Shown here: piece by piece, positions 1 to 64,000 of the stretch
How the letters are laid out: each line of letters starts with the position of its first letter
How positions within the stretch are numbered: the first letter of the stretch is position 1
Assembly (NCBI GenBank): GCA_963575745.1
Contig: CAUYUJ010000225.1
Coordinates: 1,054,001 to 1,118,000 of the forward strand
Direction: 5' to 3'
DNA from: Prorocentrum cordatum
Lineage: Eukaryota
DNA: 64,000 bases
Program-made: the position numbers and the translations under genes
The notes under the pieces: generated by a model
Told to the model about the DNA's origin: nothing
Seen by the model: only the letters and a program-made list of their open reading frames with translations
Databases searched by the model: none

Positions 1-974
1 GGACGGCGGCAACGGAGAGGCGCGGGCCCAGTCCTGCTCCCAGCCGGAAGGGCCCAATCCCCCGGCTGACCCGTCTTGGTCATGATTGGACCGGGCCCTG
101 GCGTGCGACCGCGGCCGCGGCCGCGTCCCCGCCCCTTGGCACCCCCTCCGCCGGCCCCCGCGGCGCCGCCGCTACTGGTGGTCTCTGTGGCCGCGGCACC
201 CGACGTGATGCGGGAATCGGCGGCCTCCGCTTTCTTCATGGACTGCTCTACCTCCCAGTCCTCCTTGGCACGGCGGGAGACGTGCTGCCTCAAGGCCGGT
301 GCCAGCAGCTCGTCCGCCTCGCCGAGCGGCGTCAGGTACTTGGCGTTGGCGAACGACGGGGCCCCGCCGCGCTCGTAGGCGCCCACTATGGCGTTGAGCC
401 GGCGGGTGGGCGCGATGTTCTTCTCTCTCAGGAACTTCTCGAGCAACGCTCGTGGGGGGCCCCACGTGCGGTACATCATCTTGCACGTGTGGAGGCACGT
501 CAGGCCCCCCTCGAGTCGCTGATGCCCCCAGTCGTGGCTCACCGACTCGTTGGTAGCCTTCCTGAACTCCTTGAACCGCTCCCCCTGGTCGCCCCACTCG
601 ACCCAGAAGGTTCTCGTGTCGTCGCCACTCCGCTCCTCTGGTCTCGGGCCTCCATCACCGGCGTCGGCCCCCGCGTCGCAGTCGCCTGGCCCTGGCGGTG
701 GTGCCTCTCCGCCTGGAGCAGGTCCGGCACCAAGGGCCAGGGGCCCATCACCAGGAGCAGCGGCCGGCGGCACCATCTCCAGGAGACGGCGCAGCTCCTC
801 CACGCGACGAGACGCCCAGTCGACCACCTCCGCCTCTGGCATCTGCTCCGCTCGCCATGCTCGGCCGCGCCGGTGCCAGAGGGCGTCGATCCCCACCCCA
901 ATCAGGGTCTGTCGTGGCGTCCACGATGGAGCCGATCGGCAGCCCAGGCGCGGGCTCCGCCAAGGCCCACACGC
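1..974 (-). pseudogene. 3' part of a decayed gag-like ORF (probably from an older retroelement, possibly DIRS-like) interrupted by LTR element A
   Basis: Minus-strand translation gives VWALAEPAPGLPIGSIVD near 970. After a frame change it reads DDTRTFWVEWGDQGERFKEFRKATNES...LEKFLREKNIAP...AIVGAYERGGAPSFANAKY...GRGRGRGRG, open to the window edge. It rejoins 12568-13061 across the CACGC TSD. The DIRS assignment is recall of similar dinoflagellate ORFs and is unverified. Confidence 0.5.
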
Positions 975-1126
975 AGTTGAGAATAGGAATGGGATGTAGG
1001 AGAGATCTTTTCCAGTACGTGTGAAACAAAGCTTGATTCTCTGACTCGAGCCTAATGGTTACGGTGAGGGCTGGCCGCAACGCGCGCGTAGCAGAGGTCA
1101 CCTGGCTGGGAATATACCTTTCGACT
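975..1126 (-). repeat. 3' LTR of element A
   Basis: Plus strand AGTTGAGAATAGG...CCTTTCGACT, identical by eye to 12416-12567. Confidence 0.97.
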
Positions 1127-1133
1127 CTGGTAC

Positions 1134-1143
1134 TTCTCCTTTG
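1134..1143 (-). promoter_or_regulatory. Polypurine tract of element A
   Basis: Minus strand AAAGGAGAAG lies a few nt upstream of the 3' LTR. Confidence 0.6.
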
Positions 1144-1263
1144 GTGGCTGTAAGCGCCACAGACACCACAGTTCCTTGGAAAATATCGCTGCGCTCTCTG
1201 TTCCAAAAACACAGCAAAGGAAAATGGCATCCAGCACTCAGAAAAGGAAGCTCCAGCCATCAC

Positions 1264-4200
1264 TCACATGTACCTCTGTTTCTTCTTCGGATGCATCGAC
1301 GGGTTGCTCCACGGAGCCCTCGTGGGGCACTCATTACCCCAATGGCCCAACTTGCCGCACACGCGGCACTGGCCCGGCTGCAGCGCCCCACTCGGCTTCG
1401 AACCGTCGCTGGGCGCAGGGCGCTTCGGCGCTGCGCGCGTGGCCCACGGGGACGCCGTTGGGCCAGGCGCGGCCTTCGGCGCTGCCGTCACCACTGGCCG
1501 GAGCGGCACCGATCCGCTCGTGGCCTGGCCGGCCTTCGGCGCAGCAGTCGGGCCAAGCGGGCCCAACCGGAGTGGGTCCGATCCACTCTCGGCGTCTACG
1601 CGCCTTGGCTGCGCCGGCCGAGACTTAGGCTGAGTCCCGACAAACTCCGGAGCTTGCTCCTGCTTCGCCGCTGCCCGTGCGCGGAGTCGGTTGTACAGCT
1701 CCCGGAGGTCGGTGTCGTGCTCGTTCTTCTTGTCGTCGACGTCGCGGTCGTACTTCCGCTTCTCCTCTTCGTGCCTCCAATGCCTGACGCGGTTGTTGGC
1801 TGGCTCGCCGTCCGTGTCGGAGTCGCACTCGCGCTTGAGGTCCGCCTCGTGCATGTGCTTCTGCCGCTTCTCCGGGTATTTCTCCACGAGCGCTGTCAAC
1901 CACGTGAACTCGTCGTCCCGGTACTTCCGCAGCAGACTGTCCAACCTCGATACATTGTCGGGGTTGAGCTTTTCGTAAGCGACGGTCATCACCTCGCGCC
2001 ACTCCCGTGCGCCAGGGCGCGGGGGCGTGTCCAAGCGCTTGGCGACGCGTACCACGCGACGCAGCGTCCATGGCTCCATGTCGTCGTCCTGCTCCTCCTT
2101 GGCGACGACGCGCGCGGGGTAGAAGAGCTGCACCTGCGGCCGGACTGTCGGGAACACCTTCACCTTGTCCTTCTGCACGATCTTCCACGCCCCCGTCCTG
2201 AGCGCTGTAAGGAGGGCGTCCCGGGCGACCTTGCCCTTCGTAAGGGCGTCTGCGAGCATGTCCCGGGTGTCGATCCAGCGCAACTCCCAGACGCGGCCTG
2301 CGAGCAAGTGCTGCTTGAGCGCCTTGATCTCGTAGAGCATCTGCTGCTCCGTGGGGCATTTCGTGCTCTCGTTCGCGATCGCTGCGAACACCGACATGGC
2401 ATCCACGTACAGCACGATCTTGATGTCGAACTCGCACGCCTCCAGCCGGCGACTCAATTCAGCTGCAGACGCGGTCCCGTAGAAGACCTCCTGGAAGAAG
2501 CCAGCCAGAAGCATGCCCTCCTCTGCGGCTTCGCTGAGATTGTGCATCTCTGCCGCGAACGTGCTCCTGCAAACCCGCGTCTGCTTCCGCGACCAGAAGT
2601 CGATCGCCAGGAAGCTGTCGTCCAAGGTGCCACCAAGGCCTGCGAGCAGACCCCGGAGAGCCAGACAGTCGGGATCAGCAGCCTTGAAGGCGCTATCCCC
2701 GGGAATTCTCAACACCGGCTCGCCCCTGATCCCGTGGTACTTGATGCAGCTCTTCTGCTTCTTGAGCCACTTCAGGAGCTTATTGAGGTCGTGCACGTCG
2801 CGGCAGCGAGGCGCCGTGTTGGCATCGCTGCACCTTTGCAGGTAGCCAACGAAGACCAAGCCATCGGCGCGGCACATTGTCACCCAGGCCACGCCACCGC
2901 GCAAGCTCATGAACTGCTGGTGGACGTCCTGGGGCACCTGTTCCTCCTCCTTGAGTGTCCCCAGAGCTGGGTGCACTATCGGGCGCAACTGGGACAAGTA
3001 GTGGTCCTGGCTGCACTCGATGTCGTGGTGGTTATGCGGGTTCTGTGTGTGCATGACACCGCAGCACTCGAAGATGCCGTACTTCCGGTCTTTGATCGGC
3101 CCAAACGCCCGCTCCAACACCTGAAGCAAGATCCTGTGATGCTTGCCGTCTGTGTGGTCGCAACCCTTGAGGTCGTCGACGTGGGCGGATACAGCCTGAA
3201 CCAATACTTTCTTTTTCGTGTTCTGGCCCGTCTCGTGCTTCGCGTACATCAGGGGCTGCGCCTGGGTAGGACGCAAGCCGGCCTCCCGCAGCACCTCGTC
3301 CAGCTTGAGGCTGAAAGCGCGTGGGGCCACAGTGGAGCCCATGACGGGCTTGTCTGGCTCCAATACCTCCAACACCGGGTCGAAGGACTCGAAGCCAGGA
3401 ATCTGCCTCAGCAGGGGCACCGTGCCCGGAGGCAGCTCCAACTGCATGTCCATCTCTGGCACCCCCGTCTTGTCGCTGAGCTCCTTGAAAGTGAGGCCCC
3501 GGAGAAACGCCTTAGGCACGTCCAACATCCACAACTGGTGGCCGTGAATGGCCGCCACTGCGGTCAGGGCTCGCTGTCCCCAGCGAGAGGCTGTCCCCGA
3601 GTACGTGTCCATCACGTCCTTGAGCCTGTCCTTGAAGCCCCGGGCCGTGAGCCGTGCTCGTACGGCACGCGCCTTGTCGATGATCTTCCACTTGACCACC
3701 CACCGCATGTCCGCGATGTTGCTGGCACCCTTCCTTGGGCGCCTCCTCATGTTGCACAGCTTGATCCACTCCTTGAGCTCGCTCAACATTGCTGCGTTCA
3801 CCTCGGGGCGGTGTTCCTGCATCTCCGCCGGAGACAGCAGAGGCAAGTCACGTTCAATGACTGCCTGTGGCTTTCTTGCTCCCGAAACCATCCACGCTGC
3901 CACGTGGCCGTCGGGAATACTGCTTACCCCGAGGCTGTCCATGAAGTGGTCCAAGAAGATGCCGTCGACCTCAAGGAGCGCCTTGTTCCGCTCCTCGTCG
4001 CTGTACGGCACGTGCTCGCCAATACCTGATGACACGAAGTACGTCGCATCCGGGGGAGATGCCATCGAAGCAACCATGTCCAGGTACTCGTCGCTCTTGT
4101 CCAATGGCAGGCTAGCGTAGTCCACCACGAAGTTTTCGGCGACCTCCCCGAACTCCTCAGAAGAGATGTCGTCATCATCGTCAACGTCTGTGCGAATGCC

Positions 4201-7200
4201 AGGGCCTGGCCGGGTAGACGTCACCGCATCTTGCTGCCTAGCGGCCTGCATCGGCGATGGGTTGCCGGAGCTACCTTCAGAGCGCTGCCGGACCTGTCCA
4301 CGAGGCGTCTCTGGCGCACTTGAGCCCATAGACTCCGGACTCGGCGTCGACGATGGCGTAGCATGTACAAGAGGAGGTGCGAGGGGAGCATCATGCCGTG
4401 CTGGAGGCGCTGGATTGGGGAACGTGCCGATGATGATGTTAGGCTCGTGGTCCTCCTGATGATGACCCTCCTGATGATCAATACTCGGTTCATCCATCAT
4501 GGACTGCTGCTTCATATGATCTAAAACCTGATCTTGTGTATCTGTGCTCATGATGAACTGCACGATGTTTTGCCTATTCCAATCGTTCCCCACTTCTTTG
4601 GTTAGATCCAGCTGCCTAGACGAAGGATGCTGTAACCAATGAGGTTCTCCCCGACGCCCAGTGACCCACCAGTAAATGATGGAAGGCCCTCCACAAGGAA
4701 GCGGCGTAAGATGCTTGACCCCTCTGGCAAGACGCACTGCACAGCAAGAGGTTAACCCGAACAAGTGTGAAGCCACACTGAAAGCTGCACGTGCGATCGC
4801 TGGGAATCGCCTCGTCGCTGTCGTCATCTTCCACATATCCGTTTTAACGTCGACCAAGAAACCCAAAGCGATAACTCCAGGATCCAGGGACTCCACGAAG
4901 TTGGACAGGGCCTCGAACGGGCTGCTGAATGCCTCGGCGTGGTGCTGGAGAAAGAAGGCACACCACAAGACGAGAGCCTTGCGTACGTCCTGGATTCGTG
5001 CCGTCATATGCCGGCCATGCCACTTAAAGCCGATCTGGCCCTCAGGGATGCCGGTGAGGTCGGTCACCACGCACGGGCCTCGCCATCCTGAGGTATCCTT
5101 GTTCGGCGGGTCCCTGAAGAAATCGATGCAATCGCCTACCTTCAAGTCCAGCTTCTCGCCGGCCTCGCGGGTCTTGGACTGCAAGCTCCGGCTAATCTTG
5201 TCCGCTGCCGTCGCCTGCGCGATGGTACTAACAGCTGCATGTCGAAGTCGTGCAACGTGTCGGCTAACACCAGCGGTGCCCTCGCTGTCGTCCTCCAGCT
5301 CGGTGGCACTCGCCGGCTCGAAGTTTAACAGAAGGTTCATTTGCCTGCCGAAGACGGCCTGGTACGGCGAGACGCCCTTGATGTTGGTCAGAACGTTCTT
5401 GGCCAAGAGCGCCTCCGCCAAGATGCACTCATTAGGGGCTGGGGTCCCGTCCTGAGTGAGCTGGTCCTTGATCAGGTGGAGCTGGTCCCTGAGCAGGGCG
5501 TTATGCCGCTCGACCATCTGAGCGTGGGCCGCCTTGGGCTTGAACACGAGGTTCGTGCCCCATCGGGACGCCCAGGCTCGGCCCTCGTCTGAATCGAGTG
5601 CCCCTTCATGATCAGACGTGATCCTCAGAGGTACTCCGAAGATCCGGAACCAGAGGTTCGTGATAGCCTCCAGGATCGTCGCGGTCTCCCTGTTGGGAAT
5701 CAGTCCTCCTGCAGCGAAGCGCACGCACTTGTCCAGGAGGTGGCACACAATCAAAGCCTCCCAGAACATGAGGTCGAACTGAATCTCCTCATTGAAGTGC
5801 GCGCAGATGGAGGCGCTACCAATCGACCTGGGAGCGACGTCCTGCCAACTACGGCAGATCCTACACGTATCTACGATGCCCTGGACTTGGTCGATGACGT
5901 GCGATGGCGCACCAGCCACCGTCAGAAGGTCACGAAGACGCTGAGCAGGACAGTGCCAGAGCCTGATGTGGATCTTCCGCAGCGTACGGCGGACCACACC
6001 AGGAGACTTGCTCAGCAGCAGGGGCAAGGCGCGCCCGAGGTCCCACTGAGACCATTCTTCGGGCAGACTGTCGGCCTGAGTTCCGATCTCAGCCTTCTGG
6101 ACCCTCGGGGCACGAGGAGCTCCAGGGGCAACAGGTGCAGGGGCACTGGCGGCGTCGCCAACTGCCGAAGGCTCAGGACCGCCTTCGGCGGGAGCCTCCT
6201 GCGCAGCCGCTAAGCGGCGGTGCTCTTCCTCTGCAGCTTGATCTGCCTCCTCCTCAGCTCCTAAGTTCGGCGCGGCCTTCATCGTAGACGTGGGATCCTC
6301 GCTGGCCCGGATGCGGCCGTCACGAGGATGTGCTCCAAGTCGCGGATTGCCGCGGCGCTCCGGAGCTCCACTCCACCGACAACGATCGTCCAGAAGATGG
6401 GACTCGTGGTGACGAGGTTTACCGGCCATGCAGCCCGGGCACTGGGTACCCCAGGGGGCAACGTCAGCCCATCGGCAGACACCTGGGACACGAGTGTGCC
6501 TCGGATCCAGCATGCTCACGTTCTTCCCACATGCCTTGCAGATGTCCTTGGCCGGGACACCAGCGCCGGCGACGCCCGGCATGCTCCCAGACGAGCCGCC
6601 AGACGATGTCGGGTAGTGACTCGTAATGGTGTCCACGTAGGTGTCCCTGATCACGTCGGCGATGCCTGCGGCGATGGTGGAAGCCAGCTTCCACGTCCAG
6701 ATCTGGTCAGGACCTGGAAGGCCACCTGTAGTAGTGACGTGCTCGTGGTCCCCATTGCATCGTAGTTGCCGAAGACGCCAGATCAGCCGCTCGTCGCTGG
6801 CTACGAACTCGGTCGGCTTCTGGATCAAGTGGTGTGGAGGTCGTTGATCCCGTAGTCCAGTCATGCACTGATGCATTGAGCAACGCACCACGGCAGGATG
6901 AGCCAACACATCCGGCCACGGAAACACCCTGTTGAGGCTAGTGCCCAAAAAATGCTCTCGAATGAAGTGTCGTTGCGAAAGAAGCTGATGGACAGCGACG
7001 TCTCCACAAAGCCGGCCAAACTTCTGACTGATCTTCCGCGGCGGCGCCATAACGATAACTAAGGGCTTCGCCGCGCGGATGTATCGCCACATGGCCGTCA
7101 CGTCGTCGTCGTTCATCAAGTCGCAGTTCGTCGCAAAATCTAGGTTCGCCCCTGCACGAAAACCGTGCCGAAACCTGCGGCGAACCAAGCACTGGGTAGT

Positions 7201-10200
7201 GCGACCCTCGCCGCCCAGGATCTCCATGATGTCCACGTGTTCATTGTCGTTTTGCTGCGTGTGGAAGTCCATGAGCATGGCGTCGAAGGAGAAAAAATGA
7301 GCTGCGTCTGGGGCCCGAGAGTGGAAAAAAGAACGGCCAAAGAGCCACCACGTCGGGTCCACCATGTCCGCGATGTCTTGCTCCTCCTGGTCGACAAGGG
7401 CCCGGTCAAGATACTGCACATGGTACTCGGATATTCGCTCCTCGTTCCAGTAGTCCTTGCCGTCAACGGTGATGCTGCCGAAGTCCTCGCCGCAGTCGTC
7501 GAAGTGCTGCTCTGCCTCTGGGCGAGGCTTGCGTGTCCTCGCTGCCTTGATGCCCTTTTCCGCCGCGAACTTTTTCTTCATGTCCCACTGTTCCTTTTGT
7601 CGCTCGCGAGCGTCCGTCGGGAAAGCCTCCCGAATCTGATCCAGGCTATCGTCGTTAACGTCGGACTCGTCGATCGTGGTTGTAACTCGTGTTTTCGACT
7701 CTGGTACGTCTCCTTGTTCCTTGCTGCGATATGACCCAGGGCGGCCAGAGGCGGCCCGGAAGCTCGGAAGAAGGGTCCGAACAAAGTTCACGATGAATCC
7801 GATGAGCATCATGATGTCCTTCGAATTGCGAGTCCGGCCAGTCGTCGACGATGGCGGCGGCGAGGTGCACTTGCAGACCGACCGGTCTGGCAAGGGAAAC
7901 GATGACAAAACCAACGTGTTCCGATGAATGGGCGTGTTGGTGTCCAGGTCCACCACGCCATAGTTGCACCATAAATGCTGGGAGTGGTGGAGTCGCTTGT
8001 CGGACCTCATCGCCATAACGCCGGGCAGATCCCACGCATAGTCGCGCAGGTTGCCCTCGATCAAGACGTGCCGTCCTTGATCCAACTGCGTGTTGATCAG
8101 CGTCAGCATCGATCGGCTCTGTCGCTCGTCGTGTCGGTCTCCACGTGGTGTTTTGCACCCCGTGAGCCGCATCCAGAGCAAGTCAGGCTCCTGGCTGCGG
8201 ATGTCCATGAGCTGGTATCTGAGATGATCGTGACTGTAGTTCCTGCGCATCTGCACGTTGTGGGTGCGAAGGCGTTCGTCGCGCAGGGCACTCTGTCGAA
8301 TGCCGTTTTCGTCGTCGTAGAGATAAACGAGATAAGATTCTGATGCAGATGAGTGTAAATGTAAATTTGGATTCGATGTCGAATTCTGGAGGCCCTTCGT
8401 CTGCTCGGTCGTGGCGTGCCCATCGTAGTGTCGATGTCCTGCTCGTAACGGTTCTCGGCTGCCTGGTGAGGCCTCGGCCCTGCCTCCGGTCCTGTGCGGG
8501 CTTTCGGCAGCACTGCCTCGAGAGAATCCGCCAGCTCCACGCCGAGCGACGGCCGGCTCCGCATTGCCGGAAGGCCTCATCATGCACGGAGTCGGGAGTT
8601 CGCGGGCGTCGTCGAATCGAACCTGCTTGCTCGCGCCTGGTGGGGCGCCGGCCCTGCCTTCGGCCCTGTGCGGACCTCCAACAGCATTGCCTGAGCACGC
8701 AGGGGCGGCCGAGACGCCAGTGCAAGGTGTCGTCGGTGAAGTCGTCATTTGTCCCCCCTGCACAACGGGGAACTGACTCGTCGACTGTTGCTGCTGTATG
8801 TGCTCTGTGTTTTTGGGTGTGGGTGTTGAGATCGAATCGAACTCCGTGATTGGCAGAAGAAGGTGTCCGCTCTCAGTCTTCTCCAAGTTTAAGGTTAAGC
8901 TGCCTGGGGGCAGCTTGATCTCGTAATCACCAGATCCCAAGAAATAAAGCTTCTGCCCGGAGATGTCGATGAGTGCTCGTCGTTGTTCCAAGGTTTTCAT
9001 TCCCAGTAGTGCTGGAACGTCGGAGTTGGGGATGACAGGGCTCTGGTACGTGCCCGTGTCGCCGGTCTCCAAGATCATGGGCACGAGAGCCTTCGCGTTG
9101 CAGTCCTGGGGCCCGGCTCCGACCCCTTCCACGGTCAAGGAACGATCCATGTTCATCTCATCGACGTCCATGTTGTGTTTCTTGAGGATGGCCTGGACGC
9201 GGCGGACCCAGGCGTCTCCAGTCAGATTGTCGTGAGCGCCTGGGTCGATGAGGAGGCCCTCGCGGTCCGGCCCCTTCAGGCGGGCCCTCGAGTGCCAATA
9301 CTCAGCCTCACCACCACCGCCGTTCATGCTCATGTCAAGCTCAACCATGCGTGGGCCCCAGGGATAGTGGAGTTGAGGTGCTCGTGGTCGTAGGATGTTG
9401 CTGATGGCGTGCATTTGCTGCGTGCGGTCCTCGTGATCGTCGTGGCCGCGATTAGGTCGTCGCCGTTGGGGTTGATCATGCTGTGGTGGTGGCTGCGGCG
9501 CGAACCCCGCGCCAGGAGCTGGACAACCAGCTAACGACAGACCTGGTACCAATCCAGGCTGATTAAGCCCTACACCTGGTACCAATCCAGGCTGATTAAC
9601 ACCTACACCTGGCACCAATCCAGGCTGATTAACACCTGCACCTGGTACCCATCCAGGCTGATGGTCAACCAGCGGCCCTGGTGCCGATCCAGGGCGTTGC
9701 CACGATTGAGCCACCGTGGCTAGAGATGCAGGTGCCGATCCTGCAGGCGCCGCAGGGACCAATCCTGCGAAGCCGTGGCCTATGGGTGGCCTTGACGCTG
9801 GTGCCAATCCAGCCGTCCCTTGAGCGAGAAGTGGCCTAGATGGGGATGGTGACGATCCAATCATTGGGATACCATGGCCCAGATATGATGTGGATTCTGA
9901 CGCCGGTGCCGATCCGGCCATCATCTGGGAGGCGGAATAGGCGGCAGCCTGCGGAGTAACAACGCTGGATGCAAGGGTGCCTGGTGCCGGCTCCAATCCG
10001 GCATCGCCTCTCTGTGCCAGGGTCTCGCCGCCAGTCCCGCCAGGTGTCATCTCACTCTGCCTCGCGCCAGCAGGTGCCATATCACTCGTCGCGCCGGCAG
10101 GTGTCATATCACTCGTCGCGCCGGCAGGTGTGATATCACTCCTCATCCTCGTCCTCGCATCCTCTGCCTGAAGGGGAGGTTGAGGAGGAGTGATGTGTGA

Positions 10201-10824
10201 CAGATTTTGAATGATGGATGACAGATTCTGGCATTTAGCCAAACACGGAGTGAATGCTGGAGCCGATCCAGACATTCCGCTTGGCGCTGGTACCGATCCA
10301 GCTGGCCACTGAGCTCCGGGCTCAAAGGCTGGGGCCAATCCAGCCGTAGCAGGGCTGCCAGGAGCAGCCGCGATGTTCTCGACCATCGCTAAGCATCCTG
10401 GTGGCTGTGGCTGCGGCGCGGCCGCCGCTGGGCCTCCCCAGGGATCTCCGCGGACCCACGGGTCCTCGCCGTCGGAATGGGCAGCTTTTCCGTGATCCAG
10501 CCTGCAAGCTACGGCCTGCGGCCTCCCGCGCCTGTCGTCCCAGTCAACCTCGTAGGTCACCTCCGCGCCGGCGGAGAGCGAGGGGCCCGTGACATTCGAC
10601 GCGTGGATGAAGATGTCCTTGCCGCCGTCGCTCGGGACAATGATGCCCCAGCGCTCCTTGTCGTTGTACTTCTTGACGCGGCCGCGCGCTCGCGCACACG
10701 CGCTCGCGCAGGGGCTCGGCGTCGGTGGCGCCCGCTGTCCTGCAGCTGGAGCGGCTGCTGCTGGCCAGGAAATGTGGCTGGCTGGCCAACAAGTCCCCAG
10801 GAGGGCGAAGATTGCTGCATCTGG
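1264..10824 (-). CDS. pol: Pol-type polyprotein frame of element A: cold-shock domain, protease, two DNMT-like modules, Zn fingers, integrase, RT, RNase H, CCHC
   Basis: The ORF track gives 3098 aa from GTG at 10560, but the frame stays open up to a TAG at 10827-10825. Motifs: LLIDPGAHDNL...ALLGM (PR); HIRLWH...CRIC with DLMF/SDHEG/VERHN (IN); RARLTARGF, LDVPKAFL, HVDD (RT); GDSAF, STFAAE, YVDA, ADALTK (RH). Confidence 0.95.
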   Translation of the reverse strand, partial: PDAAIFALLGTCWPASHISWPAAAAPAAGQRAPPTPSPCASACARARGRVKKYNDKERWGIIVPSDGGKDIFIHASNVTGPSLSAGAEVTYEVDWDDRRGRPQAVACRLDHGKAAHSDGEDPWVRGDPWGGPAAAAPQPQPPGCLAMVENIAAAPGSPATAGLAPAFEPGAQWPAGSVPAPSGMSGSAPAFTPCLAKCQNLSSIIQNLSHITPPQPPLQAEDARTRMRSDITPAGATSDMTPAGATSDMAPAGARQSEMTPGGTGGETLAQRGDAGLEPAPGTLASSVVTPQAAAYSASQMMAGSAPASESTSYLGHGIPMIGSSPSPSRPLLAQGTAGLAPASRPPIGHGFAGLVPAAPAGSAPASLATVAQSWQRPGSAPGPLVDHQPGWVPGAGVNQPGLVPGVGVNQPGLVPGVGLNQPGLVPGLSLAGCPAPGAGFAPQPPPQHDQPQRRRPNRGHDDHEDRTQQMHAISNILRPRAPQLHYPWGPRMVELDMSMNGGGGEAEYWHSRARLKGPDREGLLIDPGAHDNLTGDAWVRRVQAILKKHNMDVDEMNMDRSLTVEGVGAGPQDCNAKALVPMILETGDTGTYQSPVIPNSDVPALLGMKTLEQRRALIDISGQKLYFLGSGDYEIKLPPGSLTLNLEKTESGHLLLPITEFDSISTPTPKNTEHIQQQQSTSQFPVVQGGQMTTSPTTPCTGVSAAPACSGNAVGGPHRAEGRAGAPPGASKQVRFDDARELPTPCMMRPSGNAEPAVARRGAGGFSRGSAAESPHRTGGRAEASPGSREPLRAGHRHYDGHATTEQTKGLQNSTSNPNLHLHSSASESYLVYLYDDENGIRQSALRDERLRTHNVQMRRNYSHDHLRYQLMDIRSQEPDLLWMRLTGCKTPRGDRHDERQSRSMLTLINTQLDQGRHVLIEGNLRDYAWDLPGVMAMRSDKRLHHSQHLWCNYGVVDLDTNTPIHRNTLVLSSFPLPDRSVCKCTSPPPSSTTGRTRNSKDIMMLIGFIVNFVRTLLPSFRAASGRPGSYRSKEQGDVPESKTRVTTTIDESDVNDDSLDQIREAFPTDARERQKEQWDMKKKFAAEKGIKAARTRKPRPEAEQHFDDCGEDFGSITVDGKDYWNEERISEYHVQYLDRALVDQEEQDIADMVDPTWWLFGRSFFHSRAPDAAHFFSFDAMLMDFHTQQNDNEHVDIMEILGGEGRTTQCLVRRRFRHGFRAGANLDFATNCDLMNDDDVTAMWRYIRAAKPLVIVMAPPRKISQKFGRLCGDVAVHQLLSQRHFIREHFLGTSLNRVFPWPDVLAHPAVVRCSMHQCMTGLRDQRPPHHLIQKPTEFVASDERLIWRLRQLRCNGDHEHVTTTGGLPGPDQIWTWKLASTIAAGIADVIRDTYVDTITSHYPTSSGGSSGSMPGVAGAGVPAKDICKACGKNVSMLDPRHTRVPGVCRWADVAPWGTQCPGCMAGKPRHHESHLLDDRCRWSGAPERRGNPRLGAHPRDGRIRASEDPTSTMKAAPNLGAEEEADQAAEEEHRRLAAAQEAPAEGGPEPSAVGDAASAPAPVAPGAPRAPRVQKAEIGTQADSLPEEWSQWDLGRALPLLLSKSPGVVRRTLRKIHIRLWHCPAQRLRDLLTVAGAPSHVIDQVQGIVDTCRICRSWQDVAPRSIGSASICAHFNEEIQFDLMFWEALIVCHLLDKCVRFAAGGLIPNRETATILEAITNLWFRIFGVPLRITSDHEGALDSDEGRAWASRWGTNLVFKPKAAHAQMVERHNALLRDQLHLIKDQLTQDGTPAPNECILAEALLAKNVLTNIKGVSPYQAVFGRQMNLLLNFEPASATELEDDSEGTAGVSRHVARLRHAAVSTIAQATAADKISRSLQSKTREAGEKLDLKVGDCIDFFRDPPNKDTSGWRGPCVVTDLTGIPEGQIGFKWHGRHMTARIQDVRKALVLWCAFFLQHHAEAFSSPFEALSNFVESLDPGVIALGFLVDVKTDMWKMTTATRRFPAIARAAFSVASHLFGLTSCCAVRLARGVKHLTPLPCGGPSIIYWWVTGRRGEPHWLQHPSSRQLDLTKEVGNDWNRQNIVQFIMSTDTQDQVLDHMKQQSMMDEPSIDHQEGHHQEDHEPNIIIGTFPNPAPPARHDAPLAPPLVHATPSSTPSPESMGSSAPETPRGQVRQRSEGSSGNPSPMQAARQQDAVTSTRPGPGIRTDVDDDDDISSEEFGEVAENFVVDYASLPLDKSDEYLDMVASMASPPDATYFVSSGIGEHVPYSDEERNKALLEVDGIFLDHFMDSLGVSSIPDGHVAAWMVSGARKPQAVIERDLPLLSPAEMQEHRPEVNAAMLSELKEWIKLCNMRRRPRKGASNIADMRWVVKWKIIDKARAVRARLTARGFKDRLKDVMDTYSGTASRWGQRALTAVAAIHGHQLWMLDVPKAFLRGLTFKELSDKTGVPEMDMQLELPPGTVPLLRQIPGFESFDPVLEVLEPDKPVMGSTVAPRAFSLKLDEVLREAGLRPTQAQPLMYAKHETGQNTKKKVLVQAVSAHVDDLKGCDHTDGKHHRILLQVLERAFGPIKDRKYGIFECCGVMHTQNPHNHHDIECSQDHYLSQLRPIVHPALGTLKEEEQVPQDVHQQFMSLRGGVAWVTMCRADGLVFVGYLQRCSDANTAPRCRDVHDLNKLLKWLKKQKSCIKYHGIRGEPVLRIPGDSAFKAADPDCLALRGLLAGLGGTLDDSFLAIDFWSRKQTRVCRSTFAAEMHNLSEAAEEGMLLAGFFQEVFYGTASAAELSRRLEACEFDIKIVLYVDAMSVFAAIANESTKCPTEQQMLYEIKALKQHLLAGRVWELRWIDTRDMLADALTKGKVARDALLTALRTGAWKIVQKDKVKVFPTVRPQVQLFYPARVVAKEEQDDDMEPWTLRRVVRVAKRLDTPPRPGAREWREVMTVAYEKLNPDNVSRLDSLLRKYRDDEFTWLTALVEKYPEKRQKHMHEADLKRECDSDTDGEPANNRVRHWRHEEEKRKYDRDVDDKKNEHDTDLRELYNRLRARAAAKQEQAPEFVGTQPKSRPAQPRRVDAESGSDPLRLGPLGPTAAPKAGQATSGSVPLRPVVTAAPKAAPGPTASPWATRAAPKRPAPSDGSKPSGALQPGQCRVCGKLGHWGNECPTRAPWSNPSMHPKKKQRYM
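1328..1369 (-). other. C-terminal CCHC zinc knuckle of Pol
   Basis: CRVCGKLGHWGNEC fits CX2CX4HX4C. Confidence 0.9.
2230..2720 (-). other. RNase H domain (copia type)
   Basis: IPGDSAFK...WSRKQTRVCRSTFAAE...LYVDAMSVF...WIDTRDMLADALTK. Confidence 0.9.
2950..3810 (-). other. Reverse transcriptase domain (copia type)
   Basis: AMLSEL...RWVVKWK...RARLTARGF...LDVPKAFL...KPVMGSTVAPRAF...HVDD. Confidence 0.92.
4960..5985 (-). other. Integrase (HHCC plus DDE)
   Basis: LRKIHIRLWHC...CRICRSW; FNEEIQFDLMF; FGVPLRITSDHEG; AQMVERHN. Confidence 0.92.
6370..6540 (-). other. Two tandem CX2C-X10-H-X5/6-C putative zinc fingers
   Basis: CKACGKNVSMLDPRHTRVPGVCRW and CPGCMAGKPRHHESHLLDDRCRW; a homologous pair is present in element C. 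Confidence 0.7.
6650..7240 (-). other. C5 DNA-methyltransferase-like domain 2 (catalytic Cys absent in this copy)
   Basis: Motif I-like DIMEILGGEG, motif IV-like KPLVIVMAPP, motif VI-like HFIREH, then HQCMTG, KPTEF and CNGDHEH. Confidence 0.75.
7860..8340 (-). other. Highly diverged DNMT-like domain 1
   Basis: EPDLLWMRL...QLDQGRHVLIEGN..YAW...WCNYG...P...TLVLSS...CKC follows the motif order of domain 2 and is mirrored in element C. Confidence 0.5.
8850..9270 (-). other. Retroviral-type aspartic protease
   Basis: GLLIDPGAHDNL (D-x-G), VEGVGAG flap, VPALLGMKTL, HLLLPI. Confidence 0.85.
9541..9660 (-). repeat. In-frame 33-bp tandem repeat (about 4 copies, NQPGLVPGVGV)
   Basis: ACCTGGTACCAATCCAGGCTGATT recurs with a 33-nt period. 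Confidence 0.9.
10040..10140 (-). repeat. In-frame 27-bp tandem repeat (SDMTPAGAT, 3-4 copies)
   Basis: GCGCCGGCAGGTGTCATATCACTCGTC is repeated. Confidence 0.88.
10504..10683 (-). other. Cold-shock domain (CSD) in the pol frame
   Basis: Manual translation: GRVKKYNDKERWGIIVPSDGGKDIFIHASNVTGPSLSAGAEVTYEVDWDDRRGRPQAVAC, with RNP1-like RWGII, RNP2-like DIFIH and the C-terminal GRPQA strand. Confidence 0.92.
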
Positions 10825-12320
10825 CTATTCACAACCATGTGCTGCGCCTGCGTGAAGAACATGCCAAGGCTCGTGGTCGCCACTGGCTGGTGGTAGCCGC
10901 AGGCGCCCATGAACTGGCGCGCCGCGCAGCCTTCCGCCACACCACCAGAAATCATCCTCTGGATCTGCTGCGTCTGGTCCGTCTGGGGCGCGGCCGGCGC
11001 GGCACCGTCCGCGTAGTGGAACCGCGGGCGCTTCGGGCAGTGCGCCACCAAGTGTTCGTCGGAACCACACTGGTGGCATGTCAGAACCTTGCCGTCCTTT
11101 CCCGTGGGGTTCTTCTTGCCCCGGCCTTTCGCCTTGCCACCGAAGTAGGCCGAGTTGGAGCCAGCAGAACTGTGGTAGATGCCACCATGCTTGCCGAAAC
11201 CAAGGCCTTTGCCGGACTTGCCCTTTCCGGGCTGCTTGCCCCAAGACCGGCTCTTGCCCGAACCCTTGCGGGCAGGGCGTCGCGAGGCCCTCGCGTGCTT
11301 GCCCGTGAAGTGCCTCCACTTTCGGCGCGCAAGCACGTATGCTTGATGAAGCTCGTTGGCCTTCTGGTTGCTGTAATCCTGCTGGTCGTGGTCTGGTGGC
11401 GGCCCTTCCTCTGAGGTGGCGCTCGACGAGCCGTCGTCGTCTTCGTCGTATACGTACATGCCGCACGCCTCGCACTCCATGCCTGGGTGCGCGTCTGGCC
11501 AGCCGGTACCTGATCCGGCCATGGCCGGAGCAGCCGCGGCAGAACACGGGAAGAATCCGCCCGAAGCCGCGGCCCCTTGGGGAACGGACGGAGCACCGCC
11601 CCCCGGCTCGGCGAAGAAGCTCCCAAGGCCTCCGTCCGCGAAGTGCGCGCCCTGCTGGGGTGACTGGTTCATCACGCCCTCAAGCAAGTGGCCCTGGCGG
11701 CGGAGGTGTTCTTCCATCTGGATGAGCTCCTGTTCCTGCGTCGGCATGTTGCCGCCGAACGGCTGCAGCAGCAGCGTCCACATCTGTGGAGACACGTGGA
11801 GTGCCCGCAACAAATGGTATGCTGTGCCTGTAGGTCCAAGGTTCAAGTTGGCCTCCTCGTTCGCCCTGAACCGGGCCGTGGCGTAGCGGCACAGCGCAGC
11901 GTCGATCGTCTCGCCGCTCATACGCTGAAAGCCAAGATACGCTTGAGCTGCCTGTACGTTCTGCTCGTAGCCAAGCGGCAAGAACTTCTGAGACATCACA
12001 TATAGCACAATCGTCAAACCGGTCTGCATGACAGGGCCCCGGCCGTCCATCATGTCGATGGGGCCACCATTGGCCAAAACGTTCACGTCGATGGCCCGGA
12101 GGATATCGCGGACCGTGCCCGTCTGCTGTAGCACGACCGCCGGCGCCTGCTGGTTGATCGGGAGGTCTGTGACCATCGACCACAGCATCACATCTTGTAC
12201 CCATTTGCGGAAAGGGTACGTGGACGCCGTCCCCGGGTCCCATCTTGGAGGCACCTTCAGGCTGGTGCTGCCGTACACCGTCCCCGAAGGAGCAGCTGCA
12301 GTCGGCGGTGGTGCCGACAT
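10557..12320 (-). CDS. gag: Gag of element A with a CCHC knuckle
   Basis: 587-aa ORF just after the PBS; KVPPRWDP..YPFRKWVQDVMLW N-terminus, K/G-rich tract, and CHQCGSDEHLVAHC at about 11036-11078. Confidence 0.9.
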   Translation of the reverse strand: MSAPPPTAAAPSGTVYGSTSLKVPPRWDPGTASTYPFRKWVQDVMLWSMVTDLPINQQAPAVVLQQTGTVRDILRAIDVNVLANGGPIDMMDGRGPVMQTGLTIVLYVMSQKFLPLGYEQNVQAAQAYLGFQRMSGETIDAALCRYATARFRANEEANLNLGPTGTAYHLLRALHVSPQMWTLLLQPFGGNMPTQEQELIQMEEHLRRQGHLLEGVMNQSPQQGAHFADGGLGSFFAEPGGGAPSVPQGAAASGGFFPCSAAAAPAMAGSGTGWPDAHPGMECEACGMYVYDEDDDGSSSATSEEGPPPDHDQQDYSNQKANELHQAYVLARRKWRHFTGKHARASRRPARKGSGKSRSWGKQPGKGKSGKGLGFGKHGGIYHSSAGSNSAYFGGKAKGRGKKNPTGKDGKVLTCHQCGSDEHLVAHCPKRPRFHYADGAAPAAPQTDQTQQIQRMISGGVAEGCAARQFMGACGYHQPVATTSLGMFFTQAQHMVVNSQMQQSSPSWGLVGQPATFPGQQQPLQLQDSGRHRRRAPARARVRERAAASRSTTTRSAGASLSRATAARTSSSTRRMSRAPRSPPARR

Positions 12321-12396
12321 GTTGTTCTGCGGAGTGGCTGTACAGTGGTGCTCGCACGAAGGCGAGCGGTAGCGTCCAAGAAGCGAAGGATCTTAG

Positions 12397-12414
12397 TCCC
12401 CCGCTCCGCTACCA
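12397..12414 (-). promoter_or_regulatory. Primer-binding site (probably initiator tRNA-Met)
   Basis: Minus strand TGGTAGCGGAGCGGGGG starts 1 nt after the 5' LTR and is complementary to a tRNA ending CTCCGCTACCA. Confidence 0.85.
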
Positions 12415-12415
12415 A

Positions 12416-12567
12416 AGTTGAGAATAGGAATGGGATGTAGGAGAGATCTTTTCCAGTACGTGTGAAACAAAGCTTGATTCTCTGACTCGAGCCTAATGGT
12501 TACGGTGAGGGCTGGCCGCAACGCGCGCGTAGCAGAGGTCACCTGGCTGGGAATATACCTTTCGACT
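12416..12567 (-). repeat. 5' LTR of element A
   Basis: Identical to 975-1126 and followed by the PBS on the minus strand. Confidence 0.97.
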
Positions 12568-13061
12568 CACGCGCGCGGCGGGGGGGCCCACGGGAACACC
12601 TCGCCAATGTTCAGCAGGACGCCCGACGGGAGCTCGATCCTGGCCGGCGCCTCCGCGAGCGTCTGCCCGCGAGCCTCCATCGCAGCCCTGCACTCCTCCG
12701 CCAGCTCCACCAGCCGATTCAGCGTGAGCCTCTCTCTGAAGCCGTAGAGCTTACGGTCTCCCGCGGGAGGAGCGGCGCCGGCTGCCGGGCGCTCACCGCC
12801 AGAGGGGCCGTCGGCCGGGGAGGCTCCAGAGAGAAGCTCCTCCCACAGGTCCCCGTCCGGCGAGAGCACCCAGTACAGGTGCGAGTCGACAACCTCCCCG
12901 TCCTCCTCGCGCCTCGACGGCCAAACGACGACCCGCTCGTGATCCACGAGGTCGCCGAGGTAGCTCACCTTGGCGCGAGCCCCGCAGGGCAGGTCAGCGC
13001 ACCACGCCTCCCCCGCGGGCAACGGGGGCAGGGGTGCCCGGCGCCCGCGGCGGCCCAGCAT
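12568..13061 (-). pseudogene. 5' part of the gag-like ORF disrupted by element A
   Basis: VSYLGDLVDHERVVVWP...YWVLSPDGDLWEE...LYGFRE ends at the TSD and continues at 974 if one base is added in the C7 run. Confidence 0.5.
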
Positions 13062-13455
13062 GTCGTCGGAGGCCTGGGCGATTCGGGTTGCTGCAGCAAC
13101 GATCCGTCAACCAGAGCCACACTGGCGTGAGAAGACCCACGAGCACGTGCACCACCAGAGCTCTCAGCTCGTCGTCACCCTGCTGCTCCGGGCACACGCA
13201 GGGCTCGCAGTCCGCCAGCGGAGGCGGAGGGGGCGGCGGCGAGGCTGCCACGTCGAGCGCCGCCCGAGCTGCCGACTCGGCGTACAGGGCGGCGGAGGAG
13301 GCCGCCTCACAGGCCTCCGCGACCTCCTCGAGCCACGCTGGAGACACAGGCAGCGGCTCAGGCACCAGAGGCGGAGGAGACAGACGCCACCCTAGCCCCG
13401 CGAGCAGCGCCAAGCTCAAGGCCGGAAACACCGCAGCGGAACCTGGGGAAAGCAT
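12994..13455 (-). CDS. Small putative membrane protein (153 aa) overlapping the gag-like ORF start
   Basis: ATG start, hydrophobic N-terminus (AVFPALSLALLAGLGW), Pro tract, CEPCVC, second hydrophobic segment ALVVHVLVGLLTPVWLWL, basic tail. Confidence 0.45.
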   Translation of the reverse strand: MLSPGSAAVFPALSLALLAGLGWRLSPPPLVPEPLPVSPAWLEEVAEACEAASSAALYAESAARAALDVAASPPPPPPPLADCEPCVCPEQQGDDELRALVVHVLVGLLTPVWLWLTDRCCSNPNRPGLRRHAGPPRAPGTPAPVARGGGVVR

Positions 13456-13816
13456 GCGGTGATCCGCCCGTTCTGAGCCGAAGACAGGCTATGGAGAGAG
13501 GGGGAGAGGGGGCAGACCAGGGGGAGAGCGAAGTTCCGATGTTTAAACTCCTGGATCGTTTAGCAGGTCTGATTGTGGCTATACATCACCGAATTACAAA
13601 AGCCCAAGCTCAAACCGTTCAAGAACATATAGAGTGCAATATCCCCAAACAGGGTTTTTAAACCCACTGCGGTTTCCAAGGTCGATTCCGTGCACGTCCA
13701 GTGCGGGCTGACATGGCATGTTAGAACATGATGGCATGATGTTAGCACATGAGATGTTCGCACATGATAACATGGTGTCTACTCCCTCATCCACGTCGTC
13801 CTCCTCCTTCTCCCTT

Positions 13817-16800
13817 CCATCTCCTCCTCCTCCTCCTCCTTGTCCTCCACCTCCTCTTCATCCCGAACGGCATCTCGGAGCCCAGAGTTGCGAGGATGTC
13901 TCCAGAGTAACGGGCTGGACCACCTCGCGCGCGGCATCTCGGACCCCAGAGTTGCGACGATGTCTCGGGCGAAACGTGCTGCGAGGAAGTCTCAGGCGAA
14001 ACGTGCCGGACAACCTCGAGCGCGGCGTCTCAGAGCTCCCAGTTGCGGGGGCCTCCTGGGGCCTCCTGGGGACCTCCTGGGGCTTCCTCCTGGGCCTCCT
14101 GAGGCCTCCTGGACCCCACCTGGGGCTTCCTGAAGCCTCGTGGGCTCCCAGGGGGGGATATCTAACAGGTGGGCCTCTGGGCCCCCCAAAATGCGGGGGG
14201 GGGGGGGGGGCACAAGAGCAGGAAAAATCAACGAATCGACACCGGATGTGCATTGACTTGACACGTTCTGATAGGGGGCCTCCTGGGGCCTCCCTGGAGC
14301 CTCCTGGGATCTCCTGGGGACCCCTGGGGCCTGTCCTAGGCGTCCTGCGGCCTCCTGAAGCTCTCTGGCGCCTCCTGGGGCTCCAGGGTCCCAGGGGGGA
14401 TATGTAAGATGTGGTCTTCTGGGCCCCCAGGCTGGACCGCCTCTTGCGCGGCAGCTCAGAGCTCAGAATTGCGCGAATGTCTTGTGCGAAACGGGCCGGA
14501 CCACCTTGCGCACGGCATCTCAGAGCTCAGAGTTGCGAGGATGTCTCAGGCGAGACGGGCTGGACCACCTCGCGCAGGGCATCTCAGAGATCAGAGTTGC
14601 GAGGATGTCTCAGGCGAAACGGGCCGGACCACCTCTCGCGCGGCATCTCAGAGTTCAGAGTGTCGAGGATGTCTCAGGCGAAACGGGCCAGACCAACTCG
14701 CGCGCGGCATCTCAGAGCTGAGAGTTTCGAGGACATCTCAGACGAAACGTGCTGGACCACCTCGCGCAAGGCATCTCAGAGCTCAGAATTTCGAAGGTGT
14801 CTCAGGCGAAGAGACCCGGACCACCTCTCGCGTGGAGTCTCAGAGCCCAGAATTTCGAGGATGTCTCAAGCGAAAAACAGGCCGGACCACCTCTCGCGCG
14901 GCATCTCAGAGCTCAGAGTGTCGAGGATGTCTCAGGCGAAATGGGCTGGACTACCTCTTGCGCGGCAGCTCAGAACTCAGAGCTTCAAGGATGTCTCAAG
15001 CGAAACGGGCCGGACTACCTCGCAAGCGGCATCTCGGAGCCCAGAATTGTGAGGATGTCTCATGCGAAACGGGCCAGACCACCTCTCGCACGGCATCTCG
15101 GGGCTCAGAGTTTCGAGGATGTCTCAGGCGAAACGGGCCGAACCACCTCGCAAGCGTCATCTCGGAGCCCAGAGTTGCGAGGATGTCTCAGGCGAAACGG
15201 GCCGGACCACCTCTTGCACGGCACCTCGGGGCTCAGAGTTTCGAGGATGTCTCAAGCGAAACGGCCCGGACCACCTCTCGCGCTGCGTCCCGGAGCGCAA
15301 TTTGTCGAGGATGTCTCAGGCGAAACGGCCAATCCCGGCCAACTCAGAAACGCGAGTCGTGAGGATGTCTCAAGCGAAACGGCCCGGAACATAAGATTTG
15401 TGTGAGGATGTCTCTGCTCCCCTTTCCCTCGGCCGGAGTTAGCTCCTATCACAACAGCACCCCGTTCAGCAAGCCGTTTGGGGAAAAATCGTGACGTCGG
15501 ATGTCTGGGGAGGGCGGAAGGCAGTGCGCGCATAACGGATGCTGAGGCGGAAGAAACGACGACGGCGGGGACGGGGAGGCGGAGGCAGAGGCGCAGCAGC
15601 GGGAGGAGGGAGGCGGGAGGAGGGAGGGAAGAGGAGCCAGGCGGGAAGTGGGAAGCGGGAGGCGGGAGAAGGAATGAGAGAGGTTGTGATTGGAGCCCCT
15701 GTGCCACGAAACGTCTCAGGCAGAACAGGCCAGACCATCTCGCGCGCAACATCTTCGAGCCTCGCATTGCGAGGATGGCTCAATCGAAACGGGCCGGACC
15801 ACCTCGCGAGCGACATCTTGGAGCTCAGTATTGGAAGGATGTCTCAAACGAAACGGGCCGGACAATCTCTCGCACACGTTCTGACAAGTCCACGTCGCAC
15901 TCGCTTCCCGTCCTCTCCTGCAATGCCTGCTCCCTCATGCACATCATCCGTCACCATCCTCCTCCTCCTCCTCCTCCTCCTCCTCCTCTTCATCCCGAAC
16001 GGCATCTCGGAGCCTAGAGTTGCGAGGATGTCTCCAGCGTAACGGGCTGGACCACCTCGCGCGCGGCATCTCGGACCCCAGAGTTGCGACGATGTCTCGG
16101 GCGAAACGTGCAAGAGCAGGAAAAATCAACGAATCGACACCTGATGTGAATTAACTTGACACGTTCTGATAGGGGGCCTCCTGGGGCCTCCTGGGAGCCT
16201 CCTGGGAATCTCCTGGGGACCCCTGGGGCCTGTCCTAGGCGTCCTGCGGCCACCTGGAGGAGCTCTCTGGGGCCTCCTGGGGCTCCCAGGGTCCCAGGGA
16301 GGATATGTAACATGTGGTCTTCTGGGCCCTCAAGTTGGACCATTTTTTGCGCGGCATCTGGGAGCTCAGAGTTGCGAGAATGTCTTGTGCGAAACAGGCC
16401 GGACCACCTTGCGCACGGCACTCAGAGCTCAGAGTTGCGAGGATGTCTTAGGCGACGGGCTGGACCACCTCGCGCAGGGCATCTCAGAGCTCAGAAGTTC
16501 GAGGATGTCTCAGGCGGGCTCCCAGGGTCCCAGGGAGGATATGTCTTCTGGGCCCCCAGGCTGGACCACCTCTTGCGCGGCATCTGGGAGCTCAGAGTTG
16601 CGAGAATGTCTTGTGCGGAACAGGCCGGACCACCTTGCGCACGGCATCTCAGAGCTCAGAGTTGCGAGGATGTCTCAGGCGAGACGGGCTGGACCACCTC
16701 GCGCAGGGCATCTCAGAGCTCAGAAGTTCGAGGATGTCTCAGGCGAAACGGGCCGGACCACCTCTCGCGCGGCATCTCAGAGTTCAGAGTTTCGAGGATG

Positions 16801-17168
16801 TCTCAGGCGAAACGGGCCGAACCACCTCGCAAGCGTCATCTCAAAGTTCAGAGTTTCGAGGATGTCTCAGGCGAAACGGCCCGGACCACCTCTCGCACGG
16901 CGCCTCGGGGCTCAGAGTTTCGAGGATGTCTCAAGCGAAACGGCCTGGACCACCTCTCGCGCGGCGTCCCGGAGCGCAACTTTTCGAGGATGTCTCGGGC
17001 GAAACGGCCTGTCCCGGCCAACTCAGAAACAAGAGTTGTGAGGATGTCTCAAGCGAAACGGCCCGGACCATCAAATTTTGTGAGGATGTCTCTGCTTCCC
17101 CTTCCCTCGGCCGGAGTTAGCTTCTATCACAACAGCACCCCGTTCAGCAAGCTGTTTGGGGAAAAATG
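13817..17168. repeat. Duplicated block (about 13817-15489 and 15954-17168), each copy containing a 64-bp satellite array
   Basis: GAGGATGTCTCAGGCGAAACGGGCCGGACCACCTC unit at 14537, 14601, 14665 and onward. Both blocks share the start ((CCT)n-CTTCATCCCGAACGG) and the end (GTTTGGGGAAAAAT). Confidence 0.9.
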
Positions 17169-17169
17169 C

Positions 17170-19400
17170 ACGTTGCACCCAAACCTGGATCATGCGCGGA
17201 CGCCCCGCGATCACTTTGCACCGCTATTTGACAGGGAGGGCCGGGGTGCCCTCATATTGCCTGCTGTGTGAAAGCCCACCAACCCTTTCAAACCCCAAAA
17301 ATTCAAATGCACTTTGATAAGGACGGCTGGGGGCAGGCATATCGCCTGCCGTACACGCCCGCCATACCTGCCAACAAAAACTACACAGCGTACTTTGCCA
17401 AGGACCGCGGGGGGGGGCCTCATATTGCCTGCTGTGTGCAGGCCCCCCCACCCCTTCCAATGAAAACTTACAAAATGCACTTTGCCAGGGACGGCGGGTG
17501 AGCCGTCATGTTGCCTGCTGCGTGCAGGCCCCCTGTCTATGTCAAATGATGTAAAGTGAGCTTTGCATCAGCATCTGGATCATGCGCGGGCGCCCCGCGA
17601 CCACTTTGCGTTGGATTTTGACACGGACGGCGGGGGGACCGCAGATTGCCGGCTGTTTGCAGGGGGGATTCCACCTCATGAACTCATTGGGATTGAGATC
17701 CTCCGCTCGGGTACTGCCTGTGTTGGGAGGGCGAGTGGGAGTGAGCGAGACAGAAGTCCATCGAGGGGGTAGCTTGATCACCAATCATTATCAAATTTCA
17801 CTCGGTTCCCCAACCGACCGGCCACAAACCCTGGCCAATGAGGGCCACCCCACCATCCCTGACAGAAAACCATACGAACTGCCCATTGCACCAAAGTCTG
17901 AATCATGCGCGCACGTCCCGCGACGACGTCGTATTGGTTTTGACAAGGACGGCGGGAGTGCTCTCATATTGTCCGCTCTGTTAGAGCCCTCCTGGAAGGG
18001 GTCCGAGAAGATGGGGTCGGAGGATCGCGCCGCATCGCAGATGCATCGGCGATGCACTGGCGATGCATCGTCGACGTGGGCGATGTATCGGCGCCGTCGG
18101 CGTGGAGAAACACGGGCTCCACATCGAGCCGATGCGGCGCGATCCTGCGACCCCATCTACTCGGACCCCATCTATTTAGGAGGCCAAAATCTATACCTCA
18201 TTTCATAAACCGTGGGGCCCAAACCTGGAGGGCGCAAGCCTGGAAATGACGGCCGCAGCGCCCTCTCGATGACCGAAAACGGACAATTCACCAATCGACG
18301 TGTCGGGGTGGGGGTTCTGTCCACCCCCGATGCACAAGCCTACCATCCCTGTCAAAACCTACAATGCACACACACACACACACACGCAAACACACGCACA
18401 CACCTTGCGGCCACACCTGGGCCGTGCGCGGGCGCCTCGTGGTGAGCACTCTGCGTCGTTCTTTTGACCCGCATGGCGGAGGCGCCCGCAGAGTGTCCGC
18501 TCTGCAGCCGACCCACCGTCCCTGTCAGCACTTTCTGCGTCGGCGGCTAGGCAAAGGGACTGCGCTGGCGAGCTAAGCAAAACGGGGCGCGCCAGGCGAA
18601 TTCAGACACCACGCAGAGGGGGGGAGGGAGGGAGGGCGAGAGGCGCCAGCCTGGGAGGGAGACCAGGAGGAGCCGGGCCCGCTCAGAGCAGCCCAGGGGT
18701 GGGGCGGGGCCAGAATCCCTGTCAACGCGCAGTGCACAGCACACTGTGTGGCAAAAGCTGGTTCGTGCGCGGGCGCCCCGCGATCATTTGGGATCAGTTT
18801 TTGGCGGAGGGGGCGGGTGGGCGGGGGCCCTCCTTTTGGCTGCTCTGTGCAGGCTCGAAACCCCTAACATGAGCCATACGAAGTGCGTGTTGCGGCAAAA
18901 TCTCGATCATGCGCGGGCGCCCGCGATCACTTCGCATGGGTTTTGACAGGGACGGCGGGGGTGCCCTCATATTGTCGCCCCGTGCTTCCGACGGGACTCA
19001 CGAACTCAGTGGGATCGGGGCCCCAGGCTCGGATGCTGCCTGTGAATTGAGAGGACGGGTGGGAGTGAGCGACATGGCTTGCGGCTTCGAGTAGCTTGAT
19101 CCCTGCTCCTCATGAACATACACCCCATCCTCCACCCGACCAGCGACAAACCAGGGCCAATGCGGCAAAACATGGGTCATGCTCGGGGGGGCCGCGAGCA
19201 CTGTGGTATTGTTTTTCACAGGGGCCGCAGGGGTGCCAGCACATGGCCTGCTGCGCGCAGGGCAACCATCCCTGCCCCCAAACCGTACAAAATGAACTTT
19301 GCACCAAAATCTGGATCATGCGCGGGCGCCCCTCGATCACTTTGCGTGATTTTTGGCAGGGACGGCGGGGGGTGCTGGCATATGTTTCCAAGCCCAACTG
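17170..19400. repeat. Cluster of diverged dispersed repeats (ATCATGCGCGGGCGCCCC...TTTGACAGGGACGGCGGG)
   Basis: The motif recurs near 17190, 17580, 17900, 18770, 18905 and 19315. Confidence 0.75.
17998..18169. mobile_element. MITE-like element with about 40-bp inverted repeats
   Basis: GGGGTCCGAGAAGATGGGGTCGGAGGATCGCGCCGCATCG (17998-18037) matches the reverse complement of 18130-18169 with 2 mismatches. Confidence 0.8.
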
Positions 19401-19649
19401 ACATCATGATGGCCACTCCGCTGCGACTTGGCACTGGTTTTCGACAGGCATGGTGGGGGCCGACATGTGAAGCGGCATGTCTCCCGATGTGTGTGGGCGC
19501 ACCTGGCACAATCTGCGCGTGCCCCGAACGTGGCGCACCTGGCACGGCTGGAGCACACGCGAGGTCGGGTGGTCGCGTGCCAAGCAGTTTGCGTCCGGGG
19601 GGATCGCTTGACCACTCCTCCTTCCCCCTCCCCCTGGATCTGGACTGAG

Positions 19650-20460
19650 GTGCGGCGGGTGGTTACAACGTCCAAGATGGCTGAACATGGCTCCATGAGG
19701 GCCCCAGATGGCCCCGAGATGGTTCCCACATACTTAAAGAGACCCAAGGACCCCTTCAAGACAAGAATTTTGGGGCTCCCCAGGACGCCCAAATCTTTCC
19801 AGGAACGTAGAAACATAATGAGTGTGACCTTATCGCCCGTTCGCTTCTGATAGCTTGCTCAAAGAGTGCCCAAGAGAGGGCCCAAAAGATGCGAAGAGGC
19901 TTCATGCTGTCCCCAAGAGCGTTCCAAGAGCGCCCCAAGAGAACCTCAAGAGATGATTTCAGGGCGTTCTAGATGGGGGGGGTCTGATTAGAGTGGGGGG
20001 GGCCAGATGAAGGACGACCCCCCTTCTTTGATCGATGTCCTCTAAGATGGTTCCAAGAACACCTCCCAGGCTCCCAAGAGCGCCCCAGTAAAGCCCCTAG
20101 AGGCCCCTAAGAAGCTCGAGAGGGCCCCACGACGGCCCCAAGAGCGCCCAAGAGTCCCCCAAGAGGGCCCAAAAGACCTCCAAGCCGGCCCCAGAGCACC
20201 CCAAAACGGCCCAGAGAGGCCTCCAAGACGGCCACCGAAGGTGTCAGTCTGGCTTAAGAGCGCTTCAAGACACTACAAACAGCATGCAAAACGCCCCAAG
20301 AGGCCCCAAAGAGGTTCCCAAGACGCCTCAAGAGCACCCCAGAGCCCCCAAGACTCCCAAGAGACCACCAAGAGCTCCCCAGGAGACATCCCAAGCGACT
20401 TCGAAAGGCAGCCAAGAAGACTCTAGTTCACTGAGGCTCCCCGAAGTATCCAAATGATGC
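19650..20460. repeat. CCAAGA/GGCC-rich dispersed repeat family
   Basis: Degenerate GCCCCAAGACGGCCCAAGAGG units on either strand. Also at about 31070-31660, 33700-36130, 36980-37680, 38640-39540, 40470-40820, 46980-47610, 48580-48950 and 50030-50400. Confidence 0.7.
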
Positions 20461-23108
20461 CACGCTGCCTCGATAAGGACAACCCCCTTTGGCACCTTTC
20501 TTGAATGCTCTGGTGGGGATACTTTTTGATCGCAACCGCAAGCGGGCAGCCGCACGGCGTCAAAGAGTCAAACGCGAGACCGACCTACGTGTGCGGAGTA
20601 CGGCACAACAGCGGGCGAACGCGGGAAAAAAACGGGGCCGAAACCAAGCGCAAGCGGCGCTCGGGCGGCGAAAATGGCCGGGCGACACACCACGGCACCG
20701 CACGCGAGGCGGGGGAGGACGAGGGACCGACAAGACGGCGACAAGGACAAAGAAGGGAGGGAGAAACAGGGGACTAACGCAGCGCCGTTCTGGTGGGGAT
20801 ACTTTTTTTTGTCGCGGCCGCAAGCGGAAGCGCAGGCGGCGTCCGAAGAGGTCGAGCGGGCTACGCGCGAGCCTAATTCTGGTGGGGATACGCGAAGCGT
20901 TTAGAATTCGCATGCGTTCATGCATTAGCTCCAGAGGTGGCATTTGGAATATGTTGATTCGACCCCATTACCAAAACATGTGTCTTACCGAAACGCTTTC
21001 ACTTTCGTTTAATCGAGTCACACGTTGATAAGCATTCGACTGCAATCATTTCGAATCGCTATTGCATCATCAAAGGTCACGCGCTGGTGCACGTCCTAGA
21101 TTAAAATGATAACGGAGGAGCAATAGAAATCTTCTTACTTCAAGCTACAGTGTGCCCCGAACACCTATAGGATCGGCCCAACATCACTCCCCCCTTTACA
21201 GCTACCATCTGCTGTAGACGTGGAGTCTCACGACAGGCCTCAAGCACAGTGCAAGTTGCCGAACCATTTGAGAAGCAGCCAATCCATACGAACCGCACCA
21301 ATGAGCTCAAACACGACTACCTCAGTGAAGAGGCACGGGCTGTGCAAATGCCTTTGCCGCGCGTACGTGCCGACTCGGATGCCTGCGCACAACGCACTGA
21401 TGCAAACACCGCTCCTGCCTGAGCATGGGGGGAACGGGTACTGAGGGAACCGGGCCCTGGACCCCTGGGGCCCTCCCCGAGGACGAGTTCTTCATCCCGA
21501 ATCCTTTTCTGCCAGTCCCGGGGCCCGTTGAGGGCCCCTGGGAGCCAAACATTGCGAAAAATCTCGAGACCCGCTTCCCCCATGGTGACTGCCCAGGCCC
21601 TCGCGTCGCACTACCACCCCACGACCGCCCCACTGCCAGCGCCGGTTTAGTCTGCCGCGCGCCGCGCCCGCGCTGCCGAGTCTGGTGCCTGGTGCGACGC
21701 AGCGCCCCCGATCAAAACAGGAGCTGACCAGTGGAAGAAAATCGGCCAAGCCCCCCTCTGCTAGGTGGCGACATCCGAACCCTACCTAAGACGAAACCAG
21801 GATGAGGATAACAACATCGGGCGAGGACTCTCTGAGATCCGGCGGCTCTGGAGGATGTCTCGGGCGCCGCCGCCTTCTCAGAGCGCTCCAGAACGCTTTG
21901 AGAGCGTTCCGGAACGCTTTGGAAGGAATTTCTCCTCGTCCTAGCCCCGTCCGACCCCGCCTCCCATCGGTTCTCCTGAATCGACGGGAGGCGGGGGTAG
22001 GGCTCGGATTTCGCCGCCGATTTGCTCCGCTGTCCGCCGCTGCGAGTGGGCTACGAAACCGCGGAGTGCTCTCGGGGAGCCCCAGACCGCCTGCCTTGGG
22101 GCCACACACGCTCCCCAGAGGGCCAGAACCTCCAACATGGGCAGCTTAGGCCTCCGCTCTCGAGACTCACCTCCTCCATCCCGCATATCACAAATGGGCG
22201 ACGGAAAGAAACGGGTCTTACGCGAGATGACATAGCGACCTTACGCCGCGGCTTACGCGTGCCGCCAGCGTGGCACGCCAGAATTGGAGACGACGGCGCT
22301 TACGCGCGACAGCACGCGGGCAGAATGTCGGTGAAGACGACCCCGTCGTTCTGCATTGCTCAGATGCGGCTTTCCATTTTGGAAGTTTTGAGCCCGCTGG
22401 GTCTTACCGGAGCGAGCTACTCAGAAGCCGTTACGGCCCCAGACCACCTGCGCGGAGGGGTGCGAGTGGAGGTGCACGAGGGGGCGGAAGAAGAGGACCT
22501 ACAGGAGGGAGGTCGATCATTTCCGCCAGTTCGTGGCATTGGCGACTGCGGCGCGGGGCTGAGACATGGGCAGCGCGGCTCGGGCGATGGCCCCGAGCAT
22601 CGAGGACAGCGTCCCGCTCCTCCTCCTCCTCCTCCTCCTCCTCCTCCTCCTCCCGTCCTCTTGCAAACTCTTCATGACGATCATTGCAGAACGATGCCAA
22701 GAACAAAGGCGCGAAACTTAAGTCAGCTTTCGTTGCGAGACCCGTCAGCTGAACAAGCCAAACAAACTTCCTCCAATCCCGCGCGCGGCGAACTTCAACG
22801 ACCCCTCGCCTCCATGAGCCGTGTATGCGGACGGAGGGACATGCACGCAGACGAGCAGGAACTACTCAGCCGCCACCGTGCCTTGAAGTGCACATCTGCT
22901 GTCTCGCAAGGCTCCGTCAATATTTTCTAGCCTCCCCCCACTTCCAGCGACCACCCTTTGAAAATCGCCCTCGCCCCCCGCGGAGCCGACTTTGGGACAG
23001 TTGGAGAAATCTGCTTCCCAGAAAGGCTATGGCCGACGGGGGTCAGAACAGCCATAAGCCGAACAAAAACAATCCCAAATCGTCCAAACTCACAACGATA
23101 ACAACGAT

Positions 23109-23143
<35 letters not shown>

Positions 23144-23203
23144 AAACAACAACAACACCAACACCAACACCAACACCAACACCAACAACAACAACAACAA
23201 CAA

Positions 23204-23964
23204 TTACTAGCACGTGGGGACACTCCGTTCTCACCAGTGCCAGGGTTTTCATAGGAGGCGGGCAATACCCCCACTTTGTGGGGGGGCCGGTTCAAGCTCT
23301 ACCAAATTTCCAAACGACTCTTCGCCACCACCCACACCCAGCTTCCCGCCCTATGACGTTCGGACACTTCACTTCGTGGCATGCGGACGACCGTGGCTAC
23401 TATTCAGGGCCCCGCGGCCGACGACGACGGCGTGCGCGCGCGAAGAAAAAACGAATGTGTCCCGCATGGTATTATTTGACAGGGATGATGGCCCTGGCAG
23501 GTGCGCAACCGTTGTCGCAGAAGTTCGAAAAAGTTGCTCGCAAAAGCCCGTTTGACAGAAATGTTTAAAAAGTGTTGGGTTTCCTACGAATCCGCAAGAG
23601 CGCGCGGGATGAGATTTTGACATTTTTTGTTGAAAAACCATTGGTTTTTTGATGTTTTTATGTTAAAATCGCTGCGAACACTAAGGTTTTGGAAGGATTT
23701 CGTCTTGCGCGCGCGAATGTCCACTTTACCTTATTTTTTGCAAGGGATTCTTGAAATTTGATTATATTAGAACAAGAAATGTCATTTTCTATTGTTTTTT
23801 GCAAGGGAAAGCGGATTACAACAAAACAACCGGATCCTGTACACACCCTCTTTTCTGAGGCTTCCTCACGAAAATGATGAAAATGTAGCTGCGGCCTAGG
23901 CGGCGCAGGGGGGGCGCGCACCAGGGGGCCCAACAATAATTATTCTTTAGAATAAATAATGTTC
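23204..23964. mobile_element. About 760-bp non-coding interspersed repeat embedded in (CAA)n, copy 1
   Basis: Near-identical to 29944-30705 and flanked on both sides by CAA/ACA microsatellites. Confidence 0.85.
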
Positions 23965-24409
23965 AACAACAACAACAACAACAACACACACAACAACACA
24001 CAACAACAACAACAACCATTTTAAGGCTGTACGCTCTTACTTGCCCGCGAGTCATTCAACACGTATACCCTACACCCTCGATACCCGCCCTCTTCGTCTT
24101 CGATCACACCCCTTTCGGGGGGATTATTTCTCTTTGCTGGGGCCGGCGGGCTTAGACGTACGGGCAAACCGGAACGGGCGGACAATCCTTCGGGGGCGTA
24201 CATCTCTCTGCCCGCCATTGGAATTGGCGCGGGCCCTGCAAGAGGAGGAGGGGAAGAACGAGGGAGAGTGGGAGGAAGGGGAGGGGGAAGGACGAAGGAA
24301 GAGGGAAGATACCACGTTGTGAAGGCGTCCTTGGCGCGTGCGTGGTTCCTGAGCGCCGAAACGCAATTCCAGAATAATTTGTGAGGACGTCGCACGCGAG
24401 AGCGCAGTC

Positions 24410-24812
24410 CTGAGTACATTGTGAGGAAATCTCAAGCGGAAGCGGGGGCCCTGACTAAGTTGCGAGGAAGTCTCAAGCGGGAGCGCCGTTCCTGAGCAAA
24501 TTGCACGGAAGTCTCAGGCGGGAGCGGGGGTCCTCACTAAATTGCGAGGAAGTCTCAGGCGGGAGCGCCGTTCCTGAGTCAATTGCGCGGAAATGTCAGG
24601 CAGGAGCGGGGGTCCTGAGTAAAATTCGAAGAAGTCTCAAGCGGGAGCGCCGTTCCCACGTAAATTGCACGGAAGTCTCAGGCGGGAGCGGGGGTCTTGA
24701 TTACATTGCGAGGAAGTCTCAGACGGGAGCGCCTTTCCTGAGTAAATTGCGCGGAAGTCTCAGGCGGGAGCGGGGGTCCTGAGTAAAAATCGAGGAAGTC
24801 TCAGGCGGGAGC
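24410..24812. repeat. 41-bp satellite with alternating variants (82-bp dimer)
   Basis: GAGGAAGTCTCAGGCGGGAGCG-(GGGGTCC or CCGTTCC)-TGAGTAAATTGC. Confidence 0.85.
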
Positions 24813-25119
24813 CGTTGTTGTTGTAGCCCGGGGGGCAGGGGCACAGTTTGAGCAGGAAGACTTTCCTTGAGAAAAAACAAAGTGCGAGCCCCGGGGGTGG
24901 CACTTCAATCGAAAAAAAAACAATGTGCACCGGTGGGGGGGATCAACAATAATTATTCTTCAAGAATGAGAGTTCAACAACAACAACAACAACAACAGCA
25001 GCAGCAGCAACAACAACAACCACAACCACAACCACAACCACGACCACATCAACAACAACAACAACAACAACAACAACACCAGCACCAGCACCAGCACCAG
25101 CACCAGCACCAACAACAAT

Positions 25120-25173
<54 letters not shown>

Positions 25174-25192
25174 CACTGTACCCGAACGCTCA

Positions 25193-26860
25193 GTGTTCTC
25201 ACCAGTGCCAGGGTTTTCATGCGACGCCAGCCAATACCCCCACTTTGTGGGGGGGCAGTGCAAGCTCTACCAAATATCCACACGACTCTTCGCCACCACC
25301 CACACCCAGCTTCCCGCCCTATGACGTTCGGACACTTCACTTCGTGGCCTGCGGACGACCGTGGCTACTACACTGGCGTGGAGTACACACCCACAGAAGT
25401 TGTTAAGCCTACGTTCGTACACCCACAGAAGTTGTTAAGCCTTGTTAACCCACAGAAGTTGTTAAGCCTTCCACAGAACATCTGTTGCATATGATGCATA
25501 TGGTACATGATACACATGATACACATGATACGTACTCACAAGATAGTTGATCACATCTTTAGGGCAAATTCCTGAGGGATGTGGGAATACACAAGAGAGA
25601 GAGGATATGGTTGTCCCGATGGTTGTCTCGATGGTTGTCCCGATGGTTGTCCTGATGGTTGTGGTTGTCCCGATCGTTGTCCCGATGATTGTCCCGATGG
25701 TTGTCCTGATGGTTGTGCTTGTCCCGATCGTTGTCCCGATGACTGTCCCGATGATTGTCCCGATGGTTGTCCCGATGGTTGTTCCGATGGTTGTCCCGAT
25801 GGTTGTCCCGATGGTTGTGAGCGATGCCGGATCCTCACGCCCCCCGCCGGAGGAGGAGGAGGAGGAGGAGCAGGACAAGGAGGAAAGGAGAGAAGAGAGA
25901 GGAGGGGCGGGAACGGCGCTTGCACGCCCACCCACCGTCTTTTCCCCGCCGCGGCTCTAAAGAGACGAGTTCGTGTGCTCGTCATCTTCTGGCATACGCC
26001 CGTCCCTGATGGCACGGATGGGGCGCAATGCTGCCAGCTGGGCTCCTGGCAGAAATACATCAGGGGCCAAGTGTCCAAGCATGGTGCCGATACGCCTCCT
26101 CACGGATACATCGCCCGTGCGTGCGAGGGGCGCCAATACCGCCAGGACGCCCTGGACATGCGCCGGCATACGCAGATCCACCTGGTAATCCATGACATTG
26201 CCATACTGGGACTGCCCGCAAGAACGAAGCCAGGTGTTTTTCGAGGACCTACGGTGCGATTCGTGTGATTTTATGATGCGCGGTGCTAAAATTCTTAAGA
26301 AGCCCAATGGTTTTTGGAGATTTCGGCGTGCGCGCGCGAAGAAAAAACGAATGTGTCCCGCATGGTATTATTTGACAGGGATGATGGCCCTGGCAGGTGC
26401 GCAACCGTTGTCGCAGAAGTTCGAAAAAGTTGCTCGCAAAAGCCCGTTTGACAGAAATGTTTAAAAAGTGTTGGGTTTCCTACGAATCCGCAAGAGCGCG
26501 CGGGATGAGATTTTGACATTTTTTGTTGAAAAACCATTGGTTTTTTGATGTTTTTATGTTAAAATCGCTGCGAACACTAAGGTTTTGGAAGGATTTCGTC
26601 TTGCGCGCGCGAATGTCCACTTTACCTTATTTTTTGCAAGGGATTCTTGAAATTTGATTATATTAGAACAAGAAATGTCATTTTCTATTGTTTTTTGCAA
26701 GGGAAAGCGGATTACAACAAAACAACCGGATCCTGTACACACCCTCTTTTCTGAGGCTTCCTCACGAAAATGATGAAAATGCAGCTGCGGCCTAGGCGGC
26801 GCAGGGGGGGCGCGCACCAGGGGGCCCAACAATAATTATTCTTTAGAATAAATAATGTTC
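25193..26860. mobile_element. Split copy of the (CAA)n-associated repeat (25193-25370 plus 26325-26860) with about 950 bp of unrelated sequence between
   Basis: Both segments match copy 1. The middle contains ACCCACAGAAGTTGTTAAGCCT x3 and a 12-bp minisatellite. Confidence 0.75.
25607..25818. repeat. 12-bp minisatellite (ATGGTTGTCCCG)n
   Basis: Direct tandem repeat of about 17 copies. Confidence 0.92.
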
Positions 26861-27114
26861 AACAACAACGCAAAGGCAACCTCTCAGGCCAACCCGGCGG
26901 GGCCCGTGGTGGTGTCCTCGCCCACGGGGCGAGCGCACTCCCCCAGGCCACACGTTGCAGTTGTTGCCCCCGGGGGGGGAGCAACGCCCAACATCTCTGT
27001 CATACGCTGACGTAAATCTATGTGTGTTCCGAATCTCCGTGGGCTCCCTTCCTGTTCCTCACGCACTCCTGTGTCCGAAAACCAACCGCGCCAGCGAGGC
27101 CAGCTCCTCCTCCC

Positions 27115-29835
27115 TATAAGACTCCGATGGAATCCTGCAGGACCCTGTAAGGATCCTATAGGATTCCTATAGGGTTTCTATGGAATCCTGTAGGACCCTG
27201 TAGGGATCCTAGAGGGCCCCCCTCGGATTCGTATAGGGTTGTTATGGAATCCTGTAGGGATCCTATATGAATCCAAGAAGAATCCTACGGAATCCTGTCG
27301 GGCTCCCATAGGATTACAATCGGATTCCTATGGGGTTCATGTGGAATCCTGTAGGACACTGAAGGGATCCTATAGGGATCCCTAATCTTATGGAATCCTG
27401 TAGGACCCTGTAGGGATCCTATAGGACCCCAAAAGGATTCCGATTGGAATCCTATGGAATCCTGTAGGTCCCTGCGGGGATCCTATAGGATTCCAGTAGG
27501 AGTCCCATAGGATTCCAATGGAATTCCTATGGGATCTTGTAGGACCATGTAGGAACCTTATGGGATTGCAATGAGATCCCGATAGCATTCGTATGGACTC
27601 CTGTAGGACCCTCTAGGCACCCTATGGGTTTCCAATGAGATTCCAATCGGATTCCTATGGCATCCAGTAAAACACTGTAGGGATCCCATGGGATTCCAGT
27701 AGCATTACATTAAGATTCCTTTGGAATCCTGTAGGACCCTGTAGGGACCCAATAGGATTTCCAATCGGGCTCCCATAGGGTTCCAATGGAATCCTGTAGG
27801 GACCCAATAGAATTTCCAATCGGATTCCAATGCGATTCCTATGAAATCCTCTAAGACCCTGTAGGGATCCGATGGGATTCCTACAGGATTCAAATTGGTT
27901 TCCGATGGGATCCTGTACGACCCTGCAAAGATCCTAGAAGTTTTCTCAAGGATTCCGCTAGGATTATCATGGAATCCTGTAGGACCGACCCTGTAGGAAT
28001 CCTATAGGAGTCCTACAGGATTCCAAGTGACTCACTCCTGTAGGACCCTGCAGGGATCCTATAGGATCCCAACCAAATTCCTATAGGGTTCCTATGGACT
28101 CCTGGAGGACCCTGTAGGGATCCCGTAGAATTCCTATAGGAGACCGATGGAATCCTGTAGGATTCTGTCGGAATCCTATAATATTTAAAAAGAATTCCGA
28201 CGGAATCCTTGAAAGGGGTGCGCCGAAATCAGGTTTCGGTGGAGCTTCCTGAGCCACGATTTTCGAAAGGGGTGCGCCGAAATCAAGCCAAGCCTCGGTG
28301 GAGCTCCCTGTGGGGCCAGGGCCACGATCCGTGAGAGGGGTGCGCCCTTTGGGACCTGTATGGGACTCCGCAGCAGCCCCGAGAAGGACCTTCCGAGCAA
28401 CGCCGCCGGGCCCTGCAGACCCCCGCAGCGGCCTGGCGAGGCCTCGTGGCGTTGCTCGGACCAGGGGCCCTCCGGGGCCCGTGCGTGGTCCCGTGGCGTT
28501 GCTCGGGGGGGGGGGGGTCGAGCAACGGGCGTGTCGGGATCCCATAGGACTCCAGTAGTATTACAATCGGATTCCTATGGAATCCTGTAGGACCCTGTAG
28601 GGATCCTACAGGATTCCTATAGGGTTCCGATGGAATCCTGTAGGACACTGAAGGGATCCTATAAGGATCCAGATGGACCCCAATAGGATTCCTACTGGAA
28701 CCCGATGGAATCCTGTAGGACCCTGTAAGGATCCTATAGGACCCCAGTCGGATTCCTAGTGGAATCCGATGGAATCCTGTAGGTCCCTGTAGGGATCCTA
28801 TAGGATTCCACTGGGACTCTTATTTCAATGGAACTCCGATGGAATCCTGTAGGACCTTGTAAGGACCTTATGGGATTGCAATGAGTCCAATGGGATTCCT
28901 ATGGAATCCTGTCGGAGCCTCTAGGCACCCTATGGGTTTCCAATGAGATTCCAATCGGATTCCTATGGAATCCTGTAAAACACTGTAGGGACCCCATAGG
29001 ATTCCAATAGCATTACATTAGGACTCCTATGGAATCCTGTAAGACCCTGTAGGGACCCTATAGGATTTCCAATCGGATTCCCATAGGGTTCCTATGGAAT
29101 CCTATAAGACCCTGTAAGGACCCTATAAGTATTCCCAAAAAGATTCCAATCGGATTCCTATGGAATCCTCTAGGACCCTGTAGGGATCCGATGGGATTCC
29201 TACAGGATTCCAATTGGTTTCCGATGGAATCCTGAAGGACCCTGCAGGGATCCTACAGGATTTCTCAAGGATTCCAATAGGATGATCATGGAATCCTGTA
29301 GGGCCCTGTAGGGATCCTATAGGATTCCAATTGGTTTCCTATGGATTCCTGTAGACCCTGCAAGGATCCTATAGGATTCCAACCAGATTCCTATAGGGTT
29401 CCTATGGGATCCTGTGGGACCCAGTGAAGATCCCGTAGAATTCCTATAGGAGACCTATGGAATCCTGTAGGATTCTGTCGGAATCCTGTAAACATTGAAA
29501 AAAATCCTACGGAATCCTTGAGAGGGGTACGCCGAAATCAGGTTTCGGTGGAGCTTCCTGAGCCACGATCTTCGAAAGGGGTGCGCCGAAATCAAGCCTC
29601 GGTGGAGCTCCCTGTGGGGCCAGGGCCACGATCCGTGAGAGGGGTGCGCCCCCTGGGGCCTGTATGGGACTCCGCAGCAGCCCCGAGAAGGACCTTCCGA
29701 GCAACGCCGCCGTGCCCTGCAGACCCCCGCAGCGGCGGCCTGGCGAGGCCTCGTGGCGTTGCTCGGACCAGGGGCCCTGCGGGGCCCGTGCGTGGCCCCG
29801 TGGCGTTGCTCGGGGGGGGTCGAGCAACGGGCCTC
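27115..29835. repeat. Palindrome-rich satellite (GGAATCCTGTAGGACCCTGTAGGGATCCTATAGGATTCC) in two 1.3-1.4 kb duplicated blocks
   Basis: Arrays at about 27115-28200 and 28535-29520, each followed by the same GC-rich tail (28200-28530, 29520-29830). Confidence 0.88.
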
Positions 29836-29851
29836 CAGTAGTGTCCTCGCG

Positions 29852-29943
<92 letters not shown>

Positions 29944-29944
<1 letters not shown>

Positions 29945-30705
29945 TACTAGCACGTGGGGACACTCCGTTCTCACCAGTGCCAGGGTTTTCATAGGAGGCG
30001 GGCAATACCCCCACTTTGTGGGGGGGCCGGTTCAAGCTCTACCAAATTTCCAAACGACTCTTCGCCACCACCCACACCCAGCTTCCCGCCCTATGACGTT
30101 CGGACACTTCACTTCGTGGCATGCGGACGACCGTGGCTACTATTCAGGGCCCCGCGGCCGACGACGACGGCGTGCGCGCGCGAAGAAAAAACGAATGTGT
30201 CCCGCATGGTATTATTTGACAGGGATGATGGCCCTGGCAGGTGCGCAACCGTTGTTGCAGAAGTTCGAAAAAGTTGCTCGCAAAAGCCCGTTTGACAGAA
30301 ATGTTTAAAAAGTGTTGGGTTTCCTACGAATCCGCAAGAGCGCGCGGGATGAAATTTTGACATTTTTTTTTGAAAAACCATTGGTTTTTTGATGTTTTTA
30401 TGTTAAAATCGCTACGAAAACTAAGGTTTTGGAAGGATTTCGTCTTGCGCGCGCGAATGTCCACTTTACCTTATTTTTTGCAAGGGATTCTTGAAGTTTG
30501 GTTATGTTAGAACAAGAAATGTCCACTTTAGCTTATTTTTTGCAAGGGAAAACCGATCGTAACAACACAACCGGATCTGGATGACATCGTTTTGACTGAG
30601 ACTTCCTCACGAAAATGATGAAAACGTGGCTGCGGCCTAGGCGCGGCGGGGGGGCCATGCACCAGGGGTCCCAACAATAATTATTCTTTAGAAGTAATAA
30701 TGTTC
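29944..30705. mobile_element. (CAA)n-associated repeat, copy 3
   Basis: Matches 23204-23964; flanked by (CAA)n at 29852-29943 and 30705-31010. Confidence 0.85.
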
Positions 30706-30821
30706 AACAACAACAACAACAGCAGCAGCAGCAACAACAACAACAACAACACCAACAACACAACACGACAACAACAACAACAACCACAACAACACACAAC
30801 AACAACAACAGCAGCAGCAGC

Positions 30822-30899
<78 letters not shown>

Positions 30900-31704
30900 C
30901 ACAATCACAATCACAACAACAACAACAACAACAACAACAACACCAACACCAACACCACCACCACCACCACCACCACCAACAACAACAACAATAACAATAA
31001 CAACAACAAACAAGACACCAAAGCAGCCAACAAACAAACGCCCCAGACAGCCAAGCTCGCACTAAAACTGCAAGAATGCCTCCAAGGCCATCCCAAGACT
31101 GCCCAATGATGCCTCTTCAAGAGGGCCCCAAGATGGCCTCAAGACGGCCCAAGGAGCCCCCAAGACGGCCCAAGAGGGCTCCAAGAGGGTGCCCAAGAGG
31201 CCCTCAAGAACGACAGGCATTGCTTTCCCTTACGGTTCCGGCAGATCTTAACCTAGCATACTGGCCCGCCAAGCCCCAAAACGGCCCAATAGGCCACCAA
31301 GAGGGCTCCAAGACAGCAAGAAAGGCCCCAAAGAGGGCCCTAAGACGTCCCAGGGAGTTCCAAGAAGGCCCGAGAGGCCCTCAAGACTGCCCAAGGGGGC
31401 CCAAAGACGGCCCACAATGCTCCCAACACGGCCCAAGAGGCCCCCAAGAAGGCCCCAAGAGGGGCCCAAGAGGGGGAGATCGAGCTGGCCTTGACAGCCT
31501 GTTCCTAAAGGATTGCTTCCGGTCCGAGACCCCCTAACATGCCCACAAGACACCCTCGAGAGGCCCAAGAAGAAGCATCCCAGATGTGCCCCTACAGACC
31601 ATGAAGAGTCTCCCAAACTGACCCGAAAGCCTCCCGAGAGGCCCTCAAGAGGCCCCAAGCAATTATTCGTCGGCGGCGAAGCAGAATTGGCTGCACCTGC
31701 GATA

Positions 31705-31938
31705 CGGCTGCTGGATAAAATCCTGCACCAGCCGCGCAACCAGGGCGACGGCGCAAACTTCCACACGCGCCCCCCTGCCCCCCGATTCAATGTTGATTGG
31801 CTGCGCCCGCGGGGTGCAGGATTTAGGCCAGTCGGCAGATCGACAAACCGCGCCACAGCCTGCCAATAGAGACCTGGGGGCGCGGGGGGCGAAAACATAA
31901 ACCTAACAAAAAAGGTGCACGATTTCGTCCATCAACCG
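31705..31938. mobile_element. TA-flanked MITE (Tc1/mariner-type ends)
   Basis: TA-CGGCTGCTGGATAAAATCCTGCACC ... GGTGCACGATTTCGTCCATCAACCG-TA forms imperfect 25-bp TIRs. Confidence 0.75.
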
Positions 31939-34900
31939 TAGAGCTAGACGGGGGCACCGAAAAGCGGATTGGCCAGCATGCAAGAGTGGGATGAGGACAG
32001 AGCGGAAGAGGCCTCAAACCAACTACGAGATGCGTCAAACCTTCACGCCGCGCCGCTGCGCCGGCGCGGCGGTGGGGTCCCGCGGTGGGGGTCGCAGCAG
32101 GCCGCTGGGCAGCACAAACTCGTAGAAGAGGCCACGAATAGCCCGTTTCTGCATCGGACCGTGGTTAACCATTTGCGAGCTGAGACAGACCGAGAATGGT
32201 CAACACAAACTTGGAGCCTCCATTTCCGCATGCTGTCACTGCAAGCTCAAAGCTACACCACGCGCGGGACGTGCGGGTTAGGCGGCATGCATAACCAACT
32301 ATAACTCTGCCACATGAGACAATCACGGGCGTTCCACCTAACAAGGAGGGCATTCACGCCCACTCCTGATGCAAGGAGCAGCACTGAGAACTTAGGCACA
32401 CCAAACCATGCTGGCCTCCAGTATTTCCATCCATCGACCCCCCTCTCGCTGCACCGACCCGCTGCTGGGATGCCTTACGTATACCAACAAGCGCAATGGC
32501 ATGGCAACGGGGAAAATGAAGCCATCATCTACATCTGCAGGGAGGGGGCAGACCAGCGCAATGGACATGGTGACAGTCGAGCAGATGAACACCTCCCGGG
32601 CGAGCGGTCGGAGCAAATAGGGAGTGGGATGGGGTCAGATGCTGCAAGCGACGACGAGGGGCGTGGGCTGGGTAGGAAAGCGGCGCGAGAAGGCAAGGCA
32701 GGAAGACAGTGGACCAGGGTCACCTGCCAGATGAGGCGGCATGAAGGGACCGCCCAACAAGAAGACGAATTCTCGCGAAATAGTTCCGTAGCGACTTGAC
32801 TGGACAAGAACGGGCAACGCCGCTTTTGTCAGTGCTGGTCTGCCGTGCTGTGCGTGCGCTTGCGCGCGTGTACTTGATAAACTAGAACCACGCGCGCGCT
32901 TCGCCGACGCTTAGGTTCTCCCCCCCTCCTCCACTCCGTTTTCTCTCACATCCCCTCAAATTACCCCTCTCCGTCCCTTTACTTATCATCCCCCCTCTCC
33001 TGACCTCCGTTCACCCTCCCCGTCCCCCTTTCCCCTCCCAAAATCCCCCGAGCCTTCCTTCTCCTCTTCCTCCTCCTCCTCCTCTTCTTCCTCCTCCTCC
33101 TCCTCCTCCTCCCCCTCCACCCCAGACAAAACTTTGGAGCGGCCGCTTGTGCTCATGTGTAGGCGTCTAAAGCGTGTCAATTCACATCTGCCTGCACACC
33201 GCGATGCCATTTCATGAGATCGTTTTCATTGACAAGAATTTTCGCGAACAGTGCAACGTGTTCTCGCGTGGCTGATCGTGCCGAAGCATGTTGCCAGCCA
33301 CACAGGCTTTCGTTTGTTCCCTGCAAGTGTTGTTGGAAAGGCAACGCCGGGGGATGTGGATTATTTGGGCACTTGTGTTGTTTGCAAACCTATATGCGCC
33401 GTTAAGTGGTGTCGGTCGGTCAGTGGAAGAAGAAGAAGACTGACGAGGAGGAGGAGGAGGAGGAGGAGGAGGAGGAGGAGGACGTGGAGCTGATGCATAG
33501 AGGTAGGGATAAACTGAAGGGCATGGGATGCTGAGAGCCCTAGGATTCTGCGCTTGACTGCACCTGCGAACAACAACTTCGAAAGCACCTACCTATATGG
33601 CTGGCAACATGCTTCGGCAAAATCAGCCAGAGGAATGGGGCGCGCGCTAATCTCTGTAGTCACCTCCGAGGAAGCTTTCAAACACGCGCAAAATGACTCT
33701 GGCCTCTTGGGCCGTCTCAGGCTCCTCCGAGGCGCTCTTGAAGACGTCCCTTGGGCCGTCTTGGCGCCCCCATCTTGGGCCATATTGGGCCCCTCTTCGC
33801 CGTCTTGGGTGTCTCTTGGCGTCGTCTCGTGGCCGTCTTGAGCCCATCCTGGGCAGTCTTGGGCCGTCATGAGCCTCTCTGGGGACCATACATCCCCGTT
33901 ACGAAAGTGCATTCATCTAGGACGAAATTGACATGTCTGGGCGCTGTGGTGAGAAGTAATATGGAAGTGATTTGAATTTGTGATTTCATACGGGGAGATA
34001 TTCAGAATAGCGTGGAAGGTGCTGGGGGTGACTTCCCCGTTTTGAATTTGAAGGGGGAGAGATTTTATCCCGAAGTGGTCATATACTTTTAATTGCACAC
34101 CAGGGAGAACCCCGGAAAGCTCTCCCGCCCATCAAGGCCGAAGGCTGCCGTGCTAGGAGCCTACGGGGGGAAGGGGGGTCCCACTCGGAGACGCCCTCAT
34201 CCCTCATCGTCAGTACTCAAGAAGAACAAGTAACTTTCTTAACGGGTCAGTATTGGAGCATCTTGGGGCCCTCTTGGGCCTTGTTTGGCTCATCTCGGAC
34301 GCGCTGAAGACAAAGAAAATGAGCACGCTAAAATCACTGAAAAGCAATTGGAAAGTCACTGATATTCACCTCTCGGAGGCCTCTTTGAGTTACTCGTGGA
34401 GCGTTCTTGGCGGGTCCGAGGCATAGAGAAGTGCTTTGGGCGCCATATTGAGCCGTCTAGGACACGTCTTGGCCACATTGGTGGTCTCCCGACGCCGTTC
34501 GAAATCGTGACTTCGACCACCCTTGAAGTAACCTCCCAGAGCTCCGAGAAAGAGTCCTGTACCCCCAGGTGCTAAATTCTGTGCCCACGGGGTGGTCCCA
34601 TTTGTCATTGTGCCCGCGGGGGGGACAACAAATACTACTTGCAACAAACATCGGAAAACCAGATTTTTGCCTCTTGAAGCCTTCTTGGGGTGCCTCGTGG
34701 AACGCTCCTAGAGCGTCTCGAGGGCGCTGTGAGCCGTATGGAGGTGCTTATGGGGACCTCCTGAGAGGACTCTTGGGGGCCTGCTTGGCTCGTGCTCTCG
34801 GACTCTTGACGATTCCGGGGGTCCTGGTGCGCGGAGATGTCTAAATCTTGGTTCGTGCTCCCCCTCTGGGGCCGATCTTTGGCGGTTTCGTGTGTTATTT

Positions 34901-35049
34901 CGGGCCATCTTGGAGCTCTCTTGGGCCGTTTGGGGGGCCTCTTGGGCCGTCCCGGCGCCCACTTGGGAGTCTCTAAGGCCGTCTCGGGGCGATTCTCGGG
35001 GCCTCTGATGTAGTCCTGGAGCGCTGGGTCACGGAAAGAGTCATAAAAA

Positions 35050-35133
<84 letters not shown>
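35050..35133. repeat. (AC)n microsatellite
   Basis: Direct reading. Confidence 0.97.
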
Positions 35134-35134
<1 letters not shown>

Positions 35135-37739
35135 CAACCAAAAAAAACAGACGCCCAAAACCAGTGGAAAACAAATGATTGCTGCCTCTTGGGTCCTCTG
35201 GCGGTGCCCCTTAGAACCCTCTTGGAGCGTTTTGGTGGCGCTGTGGGCCGTCTGCAGGCTCCTGTGAAGCGTCTTGGTGGCGTTTTAGGCCACCTGGAAG
35301 CCATCAAGAGCGTCGGGGACAGAATTTTCTGCGTCTCGGGCCCTCTTGGGCCGTCTGGGGCACCTCTGGGGACGTGTCAGAAGCCTTGTAGGGTGGGCCT
35401 GGGCCCTCGGCACCACCATTCTCTGTCGGGCCCTGGACCCCTGGCCGTCTTGGGAGCCTCTTCGGCCGTCTCGGACGCTGTGACAGCCCAGAAGGCGAAT
35501 CTGCTATGAATATACGTTTTCCTACGGGAACGGGACGGTTTTTACTTCTTGTGGCCCTCAGGGGAGGCGAAACACGCGGAACGGGGCCCGCCCCAGCAGA
35601 GCCACTCGGCAGGTTGGACACTGTGCGGCATTCGGGGATGTCTCTTGGAGGCTTTAAAGATTCAGTTTGAAGCCTCTCGGGGCCTCTTGGGAGCCTCATT
35701 GAGGCCTCTTTTGGGCCTCCTGGGGGCCTCTCGGCGGCCTCGGGGATCATCTTGAGGTGGAGGGCTTGGAATCTCAGCTCTGGTTCCCCGGCCTTCTTCG
35801 ACGCGGTGAAAACTGAAAAAGTGAATGTAGTGAAAATTAATTTTGCCCTACAAAGAATTTGACGATTCTTGGCATCGCGAGGCTGTCTTGAGGAGCCTCC
35901 TGGGGCTCTCTTGTGGCTCCTAGGGCGTCTCGTGGACCGTCGGGATGTCACGTGCGGCCGTCTTGGAGCGCTCTTGGGGCAGGCAAGGAGCCTCTTGGGA
36001 ACAGCATGGGTGCCTGGAGGCTATCTTGTACGCTTTGGGAGCGATTTTGGGCCGTCTCGGGAACTCGCGGGGCCGCCCGGAGCGCGCCCCGGGACGGGGG
36101 GTCACCGTCGTACAAGTGAGGGGGCCGGCCCGGGGCCCCGAGGCCGGGATTTCCCATACGTATGTATGTATGTGTATATATATATACACACAAGACTGCA
36201 TTGGCGCTTCGCGCCATGCACCTTGGTTCTTGAGGCTCTGCATATGTTGGCCGTTCGCGCCATCCCTAGTGGCCGCGGAAATTTGACCCCTTACCTGAGG
36301 TGGTTTGTAGAAATCTTCGAAAGTTCGGGCGATCCCTGGCCCTTCCCGGGCCTCCAGGGGCCCCCGAAAGGCGCTGGGTGGAGGGCGAAGGATAGGAGGG
36401 GGGGAATGTCGGGGAGCGAAGGAAGGAAGCGGATGTGGGGGAGGACGAGTGGTGGAGCGGCAGAAAGAGGAGGAGGAGGAGGAGGAGGAGGAGGACCCAC
36501 AGGAGCAGGGGGATGGAATGCCAAGCAAACCGACGTAATGTCAAGCAATGCTGCAAAGCACAAAGAAATCCCAAGCCGAGGATGTCATGTTGCAGCGGGT
36601 CGCAACGGGGTGCGCGAACGTGAGTAATTCGTAAGGAACGGACCGAATTCCGGGTTCGCAGCAAATTTTCGGGAAATGTGGTTGCGAAACCGGGATTCGG
36701 GTCAATTTTAAGGAAAACGCCGTGTGGGTCTTGTTGGAGCCCAGGCGGGCGGGCTTGGTGCCCTCTTGATTGAGCAGGGACCGACCGTCCCGGATTCCTA
36801 TCGGCCTACCACGACATGTTCTTAGAACCTAGAACTGTGCTGAGAACAAAACAATTTTCTTAGAACATAAACCCGACGTGTTATAACAAGACAGTCCCAG
36901 TCAGAATGTTCTAAGAACATTTCGCGCAGACCACAAAAGCTTCTTCGAACATTGTTTGGTGGGCCTATAGGCGAGCCAAGACGAGTCGCCACTGCTTGAG
37001 TTGAGCCGTCCTGGGGCCATCTTGGGCCGTGTTAGGGAGCTTGGGTCCTCCCGGGCAGGCCCTCCCGGTGGCCTCCCATGGCCTTTCTGGGGGCCCCCCG
37101 AGCCTTCTTTGGCTTCTCTTGGGCGCCTTCCGAGGGCCTCTTGGGCTTCTTTTGGCTCCTCTGGAGCTTCCTTGGGTAGTCTTCGGGTACGGAGGCCCTC
37201 CTGGTGGCCTCCCATGGCCTTTCTGGGGCCCTTGCCTTCTTGTCTTTCTCTTGGGCGCCTTCGGCTCATTTGGGACTTCCTTGGGCAGTCTTGAGGCCAT
37301 CCAGGCCGTCTAGAGGCTCTCTTGGGGGCTTTGTGGGTCGTCTTGGGGCGATACTGTAAGCCTTTCTGGCTCTGGTGGACGCTGCGAAGACCCGAACAGC
37401 GAATATGCTGAAATTGAACGTTTCCCTTAGGAAATGAAGCGATTTCTGTGTTCTGGAAGTCCGGTTGAGGGCCTCCTGGGCCGTCTTGGGGGCCTCTGGA
37501 GGCCATCTGGGTCCTTCTTGGATCGCTATTGTGCTGTCTTAGGTCTCTCTTCGACCTCTCTGATCACCGCTCTGATCGCTTGGGGACAGAGGCAAAACCC
37601 GGTTAGGCGCTCTGGAAGTCCCGGACGAGCCGGGGGACTTTTGGCAAGGATGTCTGAGGGGTCCAGAAACCCTTGAACCTGGGGGGTCGGTTTTGGGGGG
37701 GGGGGGTGGAGGGCTTGTAAACAAATGCTAGAACGAGGA

Positions 37740-37923
37740 ATATGTATATATGTGTGTATGTATATACACATATTATATATTTGTATATATATATATATGT
37801 ATGTATATAGGTATATATGTAGATGTATATGTATATGTACATGTGTATATATATATGTATATAGGTATATGTATATGTATATGCATATGTATACGTATAC
37901 GTATACGTATATGTGTATGTATA

Positions 37924-37999
<76 letters not shown>

Positions 38000-38096
38000 C
38001 ATGTATATGTATATGTATATGTATATGCATACATATGCATGCATGTATGCATGTATGTATGCAGGTATGTATGTATGTATATATGTATTCATATGT
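37740..38096. repeat. (TA/TG) compound microsatellite, target site of element B
   Basis: (TATATG)n and (TATGTG)n tracts. Confidence 0.95.
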
Positions 38097-38341
38097 TTCA
38101 GGAAACAGGAGATACAACACTGTAGATGAGAATATAGGTGATGGAATATCTGAGTGAGGTTGAGTTTGCGAAGTTGTTGTAATTATGACACTTGTGTACT
38201 GTCAAGAGCCATTGTTGGCTCAACTCATGCTTGAGGTGGAAAAGAGTTTCTACCAGCCCTTTCGGGCAAGGTCCGTGGACCCCCAGCTCCGCTACTTGAA
38301 GTTATCAAGATAACATGCACTTATTACATCGAGCACTTGCA
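38097..38341 (+). repeat. 5' LTR of element B
   Basis: Aligns with 46667-46911 with scattered substitutions. Confidence 0.92.
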
Positions 38342-39552
38342 TGGTAGCGTGATTGGTTTCTTCTCAGCATGGCTGGTCTTGTTGATACGAGGCTGCCGGG
38401 CCGACCGAACAGGTACTCGGGGAATCGAGATGAGTTCGGAACCTTCAGATATCCGCCGACCCCTTGGGGTTCATCGGCGTGTGAAACGTTTCCCCTCCCC
38501 AAACCCCTCCCCCAGGAGCCCGGTCCGGTCGATTTGGAGGGGGGGGGGGTCCGGGCAAATCCCCCGATTCCCCCGATTGTCCCGATTCCCCCGGGGGGGT
38601 CATCCGCTCCCGAAGATCGTGCAGGGACTCCTCCGGTGGCCTCGAAATGGCCCCAGGACGCCAAACGAGCGCTCCAAGACGCCCAAGGTGGCCCAAAGAC
38701 GGGCTACGAGGCCTCCTAGACGGCACAAGAGGTCCCCACGAGGCCCCAAGAGGCCTCCAATATGCGTCCCAAGAGGGTCCCTAGACGCAAAAATTTGCCC
38801 ATTCCCTCCGTTAAGCGTGCATTTTTCACAAGTTCGCCTTCTGGGTTTTCCGATGCTCCCAGACGGCCCAAGAGGCCCCCAAGACCGCCCCAAGGCGGCC
38901 CAAGACGCCTCCAAGAGGGTCCCAAAATAGCCCAAGAGGGCCCCAAAACGGGCCAACAGGCGTCCAAGACGGCCCAAGAGGGCCCCGAAAACGGCCCCAA
39001 GAGCGCTCCAGGAACGCTCCGAGTGGCCTCCAAGAGAGCTCAATATGGTCCCAAACGGTCCAAGAACAATCAAAGACACCAAAGACGGCCTCCAGACGGC
39101 CCAAGATGCCCCCAAGAGGCCCCAAGAGGCATCCACGATGCGCACCAAAAGGGCCTCTAGACGCAAAAAATTGGCCCGGTCCCCATCGTAAAACGTATAT
39201 TTTTCACAAATACCCCTTTGGGGCTTTCCGACGCTCCCGGACGGCCCAAGAGGCCCCCAAGACCGCACCAAGACGGTCCAAGAAGCCTCCAAAAGGGGCC
39301 CAAGACAGCCCAAGAGGGCGCCAAGACGGCTCAAGAGGCGCCGAAGACGGCCCAAGAGAGCCCCGAAGACGGCCCCAAGAGCGCTCCAAGTGGCTTCCCA
39401 GAGAGCTCAACATGGTCCCACACGGTCCAAGGGCGATCGAAGACACCCGAGATGGCCTCCAGCTGGCCCAAGACGCCCCCAAGGGGCCTCCAAGATGCGT
39501 CCCAAGAGGGTCCCTAGACGCAAAACAATGCTCCTTTCCTTCGTAAAACGTA

Positions 39553-40468
39553 TAGTTCCCTACCTAGGCTCTGCCTAGAAGGGTTCTTACTCTCTTAGCT
39601 TAAAGGGGCTGGGCAGTGTAAATCGCCCCGGGCGGTTCCCCCAGTCCCCGCCCCGCGGTTCCCCCAGTCGCGCCCCCTGGGTTCACCCAGCTTAGCTTAG
39701 CTTCAGCTTAGCTTTAGCTTAGCTTTAGCTTAGCTTTAGCTTAGCTTCAGCTTAGTTTTAGCTTAGTTTTAGCTTAGCTTTAGCTTAGCTTCAGCTTAGC
39801 TTCAGCTTAGCTTTAACGTAGATTTAGCTTAGATTCAGCTTAGCTTCAGCTTAGCTCTAGCTTAGCTCTAGCTGAGCTTCAGCTTAACTTCAGCTTAGCT
39901 TCAGCTTAGCTTCAGCTTAGCTCTAGCTTAGCTCTAGCTTAGCTCTAGCTTAGCTTCAGCTTAGCTTTAGCTTAGCTTTAGCTTAGCTCTAGCTTAGCGT
40001 TAGCTTAGCTTCAGCTTAGCTCTAGCTTAGCTTTAGCTTAGCTCGAGCTTAGCTTTAGCTTAGCTTTAGCTTAGCTTTAGCTTAGCTTCAGCTTAGCTTC
40101 AACTTAGCTTCAGCTTAGCTTCAGCTTAGCTTTAGCTTAGCTCTAGCTTAGCGTCAGCTTAGCTTCAGCTTAGCTTTAGCTTAGCTCTAGCTTAACTTCA
40201 GCTTAGCTTTAGCTTAGCTTCAGCTTAGTTTCAGCTTAGCTTTAGCTTAGCTTCAACTTAGCTCTAGCTTAGCGTTAGCTTAGCTCTAGCTTAGCGTTAG
40301 CTGACTTTAGCTTAGCTTTAGCTTAGCTTTAGCTTAGCTTTAGCTTAGTTCTAGCTTAGTTTTAGCTTAGCTTTAGCTTAGCTTTAGCTTAGCTTTAGCT
40401 TAGCTTTTCTGTTACTACTAACGCTGCTTTCCTAGGAGCTCCAACTCCTAGGTAGGGTCACACTGGGA
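39553..40468. mobile_element. TA-flanked element with subterminal inverted repeats, carrying an 11-bp satellite
   Basis: CCCTACCTAGG (39558-39568) and CCTAGGTAGGG (40447-40457). The flanks rejoin to AAAACG-TA-ATTTTCACAAA, resembling the uninterrupted repeat at about 39190. Confidence 0.65.
39688..40406. repeat. 11-bp satellite CTTAGCT(TC/TT/CT)AG, about 65 copies
   Basis: Direct tandem reading. Confidence 0.97.
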
Positions 40469-42180
40469 TAATTTTCACAAATTCGCCTCGTGGGTTTTCC
40501 GACGCTCCAAGGCGGCCCGAGAGGTCCTGAAGACCGCCCCAAGACGGCCCAAGAAGCCCCAAAGACGGCCCAACGACGGCTGGCCCCAAGACAGCCCAAG
40601 AGGTCCCCAAGACGGCCCAAGAAGGCTCCAAGACGGCACCAAGAGGGGCCCAAGAGGGCAACCAAAAATTCAAAAATATAGCTTTCCGCCCCCACGAGCC
40701 CCAGGGGGCCCCAAGAGTGCCCCAAGAGGCCGCCAGAGGCCCCCAAGAGGCCGCCAAGACGCCCCAAGGAGCCCCCAAGAGGCCCCCAGGAGGCCTCCAA
40801 AAGACCCCCAGACGCTTCCGCATTGCGAGCCGTCAAGCCAACTGCAATGCACTCCGCGCATGCAGCCTTGCTCTTCCTCGCGACGTGCTCACAATCTTGC
40901 TCGGCGCTAATGTGCTGCTGCTACGCGAACTGTTTCGCGCGCGCTGCGAACGTCCACAGCCTCTTCACCCGTTTCGACTCATCTGCCGCATCTTTCGCGG
41001 TGATGCTTCGCTGACCACAGCTTCCGCGCGCTACTCTTGCTCCTTTCGTCTTCCGGTGCTCCTCCACTTGGTTCAGGGTCGAAAAGCCGACCTCCCAGAA
41101 GGACACCCCGCACCCGGGTGCGCAGCGCGCAAGGCGCTCGCAAAACACGCCCCATACCACCGGCACCGCGCAAACATTTGGACCCCCTACGTATCTGCCA
41201 CCACCCGCGCGCGACACCGCACCCTCACACGAGACGCCGCTGGCCAGAAGCTCCTGGCCTCGCAACAGTCACAGAAGGGGTCGGCGGATGTGGCGTAAGC
41301 CTGTAGAATCAGCTGGTTAGCTACCCAGGAGCGATCGACCCGAGATTAGCAGCAGCAGTCACGACAGCTACAACACACGGCTCAGTCAGTACCCTGGCCG
41401 AAATGGGTGACGACACTAAGCAGTTCGCAGCGACGATGCGCTACATCTTATCACAGCTTCTTGGAGGCAGCGCGCTCACCTTGGTCATGAATTGTGAGCA
41501 GAACAGTGGACTGGAGCAGTGGCGACGGTTGTGCCTACGTGAGGATGCGGCCACCAGCTCCAACAAGGTGACGCAGCTGCAGCTCCTGGTGAATGCGGAG
41601 TTTTCGGGCAAGTGGGAAACTTACGTCGAGGAGCTCGCGAAGTTCATGCTGGACATAAGCAGGTATCAGGAAGTTCGGTGAGATGATCTCGGACACTCTT
41701 GTCCAAGCCCTGATAAAGAAGAACACGCAAGAACCGCTCAAGACGCAGATAATGATGCAGACGTTCACTAACCAGCAAGCCCTACGCGACACATGCGAGT
41801 CCTTCGCTCAGCAGATGATATATCGCGACCCGACGAAGAACACGAAGAGTAAGTTCGACCCGAATGCCATGGACGTGGGCGCTTTCAGCAAAGGAGGTAA
41901 AAGCGACGGCAAGGGCAAAGGCCACGGCGGCAAGTCGGACTTCGAGGGCGGCAATAGGACGGGCTGTTCGAGGGACATGGGCAGCAAAGGCGGCAAGGGT
42001 GACGGCAAGGGTGGCAAGACGAATACGGAGAAAGGAGAGACGAAGTTCTTCGACGGATGGCGTTCAAATCCCCACTGCGGCAAGTACGGTCACAAGATGG
42101 CGGACTCCAGAACGCGCGGAGGTGAAGCCTACCAGCCTGGAGGAGGTCAACGATCCATGTCTGAGGTTCAGCAAGGACTT

Positions 42181-42211
<31 letters not shown>

Positions 42212-42392
42212 GCGGATCGGATTTCGCAAGTACGGTCCATCCAAGCTCATCGGCTTCACAAATGCGGCATCATCACAGGTTTCAACACGGGCGCCTGGAC
42301 GAGTTCAGGCAGCGGTACTTCCAGAGGAAAACAACACATGGGGCTGGATTTTTGCGTTCACGGACACCTCCGACGACGGAAACGAATGCGAG

Positions 42393-45300
42393 ATGCTCGT
42401 TGACAGCGGAGCCCACGCTCATGTAGTGCCCAAGGCGATGACGGAGAAGTGTGAGCTCACGGGCGAGCGTGGACAATCTCTGCGTTCAAAAACTGGCAAG
42501 GGTATTCGGACATGGGATAAGCGTACGTTGACGGGAGAGGTTTTCGATTCATTCACTCACGACGATCCCAGCTAAGCTCAACGCTGTGCCAGCTGAAGTT
42601 AGAAGAGGAACCCTTTCGGTTGCAGAAAAGAATGATGCAGGTGATTCAGTGCACTTCGATCCTGACGGTGCCCAGATGTTCAAAAACAACAAGGGTGTGC
42701 GGCACGAGTTGGGCAAGGCAAGAGAGTCCACTGCCCCACTTCACCTACGACGGAAAGTGAACGCGTTTCTTCTACCCATGACGTTCAGGGATCCGACAGG
42801 CGACGAGGCCATCATCGGCGACGTTGACGACAACCAGAGGAGCGAGGACGTCGAGATGAGGGAAGAGCCTGCCGAGGGTCAGACTGACAATGGAGCGGCT
42901 AGTTCACGTGATGGCCCACGTGCTGTCGCAGATGATGTTCAAGATTCGGCGGGGACGCCCGTCGCGCCTGGGCTCAAGAGGCCCCTGCAGGTACATGGAG
43001 AACTTGTCAGAGTACACATTCGGGGAGGTCATATCTCCTTCGAGGCTTGGTGTCAGAAGTGCATGATGGGCAGGGGCCAAGAAGACCCCCACCGCGCAAG
43101 AGATCCCAACGCATCAGCTACACCTGTGATTCAGTTCTACTGCGGGTTTCTCCGCCTTGGCGAAGATGGAGCAGGTGGTAGACTCACAGTGGCAGTTGGC
43201 AGAGATCGGAGGACGGGCTATCTCATGGGAGTTGTCGTCGAGGCGAAGGGCAACCAGAGCTACGCGATCGCGGCCATCTGCGAGTACCTGGACGAGCTGG
43301 GCTACATGAGCATGGATGTCCAGTTCGACGGCGAGCCCGCGCTGGAGGCTTTGGTGAGCGGGGTCATCGCCGAGCGGATGAAGAAGCTTGGCAAGGAGGC
43401 CGCGGAGGCTCAGTTGCGAGCACGATGGGTTCAGAAGGGTAGTCATGCTTCTCAAGGTGGCGCTGAGAGCGGAGTCAAGTCGGTGGCAGGTTTAGCAAGA
43501 ACTGGGAGGCTGGCTCTTGAGAAGCGCGACACCATGAAGTTCACAGAGGACGTCCCCATCATCAGCTGGATGATCAGGCACCAGATCTTCTGTCACAACA
43601 GGTACCGGCAGAGGAGGAGCAGTGGTCGCACTTCATTCGAGGAGCTGAGGCTGGCGCCGTACACCTCACCCATGCTGGAGTTCGGGGAGACGGTGATCGG
43701 TAAGGAGCACACCGAGCTGAAGGACAAGCGGGGTACGGCGTGGTGCAAAGGCTTGTGGCTCGGACGGAGTACGAAGAGCGACGCTCACATTCTTGGCACG
43801 GCAACTGGGATAGTTCAGGCAAGGACGGTCAAGCAGCTTACCCGTGAGGAGAGCTTCGACGTGGAGACTCTCAGAGCTATGCGTTGGACGCCCTGGAATA
43901 AAGGCTGGAGTCTACGAGGGCGAAAATTGGCGGCCGACGGAGGGATGTCCTGGTTGTGCGCATGCGGCCGAATGTCAGCACGGACGAGGACGGCCACCAC
44001 GCCATTCACGGACATGCCAGCAGCGTCGGGCCGAGTATGAGAAGGCGATTGCCAACAAGAGCGAGGGGCCTCCACAGGCAGTCGTGGTCCCAGTGCCCGC
44101 GGACAACATGGAGGCGGACAACGGCGAGCAGCGAGCGGAACCACCAGCGGGACCTGAGCCAGACCAACGACAGGATCGCGTTCAGGAGGTTCGGCGGCAG
44201 GTACAGAAGATCGAGAGGAGGCTTCGTGGCACGCAGGAGGTGACCACACCAGGGTCACCGAGCAAGCGTGGAGCCGAGGAAGCTGATCTCGACGAAGGGG
44301 GTCCTGGAGGGCCACCTGGCAGCCGAGGCCTCGTAGGGGCCATCGAGGACATGAGCGCTGACGACCTCAAGAGGCTCGTGGCGGGTTTCACCACCGAGGA
44401 GATGATGAGGCTCGTGGCCGAGGTCGACAAGGAGCTGAAAGACGACAGCGAGTTCAGCATCGCGACGGGCTGGACCGGGGACGACGAGTGGGGGGCCAAG
44501 CAAAGCGAGCTGGATCGGTTCGACGACTGCGAGGTTCGGGAGCTTACTCTCAGAGACCCTCGTGGACCTAAGGCTCTCACGTGGACTTGGGTCCTGGAGA
44601 TGAGGAGTGGCGAACTTAAGGCAAGGCTCTGTGCAAGACCGCTCGGCAAGCAGGTCAATGAGAGCAATAATGAGCTGTGCTGCCCTGCGCCGCTTGCGTT
44701 CTCACTCAAGTTGCTGATGGTCTACGCTATCGTGAAGGATTTCGCGATCTACTTCTTCGACATATCTCGAGCTTTCCTGTGCACGCCGTTTCGAGAGTTG
44801 GTGTATGCAGAGGTTCCTAAGGAGTACTGCCATCTTCCAGATAACTCAGATTGGGTCTTCAACAAGATCAACAAGATAGTCTACGGTCTCGACGAGGCTG
44901 CGATTTCGACGATCATTTTGAGAACATTGCCACTGGGCGGAGCGACGACTCGCACATGACGTTCAAAAGGTTTCTCTCAGACCCGTGCTCGTTCGCAGAT
45001 AAGGCTAATCAGGTGGCGGTGTCCAAGCACGTTGACGACGGCACGGTGGTGGGGCCACGGGTTTCAGCAAAGAAGTCCCTGGAGGAGCTCGGCACTCATC
45101 TTCTAGTCAAGGTTACGGAGATTACGGTTGGAGGTCCTGAGATCAAGCACCTTGGACGTGGCTGGCTGAGGCACCCCCGACGGCATTCAAGTTCGCATGT
45201 GGCCTGCTATCGTGAAGAAGCTTCTCGACATTGAGCCCAATGACAAGAAGACGAGCCCAAAACCAAGAATCAAGAACGAGAAGACGGTCGAGAGCGAGGA

Positions 45301-46727
45301 TGAGTTGGACTCCAAGGCGGCCACCATATTCAGGAGCATCAACGGCCTCAACATGTTCAAATGTTTAGAGAGGCCTGAATGTCAATATGCAACTAAAGAG
45401 TGCTCGAGGGGGATGTCACGGCCTACGGTTCAGGAACAAGCGAGGCTCACGCGCATCATCAGATTCGTTCGAGCTCATCCGTCTTCGGTCACGTGTATGT
45501 ATCCTAAGAACGGCGAGTTCAAGATCACGGGACGTGCAGATTCGAATTGGGCGGAGGATCCTATCGGCAGAAAGTCTACCAGCTGCGGGCAGCTGTTTCT
45601 CAACGGAACACGTATCATGCAGCTCGTTAGGACCCAAGGGGCTCCAGCTCCCTCGTCCCCCGAGGCTGAGTTCAACGCGCTCGTGCACATTGGGATCGAG
45701 TCGAGAGGGGCCCAGACATATCTCAAGGAGCTCTTGGACGAGACGGTGCCCGTGACGCTGGAGAGCGACAATTCGAGCGCCCTGACCCACGTCGAGAAGA
45801 AGAGTCGGCAGGATGCGACACATCGAGTTGAAGGATTTGTGGCTCAAAGACCTCGTCGCGCGCAAAGCTGAGACGAAGGTCAGTACCAACGAGGTCAAGA
45901 CCGACGAGAACACGGCAGATCTTGGGACCAAGCATCTCGCAAGAGCCGATCTTATGAGGCACCTGACGGCAATGAAGGTATGGCTCACTGGGAAGGGCGA
46001 AGTTGGTGGAATTTCGAGTTCAAGTTCAAGCAACGACAAGAAGGGCCAGATCGGTAAGCCTGCGCTGGAGTTGATGGGAGCTCTTACTCAGTGTTTAGTT
46101 GGCTTGGGTGCGTTTCTACAAGTGGGACGTGCTGACGCTACGGAGTTGTGGGATAAGAGCAGCTACCAGCCAGCCGCGATCATTGGTCAAGGTGATGAAG
46201 GCCATTTTGGCAATCCTCACGTGGTCCACACGTTGGCGGTCATCCTTACCACCGTCATCGTGATGGTTACTGCCTACAAAGCTAAGCAGACGATGGACTA
46301 CGCACTACGACCCGCACGCAAGGACGCCTCGACTCAGTACATCTTGAAGCACGCGATGGAGAATCCAGAAATGGACAAATCAGTTAGACTTCATCATCGG
46401 GCCATATTCACAGCCATGACGATCGAGAGTGGACGTCATTACTTACGTGTTCGGAGGGCTGGCCGATCCTTCTCAACATCGAGGAAAGGAGAAATGATCG
46501 AGATGTGTATCGAGACCACCCTCGGCGAGATTGACAGGGAGATAGTCTACAGCATGAACGGCTCTGCAGATAGCTGGCATCCCAGCTCATGTGGTGGTAC
46601 GCTATTGAAGTGTTTCCTGTTGCGTGCCCTATCTTGGCTGTGGCTGCAGATGGTCCCGAGGAGGAGTCCAGGAAACAGGAGATATAACACTGGAGATGAG
46701 AAGATACGTGATGGAATATCTGAGTGA
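42393..46727 (+). pseudogene. pol: pol of element B (PR, IN, RT, RNase H; frameshifted)
   Basis: MLVDSGA (PR); HIRGGH..WCQKC, FDGEPA, SQGGAE (IN); KARLCAR, FDISRAFL, KIVYGL, HVDD (RT); ADSNWA..RKSTS, SSPEAE, RHIELK, NTADLGTK (RH). Confidence 0.9.
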
Positions 46728-46911
46728 GGTTGAGTTTGCGAGGTTGTTGTAATTATGACACTTGTGTACTTTCAAGAGCCAGTTTGGGCTCAACTCATGC
46801 TTGAGATGGAAAAGAGTTTCTACCAGCCCTTTCGGGCAAGGTCCGTAGACCCCCAGCTCCGCCACTTGAAGTTATCAAGATAACATACACTTATTACATC
46901 GAGCACTTGCA
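46667..46911 (+). repeat. 3' LTR of element B
   Basis: Follows the PPT and matches the 5' LTR. Confidence 0.92.
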
Positions 46912-48028
46912 TATCTATATATTTCTACAGGGCCGGGGAGCCCCCCCCCAGCGCCCCCCCCCCAACCAATTTGGCCCTCCCCGGGCCTCCGGGCAAACCT
47001 TCAGACGACCCAGGAGAACCTCACGAGAGTCCGAAGACGGCCCTGCCCTAGACGGGTTCCAGGCGTTCTTGCGCGCTCCCGAAGCGACCTGCAAAGAGCC
47101 CCAATACGGTCCACGACGACCCCCAAGAAGCCGTCATACCCCCAAATATCGTCCCGAAACATCCCAAGAGGCCTCCAAGAGCACCCCCAAGAAGGACCCA
47201 AGAGGCAAAAATCATTGATTTTCTTGGTTTGGGTGAATTTGGGGGTTCTCCTCTTTTCGGCTTCCCGACGCTCCAAGACGGCGGTCTTCTGGGCGTCCGA
47301 AGCCGGCTGGGAAGCTCTAAAATCGCCCCACAACCATCCGAAAGGGCTTCCAGGCAGTCCAAGAGAGCCCCAAAACGGCACAGCAGGGGTCCAAGATGGC
47401 CCTCAGAGAGCCCCATGGCGGCCCAAGATGGCCCCAAGACACCCTCCGAAGCATTCCAAATCGTGACCCGGTCGTTCAGGGAGACCGCGGTTGGAGGCAG
47501 GGAGGCCCGAGGAAACCCCCAGGGGCCCCCAGAACACGCCCAGGAGGCCTCCAGAAGGCCTTAACAAAGCCTGAAACAACTTTTGTGAGGCCCCCAGAGG
47601 CTCTCCAAGGAGGAGCCTCCGCAAAAAGAGCTGAGGAGGATGGGGGAATGCGCAGGGTATGGCGAAAATGAAGAAAAAGAAGCGTGGAAGAAGGATAACG
47701 AATAACATTATTATAGCGGCGATGCCGGAAAAGGCAACAAGGAGTTATCGCTACATTGTCGGCTTGACCTTCCTGCCATTCCGGCTGCATACCAAACTTC
47801 AAGGACCAAAGTGCATGGCGCGAAGCGCCACTCCAGTCTTGTGTATATATATATATATATATATGTATACACAAGATATTATTGGCTCGCTTCGCTTCGC
47901 CACAGCATCTTGTCCCTCATCCTCATCCTTGGCGCAGGAGCGCGGGTCTGGTACCTCGCCGCGCTATGTGGTCACAGAATGTGGCGAGCTCGTGAGCTTT
48001 CATTGCCATAGGAGTGTGAACTTGATGT

Positions 48029-48545
48029 GCGTCGAGGGGCTGTCGTGGGTGTCTGTTTTCGTAAGGAATGAGCATGTGCGCGGACGCAGAGCCACCCAAC
48101 GGGCCGAACCAATTTTTGCTTCACGTTGACGGCTGCTTTTTCTTTTTCGGGCCCGGGTGGGGGGCGTCTGACGCCCTCCGGGCACGCTGGCGTCGAGGGG
48201 CTGTCGTGGGTGTGGGTTTTCGTAAGGAATGAGCATGTCCCGGGGCGCGGAACCACCCGACGGGCCGCACCAATTTTTGGTTCACGTCGACGGCTGCTTG
48301 TTATTTCTCGGGCCCGGGATGGGGGGCGGCTGGCGCCCTCAGGGCACGCCGGCGTCGAGGGGCTGTCGTGGGTGTGGGTTTTTCGTAAGGAAAGAGCATG
48401 TCCCGGGGCGCGGAGCCACCCGACGGGCCGAACCAATTTTTGGTTCACGTTGACGGCTGCTTGTTCTTTTTCGGGCCAAGATGGGGGGCGCCTGGCGCCC
48501 TCAGGGCACGCCGGCGTCGAGGGGCTGTCGTGGGTGTGGGTTTGT
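48029..48545. repeat. About 162-bp tandem repeat, roughly 3.2 copies
   Basis: GCGTCGAGGGGCTGTCGTGGGTGT at 48029, 48190, 48352 and 48514. Confidence 0.9.
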
Positions 48546-49679
48546 ATACGTCGTCTCTGTTCGTGGAGGCCTCATGGATGGCTTCTCGCGGACGTCCTGG
48601 GGGCCTGTTGGGCCTCTTGGGGGCCTCCCGGGGCTGTGTTCGAGCCTTCTGGGGGGTATCCTGGAGCCGAAGGGCCGAAATGTCGGGTCGGATCCTGTCG
48701 TGGAGCCTTCCTTTGAGCCGTCTTGAGGGTCTCCAGGGCCGTCTTGGGAGTCTCTTGCACCGTCTTCGGCCGTCTTGGGGCCGTGTGGGGCGTCTTGGAG
48801 GCCTCTTGGGCCGTCTTGTGACGAACTGGGGCATCTTAGAGCGATCTGTGGGCGTCTTGGAAGGCTTCTGGGGCTGGTCGGACCAGCTTGGCGGTAATTT
48901 CAGGCATTCTCGGGGTTGTCTTGAGCCCGTCCGGGGGGGTGGCGAATTAGGTGACGCACATCCGGGGGGGTTTTCCCTTATCATTTGATAGGGAAAAGGA
49001 ATCTATATGCTTGTGTCTTGGGCATGGCGGGTGTATGTGCGTGCCTGGTTTCGCGTGCGTGCTGCTTGTGTGTGTGTGTGCGTATCGCTGGTTGAGTTGT
49101 GTTCCTATGGCCTTTACAAAGGGGTTCGTCGCACAGTGCCGGGCACTGCTTTGAACAACGCGCATCGCTCAAAGCAGTCCCCGAGACTGCTTTGAACGAT
49201 GCGCAATCCTGGCCAGAAGGGGGCAGGGCAACAGCAGGATCGCCTTCGGCGTGCCCCTACATCTGGAAATCCTCCACATCCTCCTCCTCCTCCTCGTCCT
49301 CATCCTCCCCATCCTGTGCCCTCTCCTGCCTCGTTCTTACTTGCTGATCTGCACCCCCTCTCTTTCCTCCCTTCCCCCGTCTCGGCGACGACGACGACGG
49401 CGACGACGCAACGACGACGACGGCGGCGGTAGCGGCGACGACGACGACGACAGATTGTGTGTCGTGCGTGTGGGTGACATGTCTGCGCGTGCTGTGTCAA
49501 GTCCGAAGCGGGCTTCGTGATGTGTATTGCAAATGGTGAATTGCGAGCTGTGTCACGTGTCGTGCGCTGCATGCTCGAGGGATTTCTGGGCTGTCTTGGG
49601 GGACCCTGGGGAAATACTACTGATGTCCACTGGGCTCGTGAGGTATGTTCTGTCATGTAGGTCTGCCGTGCTTGTCTGC

Positions 49680-49731
49680 CGTGGTGTGCGTGCGTTTGCG
49701 CGTGCGCGTACGTGTGTGCTTGGTGTGTGTG

Positions 49732-49763
<32 letters not shown>

Positions 49764-50010
49764 TGTGTGTGTGTGTTGTGTGTATGCGTGTGTGTATGTG
49801 TGTGCGAGTGTGTGCGTATGTTTACTGCGCATGATGAGTATGTGCGTGTGTGCTTACTTGCGTGTTCGTGTGCTCGGAGCGGCTGTGTGTGTTGCTGTCT
49901 TTGTTTGGGTGGTGTGTTAAGTAGGTGTGTGATGTATGTGTGTGCTTTGCGTGTGCATGTGTGTGTACACGCTGCGTGATGTGTGTGTGTGTGTATATGA
50001 ATGTGTGTGC
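49680..50010. repeat. Degenerate (GT)n microsatellite
   Basis: Direct reading. Confidence 0.9.
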
Positions 50011-51618
50011 TCCGTGTGGACACCCCTGGGCGCTCTTGAGCTGTCTTGTGCCATGGTGGGTAATCTTTGGGAGTCCTCTGGGGAATCGTTTGGAGCTCTT
50101 CTAGGCTGTCATACGCTGTCGCAAGACGGCCCAAGAAGCCGCCACGACGTCCCAAAACAGCTCCAAGAAGTGCCACAGAGGGGGGAACGCAGAAAGATAT
50201 TTCGAGCCCTCCGACCCAAGATGACCCTGAGACCGCCAGCAAGCCCCCAAGAGATATCCAGAAGCTCCAGGATGCCCCCAAGGAGCCCAAATCAGCCCCA
50301 AGAGGCCTCAAAGAAGTCCCCGAGGCCCCCCCAACACCCCAGAACAACCTCTACGAGGGTTCCCATAGTCCTTCCAAGAGATCCCCACAGGCATCCAACA
50401 AGAGTAGAACAAACAATGAATTTGTTTTTTTCTATGCATTTCCATAGTCCAAGCCCAGCAATACGATGTAATGACTTCTCCAGTTCGGAAAAGAGTAGAT
50501 TCTGCTGCAAGGTCCATGTATGACTGGCTTGAGTATAATTAATTGCGCATGCTGGAAAGCAGCAGTGACTGTCAACGAACACCGTCGATGAGCCCGTGCT
50601 CGCGGAAGAACGAGCATATGAAAGGCGCCAGATACGCGGACGCAGCCTCGCTGAGATGATGATAGTCTGAATAAGCCAAGTCCGCCACCGTGCCGCGAGG
50701 CACGAGTCGGAGCACCCTCAGGTCCCTTGCAATCTTCAGCCCTCCGTCCCAAGGATGGACTCTTACGGGGCCCGTGCGCCCAAACTCTCAAATCTTTCAG
50801 GGTTCCCGGCGTGGTGTCCCGGCGCTCCCCGCATGACTTCTTCGGAACCAAGAGGGCCCCAAAACGGGCCAAGAGGGCCCCAGGACAGGCACCGTGGCGG
50901 GATTCGGCGGCGCGCACTCGGGGGAAGTGAGACAGGGCAGGCTTTCTCAGAAAGCGGCGGGGCTTTTTCAGAAGCCCTCCCGCCCTCTGGCAAATCTTCT
51001 GTGTCTTCGGGGGAGGTCTGGAAAACTTCTCGGAAGGCCCTTGGCCATTCCGAGCCTTCTGGCAAGGCCCGCCCCTTCTCAACTCCCCCGTGGTCTCGCC
51101 GCCGACGAATGGGCCGAAGGCCAATAGCTAGTCGGTCTCAGGAATGAACGGGCTGCAAAATTCCCTGCTGCAGAAAAGGCCCTCCACCCCGAAGTACAGC
51201 CAGTCGTTCCTCGCACTCACGGCCACGAGGACCGGGCTCCGCATCACCTCGCTCCTGGCGGGGAAGCACCATGGCGGCTGGATCATCGGCATCACGCGGC
51301 ACCGCGAGGGGTCCTCAGTTTTCAAGAAGCTGTACTGGTCCCCAAAAACAACGAGCGCTGCGCCCTTGGATTTGACGACGGCGGCCCATTCCTCCAGAAA
51401 AGACAGGTCCGCCACCGCGCAACGGGTACTGAGTGTGAATGGGGGGTCCACAGGTCGCATTGACTTCTCTGCGCTGAGTCATGTGAATACCCCTGAAAGG
51501 GCCCAGGGCGCGATGTTCTGGGCGCTTTGGGGCGCTACTGGGGTGGCCCCCTTGTCTTTTTTAACGCCTCGGGGGCGTCGGCATTCGACACCCTCGGCGT
51601 GGCCTACGATGGTCTAAC

Positions 51619-51853
51619 AGTTAGGAGGGGGCGGTAGGCCCGACCAAAAGCTACGCCGTAGGCGAAGCGCAGCTCCAGCTCTGTTGTATCGTAGTAGCGG
51701 TAGTCCCAGTAGTAAGAAGTTGTCGCGGGAGCGACGGGCCATCTCAAGCGACAAATGTTTTCGGTCTCGGCGGCGAATCGTACACCTCGACCTGAGGTAT
51801 GGTCAAATATAAGCGGCCGGCCGCTTGGGCACAAACGGCCACGGACACACGCT
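51619..51853 (-). repeat. Possible 3' LTR of element C
   Basis: On the minus strand it follows purine-rich AGGCGAGAGGTAACG, starts AG and ends CCTAACT, like element A. There is no second copy in the window to confirm it. Confidence 0.35.
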
Positions 51854-54800
51854 CGTTACCTCTCGCCTGTATCCAAGCTCACTCTAGTCGGGGGGGAGGG
51901 AGACGAAGCGTGAGCCAGCCGCTTCTATACAGCAGATACAGCCGCTACTATGTACAAAAGGTAGCAAAAAGGGCGGGGCCGTAAGGAAGGCGGACCCGCA
52001 CGCAAGCTGCTTTGCCTGCACGTTACTGCGCATACGATTGCTCCTCGTCTGGCCAGCCCTATAAGGAATATGGCGCTGTAAGTCATGTTTGAAGGATCGC
52101 GTGCCTCCCATGACCTGTAGGAACATCTCTGTCGAGGCTCCCCTTTGTGTGACCATCCGCGGTCATGTCGCGAGTGTCACACCACTGAATACTATGCACG
52201 ATTCCTCGCTCCATCATCTGTCGTATCCAACTGATGTATCCTAAAAGGGTACACTCAGTCGGCTTCTTTAAGTCTTTGCTTGACAAGGACCAGAAAAACA
52301 GACTCAGCATCTATGGTCAAAGAGACCTTGATGCTCATGCCGCCCAACTCAAGTACGTCTTTCAACTGAGTGGGAGTCAGCGGCCCTGCATGGAGCTCGT
52401 GCAGAGTCATGATCGTGGGATAGCAGTCCTCCAAGTTGCGGGATGCTGCTAGTGTCTGTTGAATAGCTTGAGCGGACCTGCAAGCGGCGAGACTTGCAGT
52501 GCGCATCGATTAAGTGGACGACAGGCTTATCAGATGGCGTGGTTCCACGCCGTAGCAGGTTTGCCCCGCGAATGCCATAGCCTTTGACTTCGCCATCGGC
52601 ATCTCCACTCAGGCGTCGATAGCCCGAGTCGCTGTGCAGGTCAGCTTCGTCCGTTGGAGTCATCGCTTGGTAGGCGATCTTCTTAGGGCAGGCCTGCAAC
52701 TTCCTGGTGATCGCGTTCAGTCGTCGCACTTGTATATTGGTTGGTTATTGGACACGTTGTTGAGAGACCACATCTACCATCAAGCAAGCTTGGGTGAATA
52801 ATGCGTAAGCCAATGCGCCTCTGAGGCTGGCGAACATGTCTGCAACCATCTTGGACGCCCTGGCGTCAGCGTCGGCGACAGTGAGTTCAGGATGTTGTAT
52901 GGGGCGGAGCTGTTTGATGTATTCATATTGGTCCAATGTGAAATTGCCGTCCTCATCCTTGGTATACCTCACAGCACACTTGGCATTTGTATGTTTATTG
53001 AGTTTGCACTTGCCAACAATCTCCTCGGCGCACTTGACGCACTTGTCAATGGCGTCCTCGGTGCCGGCCTGATCGATATCATCAACATGTTTGGCTGTGA
53101 GCAGGTTACTGCTCGTCTCGAACTCCTCGTCTCAGGACGTGGGTCTGGGACCGAAGCCTCGTGGTCCTTCTGAGCTTTAGTGAGAAAGCTATGGGTGCAT
53201 CCTTGGTGCCGGTGCCTGGCTTGAGGCACTGCTGGCAGTGCTTCGACTCGTCGTAGTGCTCGAAGCATGGGAGGGGCCCAAGCGCCGTAGCCGATCCAGG
53301 CGGCAAAGTAAAGCACGCCACGCGTTCTTTCTGACCAGTTGCCTCAGCAAGTTCCTGGTAGGTCAACCCTTTCAGGAAGGTCATGTTGGTGCCGAGGGAA
53401 GCAATGATCCATTGCTTATTGCACGCTGCCGTGCTTGTGAGTAGTCTCTGGCTCGACCGCCGCGCTGTCCCTGAGAAGGTTTTCGCATCGAAAACTTGAA
53501 GGCCCATGAAGCCCCGAAGCGCCAGGCGCAATCTGATGGCACGTTCCATCTCGTCCTTCTCGTTCTTCACGAACTTCCATTTATACACGTACCTCGAAGT
53601 CGTGATGCTTGGCGCCTTAGATATATCTTGCATATTGAAACACTTGTTGTCAAACCAAGATTTGAGTTCAGTAGATAGGGCCTCTGATACTTTATCGGGA
53701 TTCGCCTGGATGTCGGCCTTCGCGAGAAGGTCGTCTGCCTTGACGGCCATAGCTCGCTGTGCCGCGGCGATAACATATACTCGCATGGTGGTTGCACGGT
53801 CGGCATCTAATATCCCGCGCTGTTCGGATAGGACTACCTTTTGACACGTCTGCCGTGAAACAATGTTCTACATATGGACCGTTTTCGTCTGAGTCCAATC
53901 CGTTGCTGTGGTCTTCGACCGCGGAGCATAGTGGGACACGATGCGTCTCTTCGATGTCGGAGTCGCGCGGGCGCCCCCCCACTTAGGCAGGTGTCCCCGC
54001 CGCTCTTCAGCTACATTGACCAGCGCACTGTTGTCGGTAATCATATGTGCGGGTGCAGTGCAGAGGTCGCCTGGTGGAGTTGCCTCCAGTAGTTCCCTTT
54101 CGTCGTGCAGTTCTGTGTACCGCACTTCCATGATATGTGCCTCGAGATCAGCTTCCGATTCTTCACATATCGTAGGGGGCCGTCCATCCTCCTGCGGTGG
54201 TTCGGCTTCTGGGGCTTCTCTGGCGTTTTTGTCTTGTGTAGGTATGTCCGCCAGTTCCTCAAACTTTGTCATATCTTGGTCAACGCCCACTTGAGGTTTC
54301 GTGGACTTTCGGCTCTGGATGGTTCTCGAATGTGCTGATCCAGGTACGTCATGGAAATTCAGGGCAGTGCCTTCTGCTTCATAGCAATGGACACCTGGAT
54401 CCACATCGTTGAATAATGGACCAGCGTGCAACAGTCAGCGTAGGCCACCGGGGGTAGCTCATGGATAATCTTGGCCAACCTAACAAAGACTACGTTCTCA
54501 ATGCTGGAGAAATTTCGGATAAGGTATTGTAACGCCATATGTACCTTAGGAAATAGTCGCCTTGCACATGTCATCTGAAGCGTCCCCTTTTTGGTCGGGA
54601 CGTAGCCAAATGTCATAGCAGGTCTCCCCGCAGGTAGACTGGCCACGAGTGTCAACACTGTCCACAGTGCAGTGTTGTCGGAGCCGATTTCCCTGGCTAT
54701 CAAAGCTTCGATGTAAAGTGAATGTCGTGCGTCGCCATGCTGGCCTTGTACATCGCAGCTTCCCACTCGAATGATCACTTGACCCCTGTCGGGATCATCT

Positions 54801-57800
54801 CGTACAACTGGGATCGGGCCTTCCGAGCATCCCCAGTCGTCCTTCGTAGCTGCGGGGCGATGATAATAACCAAATCTCCTTCGTCGTAGTAGTGCTGACC
54901 GGTGATGGTTGTCTTAGTGCGCAATGCACGATTGGTCTTGGCTACTGCAGTAGCCTGTGTGATAGCTTCAATGCATACCTTGCGTATCACCTGTTCTCGC
55001 GAGTGATCCGACGTTTCGGTCGGCTGTTCGCGATCCAGAACAGGCAAGTCAGGGAGCATTGCCGGTTGCCGCCCAAACAAAGCATTTTATGGGGACACCT
55101 CATTGTCAAAGGTGAAAGCACTGGCGGCAAACAGGGCTTCGTGCAATAATCGTGTGAACACAAGAGGTATGTCCAACCTTTTGAGTTCAGCTTCCATAGC
55201 GTGAAGTAGGTGACGTAATATGCGATTTCTGGCTTCAATCGTCGTAGCGCGTTGTCCACGCGCGCGTGCCCTCAGCTCGGCGCCTTTTGCCTTAAGGGCT
55301 GCCTTCGCAGCGTTGTTACAAGGGCACCCTCCCCATCGGAGTAGAGTACCTTGGCAGGTCCGGCTTGCATCCAGCACTGATGATACGCATCTGGGATGCT
55401 GGTCATTGTCTTTTCTGGTATCTTCATTCCAATAGCATAGCGAATACAACGATCGATGATGTGACATATATGTTGTGTTCCTGTTTTTTAGAACATACGG
55501 TCGCATTCGACCTCTTCGTTGAACTTGCCAGGTAGTGCAGTGGATGGCATAACGGTATGCCCTGGCTTGCCCCAAGCCCTGCACTCCCGACATGCGTCGC
55601 AGACGCCGTTGATCAGGTTGAGCCTGACGTTGTCCAGTCCTGCCTTGGGCAAGATGACTCTCATCTTAGGATCTTTAGCATGGAACCATCGCAAGCGTAG
55701 TAGCTTCCGCAGCTCGCTTGTTACCGCGCTTGGGTCAAGGCTTCGCGAGATTGGTAGGCTGATTTGTACATCGAATCTTGACCAGTCTGGAATTCGTGGG
55801 CGCGCAGCAGGGTTACCCGCAAGTGGCGGTGGAGGCGGATATCCTCCCTGCTGTCGACCACGTCTGGCGTCTGGCTCTGACCTGTGGCAGTCGGCGGTGG
55901 TCATCCGAGCTGCCAGCTCCGCTCGAGGCAGGTTGCCCCGCAGCAGGTTCAGCAGCATGTCTGCCCACTGCGATGTCGTGGCTGCTGGCGCCAACTGTGG
56001 GGCCAGCCCTAGAGCCGGCCGGGTCTCGGTGCTCGTAGCCGCGCGCCTCGGGTGGTGGTGCTGCCGGTTCGACAGGAACTTGTGGTGCCTGTCCGTGGTT
56101 GTCGGGCAAGTTCCAAGGTTTGGGAAACTTGCACTTGCCAGGTGTCCGTAAGTGACCAGGCTTGTTCTGGCCATAGTTCTTCTTGCAATTCGAACATTCC
56201 CAATAGTAATCCCCCATGTCATACCACCTGCAATGTCTGGGGTTTCTGTCATGTGAGGGAGAGTGCATGTTCACATTATCTGCGCACGCAGGACATCCTA
56301 ATCCTCCCGAGGGCGGTCTCGTGATCGACCCGTCGGGTTGTCGAGGGTTAGTTGGATCGTCCAGATCAGATCCCCGCGCGTTGGTGACAAGGACGGTGGA
56401 ATAAAAAGGGTGACCATGAAAGGGGTCACGGCTCACTTGGAATAGCTCGTGCGCGATCTGAACTGCTTCGACAAAACGGGACTGCATCTTTGAAGTATAA
56501 TGTGCAGCCATAGACAGTTCATTATTACTTACCGAGGCATGTTGATGATGGCCAGCGCACCACTTTCGCTCAAAAGGTGTAAGTAAGAGACGATGGTTGG
56601 CCAGAATCTCAATCGTTTTCCGTATCAATACCCCATGGGAGTCACGCGGACCGGTAGTGCATTAATCCATGTTTACTTAGCAAGTGCCCTTGCATTTGGC
56701 CAATGTCGTCCATGGCGGTATTTGATCCACCCATGTGCCACTGGTTGCTCTCGTAAGTAGAACCGTCGAAGGTCGTTTTGACGCATGGCAACTTTCCCAC
56801 AACACTTGATACGCGGAAGGTCTTCTTTATGGTGTTCATGCCACGTGTCATACTTGACTTGGGAACTAAAACAGGAAGGTGACCCAGTCGTCCTGCAGAT
56901 AGGTTGCAATGTGACAACGTTGACAAAACAAACGTCTAAATAATGCATCACTGCATCCTGGACATCCTTGTTTCCAAGGTCAACGTAGGAACGTTTGTCT
57001 AAGTTTCCTCTGGAAGACAAGCATCGGCTGAATACTAACTGCGATATTCCCCCCACTCCCTCCACACAATTCCAACGCGTCAACCTTCTTGCGTCGTCCG
57101 TAGCATAACGGTGGGATTATGGGAAACACATCTGCATGCGCATCCGCAGGTTGCCCCGCAGGTAGCGCGATGAAGGTTTCTTCTTCGTCATCGCTCTCCG
57201 TGTCGGAGTCGGGGGGGGCGTCGGTGTAGTAGGCACTACACCCGAGACCCTTTAGATCGTCGCCACAGTCGTCGTTGCCTTCTTCGACTATTTTGGGTAT
57301 CTTGCGTGGCTTGATGCCCCCTTCCTCGTCGGCTTGCTGCTTTTCTGTGTGATCCGGGCATCCGTCGGCAGTGCTGTCTGTTGTTCGGCGTCGGATGAGT
57401 TCAGTGTCGGAAACCCTGGAATCGAGGGGGGCATGCGGCCACGCCCAATCGAAGGGGGGGAAGACGATCGTCATCGACGAACGCTGGTCCTCTTGTCCGA
57501 TGAGAACCGGTTCCGGAGGCTCCCAGAACAGTCGAATACGAATATTGGTCACACCATTCGGAAACGGTGCATTGTAATTGTACCCGATCGGCTGATCCTG
57601 GATCTTGATGTCTTGTTTAATAGTATTATCATCCAGGTTCACCGTTACCCGTCTCGCGACATGGTCCCATCCAGGGCACTTCCCAGGAGTCTGAACGTGA
57701 GTTCGAGCTCCTTTATCCACTCTTGTGTGGATGCTAAGATGTACAGCGCTCGTGTGGTTGTTCTTTGTCTTATGCAAATCGATTTGATCAATCAGTCTTG

Positions 57801-58252
57801 CGGTCATGATTGCCAATGTTTTGTTGCGCCACTCCGCCCCCTGAGCGCCCTGGCCATGCCAGTCCATTTGGTGCTCAGCAAGTTGTGCAGGTTTCCCTGC
57901 AGCTTGGCATGTGCATCTCCACAGATTAGTTGGGATGCGCGTATAGGTAGTTGCTACCTGCAGATACGCTCGGCTCGGCAACTTACTTGAACGGTCATAA
58001 GTCAGACCGAAGTGGCAGCATCGAATACGCATGACCTGCAAATCCAAATCTTCAATCGCATCTCGTATGTCCAGAAATAACCTGGTGGTCCCACAAGTAC
58101 TATAGACATACGTAGAGCCCGAGCTTTAATCAACAAAGTTTGGATGCGCTGGCAATGTGGCCCTGCCCGCTCCCCACGCAACCGAACGTACCTGTCAGCG
58201 GGCGTTGCCGCCCATAGAAATTCATAATCCCCCGAGAGCACAGCGCCCAAAT
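51619..58252 (-). mobile_element. Decayed, 5'-truncated copia element C related to element A
   Basis: Frameshifted fragments in the same order as A: DNMT-like 1 (about 57880-58250), DDCGDD linker, DNMT-like 2 (about 56450-57085), twin fingers (about 56130-56300), IN (about 54775-55760), post-IN domain, RT (about 52745-53786), RH with WCDTRDMTADGHTKG (about 52083-52730). Confidence 0.88.
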
Positions 58253-61200
58253 ACTGCGCCGATCCGGAAATTTTCCCCATTTCGCCACCGCGTTCGCCGC
58301 GGCCATCTGGGGTGGCGCGCGCAGGATAAGACTCGCGGGGCCCGAGGGCGGATGGGGGCGATGTCGCGAGGGCAGAGTCGGCGCGCCGATGGGCAGCCCA
58401 GCGCCCCGTTTGGCCGGAGGGGCCCAGTACACTGCAAGGGCAGAGCCTCGGGGTCGCGGGGTCGGGTTCCGCCTCGCAATCTAGAATCTGAAATCCCAAG
58501 CGGTGTGCTGACCCGAAAATGAACAAACGGCAAAACATATCGTTCTCGAAGTCTTCGGGCCCACTCCGAAGAAACCGAACGTGGGCAAACCGCCTAGAAC
58601 TTCTTATCAAAAACGGGTTCTCAGTGGTTTTGGGCCTCGCACGAATGAGCCGCCGATGGGCAAACCGCTCAAGATTTCCTGCGCAAGAAACGTTTTCCCG
58701 GGTGAGCCACTGTCAACGGGAGCGCGCCCCGCGCGAGATCGGGGTTCGCACGGGGGCGCGGCTGCTCTCGCCTGTCCAAGGGGCATGCATTGCCGCGCCC
58801 TTCCAGCATAGCATTTGCGCTGCCTTCGCGCGGCGCCGTGCCTCTCAAATCGGAATGAACTTTCGGAGCGCCGATGGGCTCGCGGGGCCCGAGGGCGGTC
58901 GGGGGCGATATCGCGAGGGCAGAGTCGGCGCGCCGATGGGCAGCCCAGCACCCCGTTTGGCCGGAGGGGCCTAGTACAATGCAAGGGCAGAGCCTAACCC
59001 CCGCCCAGGGTCGCGGGATTGGGGCCCCCTTCGCAATTTTCAATTTTCAATCCCAAGCGGTGTGCTGACCCGAAAAATGAACAAACGGCATAGGACCTCC
59101 TCGAAAAAAGCTGTCGGTTTCGGTCATGCGACGACCCGAAAAATTTACCGGCCGACCAGAAGTGGCCAGACCCCACTGGACTTGTGCAGCAAAAAATTCG
59201 GGTCCGGTTCGAACGACCCGAACATGCGCAAACCGCCTAAGACTCCCTGCAAAAACATCGTTCTCGAAGTCTTCGGGCCCACTCCGAAGAACCGAACATG
59301 GGCAAGCTGGCTAGAACTTCCCAGCGAAAACAATTTCTCGGTGGTTCTGGGCCTCGTCCGAAAGAGCCGCCGATGGGCAGACCGCTCAGGATTCCCGCGC
59401 AAGAAACGGTTTCCGGGGTGAGCCCTTGTCAACGGGAACGCGCCCCGCGCGGGATCGGGGTTCGCATGGGGGCGCGCCTGCTCTCGCCTGTCCAGGGGGC
59501 ATGCGTTGCCGCGCCCTTCCAGCATAGCGTTTCCGCTGCATTCGCGCGGCGCCGCGCCTCTCGAATCGGAATGAACTTTCGGGGCGCCGATGGGCTCGCG
59601 GGGCCCGAGGGCGGTCGGGGGCGATGTCGCGAGGGCAGAGTCGGCGCGCCGATGGGCAGCCCAGCACCCCGTTTGGCCGGAGGGGCCTAGTGCAATGCAA
59701 GGGCGATTACAGTCTAGGCTGGATTGTTGTTTTAGCAGTGGGGGCTTCGCTTGAAAATGCCACTGGGCATTCGGACGCAAGGACCCTTCAGGTCATGTGT
59801 TTTGCGGCGGCTTCATCCAGATCCTAACGGTACTGCTTGCAGTCGGCGCCCCAGCGCCTGCGCGATTACAGTCTAGGCTGGATTGTTGTTTTAGCAGGGA
59901 GGCTTCGCTTGAAAATGCCACTGGGCATTCGAACGCAAGGACCGCGCAGGTCATGTGTTTTGCGGCGGCTTCATCCAGATCCTAACGGTACTGCATGCAC
60001 TCGGCGTCCCAGCGCCTGCGCGATTACAGTGTAGGCTGGATTGTTGTTTTAGCAAAGGGGGGCTTCGTTTGAAAATACCACTGCGCCGATCCGGAATTTT
60101 TTCCCAATTTCGCCACCGTGCTCGCCGCTGCCATCTGGGGTGGCGCGCGCGGGATAAGACTCGCGGGGCCCGAGGGCGGACGGGGGCGACGTCGCGAGGG
60201 CAGAGTCGGCGCGCCGATGGGCAGCCCAGCACCCTGTTTGGCCGGAGGGGCCCAGTGCAATGCAAGGGCAGAGCCTAGCCCCCGCCCGGGGTCGCGGGAT
60301 CGGGCCCCCCTACGCAATTTTCAATTTTCAATCCCAAGCGGTGTGCGCCCGAAAAATAAACAACCAACATGAGACCTCCTCGAAAAGAAGCGTCGGTTTC
60401 GGTCATGCGACGACCTGATAAATTTACCGGCCGACCCGAAGTGGCCAGATCCCATAGGACTTCTGCAATAACAAATTCGGGTCCAGTTCGAACGACCCGA
60501 AAATGCGCAAACCGCCTAGGACTCCCTGCAAAAACATCGTTCTCGAGGTCTTCGGGCCCACTCCGAAGAACCGAACATGGGCAAACCGCCTAGAACTTCC
60601 GATCCAAAACGGTGTCTCGGTGGTTCTGGGCCTCGTCCGAAGGAGCCGCCGATGGGCAGTCCGCTCAGGATTCCCTGCACAAGAAACGTTTCCCGGGTGA
60701 GCCTTTGTCAACGGGAACGCGCCCCGCGCGGGATCGGGGTTCGCACGGGGGCGCGCCTGCTCTCGCCTGTCCAGGGGGCATGCATTGCCGCGCCCTTCCA
60801 GCATAGCATTTGCGCTGCATTCGCGCGGCGCCGCGCCTCTCAAATCGGAATGACCTTCCGGGGCGCCGATGGGCATTCGAACGCAAAGACCGTGCAGGTC
60901 ATGTTCTTTGCGGCGGTTTCATCAACATCAGAACGGCACTGTATGCACTCGGCGTCCCAGCGCCTGCGCGATTACAGTCTAGGCTGGATTGTTGTTTTAG
61001 CAGTGGGGGCTTCGCTTGAAAATGCCACTGGGCATTCGAACGCAAGGACCGTGCAGGGCATGTGTTTTGCGGCAGTTTCATCCAGATCCTAACGGTACTG
61101 CATGCACTCGGCGTCCCAGCGCCTGCGCGATTACAGCGTAGGCTGGATTGTTGTTTTAGCAGGGGGGGGCTTCGCTTGAAAATACCACTGCGCCGATCCG

Positions 61201-63247
61201 AAAGTTTCCCCCATTTCGCCACCGTGCTCGCCGCGGCCATCTGGGGTGGCGCGCGCAGGATAAGACTCGCGGGGCCCGAGGGCGCATGGGGTCGATGTCG
61301 CGAGGGCAGAGTCGGCGCGCCGATGGGCAGTCCAGCGCCCCGTTTGGCTGGAGGGGCCCAGTAGACTGCAAGGGCAGAGCCTAACCCCCGCCCGGGGTCG
61401 CGGGATCGGGTTCCCCTTCGCAATCTTAATTGTTCAATCCCAAGCGGTGTGCTGACCCGATCATGAACAAACGGCATAGGACTTCCTCGAAAAAAGCTGT
61501 CGGCTTCGGTCATGATATGACCCGAAAAATTTACCAGCCGACCTGGAAGTGGCCAAATCCCATAGGACTTGTGCAGCAAAAAAATCGGGCCCGGTTCGAA
61601 CGACCCGAAAATATGCAAACCGCCTTGGAAACCTTGCAAAAACATCGTTCTCGAGGTCTTCGGGCCCACTCCGAAGAAACCGAACATGGACAAACCACCT
61701 AGAACTTCCGATCAAAAACGATGTCTCGGTGGTTCCGAGCCTCGTCCGAAGGAGCCGCCGATGGGCAGACCGCTCAAGATTTCCTGCACATGAAACGGTT
61801 TCCCGGGTGAGCCCTTGTCAACGGGAACGCGCCCCGCGCGGGATCGGGGTTCGCGCGGGGGCGCGGCTGCTCTCGCCTGTCCAGGGGGCATGCGTTGCCG
61901 CGCCCTTCCAGCATAGCATTTGCACTGCATTCGCGCGGCGCCGCGCCTCTCAAATCGGAATGAACTTTCGGAGCGCCGATGGGCATTCGAACGCAAGGAC
62001 CGCGCAGGTCATGTGCTTTGCGGCGGTTTCATCAAGATCCTACCGGTACTGCGTGCACTCGGCGTCACAGCGCCTGCGCGATTACAGTCTAGGCTGGATT
62101 GTTGTTTTAGCAGTGGGGGCTTCGCTTGAAAATGCCACTGGGCATTCGAGCGCAAGGACCGTGCAGGTCACGTGTTTTGCGGCAGTTTCCTCCAGATCCT
62201 AACGGTACTGCATGCACTCGGCGTCCCAGCGCCTACGCGATTACAGTCTAGGCTGGATTGTCGTTTTAGCAGGGAGGGCTTCGCTCGAAAATGCCACTGG
62301 GCATTCGAACGCAAGGACCGTGCAGGTCATGTGTTCTGCGGCGGTTTCATCAAGATCCTAACGGCGCCGCATGCACTCGGCGCCCCAGCGCCTGCGCGAT
62401 TACAGTCTAGGCTGGATTGTTGTTTCACTAGGGGGGGCTTCGCTTGAAAAACCACTGCGCCGATCCGAAAGTTTCCCCAATTTCGCCACCGTGCTCGCCG
62501 CGGCCATCTGGGGCGGCGCGCGCAGGATTAGACTCGCGGGGCCCGAGGGCGGACGGGGGCGATGTCGCGAGGGCAGAGTCGGCGCGCCGACGGGCAGCCC
62601 AGCACCCCGCTTGGCCGGAGGGGCCCACTACAATGCAAAGGCAGAGCCTAACCCCCGCCCAGGGTCGCGGGATCGGGTTCCCCTTCGCACTTAAATTTCA
62701 AATCCCAAGCGGTGTGCTGACCCGAAAATGAACAAACGGCATCGGACTTCCTCGAAAAAAGCTGTCGGTCTCGGTCATGCGACGAACCGAAAAATTTACC
62801 GGCCGACCTGAAAGTGGCCAAATCCCGCAGGACTTATGCAAATAAAGAATCGGGCCCGGCTCGAACGACCCGAAACTGTGCGAACCGCCTAGGGCCCCTT
62901 GCGAAAAACATCGTTCTCGAGGTCTTCGGGTCCACTCCGAAGGAACCGAGCGTGGGCAAACCGCCTAGAACTTCCTGTCAAAAGCGGTTTCTCGGTGGTT
63001 CCGGGCCTCGTCCGAAGGAGCCGCCGATGGGCAGACCGCTCGGGATTTCCTGCGCATGAAACGGTTTCCCGGGTGAGCCTTTGTCAACGGGAACGCGCCC
63101 CGCGCGGGATCGGGGTTCGCACGGGGGCGCGGCTGCTCTCGCCTATCCAGGGGGCAGGCGTTGCCGCGCCCTTCCAGCATAGCGTTTGCGCTGCGTTCGC
63201 GCGGCGCCGCGCCTCTCGAATCGGAATGAACTTTCGGGGCGCCGATG
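58253..63247. repeat. Higher-order macrosatellite (1.1-1.3 kb units containing 2-3 copies of a 159-bp sub-repeat)
   Basis: CCCAAGCGGTGTG anchor at about 58495, 59052, 60333, 61439 and 62705. CGATTACAG-TAGGCTGGATTG at 59704, 59863, 60021; 60969, 61128; 62079, 62238, 62397. Confidence 0.9.
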
Positions 63248-63249
63248 TA

Positions 63250-63933
63250 TTATGTACCAGTAGAGGTCATAACCACTGTATGTGTGATACGGTGGCACAT
63301 GTAATCACGAGCTCGGAGTTCAGCGCAGGCTGTCCGTGTGTCCTCAATGGCAAATGCACGAGAATGAGAATGACGTGATGAGCTTTTATTTACTGCAGCG
63401 GCCACACAGCCGGGCCCACTGCTGTCTTTGGCAGCCGCACAGCCGGGCTTGCCAGCGCCCCTGGCGCGCGCAGCTGGCGCCTGGGAAAAATATGCAGGTA
63501 TCCCCGCGCTAGACGACAGAACCTCAGCATTCGGCCTGTCGGAGCAAGCGCGAGTGGCCGTGGCGCGGGCCTGCCCCCGCCACTCATTCTCAAGCGATGG
63601 GGGCGTCCAAATGCCCGTGCCATGCTGCGCTGCTGAGCCGCTGCTCGAAGTGAAAATATCAAACTTCTCAGCGGCATCATCCCCTCCTGCAAGTGTCCCT
63701 GCCTTCACGTCGGGCGGCGTCCACTTGCTGCTCTCCTCGTAGATGGCCTGATAGACCGTCGCCTGCAAGTTCCGCAAGGCGAAGTCCTGGTCGGCCGGCG
63801 TGGGAACATTCCCGCAGGACGTATTCCTGCGATGCCAGATCTTCACGGTGTTATTCACCAAAGACTGGATCGTGAAAGCAAACGTCTCCTCGTTAATGGA
63901 GAAGCAGATGCCCTTGGGATCCTGAGACATCAT
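63250..63933 (-). CDS. Unassigned ORF (227 aa), possibly a fragment
   Basis: Non-repetitive, protein-like N-terminal half; no motif recognised. Confidence 0.25.
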   Translation of the reverse strand: MMSQDPKGICFSINEETFAFTIQSLVNNTVKIWHRRNTSCGNVPTPADQDFALRNLQATVYQAIYEESSKWTPPDVKAGTLAGGDDAAEKFDIFTSSSGSAAQHGTGIWTPPSLENEWRGQARATATRACSDRPNAEVLSSSAGIPAYFSQAPAARARGAGKPGCAAAKDSSGPGCVAAAVNKSSSRHSHSRAFAIEDTRTACAELRARDYMCHRITHTVVMTSTGT

Positions 63934-64000
63934 ATATGCATGGGCCTCGTTAGTAGCGGGCGCCCCCGCGCTGTTCGAGGCAGGTTGCCCTGCGGTTGGC

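Follow-up and report, generated by a model that had tools for sequence, protein, structure and literature searches.

A copia-type LTR retrotransposon of Prorocentrum cordatum with AG...CT tips, and a clade of relatives whose ends may have departed from TG...CA

In the integration of retroviruses and LTR retrotransposons no cis feature is, to our knowledge, better conserved than the CA-3' end, and TG...CA tips are near-universal. In the 64,000-nucleotide stretch of Prorocentrum cordatum DNA analysed here (the window), a pair of direct repeats appears to begin with AG and to end with CT, which raises the question of whether these boundaries are real, whether they belong to one copy or to a family, and whether the integrase reads its ends differently. 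BLAST of positions 941-1180 against the window returned a single long second copy, 975-1127 being identical to 12416-12568 at 153 of 153 positions (E 5e-77). Compared base by base, the identity stops at 974/12415 (C versus A) and at 1128/12569 (T versus A); ...CCCACACGC adjoins the first copy on the left, and (C)ACGCGCG... lies on the right of the second. By our own arithmetic, the chance of a 5-nt flank match such as CACGC at a fixed register is about 1 in 1000. Since the C at 1127/12568 is the last base of the identical repeat and also the first base of the putative duplication, two registers can be drawn, a 152-bp LTR with a 5-bp target-site duplication (TSD) or a 153-bp LTR with the 4-bp TSD ACGC.

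The left end of the repeat begins with AG in either register, and TG or CA is available in none. The boundaries proposed in the initial annotation, with CACGC as the TSD and AG...CT as the tips, are thus borne out with one base of register ambiguous, and the shift of register that it had named as a danger to its claim exists as the 4-bp alternative, which does not yield TG...CA either. The same annotation had described an imperfect inverted repeat with both strands ending in ACT-3', and this is what we observe: the tips of the 152-bp LTRs agree at 5 of 6 positions (AGTTGA versus AGTCGA), and both 3' ends of the element read ACT. As for the features usual in Ty1/copia elements, a 5-bp TSD is present on both flanks (the 4-bp reading also fits), and in place of TG...CA, a usual but not strictly defining tip, the element has AG...CT. 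The TSD-proven register of the clade described below comes from one copy (n = 1), the window element, which alone has both flanks. The features are collected in Table 1.

Table 1. Features of the window, tip classes among the related loci and integrase positions that differ between groups (positions refer to the window unless rows, loci or residues are named)
Feature	Position or sample	Strand	Basis or members
Downstream half of interrupted host ORF	3..974	-	residues 22-248 match P0022 281-495 (49%, 3e-52)
Target-site duplication copy 1, CACGC on + strand	970..974	.	same 5 nt at 12568-12572, flush with repeat
3' LTR in element sense, 152 bp, + strand AGTTGA...TCGACT	975..1126	-	100% identical to 12416-12567
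Polypurine-type tract, minus strand AAAGGAGAAGTACCAG, directly upstream of 3' LTR	1127..1142	-	duplicated centrally
pol ORF, 3186 aa, stop-free	1264..10824	-	Pfam CSD 1.7e-9, RVT_2 1.7e-6, zf-CCHC 4.7e-4
Reverse transcriptase, copia type, residues 2372-2552	3169..3711	-	Pfam RVT_2
Integrase, HHCC finger and D,D,E core, about residues 1590-1890	5155..6057	-	family profile matches avian sarcoma virus integrase core
Extra conserved domain, about 200 residues, putative C5 DNA methyltransferase-like fold (weak)	6628..7239	-	predicted structure comparison
Central duplicate of tract and first 8 nt of LTR, candidate central polypurine tract	7693..7715	-	22/23 identical with 1119-1141, E 8e-5
gag-like ORF, 611 aa, overlaps pol in another frame	10557..12392	-	CCHC-like knuckle by eye
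Primer-binding site (PBS), minus strand TGGTAGCGGAGCGGGGGAC	12396..12414	-	one base (12415) from LTR; first 12 nt conserved in relatives
5' LTR in element sense	12416..12567	-	100% identical to 975-1126
Target-site duplication copy 2, CACGC	12568..12572	.	base-by-base comparison
Upstream half of interrupted host ORF	12573..13106	-	residues 98-171 match P0022 137-210 (47%, 2e-16)
Element B, older copia-type	LTRs about 38097-38341 and 46667-46911	+	LTRs 94.7% alike, RVT_2 match
Element C, third degraded copia relic, related to 975-12567	about 52125-56739	-	tblastn pieces 26-40% identity, including extra domain
ACT before TGG	7 clade rows		L001, L005, L012, L027, L028, L033, L034
ACT plus one base before TGG	3 clade rows		window element, L009, L010 (L009/L010 near-identical)
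AGT before TGG	2 clade rows		L015, L047
AGC before TGG	2 clade rows		L023, L029
ATT before TGG	1 clade row		L049
LTR start AGT	11 loci		window element, L001, L008, L009, L010, L021, L027, L028, L033, L034, L049
LTR start AAT	1 locus		L047
LTR start AAA	3 loci of one family		L004, L005, L007
Clade/sister integrase difference	residue 1621		Arg/Asn
Clade/sister integrase difference	residue 1767		His (30/30) / Gln (9/9), five residues before catalytic Glu
Clade/sister integrase difference	residue 1827		Arg/Lys

The repeats enclose an 11.6-kb Ty1/copia-type LTR retrotransposon (975-12567), apparently intact, whose coding strand is the minus strand, an orientation missed in the initial annotation. 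Read in its own sense, the element opens with the TSD GCGTG, the LTR AGTCGA...TCAACT, a single T and the PBS TGGTAGCGGAGC..., continues with gag and pol, and closes with the tract, the second LTR and again GCGTG. In pol, the protease is followed by an extra domain, the integrase, the reverse transcriptase (RT), the RNase H and a C-terminal knuckle, the integrase lying upstream of the RT as is the copia order. The RVT_2 match of pol reaches 28.3 bits against a curated Pfam cut-off of 31.6; the same domain is matched by 9 of the 10 members scanned, including all 9 full-length relatives, the best at 1.5e-20, and a family profile of the integrase matches the avian sarcoma virus integrase core at E 1.3e-5. 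No Pfam match was obtained for the gag-like ORF. The first 12 nt of the PBS are conserved in 27 related loci, from the clade as well as from its sister group (see below), and the site presumably pairs, by analogy, with the initiator tRNA-Met; no tRNA gene is present in the window. The identical LTRs, together with the open ORFs, indicate that the insertion is young.

Some details of the coding region may be added. According to the coordinates, the gag-like ORF and pol overlap over 268 nt (10557-10824), with pol in the -1 frame relative to gag. The cold-shock DNA-binding domain (Pfam CSD), unusual for copia, lies near the start of pol (10510-10686, minus strand) and scores above its cut-off. 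At the extreme C-terminus, beyond the RNase H and a tail of about 300 residues, a CCHC zinc knuckle is found (1324-1371, minus strand), its 20.6 bits being barely below the Pfam cut-off of 20.8.

The insertion splits a host ORF into two halves that are colinear on the same 658-aa homologue, P0022, and the excision of 975-12572 (11598 nt, or 3 x 3866, by our own arithmetic) rejoins them in frame. These flanking halves fit a simple insertion with a short duplication, a fit that leaves the register to the base unfixed. No Pfam domain was found in the flanking ORFs (3-974 and 12573-13106); the interrupted ORF belongs to a large family, with 237 relatives of its left half at E <= 0.001, and contigs paralogous to it, with many differences, occur in runs X1 and X4. 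The share of sampled window words was 0.81 in run X1 and small in three metagenome runs. For the contigs placed on 500-13100, the depth of run X1 over the element is about that over the flanks, and neither an empty-site joint nor a clear second insertion was detected among them. One X1 contig has its start at 1098, 30 nt into the LTR, which is what a graph branch at 1127/1128 would produce. Two further contigs may represent other insertions or LTR variants: one from X1 fits from 969 onward and is preceded by 38 other letters, and one from X2, a marine metagenome, follows the window as far as the PBS end at 12414, beyond which come 8 non-LTR letters.

To place the element among its relatives, a protein search was performed with the integrase-RT part; the 18 proteins it returned are 24-38% identical and, where named, belong to Symbiodinium and Effrenium, and 17 of the 18 carry a precomputed PF07727 match. 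Scanning with an alignment of these proteins yielded 73 related loci from metagenome contigs (L numbers in Table 1). In a quick maximum-likelihood RT tree of 50 rows, 38 rows including the window element were separated from 12 others, hereafter the clade and the sister group, each branch with an SH-aLRT of 100; the tree has long branches, and the position of long rows in it is uncertain. On this sequence-based placement, the element is in a clade that has so far been seen among proteins of dinoflagellates (Symbiodiniaceae) and on contigs of marine metagenomes, and the scan of viral contigs with the family alignment gave no relatives. A 15-mer scan for ACT plus PBS in genome contigs gave 120 loci, of which one (L092) encodes a relative; having been chosen by this very pattern it lends no independent support, and its LTR start is not placeable. 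As nearly all clade contigs have LTRs collapsed by assembly, their boundaries are deduced from the adjoining PBS, from similar motifs and from terminal inverted repeats. For L001, L015, L023, L047, L049 and L060, each contig carries one and the same stretch of 63-376 nt at its two ends and is a circular permutation with one LTR; these forms may stem from the assembly collapse of identical LTRs, or possibly from one-LTR circles or tandem arrays.

Fifteen of the 38 clade rows carry the PBS, and the bases directly before its TGG were scored. In none of the 15 rows is CA found at the last two or the last-but-one positions before the PBS, and ACT, with or without one extra base, ends 10 of them. 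The LTR starts, located after a conserved ...CAACCTG or ...TACCAG, are mostly AGT (Table 1). The tips of L029, where a flank sets the end of the 3' LTR, are AGA...AGC, and in the L023/L048 family the comparison of internal and flanked contexts gives GAC as the start. In L001 the terminal inverted repeat, AGTCGAAA, is perfect over 8 nt. At 10365-10480 of L029, the end of the 3' LTR (...TCGAGC) abuts 9 nt equal to the LTR's own start (AGAAGTGTT), which resembles an LTR-LTR junction. The sister group, with the same PBS as the clade, presents another picture. L059, the one element of this group with both flanks complete, has the tips TGTGA...TCACA, AT-rich sequence on either side and a single base between LTR and PBS. 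The LTR starts with TG in 3 of 3 cases (L059, L073, L068), and at 6 of 9 sites the PBS follows CA, directly or after one further base; AA or TA plus T is read at the remaining three.

A further property of the LTR start emerged from the comparison of the elements. A second copy of the 8 bases before and the 10 bases after it is found several kb upstream in 9 of 15 elements, namely the window element and 8 related loci (at most 4 mismatches), and odd variants co-vary between both copies, as with AATTGAA in L047 and AGTTAAAAGG in L021. The duplicate is absent in the 6 other elements, several of which are short contigs and one of which, L001, is complete. Lentiviruses and yeast Ty1 have central polypurine tracts, in which the 3' tract that primes the plus strand likewise recurs inside the element, and by this analogy the duplicate is most simply read as a candidate central plus-strand priming site. 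Unlike those tracts, the duplicate described here spans the cleavage site and takes in the first 7-10 bases of U3, and the LTR-adjacent tract of most relatives is not purine-rich (…CAACCTG). If the priming reading is true, the first bases of U3 would be part of the signal that sets the cut, which would help to explain why the LTR start is conserved in elements whose proteins are only about 35% identical.

Two other copia-type elements are present in the window. Element B ends with ...TTGCA directly before TGGTAGCG and starts with T(T/C)CAGG, and by eye a duplication matching at 4 of 5 positions (TATGT/TATCT) can be seen; as it ends in CA and has a similar PBS start, a CA-ending copia element coexists with 975-12567 in the same DNA. 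The proteins of Element B match no fetched metagenome locus, and the pol fragment of L059 has no match to Element B; without detectable similarity to the fetched loci, it is not placeable in the clade or in the sister group. Its ORFs are broken, and tandem repeats extend across its first 3 kb. For Element C, no LTR pair was found by BLAST of 47000-52500 against 56000-64000, and no PBS within 2 mismatches. The only candidate for its LTR start, at 51868 on the minus strand, has 2 mismatches to the motif and no central duplicate, and the number of such matches is what chance would give (7 found, 7.7 expected). The remark in the initial annotation that the candidate LTR of Element C also fits AG...CT is thus not confirmed by these searches. 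Dense tandem arrays occupy the window at 13.8-17.1 kb, 23-31 kb, 37.7-40.7 kb and 58.2-63.3 kb, with units of 64 bp, 9-12 bp, 11 bp (at least 51 copies at 39.6-40.2 kb) and about 1.1-1.27 kb (x5).

The reading that we consider probable is that 975-12567 is a young, apparently intact copia element of a clade whose ancestral att ends are AGT...ACT, with a terminal inverted repeat of about 8 bp, AGTYGAAA, and whose integrase has adapted to them. Judged by position, the ends of the cDNA are set by the PBS and the tract. The minus strand would be begun at the base adjoining the PBS and the plus strand at the A that opens AGT, so that the linear cDNA would have the tips AGT...ACT, with up to one additional base at U5; the integrase would join the 3'-OH of a T (...CT-3'OH, not CA-3'OH) at both ends with the usual 5-bp stagger, and the LTR start would be further constrained as part of the plus-strand priming signal, duplicated centrally. 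For the window element and L009/L010, the extra base between ACT and the PBS means that some trimming of the end must be assumed.

The difference in tips between the clade and the sister group is the pattern that a co-evolution of integrase and ends would predict. In an integrase alignment of 30 clade and 9 sister sequences, three positions are fixed within each group and differ between the groups (Table 1). The histidine at residue 1767 is in a loop whose aligned counterpart in avian sarcoma virus integrase is the Ser-Gln-Gly-Gln stretch, a region that touches the viral DNA tip in retroviral integrases. The comparison of integrase residues with TG...CA relatives, as proposed in the initial annotation, has thus supplied candidate positions, but since all three come from a single phylogenetic split they are a lead only and no causal proof. 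The altered end specificity that the same annotation suggested is plausible from the sequences, the non-CA ends being clade-wide and TG...CA being retained in a sister group that shares the PBS; what does not follow is its direction, since the clade is not uniform in its last three bases (ACT, AGT, AGC, ATT) and a relaxed specificity fits as well as a re-targeted one.

Such a relaxed specificity, in which the AGTYGAAA start would be kept by reverse transcription, as a tract cleavage or priming signal, and not by the integrase, is the alternative that draws on this variation of the trinucleotide at the PBS. The LTR starts vary too (AGT, AAT, AAA, AGA, GAC), and the central duplication of the first 7-10 LTR bases together with the tract, in copies that co-vary, points to a constraint outside the integrase. 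We nevertheless regard it as rather unlikely: ACT is still present in 10 of the 15 rows, and the first base is A in all loci except one family; the U5 end, which is outside the priming signal, mirrors the U3 end (5/6 here, 8/8 in L001), which argues for one protein recognizing both; and neutral drift from CA would not readily yield its absence from 15 of 15 rows.

The two other alternatives concern the window copy itself. One register puts the true LTR at 153 nt (GAGTCGA...TCAACT in element sense) with the 4-bp TSD ACGC and asymmetric ends, GA...CT; the identity does reach 1127/12568, and a G stands before AGT at the 3' LTR in most relatives as well. In those relatives, however, this G is internal sequence, closing the tract (...CCTG|AGT), and it recurs in the central duplicate, which assigns it to the primer side. 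It is the 5-bp register that gives symmetric inverted ends, and duplications of 5 bp are typical of copia-type elements according to a preprint (10.1101/137141); we give the longer LTR little credence, and its tips would still differ from TG...CA. The remaining alternative is a one-off, a copy that integrated aberrantly or mutated at its tips in a family that normally has TG...CA. It would suit a single flanked copy and the rarity of non-canonical ends in surveys as stated in that preprint, yet LTRs that are 100% identical along all 153 nt make tip mutations in both of them unlikely, the 5-bp duplication is clean, CA is missing at the PBS junction in 14 further clade rows and 11 loci, the window element among them, have the AGT start. 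An accident of this kind is, in our view, extremely improbable.

A further feature of the element and its clade is the conserved extra domain between protease and integrase, which is also present in the proteins P0003-P0016 and in many L loci. A model predicted from a 10-row alignment has a mean pLDDT of 60, with 80-93 in the core. Among 48,161 representative chains, the top 18 structural matches to this model are all C5 cytosine methyltransferases or their relatives, with Z of 5.6-7.2, values that may reflect merely a common arrangement. Foldseek with the same model gave no match at E <= 0.001, and Pfam DNA_methylase was matched by 0 of 10 members at E <= 1. The consensus of the relatives carries P-P-C and E-Q-P, which we take to be methyltransferase motifs, including the catalytic Pro-Cys; the window copy has, by eye, an Arg at the place of the Cys and E-H-F. 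As a lead, the predicted model suggests that the extra domain may have a C5 cytosine-methyltransferase-like fold. DNA methyltransferases (DNMTs) have been described in LINE and DIRS elements, the Copia elements of Symbiodinium being given in the same source as lacking DNMT domains (PMC5890265).

Copia elements are reported there as the most abundant retrotransposons of Symbiodinium genomes, and the passages of that paper on DNMT-retrotransposons contain no description of LTR tips (PMC5890265). The heat-activated SmTCL1-4 of Symbiodinium microadriaticum (PMC5776459) share with 975-12567 the integrase-RT-RNase H order, the LTRs, a length of about 10 kb and a dinoflagellate host; this is a likeness by description, the main text of that paper not describing LTR tips, PBS or duplications. 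Tips other than TG...CA are already known in plants, with Tos17 (TG..GA), TARE1 (TA..CA) and AtRE1 (TA..TA) as examples (10.1101/137141; PMC5659011). Seven plant motifs are named in the preprint (TG..GA, TA..TA, TA..CA, TG..CT, TACT, TGTA, TCCA), mostly from copia elements with short LTRs and with only the first T invariable (10.1101/137141), and the Rosaceae TGTT/AACA subfamilies have AA...CA and TG...TT ends, for which diverged integrases were suggested too (PMC5659011). As described in these sources, the plant elements resemble 975-12567 in being mostly copia-type, with short LTRs, clean duplications of 4-6 bp and a departure from TG...CA. They differ in that their motifs keep the first T or the last A, usually with one canonical dinucleotide, whereas here A...T stand outside and the inner G and C are kept, and in that their trait belongs to small families, whereas here it belongs to a deep clade. 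AG...CT is absent from the motifs named for LTR_retriever, its first base A standing against their invariable T (10.1101/137141), and our literature searches (Repbase and subscription journals outside their scope) found no description of AG...CT LTR tips. What is notable is hence not the existence of non-TGCA tips but the symmetric exchange of both outer bases and its extent over a deep clade.

Taken as a whole, these data could describe a deep, dinoflagellate-associated copia clade in which TG...CA has been replaced by AGT...ACT, so that the 3'-OH of a thymidine would be joined by an integrase with His for Gln in its active-site loop; the U3 tip would double as part of a centrally duplicated priming signal, pol would carry a divergent cytosine-methyltransferase-like domain, and LTR finders based on motifs would systematically miss or mis-trim the clade in genomes of dinoflagellates. 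This complete picture, with all its parts together, is put forward tentatively. In annotation pipelines that accept only TGCA or a few exceptions known from plants, such elements would be overlooked or their borders misplaced. The central duplicate, with its U3 bases, offers a testable reason for the conserved LTR start, and a clade with ...CT-3' ends, beside a sister group that shares its PBS, has a homologous integrase and retains CA, amounts to a natural experiment on how an integrase reads its ends.

Follow-up and report, generated by a model that had tools for sequence, protein, structure and literature searches.

Our analysis suggests that a family of LTR retrotransposons of the copia order has acquired a cold-shock domain (CSD) of the dinoflagellate type in the linker between Gag and protease, that this domain may act as a nucleic acid chaperone, and that the recently inserted member of the family in the DNA analysed here, a stretch of 64,000 nucleotides from Prorocentrum cordatum (the window), is a derived copy. 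We give this reading as a whole a probability of roughly 0.6.

Results

The CSD is encoded on the minus strand, and the translation from 10683 to 10504 runs from GRVKKYNDKERWG to GRPQAVAC. The original prediction had read a complete CSD from these letters, to be checked by a Pfam search, and both the translation and the domain hold. PF00313, which has a curated gathering cutoff of 27 bits, matches residues 47-105 of the 3186-aa pol-frame translation (37.8 bits, E 1.7e-9) in an alignment that covers profile positions 2-61 of 66, while the isolated 80-aa piece scores 45.3 bits (E 8.1e-12). Among the sequences of the PDB, 29 distinct chains with a CSD matched at E<=0.01, the best being CspC (1.4e-8). 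In the AlphaFold2 model of the domain (mean pLDDT 82), there are five strands (8-17, 22-27, 34-37, 51-59 and 64-72), and the predicted fold is a five-stranded antiparallel beta-barrel of the OB type. Foldseek gave 63 PDB matches to the model at E<=0.001; the model superposes on CspC with a TM score of 0.85 by target and an rmsd of 1.5 A, and also on CspA and the CSDs of CRHSP-24, AtGRP2, UNR, YB-1 and Lin28. Because the Pfam, PDB sequence and superposition results all point to a CSD, the match is far beyond chance.

CSDs have an established ability to bind ssRNA and ssDNA, and their RNP1 and RNP2 motifs expose aromatic and His side chains for stacking on bases. In the alignment with CspC, the segment that we take to be RNP2 reads VFVHF in CspC and IFIHA in the element, while the presumed RNP1 reads KGFGFI in CspC and is altered to ERWGII in the element. 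At the seven aromatic/His positions that we assume to make up the nucleic acid-binding surface of CspC, four residues are kept (Y, W, F and H) and three are replaced (K, I and A).

The domain is harbored by an 11.6-kb LTR retrotransposon of the Ty1/copia order that spans 975-12568 (Table 1). In sequence comparisons, the identity of the two LTRs ends exactly at both ends of the repeat, and a 5-bp target-site duplication flanks the element. The element is young and recently inserted. The LTR termini read AG...CT; LTR termini are usually TG...CA. Just inside the 3' LTR there is a short purine run (1134-1143), and the TGG at the start of the primer-binding-site-like sequence would fit pairing with the CCA end of a tRNA; no tRNA gene for comparison is present within the 64-kb window.

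Table 1. Features of the CSD-bearing retrotransposon, in window positions and ordered along the element strand
Feature	Position	Strand	Remarks
5' LTR, 153 bp	12416..12568	-	100% identical to 975-1127; CACGC adjoins at 12569-12573
Primer-binding-site-like sequence	12397..12415	-	directly inside 5' LTR; T then TGGTAGCGGAGCGGGG on element strand
gag reading frame, this copy	10557..12320	-	ATG 12320-12318, stop 10559-10557
Gag CCHC zinc knuckle, CX2CX4HX4C	11037..11078	-	pattern CHQCGSDEHLVAHC read from sequence
pol-frame ORF, this copy	1264..10824	-	3186 codons, no internal stops
Extra base, 1 nt, first frame break	10735..10735	-	relative to sibling copies
Extra bases, 10 nt, second frame break	10683..10692	-	relative to sibling copies
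Cold-shock domain, 60 codons	10504..10683	-	Pfam, PDB sequence matches, model and Foldseek
Linker, A/P/G-rich, low complexity, ~410 codons	9265..10503	-	between CSD and protease
Aspartic protease region	8725..9264	-	motif LLIDPGAHD at 9229-9255
Integrase region	5155..6057	-	H..H / C..C motif at 5845-5970
Reverse transcriptase, copia type RVT_2	3169..3711	-	PF07727
Second CCHC zinc knuckle	1327..1368	-	extreme C-terminus of polyprotein
3' LTR, 153 bp	975..1127	-	CACGC adjoins at 970-974

Along the pol-frame translation, the protease motif (residue 524), the integrase H..H/C..C motif (1619-1660) and RVT_2 (2372-2552) lie in the order PR-INT-RT, i.e. with integrase upstream of reverse transcriptase. 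The protease is assigned by its position and D-x-G motif, as the pol-frame translation has no Pfam protease match; among the 150 best representatives, 142 are matched in their protease region by residues ~503-670 of the pol query. The integrase assignment is supported by PF00665, precomputed on the relatives P0006 and P0018; a second element in the window is similar to this one in the integrase region. PF07727 matches the reverse transcriptase with an E value of 1.7e-6 and 28.3 bits, which is under the cutoff of 31.6, while relatives at ~30% identity exceed this cutoff. The Gag knuckle was not reported by Pfam at E<=0.01, and the knuckle at the C-terminus scores 21.6 bits with PF00098 (cutoff 20.8) when the C-terminal 486 aa are searched. 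The linker between CSD and protease is made up of 15% A, 15% P and 13% G.

In the window copy, 118 codons separate the Gag knuckle from the CSD, and about 416 codons lie between the CSD end and the protease motif, in agreement with the original prediction, which had put the domain about 120 codons past the knuckle and before the protease. The prediction had also ascribed the CSD to an upstream extension of the pol frame. This is true of the window copy, in which the pol frame, lying at -1 relative to gag, has 47 open codons before the CSD, overlaps the gag frame by 268 nt and contains no ATG upstream of the CSD. It is not true of the sibling copies, in which this overlap is absent and, in P0186, P0187 and the main X1 contig, the CSD is in frame with Gag. 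The difference lies in the two insertions listed in Table 1. The base at 10735 is absent from the sole X1 contig that covers it (depth 7.51 of 7.51), and its deletion in silico reproduces the P0187 peptide; the 10-nt stretch is missing from the X1 contig that accounts for 7.51 of the total depth of 10.5. With both removed, the copy reads as a single open frame of 3681 codons, in which P0187 occurs exactly. The 10-nt insertion is probably a slipped duplication, because it resembles sequence a few bases upstream, while the single base could be an assembly error. From one insertion to the other, the path of ancestral coding follows the third frame. Because the insertions shift gag out of frame, the 47 pol-frame codons before the CSD are not part of this path, and the last ~58 codons of the gag frame are an out-of-frame reading of the junction and CSD DNA. 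It is this separation of gag from CSD-pol by two small insertions that made the domain appear hidden and causes it to be missed in annotation. The slippery heptamer X_XXY_YYZ does not occur in the gag frame between 10860 and 10557. As read from its sequence, the window copy is a derived variant that would be unable to read from Gag into the CSD.

Among the other copies, P0186 (1644 aa, from an ENA contig) has the arrangement M-Gag-CCHC-CSD-linker-PR in a single frame, a Pfam CSD score of 35.7 bits, and an N-terminus that shares the MSAPPPTAAAPSG start with the window gag. P0187 (144 aa, from EukProt) spans the junction, scores 40.5 bits and is identical to the window CSD over the 57 residues covered. 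The main X1 contig lacks both insertions and also has the CSD in frame with Gag. As this CSD follows Gag in frame in all three, it is part of the element rather than of a neighboring gene. The CSD is present in contigs of two runs (X1 and X2), in which only two variants fall inside it, one synonymous and one replacement (G86C). The similarity in gag among the CSD-bearing records is ~90% or higher; one near-identical record is labelled Pyramimonas in EukProt.

Rather than being absent or degenerate in these copies, the CSD is their best-kept segment. In a comparison with P0186 as the one diverged protein, the other records being near-identical and the time depth therefore shallow, 58 of the 60 residues are identical (96.7%) without gaps, compared to 93.5% identity in gag and 86% in the protease. 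The flanking linkers are the least conserved part, with 62% and 80% identity and 47 gap columns, and the 62% segment, with 30 of these columns, directly adjoins the CSD. If the CSD had diverged at the mean rate of the remaining aligned part of pol, at most two changes in 60 would occur with a probability of 5e-4, and at the linker rate with one of 9e-7; compared to gag alone, its conservation is not significantly higher (P = 0.24).

As to the source of the domain, the window CSD scores 62.6 bits against a profile of host-type repeats, built from 216 CSD repeats of 62 multi-CSD proteins that were collected with the element CSD as probe, against 45.3 bits for the general Pfam profile. The CSD is 37-45% identical to the host repeats and agrees with them in loop lengths except for one gap of a single residue, and a W-D...P signature at the C-terminus is common to both. 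All named members of the multi-CSD family are from dinoflagellates (Symbiodinium, Effrenium, Prorocentrum and Amphidinium). These multi-CSD/RRM proteins (P0041, P0062, P0108, P0190 and others) have the same CSD subtype as the element; however, they are cellular proteins with 4-5 tandem CSDs, usually with an RRM, and an RNP1 that reads RGMGFI, whereas the element has a single CSD, no RRM and the altered ERWGII. The host-type repeats, too, deviate in their RNP motifs. Because the CSD fits the dinoflagellate repeats better than the general profile, its capture from a host gene, as originally proposed, is likely, judged by profile scores and motifs. Dinoflagellate CSD proteins are described in PMC11453091 as reportedly preferring RNA and single strands without sequence specificity.

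A CSD was found in none of 38 related elements that span the interval from CCHC to protease and in none of 33 long relatives. Because none of these 38 has one, the CSD is dispensable for the wider lineage. By contrast, a RING finger lies between CCHC and protease in 6 of the 15 relatives scanned. Dinoflagellate Ty1/copia-like elements share the RVT_2-type reverse transcriptase and very long polyproteins with the window element, at ~30% identity to its pol, but none has a CSD and several have a RING finger in the Gag-protease slot. Among them, SmTCL of Symbiodinium microadriaticum (PMC5776459) and the 'RE1' proteins of Symbiodinium sp. CCMP2592 also have LTRs and the order PR-INT-RT-RH; the description of SmTCL in PMC5776459 covers reverse transcriptase, integrase, RNase H and LTRs.

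Discussion

In the model that we favor, the family acquired a CSD of the dinoflagellate multi-CSD/RRM type in the linker that joins the zinc knuckle of Gag to the protease. A normal member of the family would consist of one frame with the order Gag - CCHC - CSD - disordered linker - PR - INT - RT/RH - CCHC. Because this is a single reading frame, every Gag made would carry the CSD about 116 residues past the knuckle. From the known binding of CSDs to ssRNA and ssDNA and the pairing with a CCHC knuckle, we infer that the CSD has a nucleic acid chaperone or nucleocapsid role. Together with the knuckle, it would most likely form a second module for single-strand binding and chaperoning that aids packaging of the element RNA, annealing of the tRNA primer and strand transfers, with the two domains cooperating as they do in Lin28 and plant cold-shock proteins. 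The window copy would probably make a truncated Gag without the CSD, and may either have transposed with proteins from intact sister copies or have gained the extra bases during or after insertion.

The same anatomy could serve a different purpose, with the CSD manipulating host processes rather than chaperoning the nucleic acids of the element. It might imitate the host CSD proteins, which are abundant, or compete with them, and in this way affect translation or stability of the element mRNA or evasion of silencing, or it might direct the pre-integration complex towards unwound or single-stranded stretches of DNA in the nucleosome-poor chromatin of dinoflagellates. The host type of the CSD and the divergence of its RNP1 from the canonical motif would fit such a purpose, as would the RING finger in the slot of sister lineages, which is a host-interaction module rather than a nucleic acid chaperone, and the CSDs of bird endogenous retroviruses, which were captured multiple times at varying positions and have no nucleocapsid role assigned in the account given in PMC12287698. 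However, retroelements have their nucleocapsid-like functions in the slot that follows the Gag knuckle and precedes the protease, four of the seven aromatic/His positions of the binding surface are retained, and direct evidence for host manipulation is lacking; we consider it unlikely. We also doubt strongly that the CSD is a functionless passenger, i.e. a fragment of a host CSD gene recently copied into the Gag-protease linker of one young family. Such a fragment could explain why the domain is confined to one family whose records are so alike in gag, why the linker around it tolerates large indels and why the window copy lost frame continuity despite identical LTRs, but not readily why a complete and confidently modelled fold is the best-conserved segment next to the worst-conserved one.

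Two further explanations concern the window copy itself. The pol frame at -1, the long overlap and the open codons before the CSD are what a programmed -1 ribosomal frameshift would look like, in which case the CSD would be made only on a minority Gag-Pol product. We find this very improbable: the overlap has no X_XXY_YYZ heptamer, the offset results from insertions that are absent in P0186, P0187 and the main X1 contig, the open pol-frame stretch before the CSD is not ancestral coding sequence, and the 1-nt insertion, which is in no X1 contig, could be an assembly error. A chance resemblance or assembly artefact without a real CSD has nothing in its favor except that the GC-rich sequence keeps many frames open by chance, and it is refuted by the Pfam E value of 8e-12, the PDB matches, the structure model and the recovery of the domain from two independent protein records as well as from contigs of two runs.

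The combination of CSD and knuckle has cellular analogues. Lin28 and plant cold-shock proteins (AtGRP2) likewise combine a CSD and CX2CX4HX4C knuckles in one polypeptide, and both modules bind single-stranded nucleic acid. However, the CSD comes first in these proteins, while in the element it lies 116 residues after the knuckle; they have two to seven nearby knuckles as opposed to one; and they are small dedicated RNA-binding proteins, while the element pair sits in a polyprotein of 3681 codons. Thus, the resemblance is one of architectural analogy and not of membership. Precedents for LTR lineages fixing a host-derived domain are the chromodomain of the chromoviruses (Ty3/gypsy) and the methyltransferases captured by retrotransposons, which differ in the domain, in its position (integrase C-terminus or separate pol parts) and in the presumed role (integration targeting or methylation). 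We found no earlier report in the literature of a CSD as an accessory module in copia-type elements. The closest case is that of bird endogenous retroviruses, for which 46 ERVs with CSDs, captured several times, are described (Mol Biol Evol 2025, PMC12287698); as presented there, the authors read these captures as adaptive and assign no nucleocapsid role. Like the window element, these are reverse-transcribing elements with PF00313 as a host-derived extra domain, but they belong to vertebrate retroviruses of the ERV-A/B and ERV-G groups and have the CSD at varying positions (PMC12287698), whereas in this protist element of the Ty1/copia order the CSD is fixed in frame between Gag knuckle and protease and is kept between copies.

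More tentatively, and with less confidence than even odds, we suggest that the Gag-protease linker of this dinoflagellate copia lineage is a modular docking slot that sublineages fill with different host-derived effectors, a CSD here and a RING finger in relatives. The CSD would then be a working second nucleocapsid module, and the family a natural experiment in the recruitment of cellular RNA chaperones by retroelements, convergent with the CSD captures of bird retroviruses and the CSD plus CCHC design of Lin28.

For nucleic acid chaperoning, LTR retrotransposons are generally considered to depend on the zinc knuckle of Gag or on disordered tails rich in basic residues. A conserved in-frame CSD beside the knuckle would represent a new route to nucleocapsid function in these elements. 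It would also be the second independent case, after bird ERVs, in which a reverse-transcribing element recruited the CSD fold, and it could, therefore, be argued that CSDs offer retroelements a general advantage. Finally, a slot in dinoflagellate copia elements that exchanges host domains such as CSD and RING would bear on how new protein architectures arise in the very large, repeat-rich genomes of dinoflagellates.

Results

Architecture of the element

The ends of the direct repeats and the CACGC pentamers on both flanks delimit an LTR retrotransposon of 11,594 bp, which lies on the minus strand. Its pol frame encodes, in this order, a cold-shock domain (CSD), a linker, protease, integrase, an RVT_2 reverse transcriptase and a terminal CCHC knuckle. 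Because the integrase lies upstream of an RVT_2-type reverse transcriptase, the element has the Ty1/copia order. tRNA genes that might pair with the primer binding site (PBS)-like sequence were sought in the window and none was found. The LTRs are short for an 11.6-kb element and, on the element strand, start with AG and end with CT in place of the usual TG...CA. The second canonical CCHC knuckle, at the very C-terminal end of the polyprotein behind RNase H and a charged tail of ~280 residues, is in an unusual location for a copia-type element. Between protease and integrase, ~900 residues match no Pfam family at E≤0.1; within them, pol residues 1294-1477 share 26% identity with the window's second copia-like element and, thus, part of this region is a conserved but unnamed module. 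The large tandem-repeat arrays that directly adjoin the element give rise to spurious long open frames on both strands.

Features of the element and of the surrounding window
Feature	Position	Strand	Basis or remark
Direct repeats (LTRs), 153 bp	975-1127 and 12416-12568	-	100% identical; identity ends exactly at both ends
Target duplication, 5 bp	adjoining LTRs		CACGC on both flanks; flanking pentamers equal
PBS-like sequence, TGG start	directly inside 5' LTR	-	sequence reading
Purine run, short	just inside 3' LTR	-	sequence reading
gag frame	ATG 12320 to stop 10557	-	contains knuckle
Gag CCHC knuckle, CX2CX4HX4C	11037-11078	-	motif
pol frame, 3186 codons	10824 to 1264	-	open reading frame
CSD	10504-10683	-	PF00313
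Linker, A/P/G-rich, ~410 residues	after CSD, before protease	-	composition
Protease motif	pol residue 524	-	motif
Integrase H..H/C..C motif	pol residues 1619-1660	-	motif
RVT_2 reverse transcriptase	pol residues 2372-2552	-	E 1.7e-6, 28.3 bits, just below cutoff
C-terminal CCHC knuckle	1327-1368	-	PF00098, 21.6 bits (cutoff 20.8)
Protease-to-integrase region	6025-8724	-	
Copia-like element	52125-58125	-	RVT_2 present; split across several frames; 26-40% identical to main element in pol; no CSD
Copia-like element	41659-46727	+	RVT_2 at 43814-44959; no CSD
64-nt tandem-repeat arrays	13845-17001		30 copies, 60-100% identity, two blocks
RING-bearing relatives P0088, P0175, P0007, P0019, P0010, P0011	not in window		zf-RING_2

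The element encodes a complete CSD

The original prediction had placed a complete CSD between the Gag knuckle and the protease. Translation of the minus strand from 10683 to 10504 gives the 60 residues it had quoted, and the Pfam search bears it out: PF00313 (cutoff 27) matches residues 47-105 of the pol-frame translation with 37.8 bits (E 1.7e-9), and the 80-aa piece taken by itself scores 45.3 bits (E 8.1e-12); the match covers profile positions 2-61 of 66. In the PDB, 29 different CSD chains match by sequence at E≤0.01, and the best of them is CspC (1.4e-8). An AlphaFold2 model, computed from a ten-row alignment of the element CSD with nine dinoflagellate CSD repeats, has five strands in the canonical order and a mean pLDDT of 82. 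In Foldseek, this model gave 63 matches with E≤0.001, headed by CspC (TM 0.85 by target length, rmsd 1.5 Å) and followed by CspA, CspE, CRHSP-24, AtGRP2, UNR, YB-1 and the Lin28 CSDs. Aligned with CspC, the domain keeps four of the seven aromatic or histidine surface positions and has lost three; its RNP1 is altered and reads ERWGII.

Gag and the CSD share one frame in the family

In the window copy, gag and pol overlap by 268 nt, with pol read at -1 relative to gag; the CSD starts within this overlap, and no ATG precedes it in the pol frame. Logan contigs of the sequencing run X1 cover all 30 bins of the element (80 contigs, 34 of them at least 99% alike); a second run, X2, covers the element except for 12 of the 30 bins, and statements on X2 hold for the covered parts. 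At 10735, the sole covering X1 contig has one base fewer (depth 7.51 of 7.51), and the same contig has ten bases fewer at 10683 (depth 7.51 of 10.5); a second X1 contig, at a depth of about 3, does contain the ten-base stretch. Deletion of both stretches in silico fuses gag with the CSD frame and leaves 3681 codons uninterrupted between gag ATG and pol stop; removing the insertions in silico also showed that either one singly disrupts the frame.

Two independent protein records have the junction in a single frame. P0186, 1644 aa long and taken from an ENA contig of 6341 nt, runs from the initial methionine through Gag, knuckle, CSD, linker, protease and beyond within a single frame. P0187 (144 aa, EukProt) lies letter for letter inside the simulated single frame, and mapped on the window its first 73 residues fall in the gag frame, the next 14 in the third frame and the last 57 in the pol frame. 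From these records and the main X1 contig it follows that the family normally has a single Gag-CSD-Pol frame, of which the window copy is a derived form. Similar sequence lies a few bases upstream of the ten-base insertion, as would be expected of a slipped duplication. The extra base at 10735, unsupported by X1 contigs, could be an assembly error. A programmed -1 frameshift in the window copy is disfavored because the X_XXY_YYZ slippery heptamer, sought across the gag/pol overlap of this copy, is missing and the gag/pol offset arose by insertions.

The pol frame had been described as extending upstream into the CSD. This part of the original prediction does not hold for the normal form of the element: the siblings run from Gag into the CSD in frame, and the 47 codons open in the pol frame ahead of the CSD were rejected as coding since their frame is non-ancestral. 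A match of the protein P0041 to query residues 23-46 was discounted on account of this frame and of low-complexity sequence.

Other variants were seen around the junction. In the window copy, the gag frame reads through the out-of-frame junction and CSD DNA (10557-10735, minus strand) into an arginine-rich tail of ~58 residues before its stop. An X1 contig (depth 3.3) that links 10844 to 11342, omitting 497 nt with five other letters between, is a deletion derivative of the element without the Gag knuckle region. In runs X3 and X4 (organism B), near-identical contigs of ~240 nt at 10244-10491 end short of the CSD, and the other matches are 20-40 nt long and of low complexity.

The CSD is conserved as well as gag

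Conservation across element copies had been proposed as a check, and the two other records keep the CSD: P0186 differs at two residues, P0187 matches throughout its 57 CSD residues, and both exceed the Pfam cutoff (35.7 and 40.5 bits, respectively). If the CSD changed as fast as the linker, at most two changes in 60 residues would have a probability of 9e-7. The corresponding values are 5e-4 for the mean divergence of the remaining aligned part of pol, 0.017 for the protease together with the residues that follow it, and 0.24 for gag. Thus, on the basis of a single ~90% relative (P0186) and near-identical records, conservation of the CSD equals that of gag and far exceeds that of the adjoining sequence. 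X1 and X2 have two CSD variants in common, the synonymous P81 and the replacement G86C, which do not suffice for a rate test. In the linker at 10420, shortly after the CSD, a depth-3 X1 contig has a 6-nt in-frame insertion (CTCGCC), which agrees with the linker's tolerance of indels.

Identity of the element to its sibling P0186 by segment
Segment	Identical residues	Identity	Gap columns
gag	501/536	93.5%	8
CSD	58/60	96.7%	0
Linker residues 108-300	111/178	62%	30
Linker residues 301-520	176/220	80%	17
Protease region	155/180	86%	0
Next 200 residues after protease region	181/200	90.5%	0
Residues 901-1150	199/230	86.5%	20

Relatives lack the CSD and some carry a RING finger in its place

A HMMER search with the first 760 pol-frame residues against 1.84 billion representatives gave 2244 hits at E≤0.001. 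Among the best 150, 142 have the protease region, eight have four to five CSD repeats and none has both. An in-frame CCHC knuckle upstream of the protease is present in 38 of the 142, which therefore span the whole slot; knuckle and protease are 49-218 residues apart in 34 of these and 397-446 in four, compared with about 610 in P0186. Pfam found a CSD in none of the 38, and phmmer found none in 33 long relatives from the protein collection (about 25-38% identity; best E 0.42), of which those named are dinoflagellate polyproteins from Prorocentrum cordatum, Symbiodinium sp. CCMP2592, S. kawagutii and Amphidinium carterae. Given these absences and that from the two other copia-like elements of the window, the CSD is a lineage-specific acquisition. 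A metagenome contig scan with P0186 gave 15 pattern matches, none of which was confirmed by tblastn.

In six of 15 relatives scanned, a RING finger (zf-RING_2, 32-35.7 bits, cutoff 27.3) lies between knuckle and protease; the RING-bearing proteins are relatives of two labelled 'RE1' from Symbiodinium sp. CCMP2592. The same Gag-protease slot has been filled differently by different sublineages.

The CSD resembles dinoflagellate multi-CSD proteins

The CSD-only hits of the HMMER search are multi-CSD proteins, the majority with an RRM. A search with P0041 gave 60 relatives at E≤1e-10, the named ones from Symbiodinium sp. CCMP2592, Effrenium voratum, Prorocentrum cordatum and two MMETSP dinoflagellate transcriptomes; the review PMC11453091 assigns MMETSP0689 to Amphidinium and describes CSD proteins as ubiquitous in dinoflagellates, where they bind RNA and single strands with no sequence specificity. 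A profile of 216 repeats from 62 such proteins, gathered with the element's own CSD as probe, scores the window CSD at 62.6 bits, versus 45.3 for the general Pfam profile, and the P0186 CSD at 60.3. In the ten-row alignment, the element CSD is 37-45% identical to the nine repeats with one single-residue gap and retains most repeat-invariant positions, including the C-terminal W-D...P signature, while deviating at W16Y, G21R, F24I and R38A. The proposed capture of a host CSD is supported in so far as the repeat-profile score and the W-D...P signature speak for a host-type domain; this support comes from sequence similarity. The element's host is probably a dinoflagellate. P0187 is labelled in EukProt as Pyramimonas sp., a green alga, while the named relatives of the element and of this CSD type are all dinoflagellates; the label may reflect contamination, mislabelling or a different host.

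Discussion

In its standard form, the family encodes a complete CSD fold 116 residues past the Gag knuckle and in frame with Gag, so that the CSD would be made in the same amount as Gag. In retroelements, the nucleocapsid function is located where the CSD sits here. We infer that the CSD most likely functions as a second single-strand-binding and chaperone module beside the Gag knuckle, and such a module could serve in RNA packaging, primer annealing and strand transfer. Nucleic-acid binding by the element CSD is plausible, although not assured, from its sequence. Lin28 and plant cold-shock proteins likewise pair a CSD with CCHC knuckles, but the element has them in the reversed order.

Two other explanations have to be weighed. 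The CSD could have a host-directed role, either by mimicry of the abundant host CSD proteins or in single-stranded DNA targeting; the RING finger that relatives carry in this slot hints at such a role. Alternatively, the CSD could be a neutral passenger domain, a rival reading to be set beside the conservation of the domain relative to P0186. The module beside the Gag knuckle remains our preferred reading.

In a full-text literature search, which covered few subscription journals, no account of a dinoflagellate or copia-type retrotransposon with a CSD was found. For Symbiodinium copia-like elements, passages of PMC5776459 list RT, integrase, RNase H and LTRs alone. In birds, a 2025 study (PMC12287698) reports 46 endogenous retroviruses with CSDs that were captured several times and, thus, provides a precedent for capture of this domain by a reverse-transcribing element. 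However, the element described here belongs to another element class in another host kingdom. Moreover, its CSD occupies a defined and conserved site adjoining the Gag knuckle, in a slot that is occupied by RING fingers in sister lineages.
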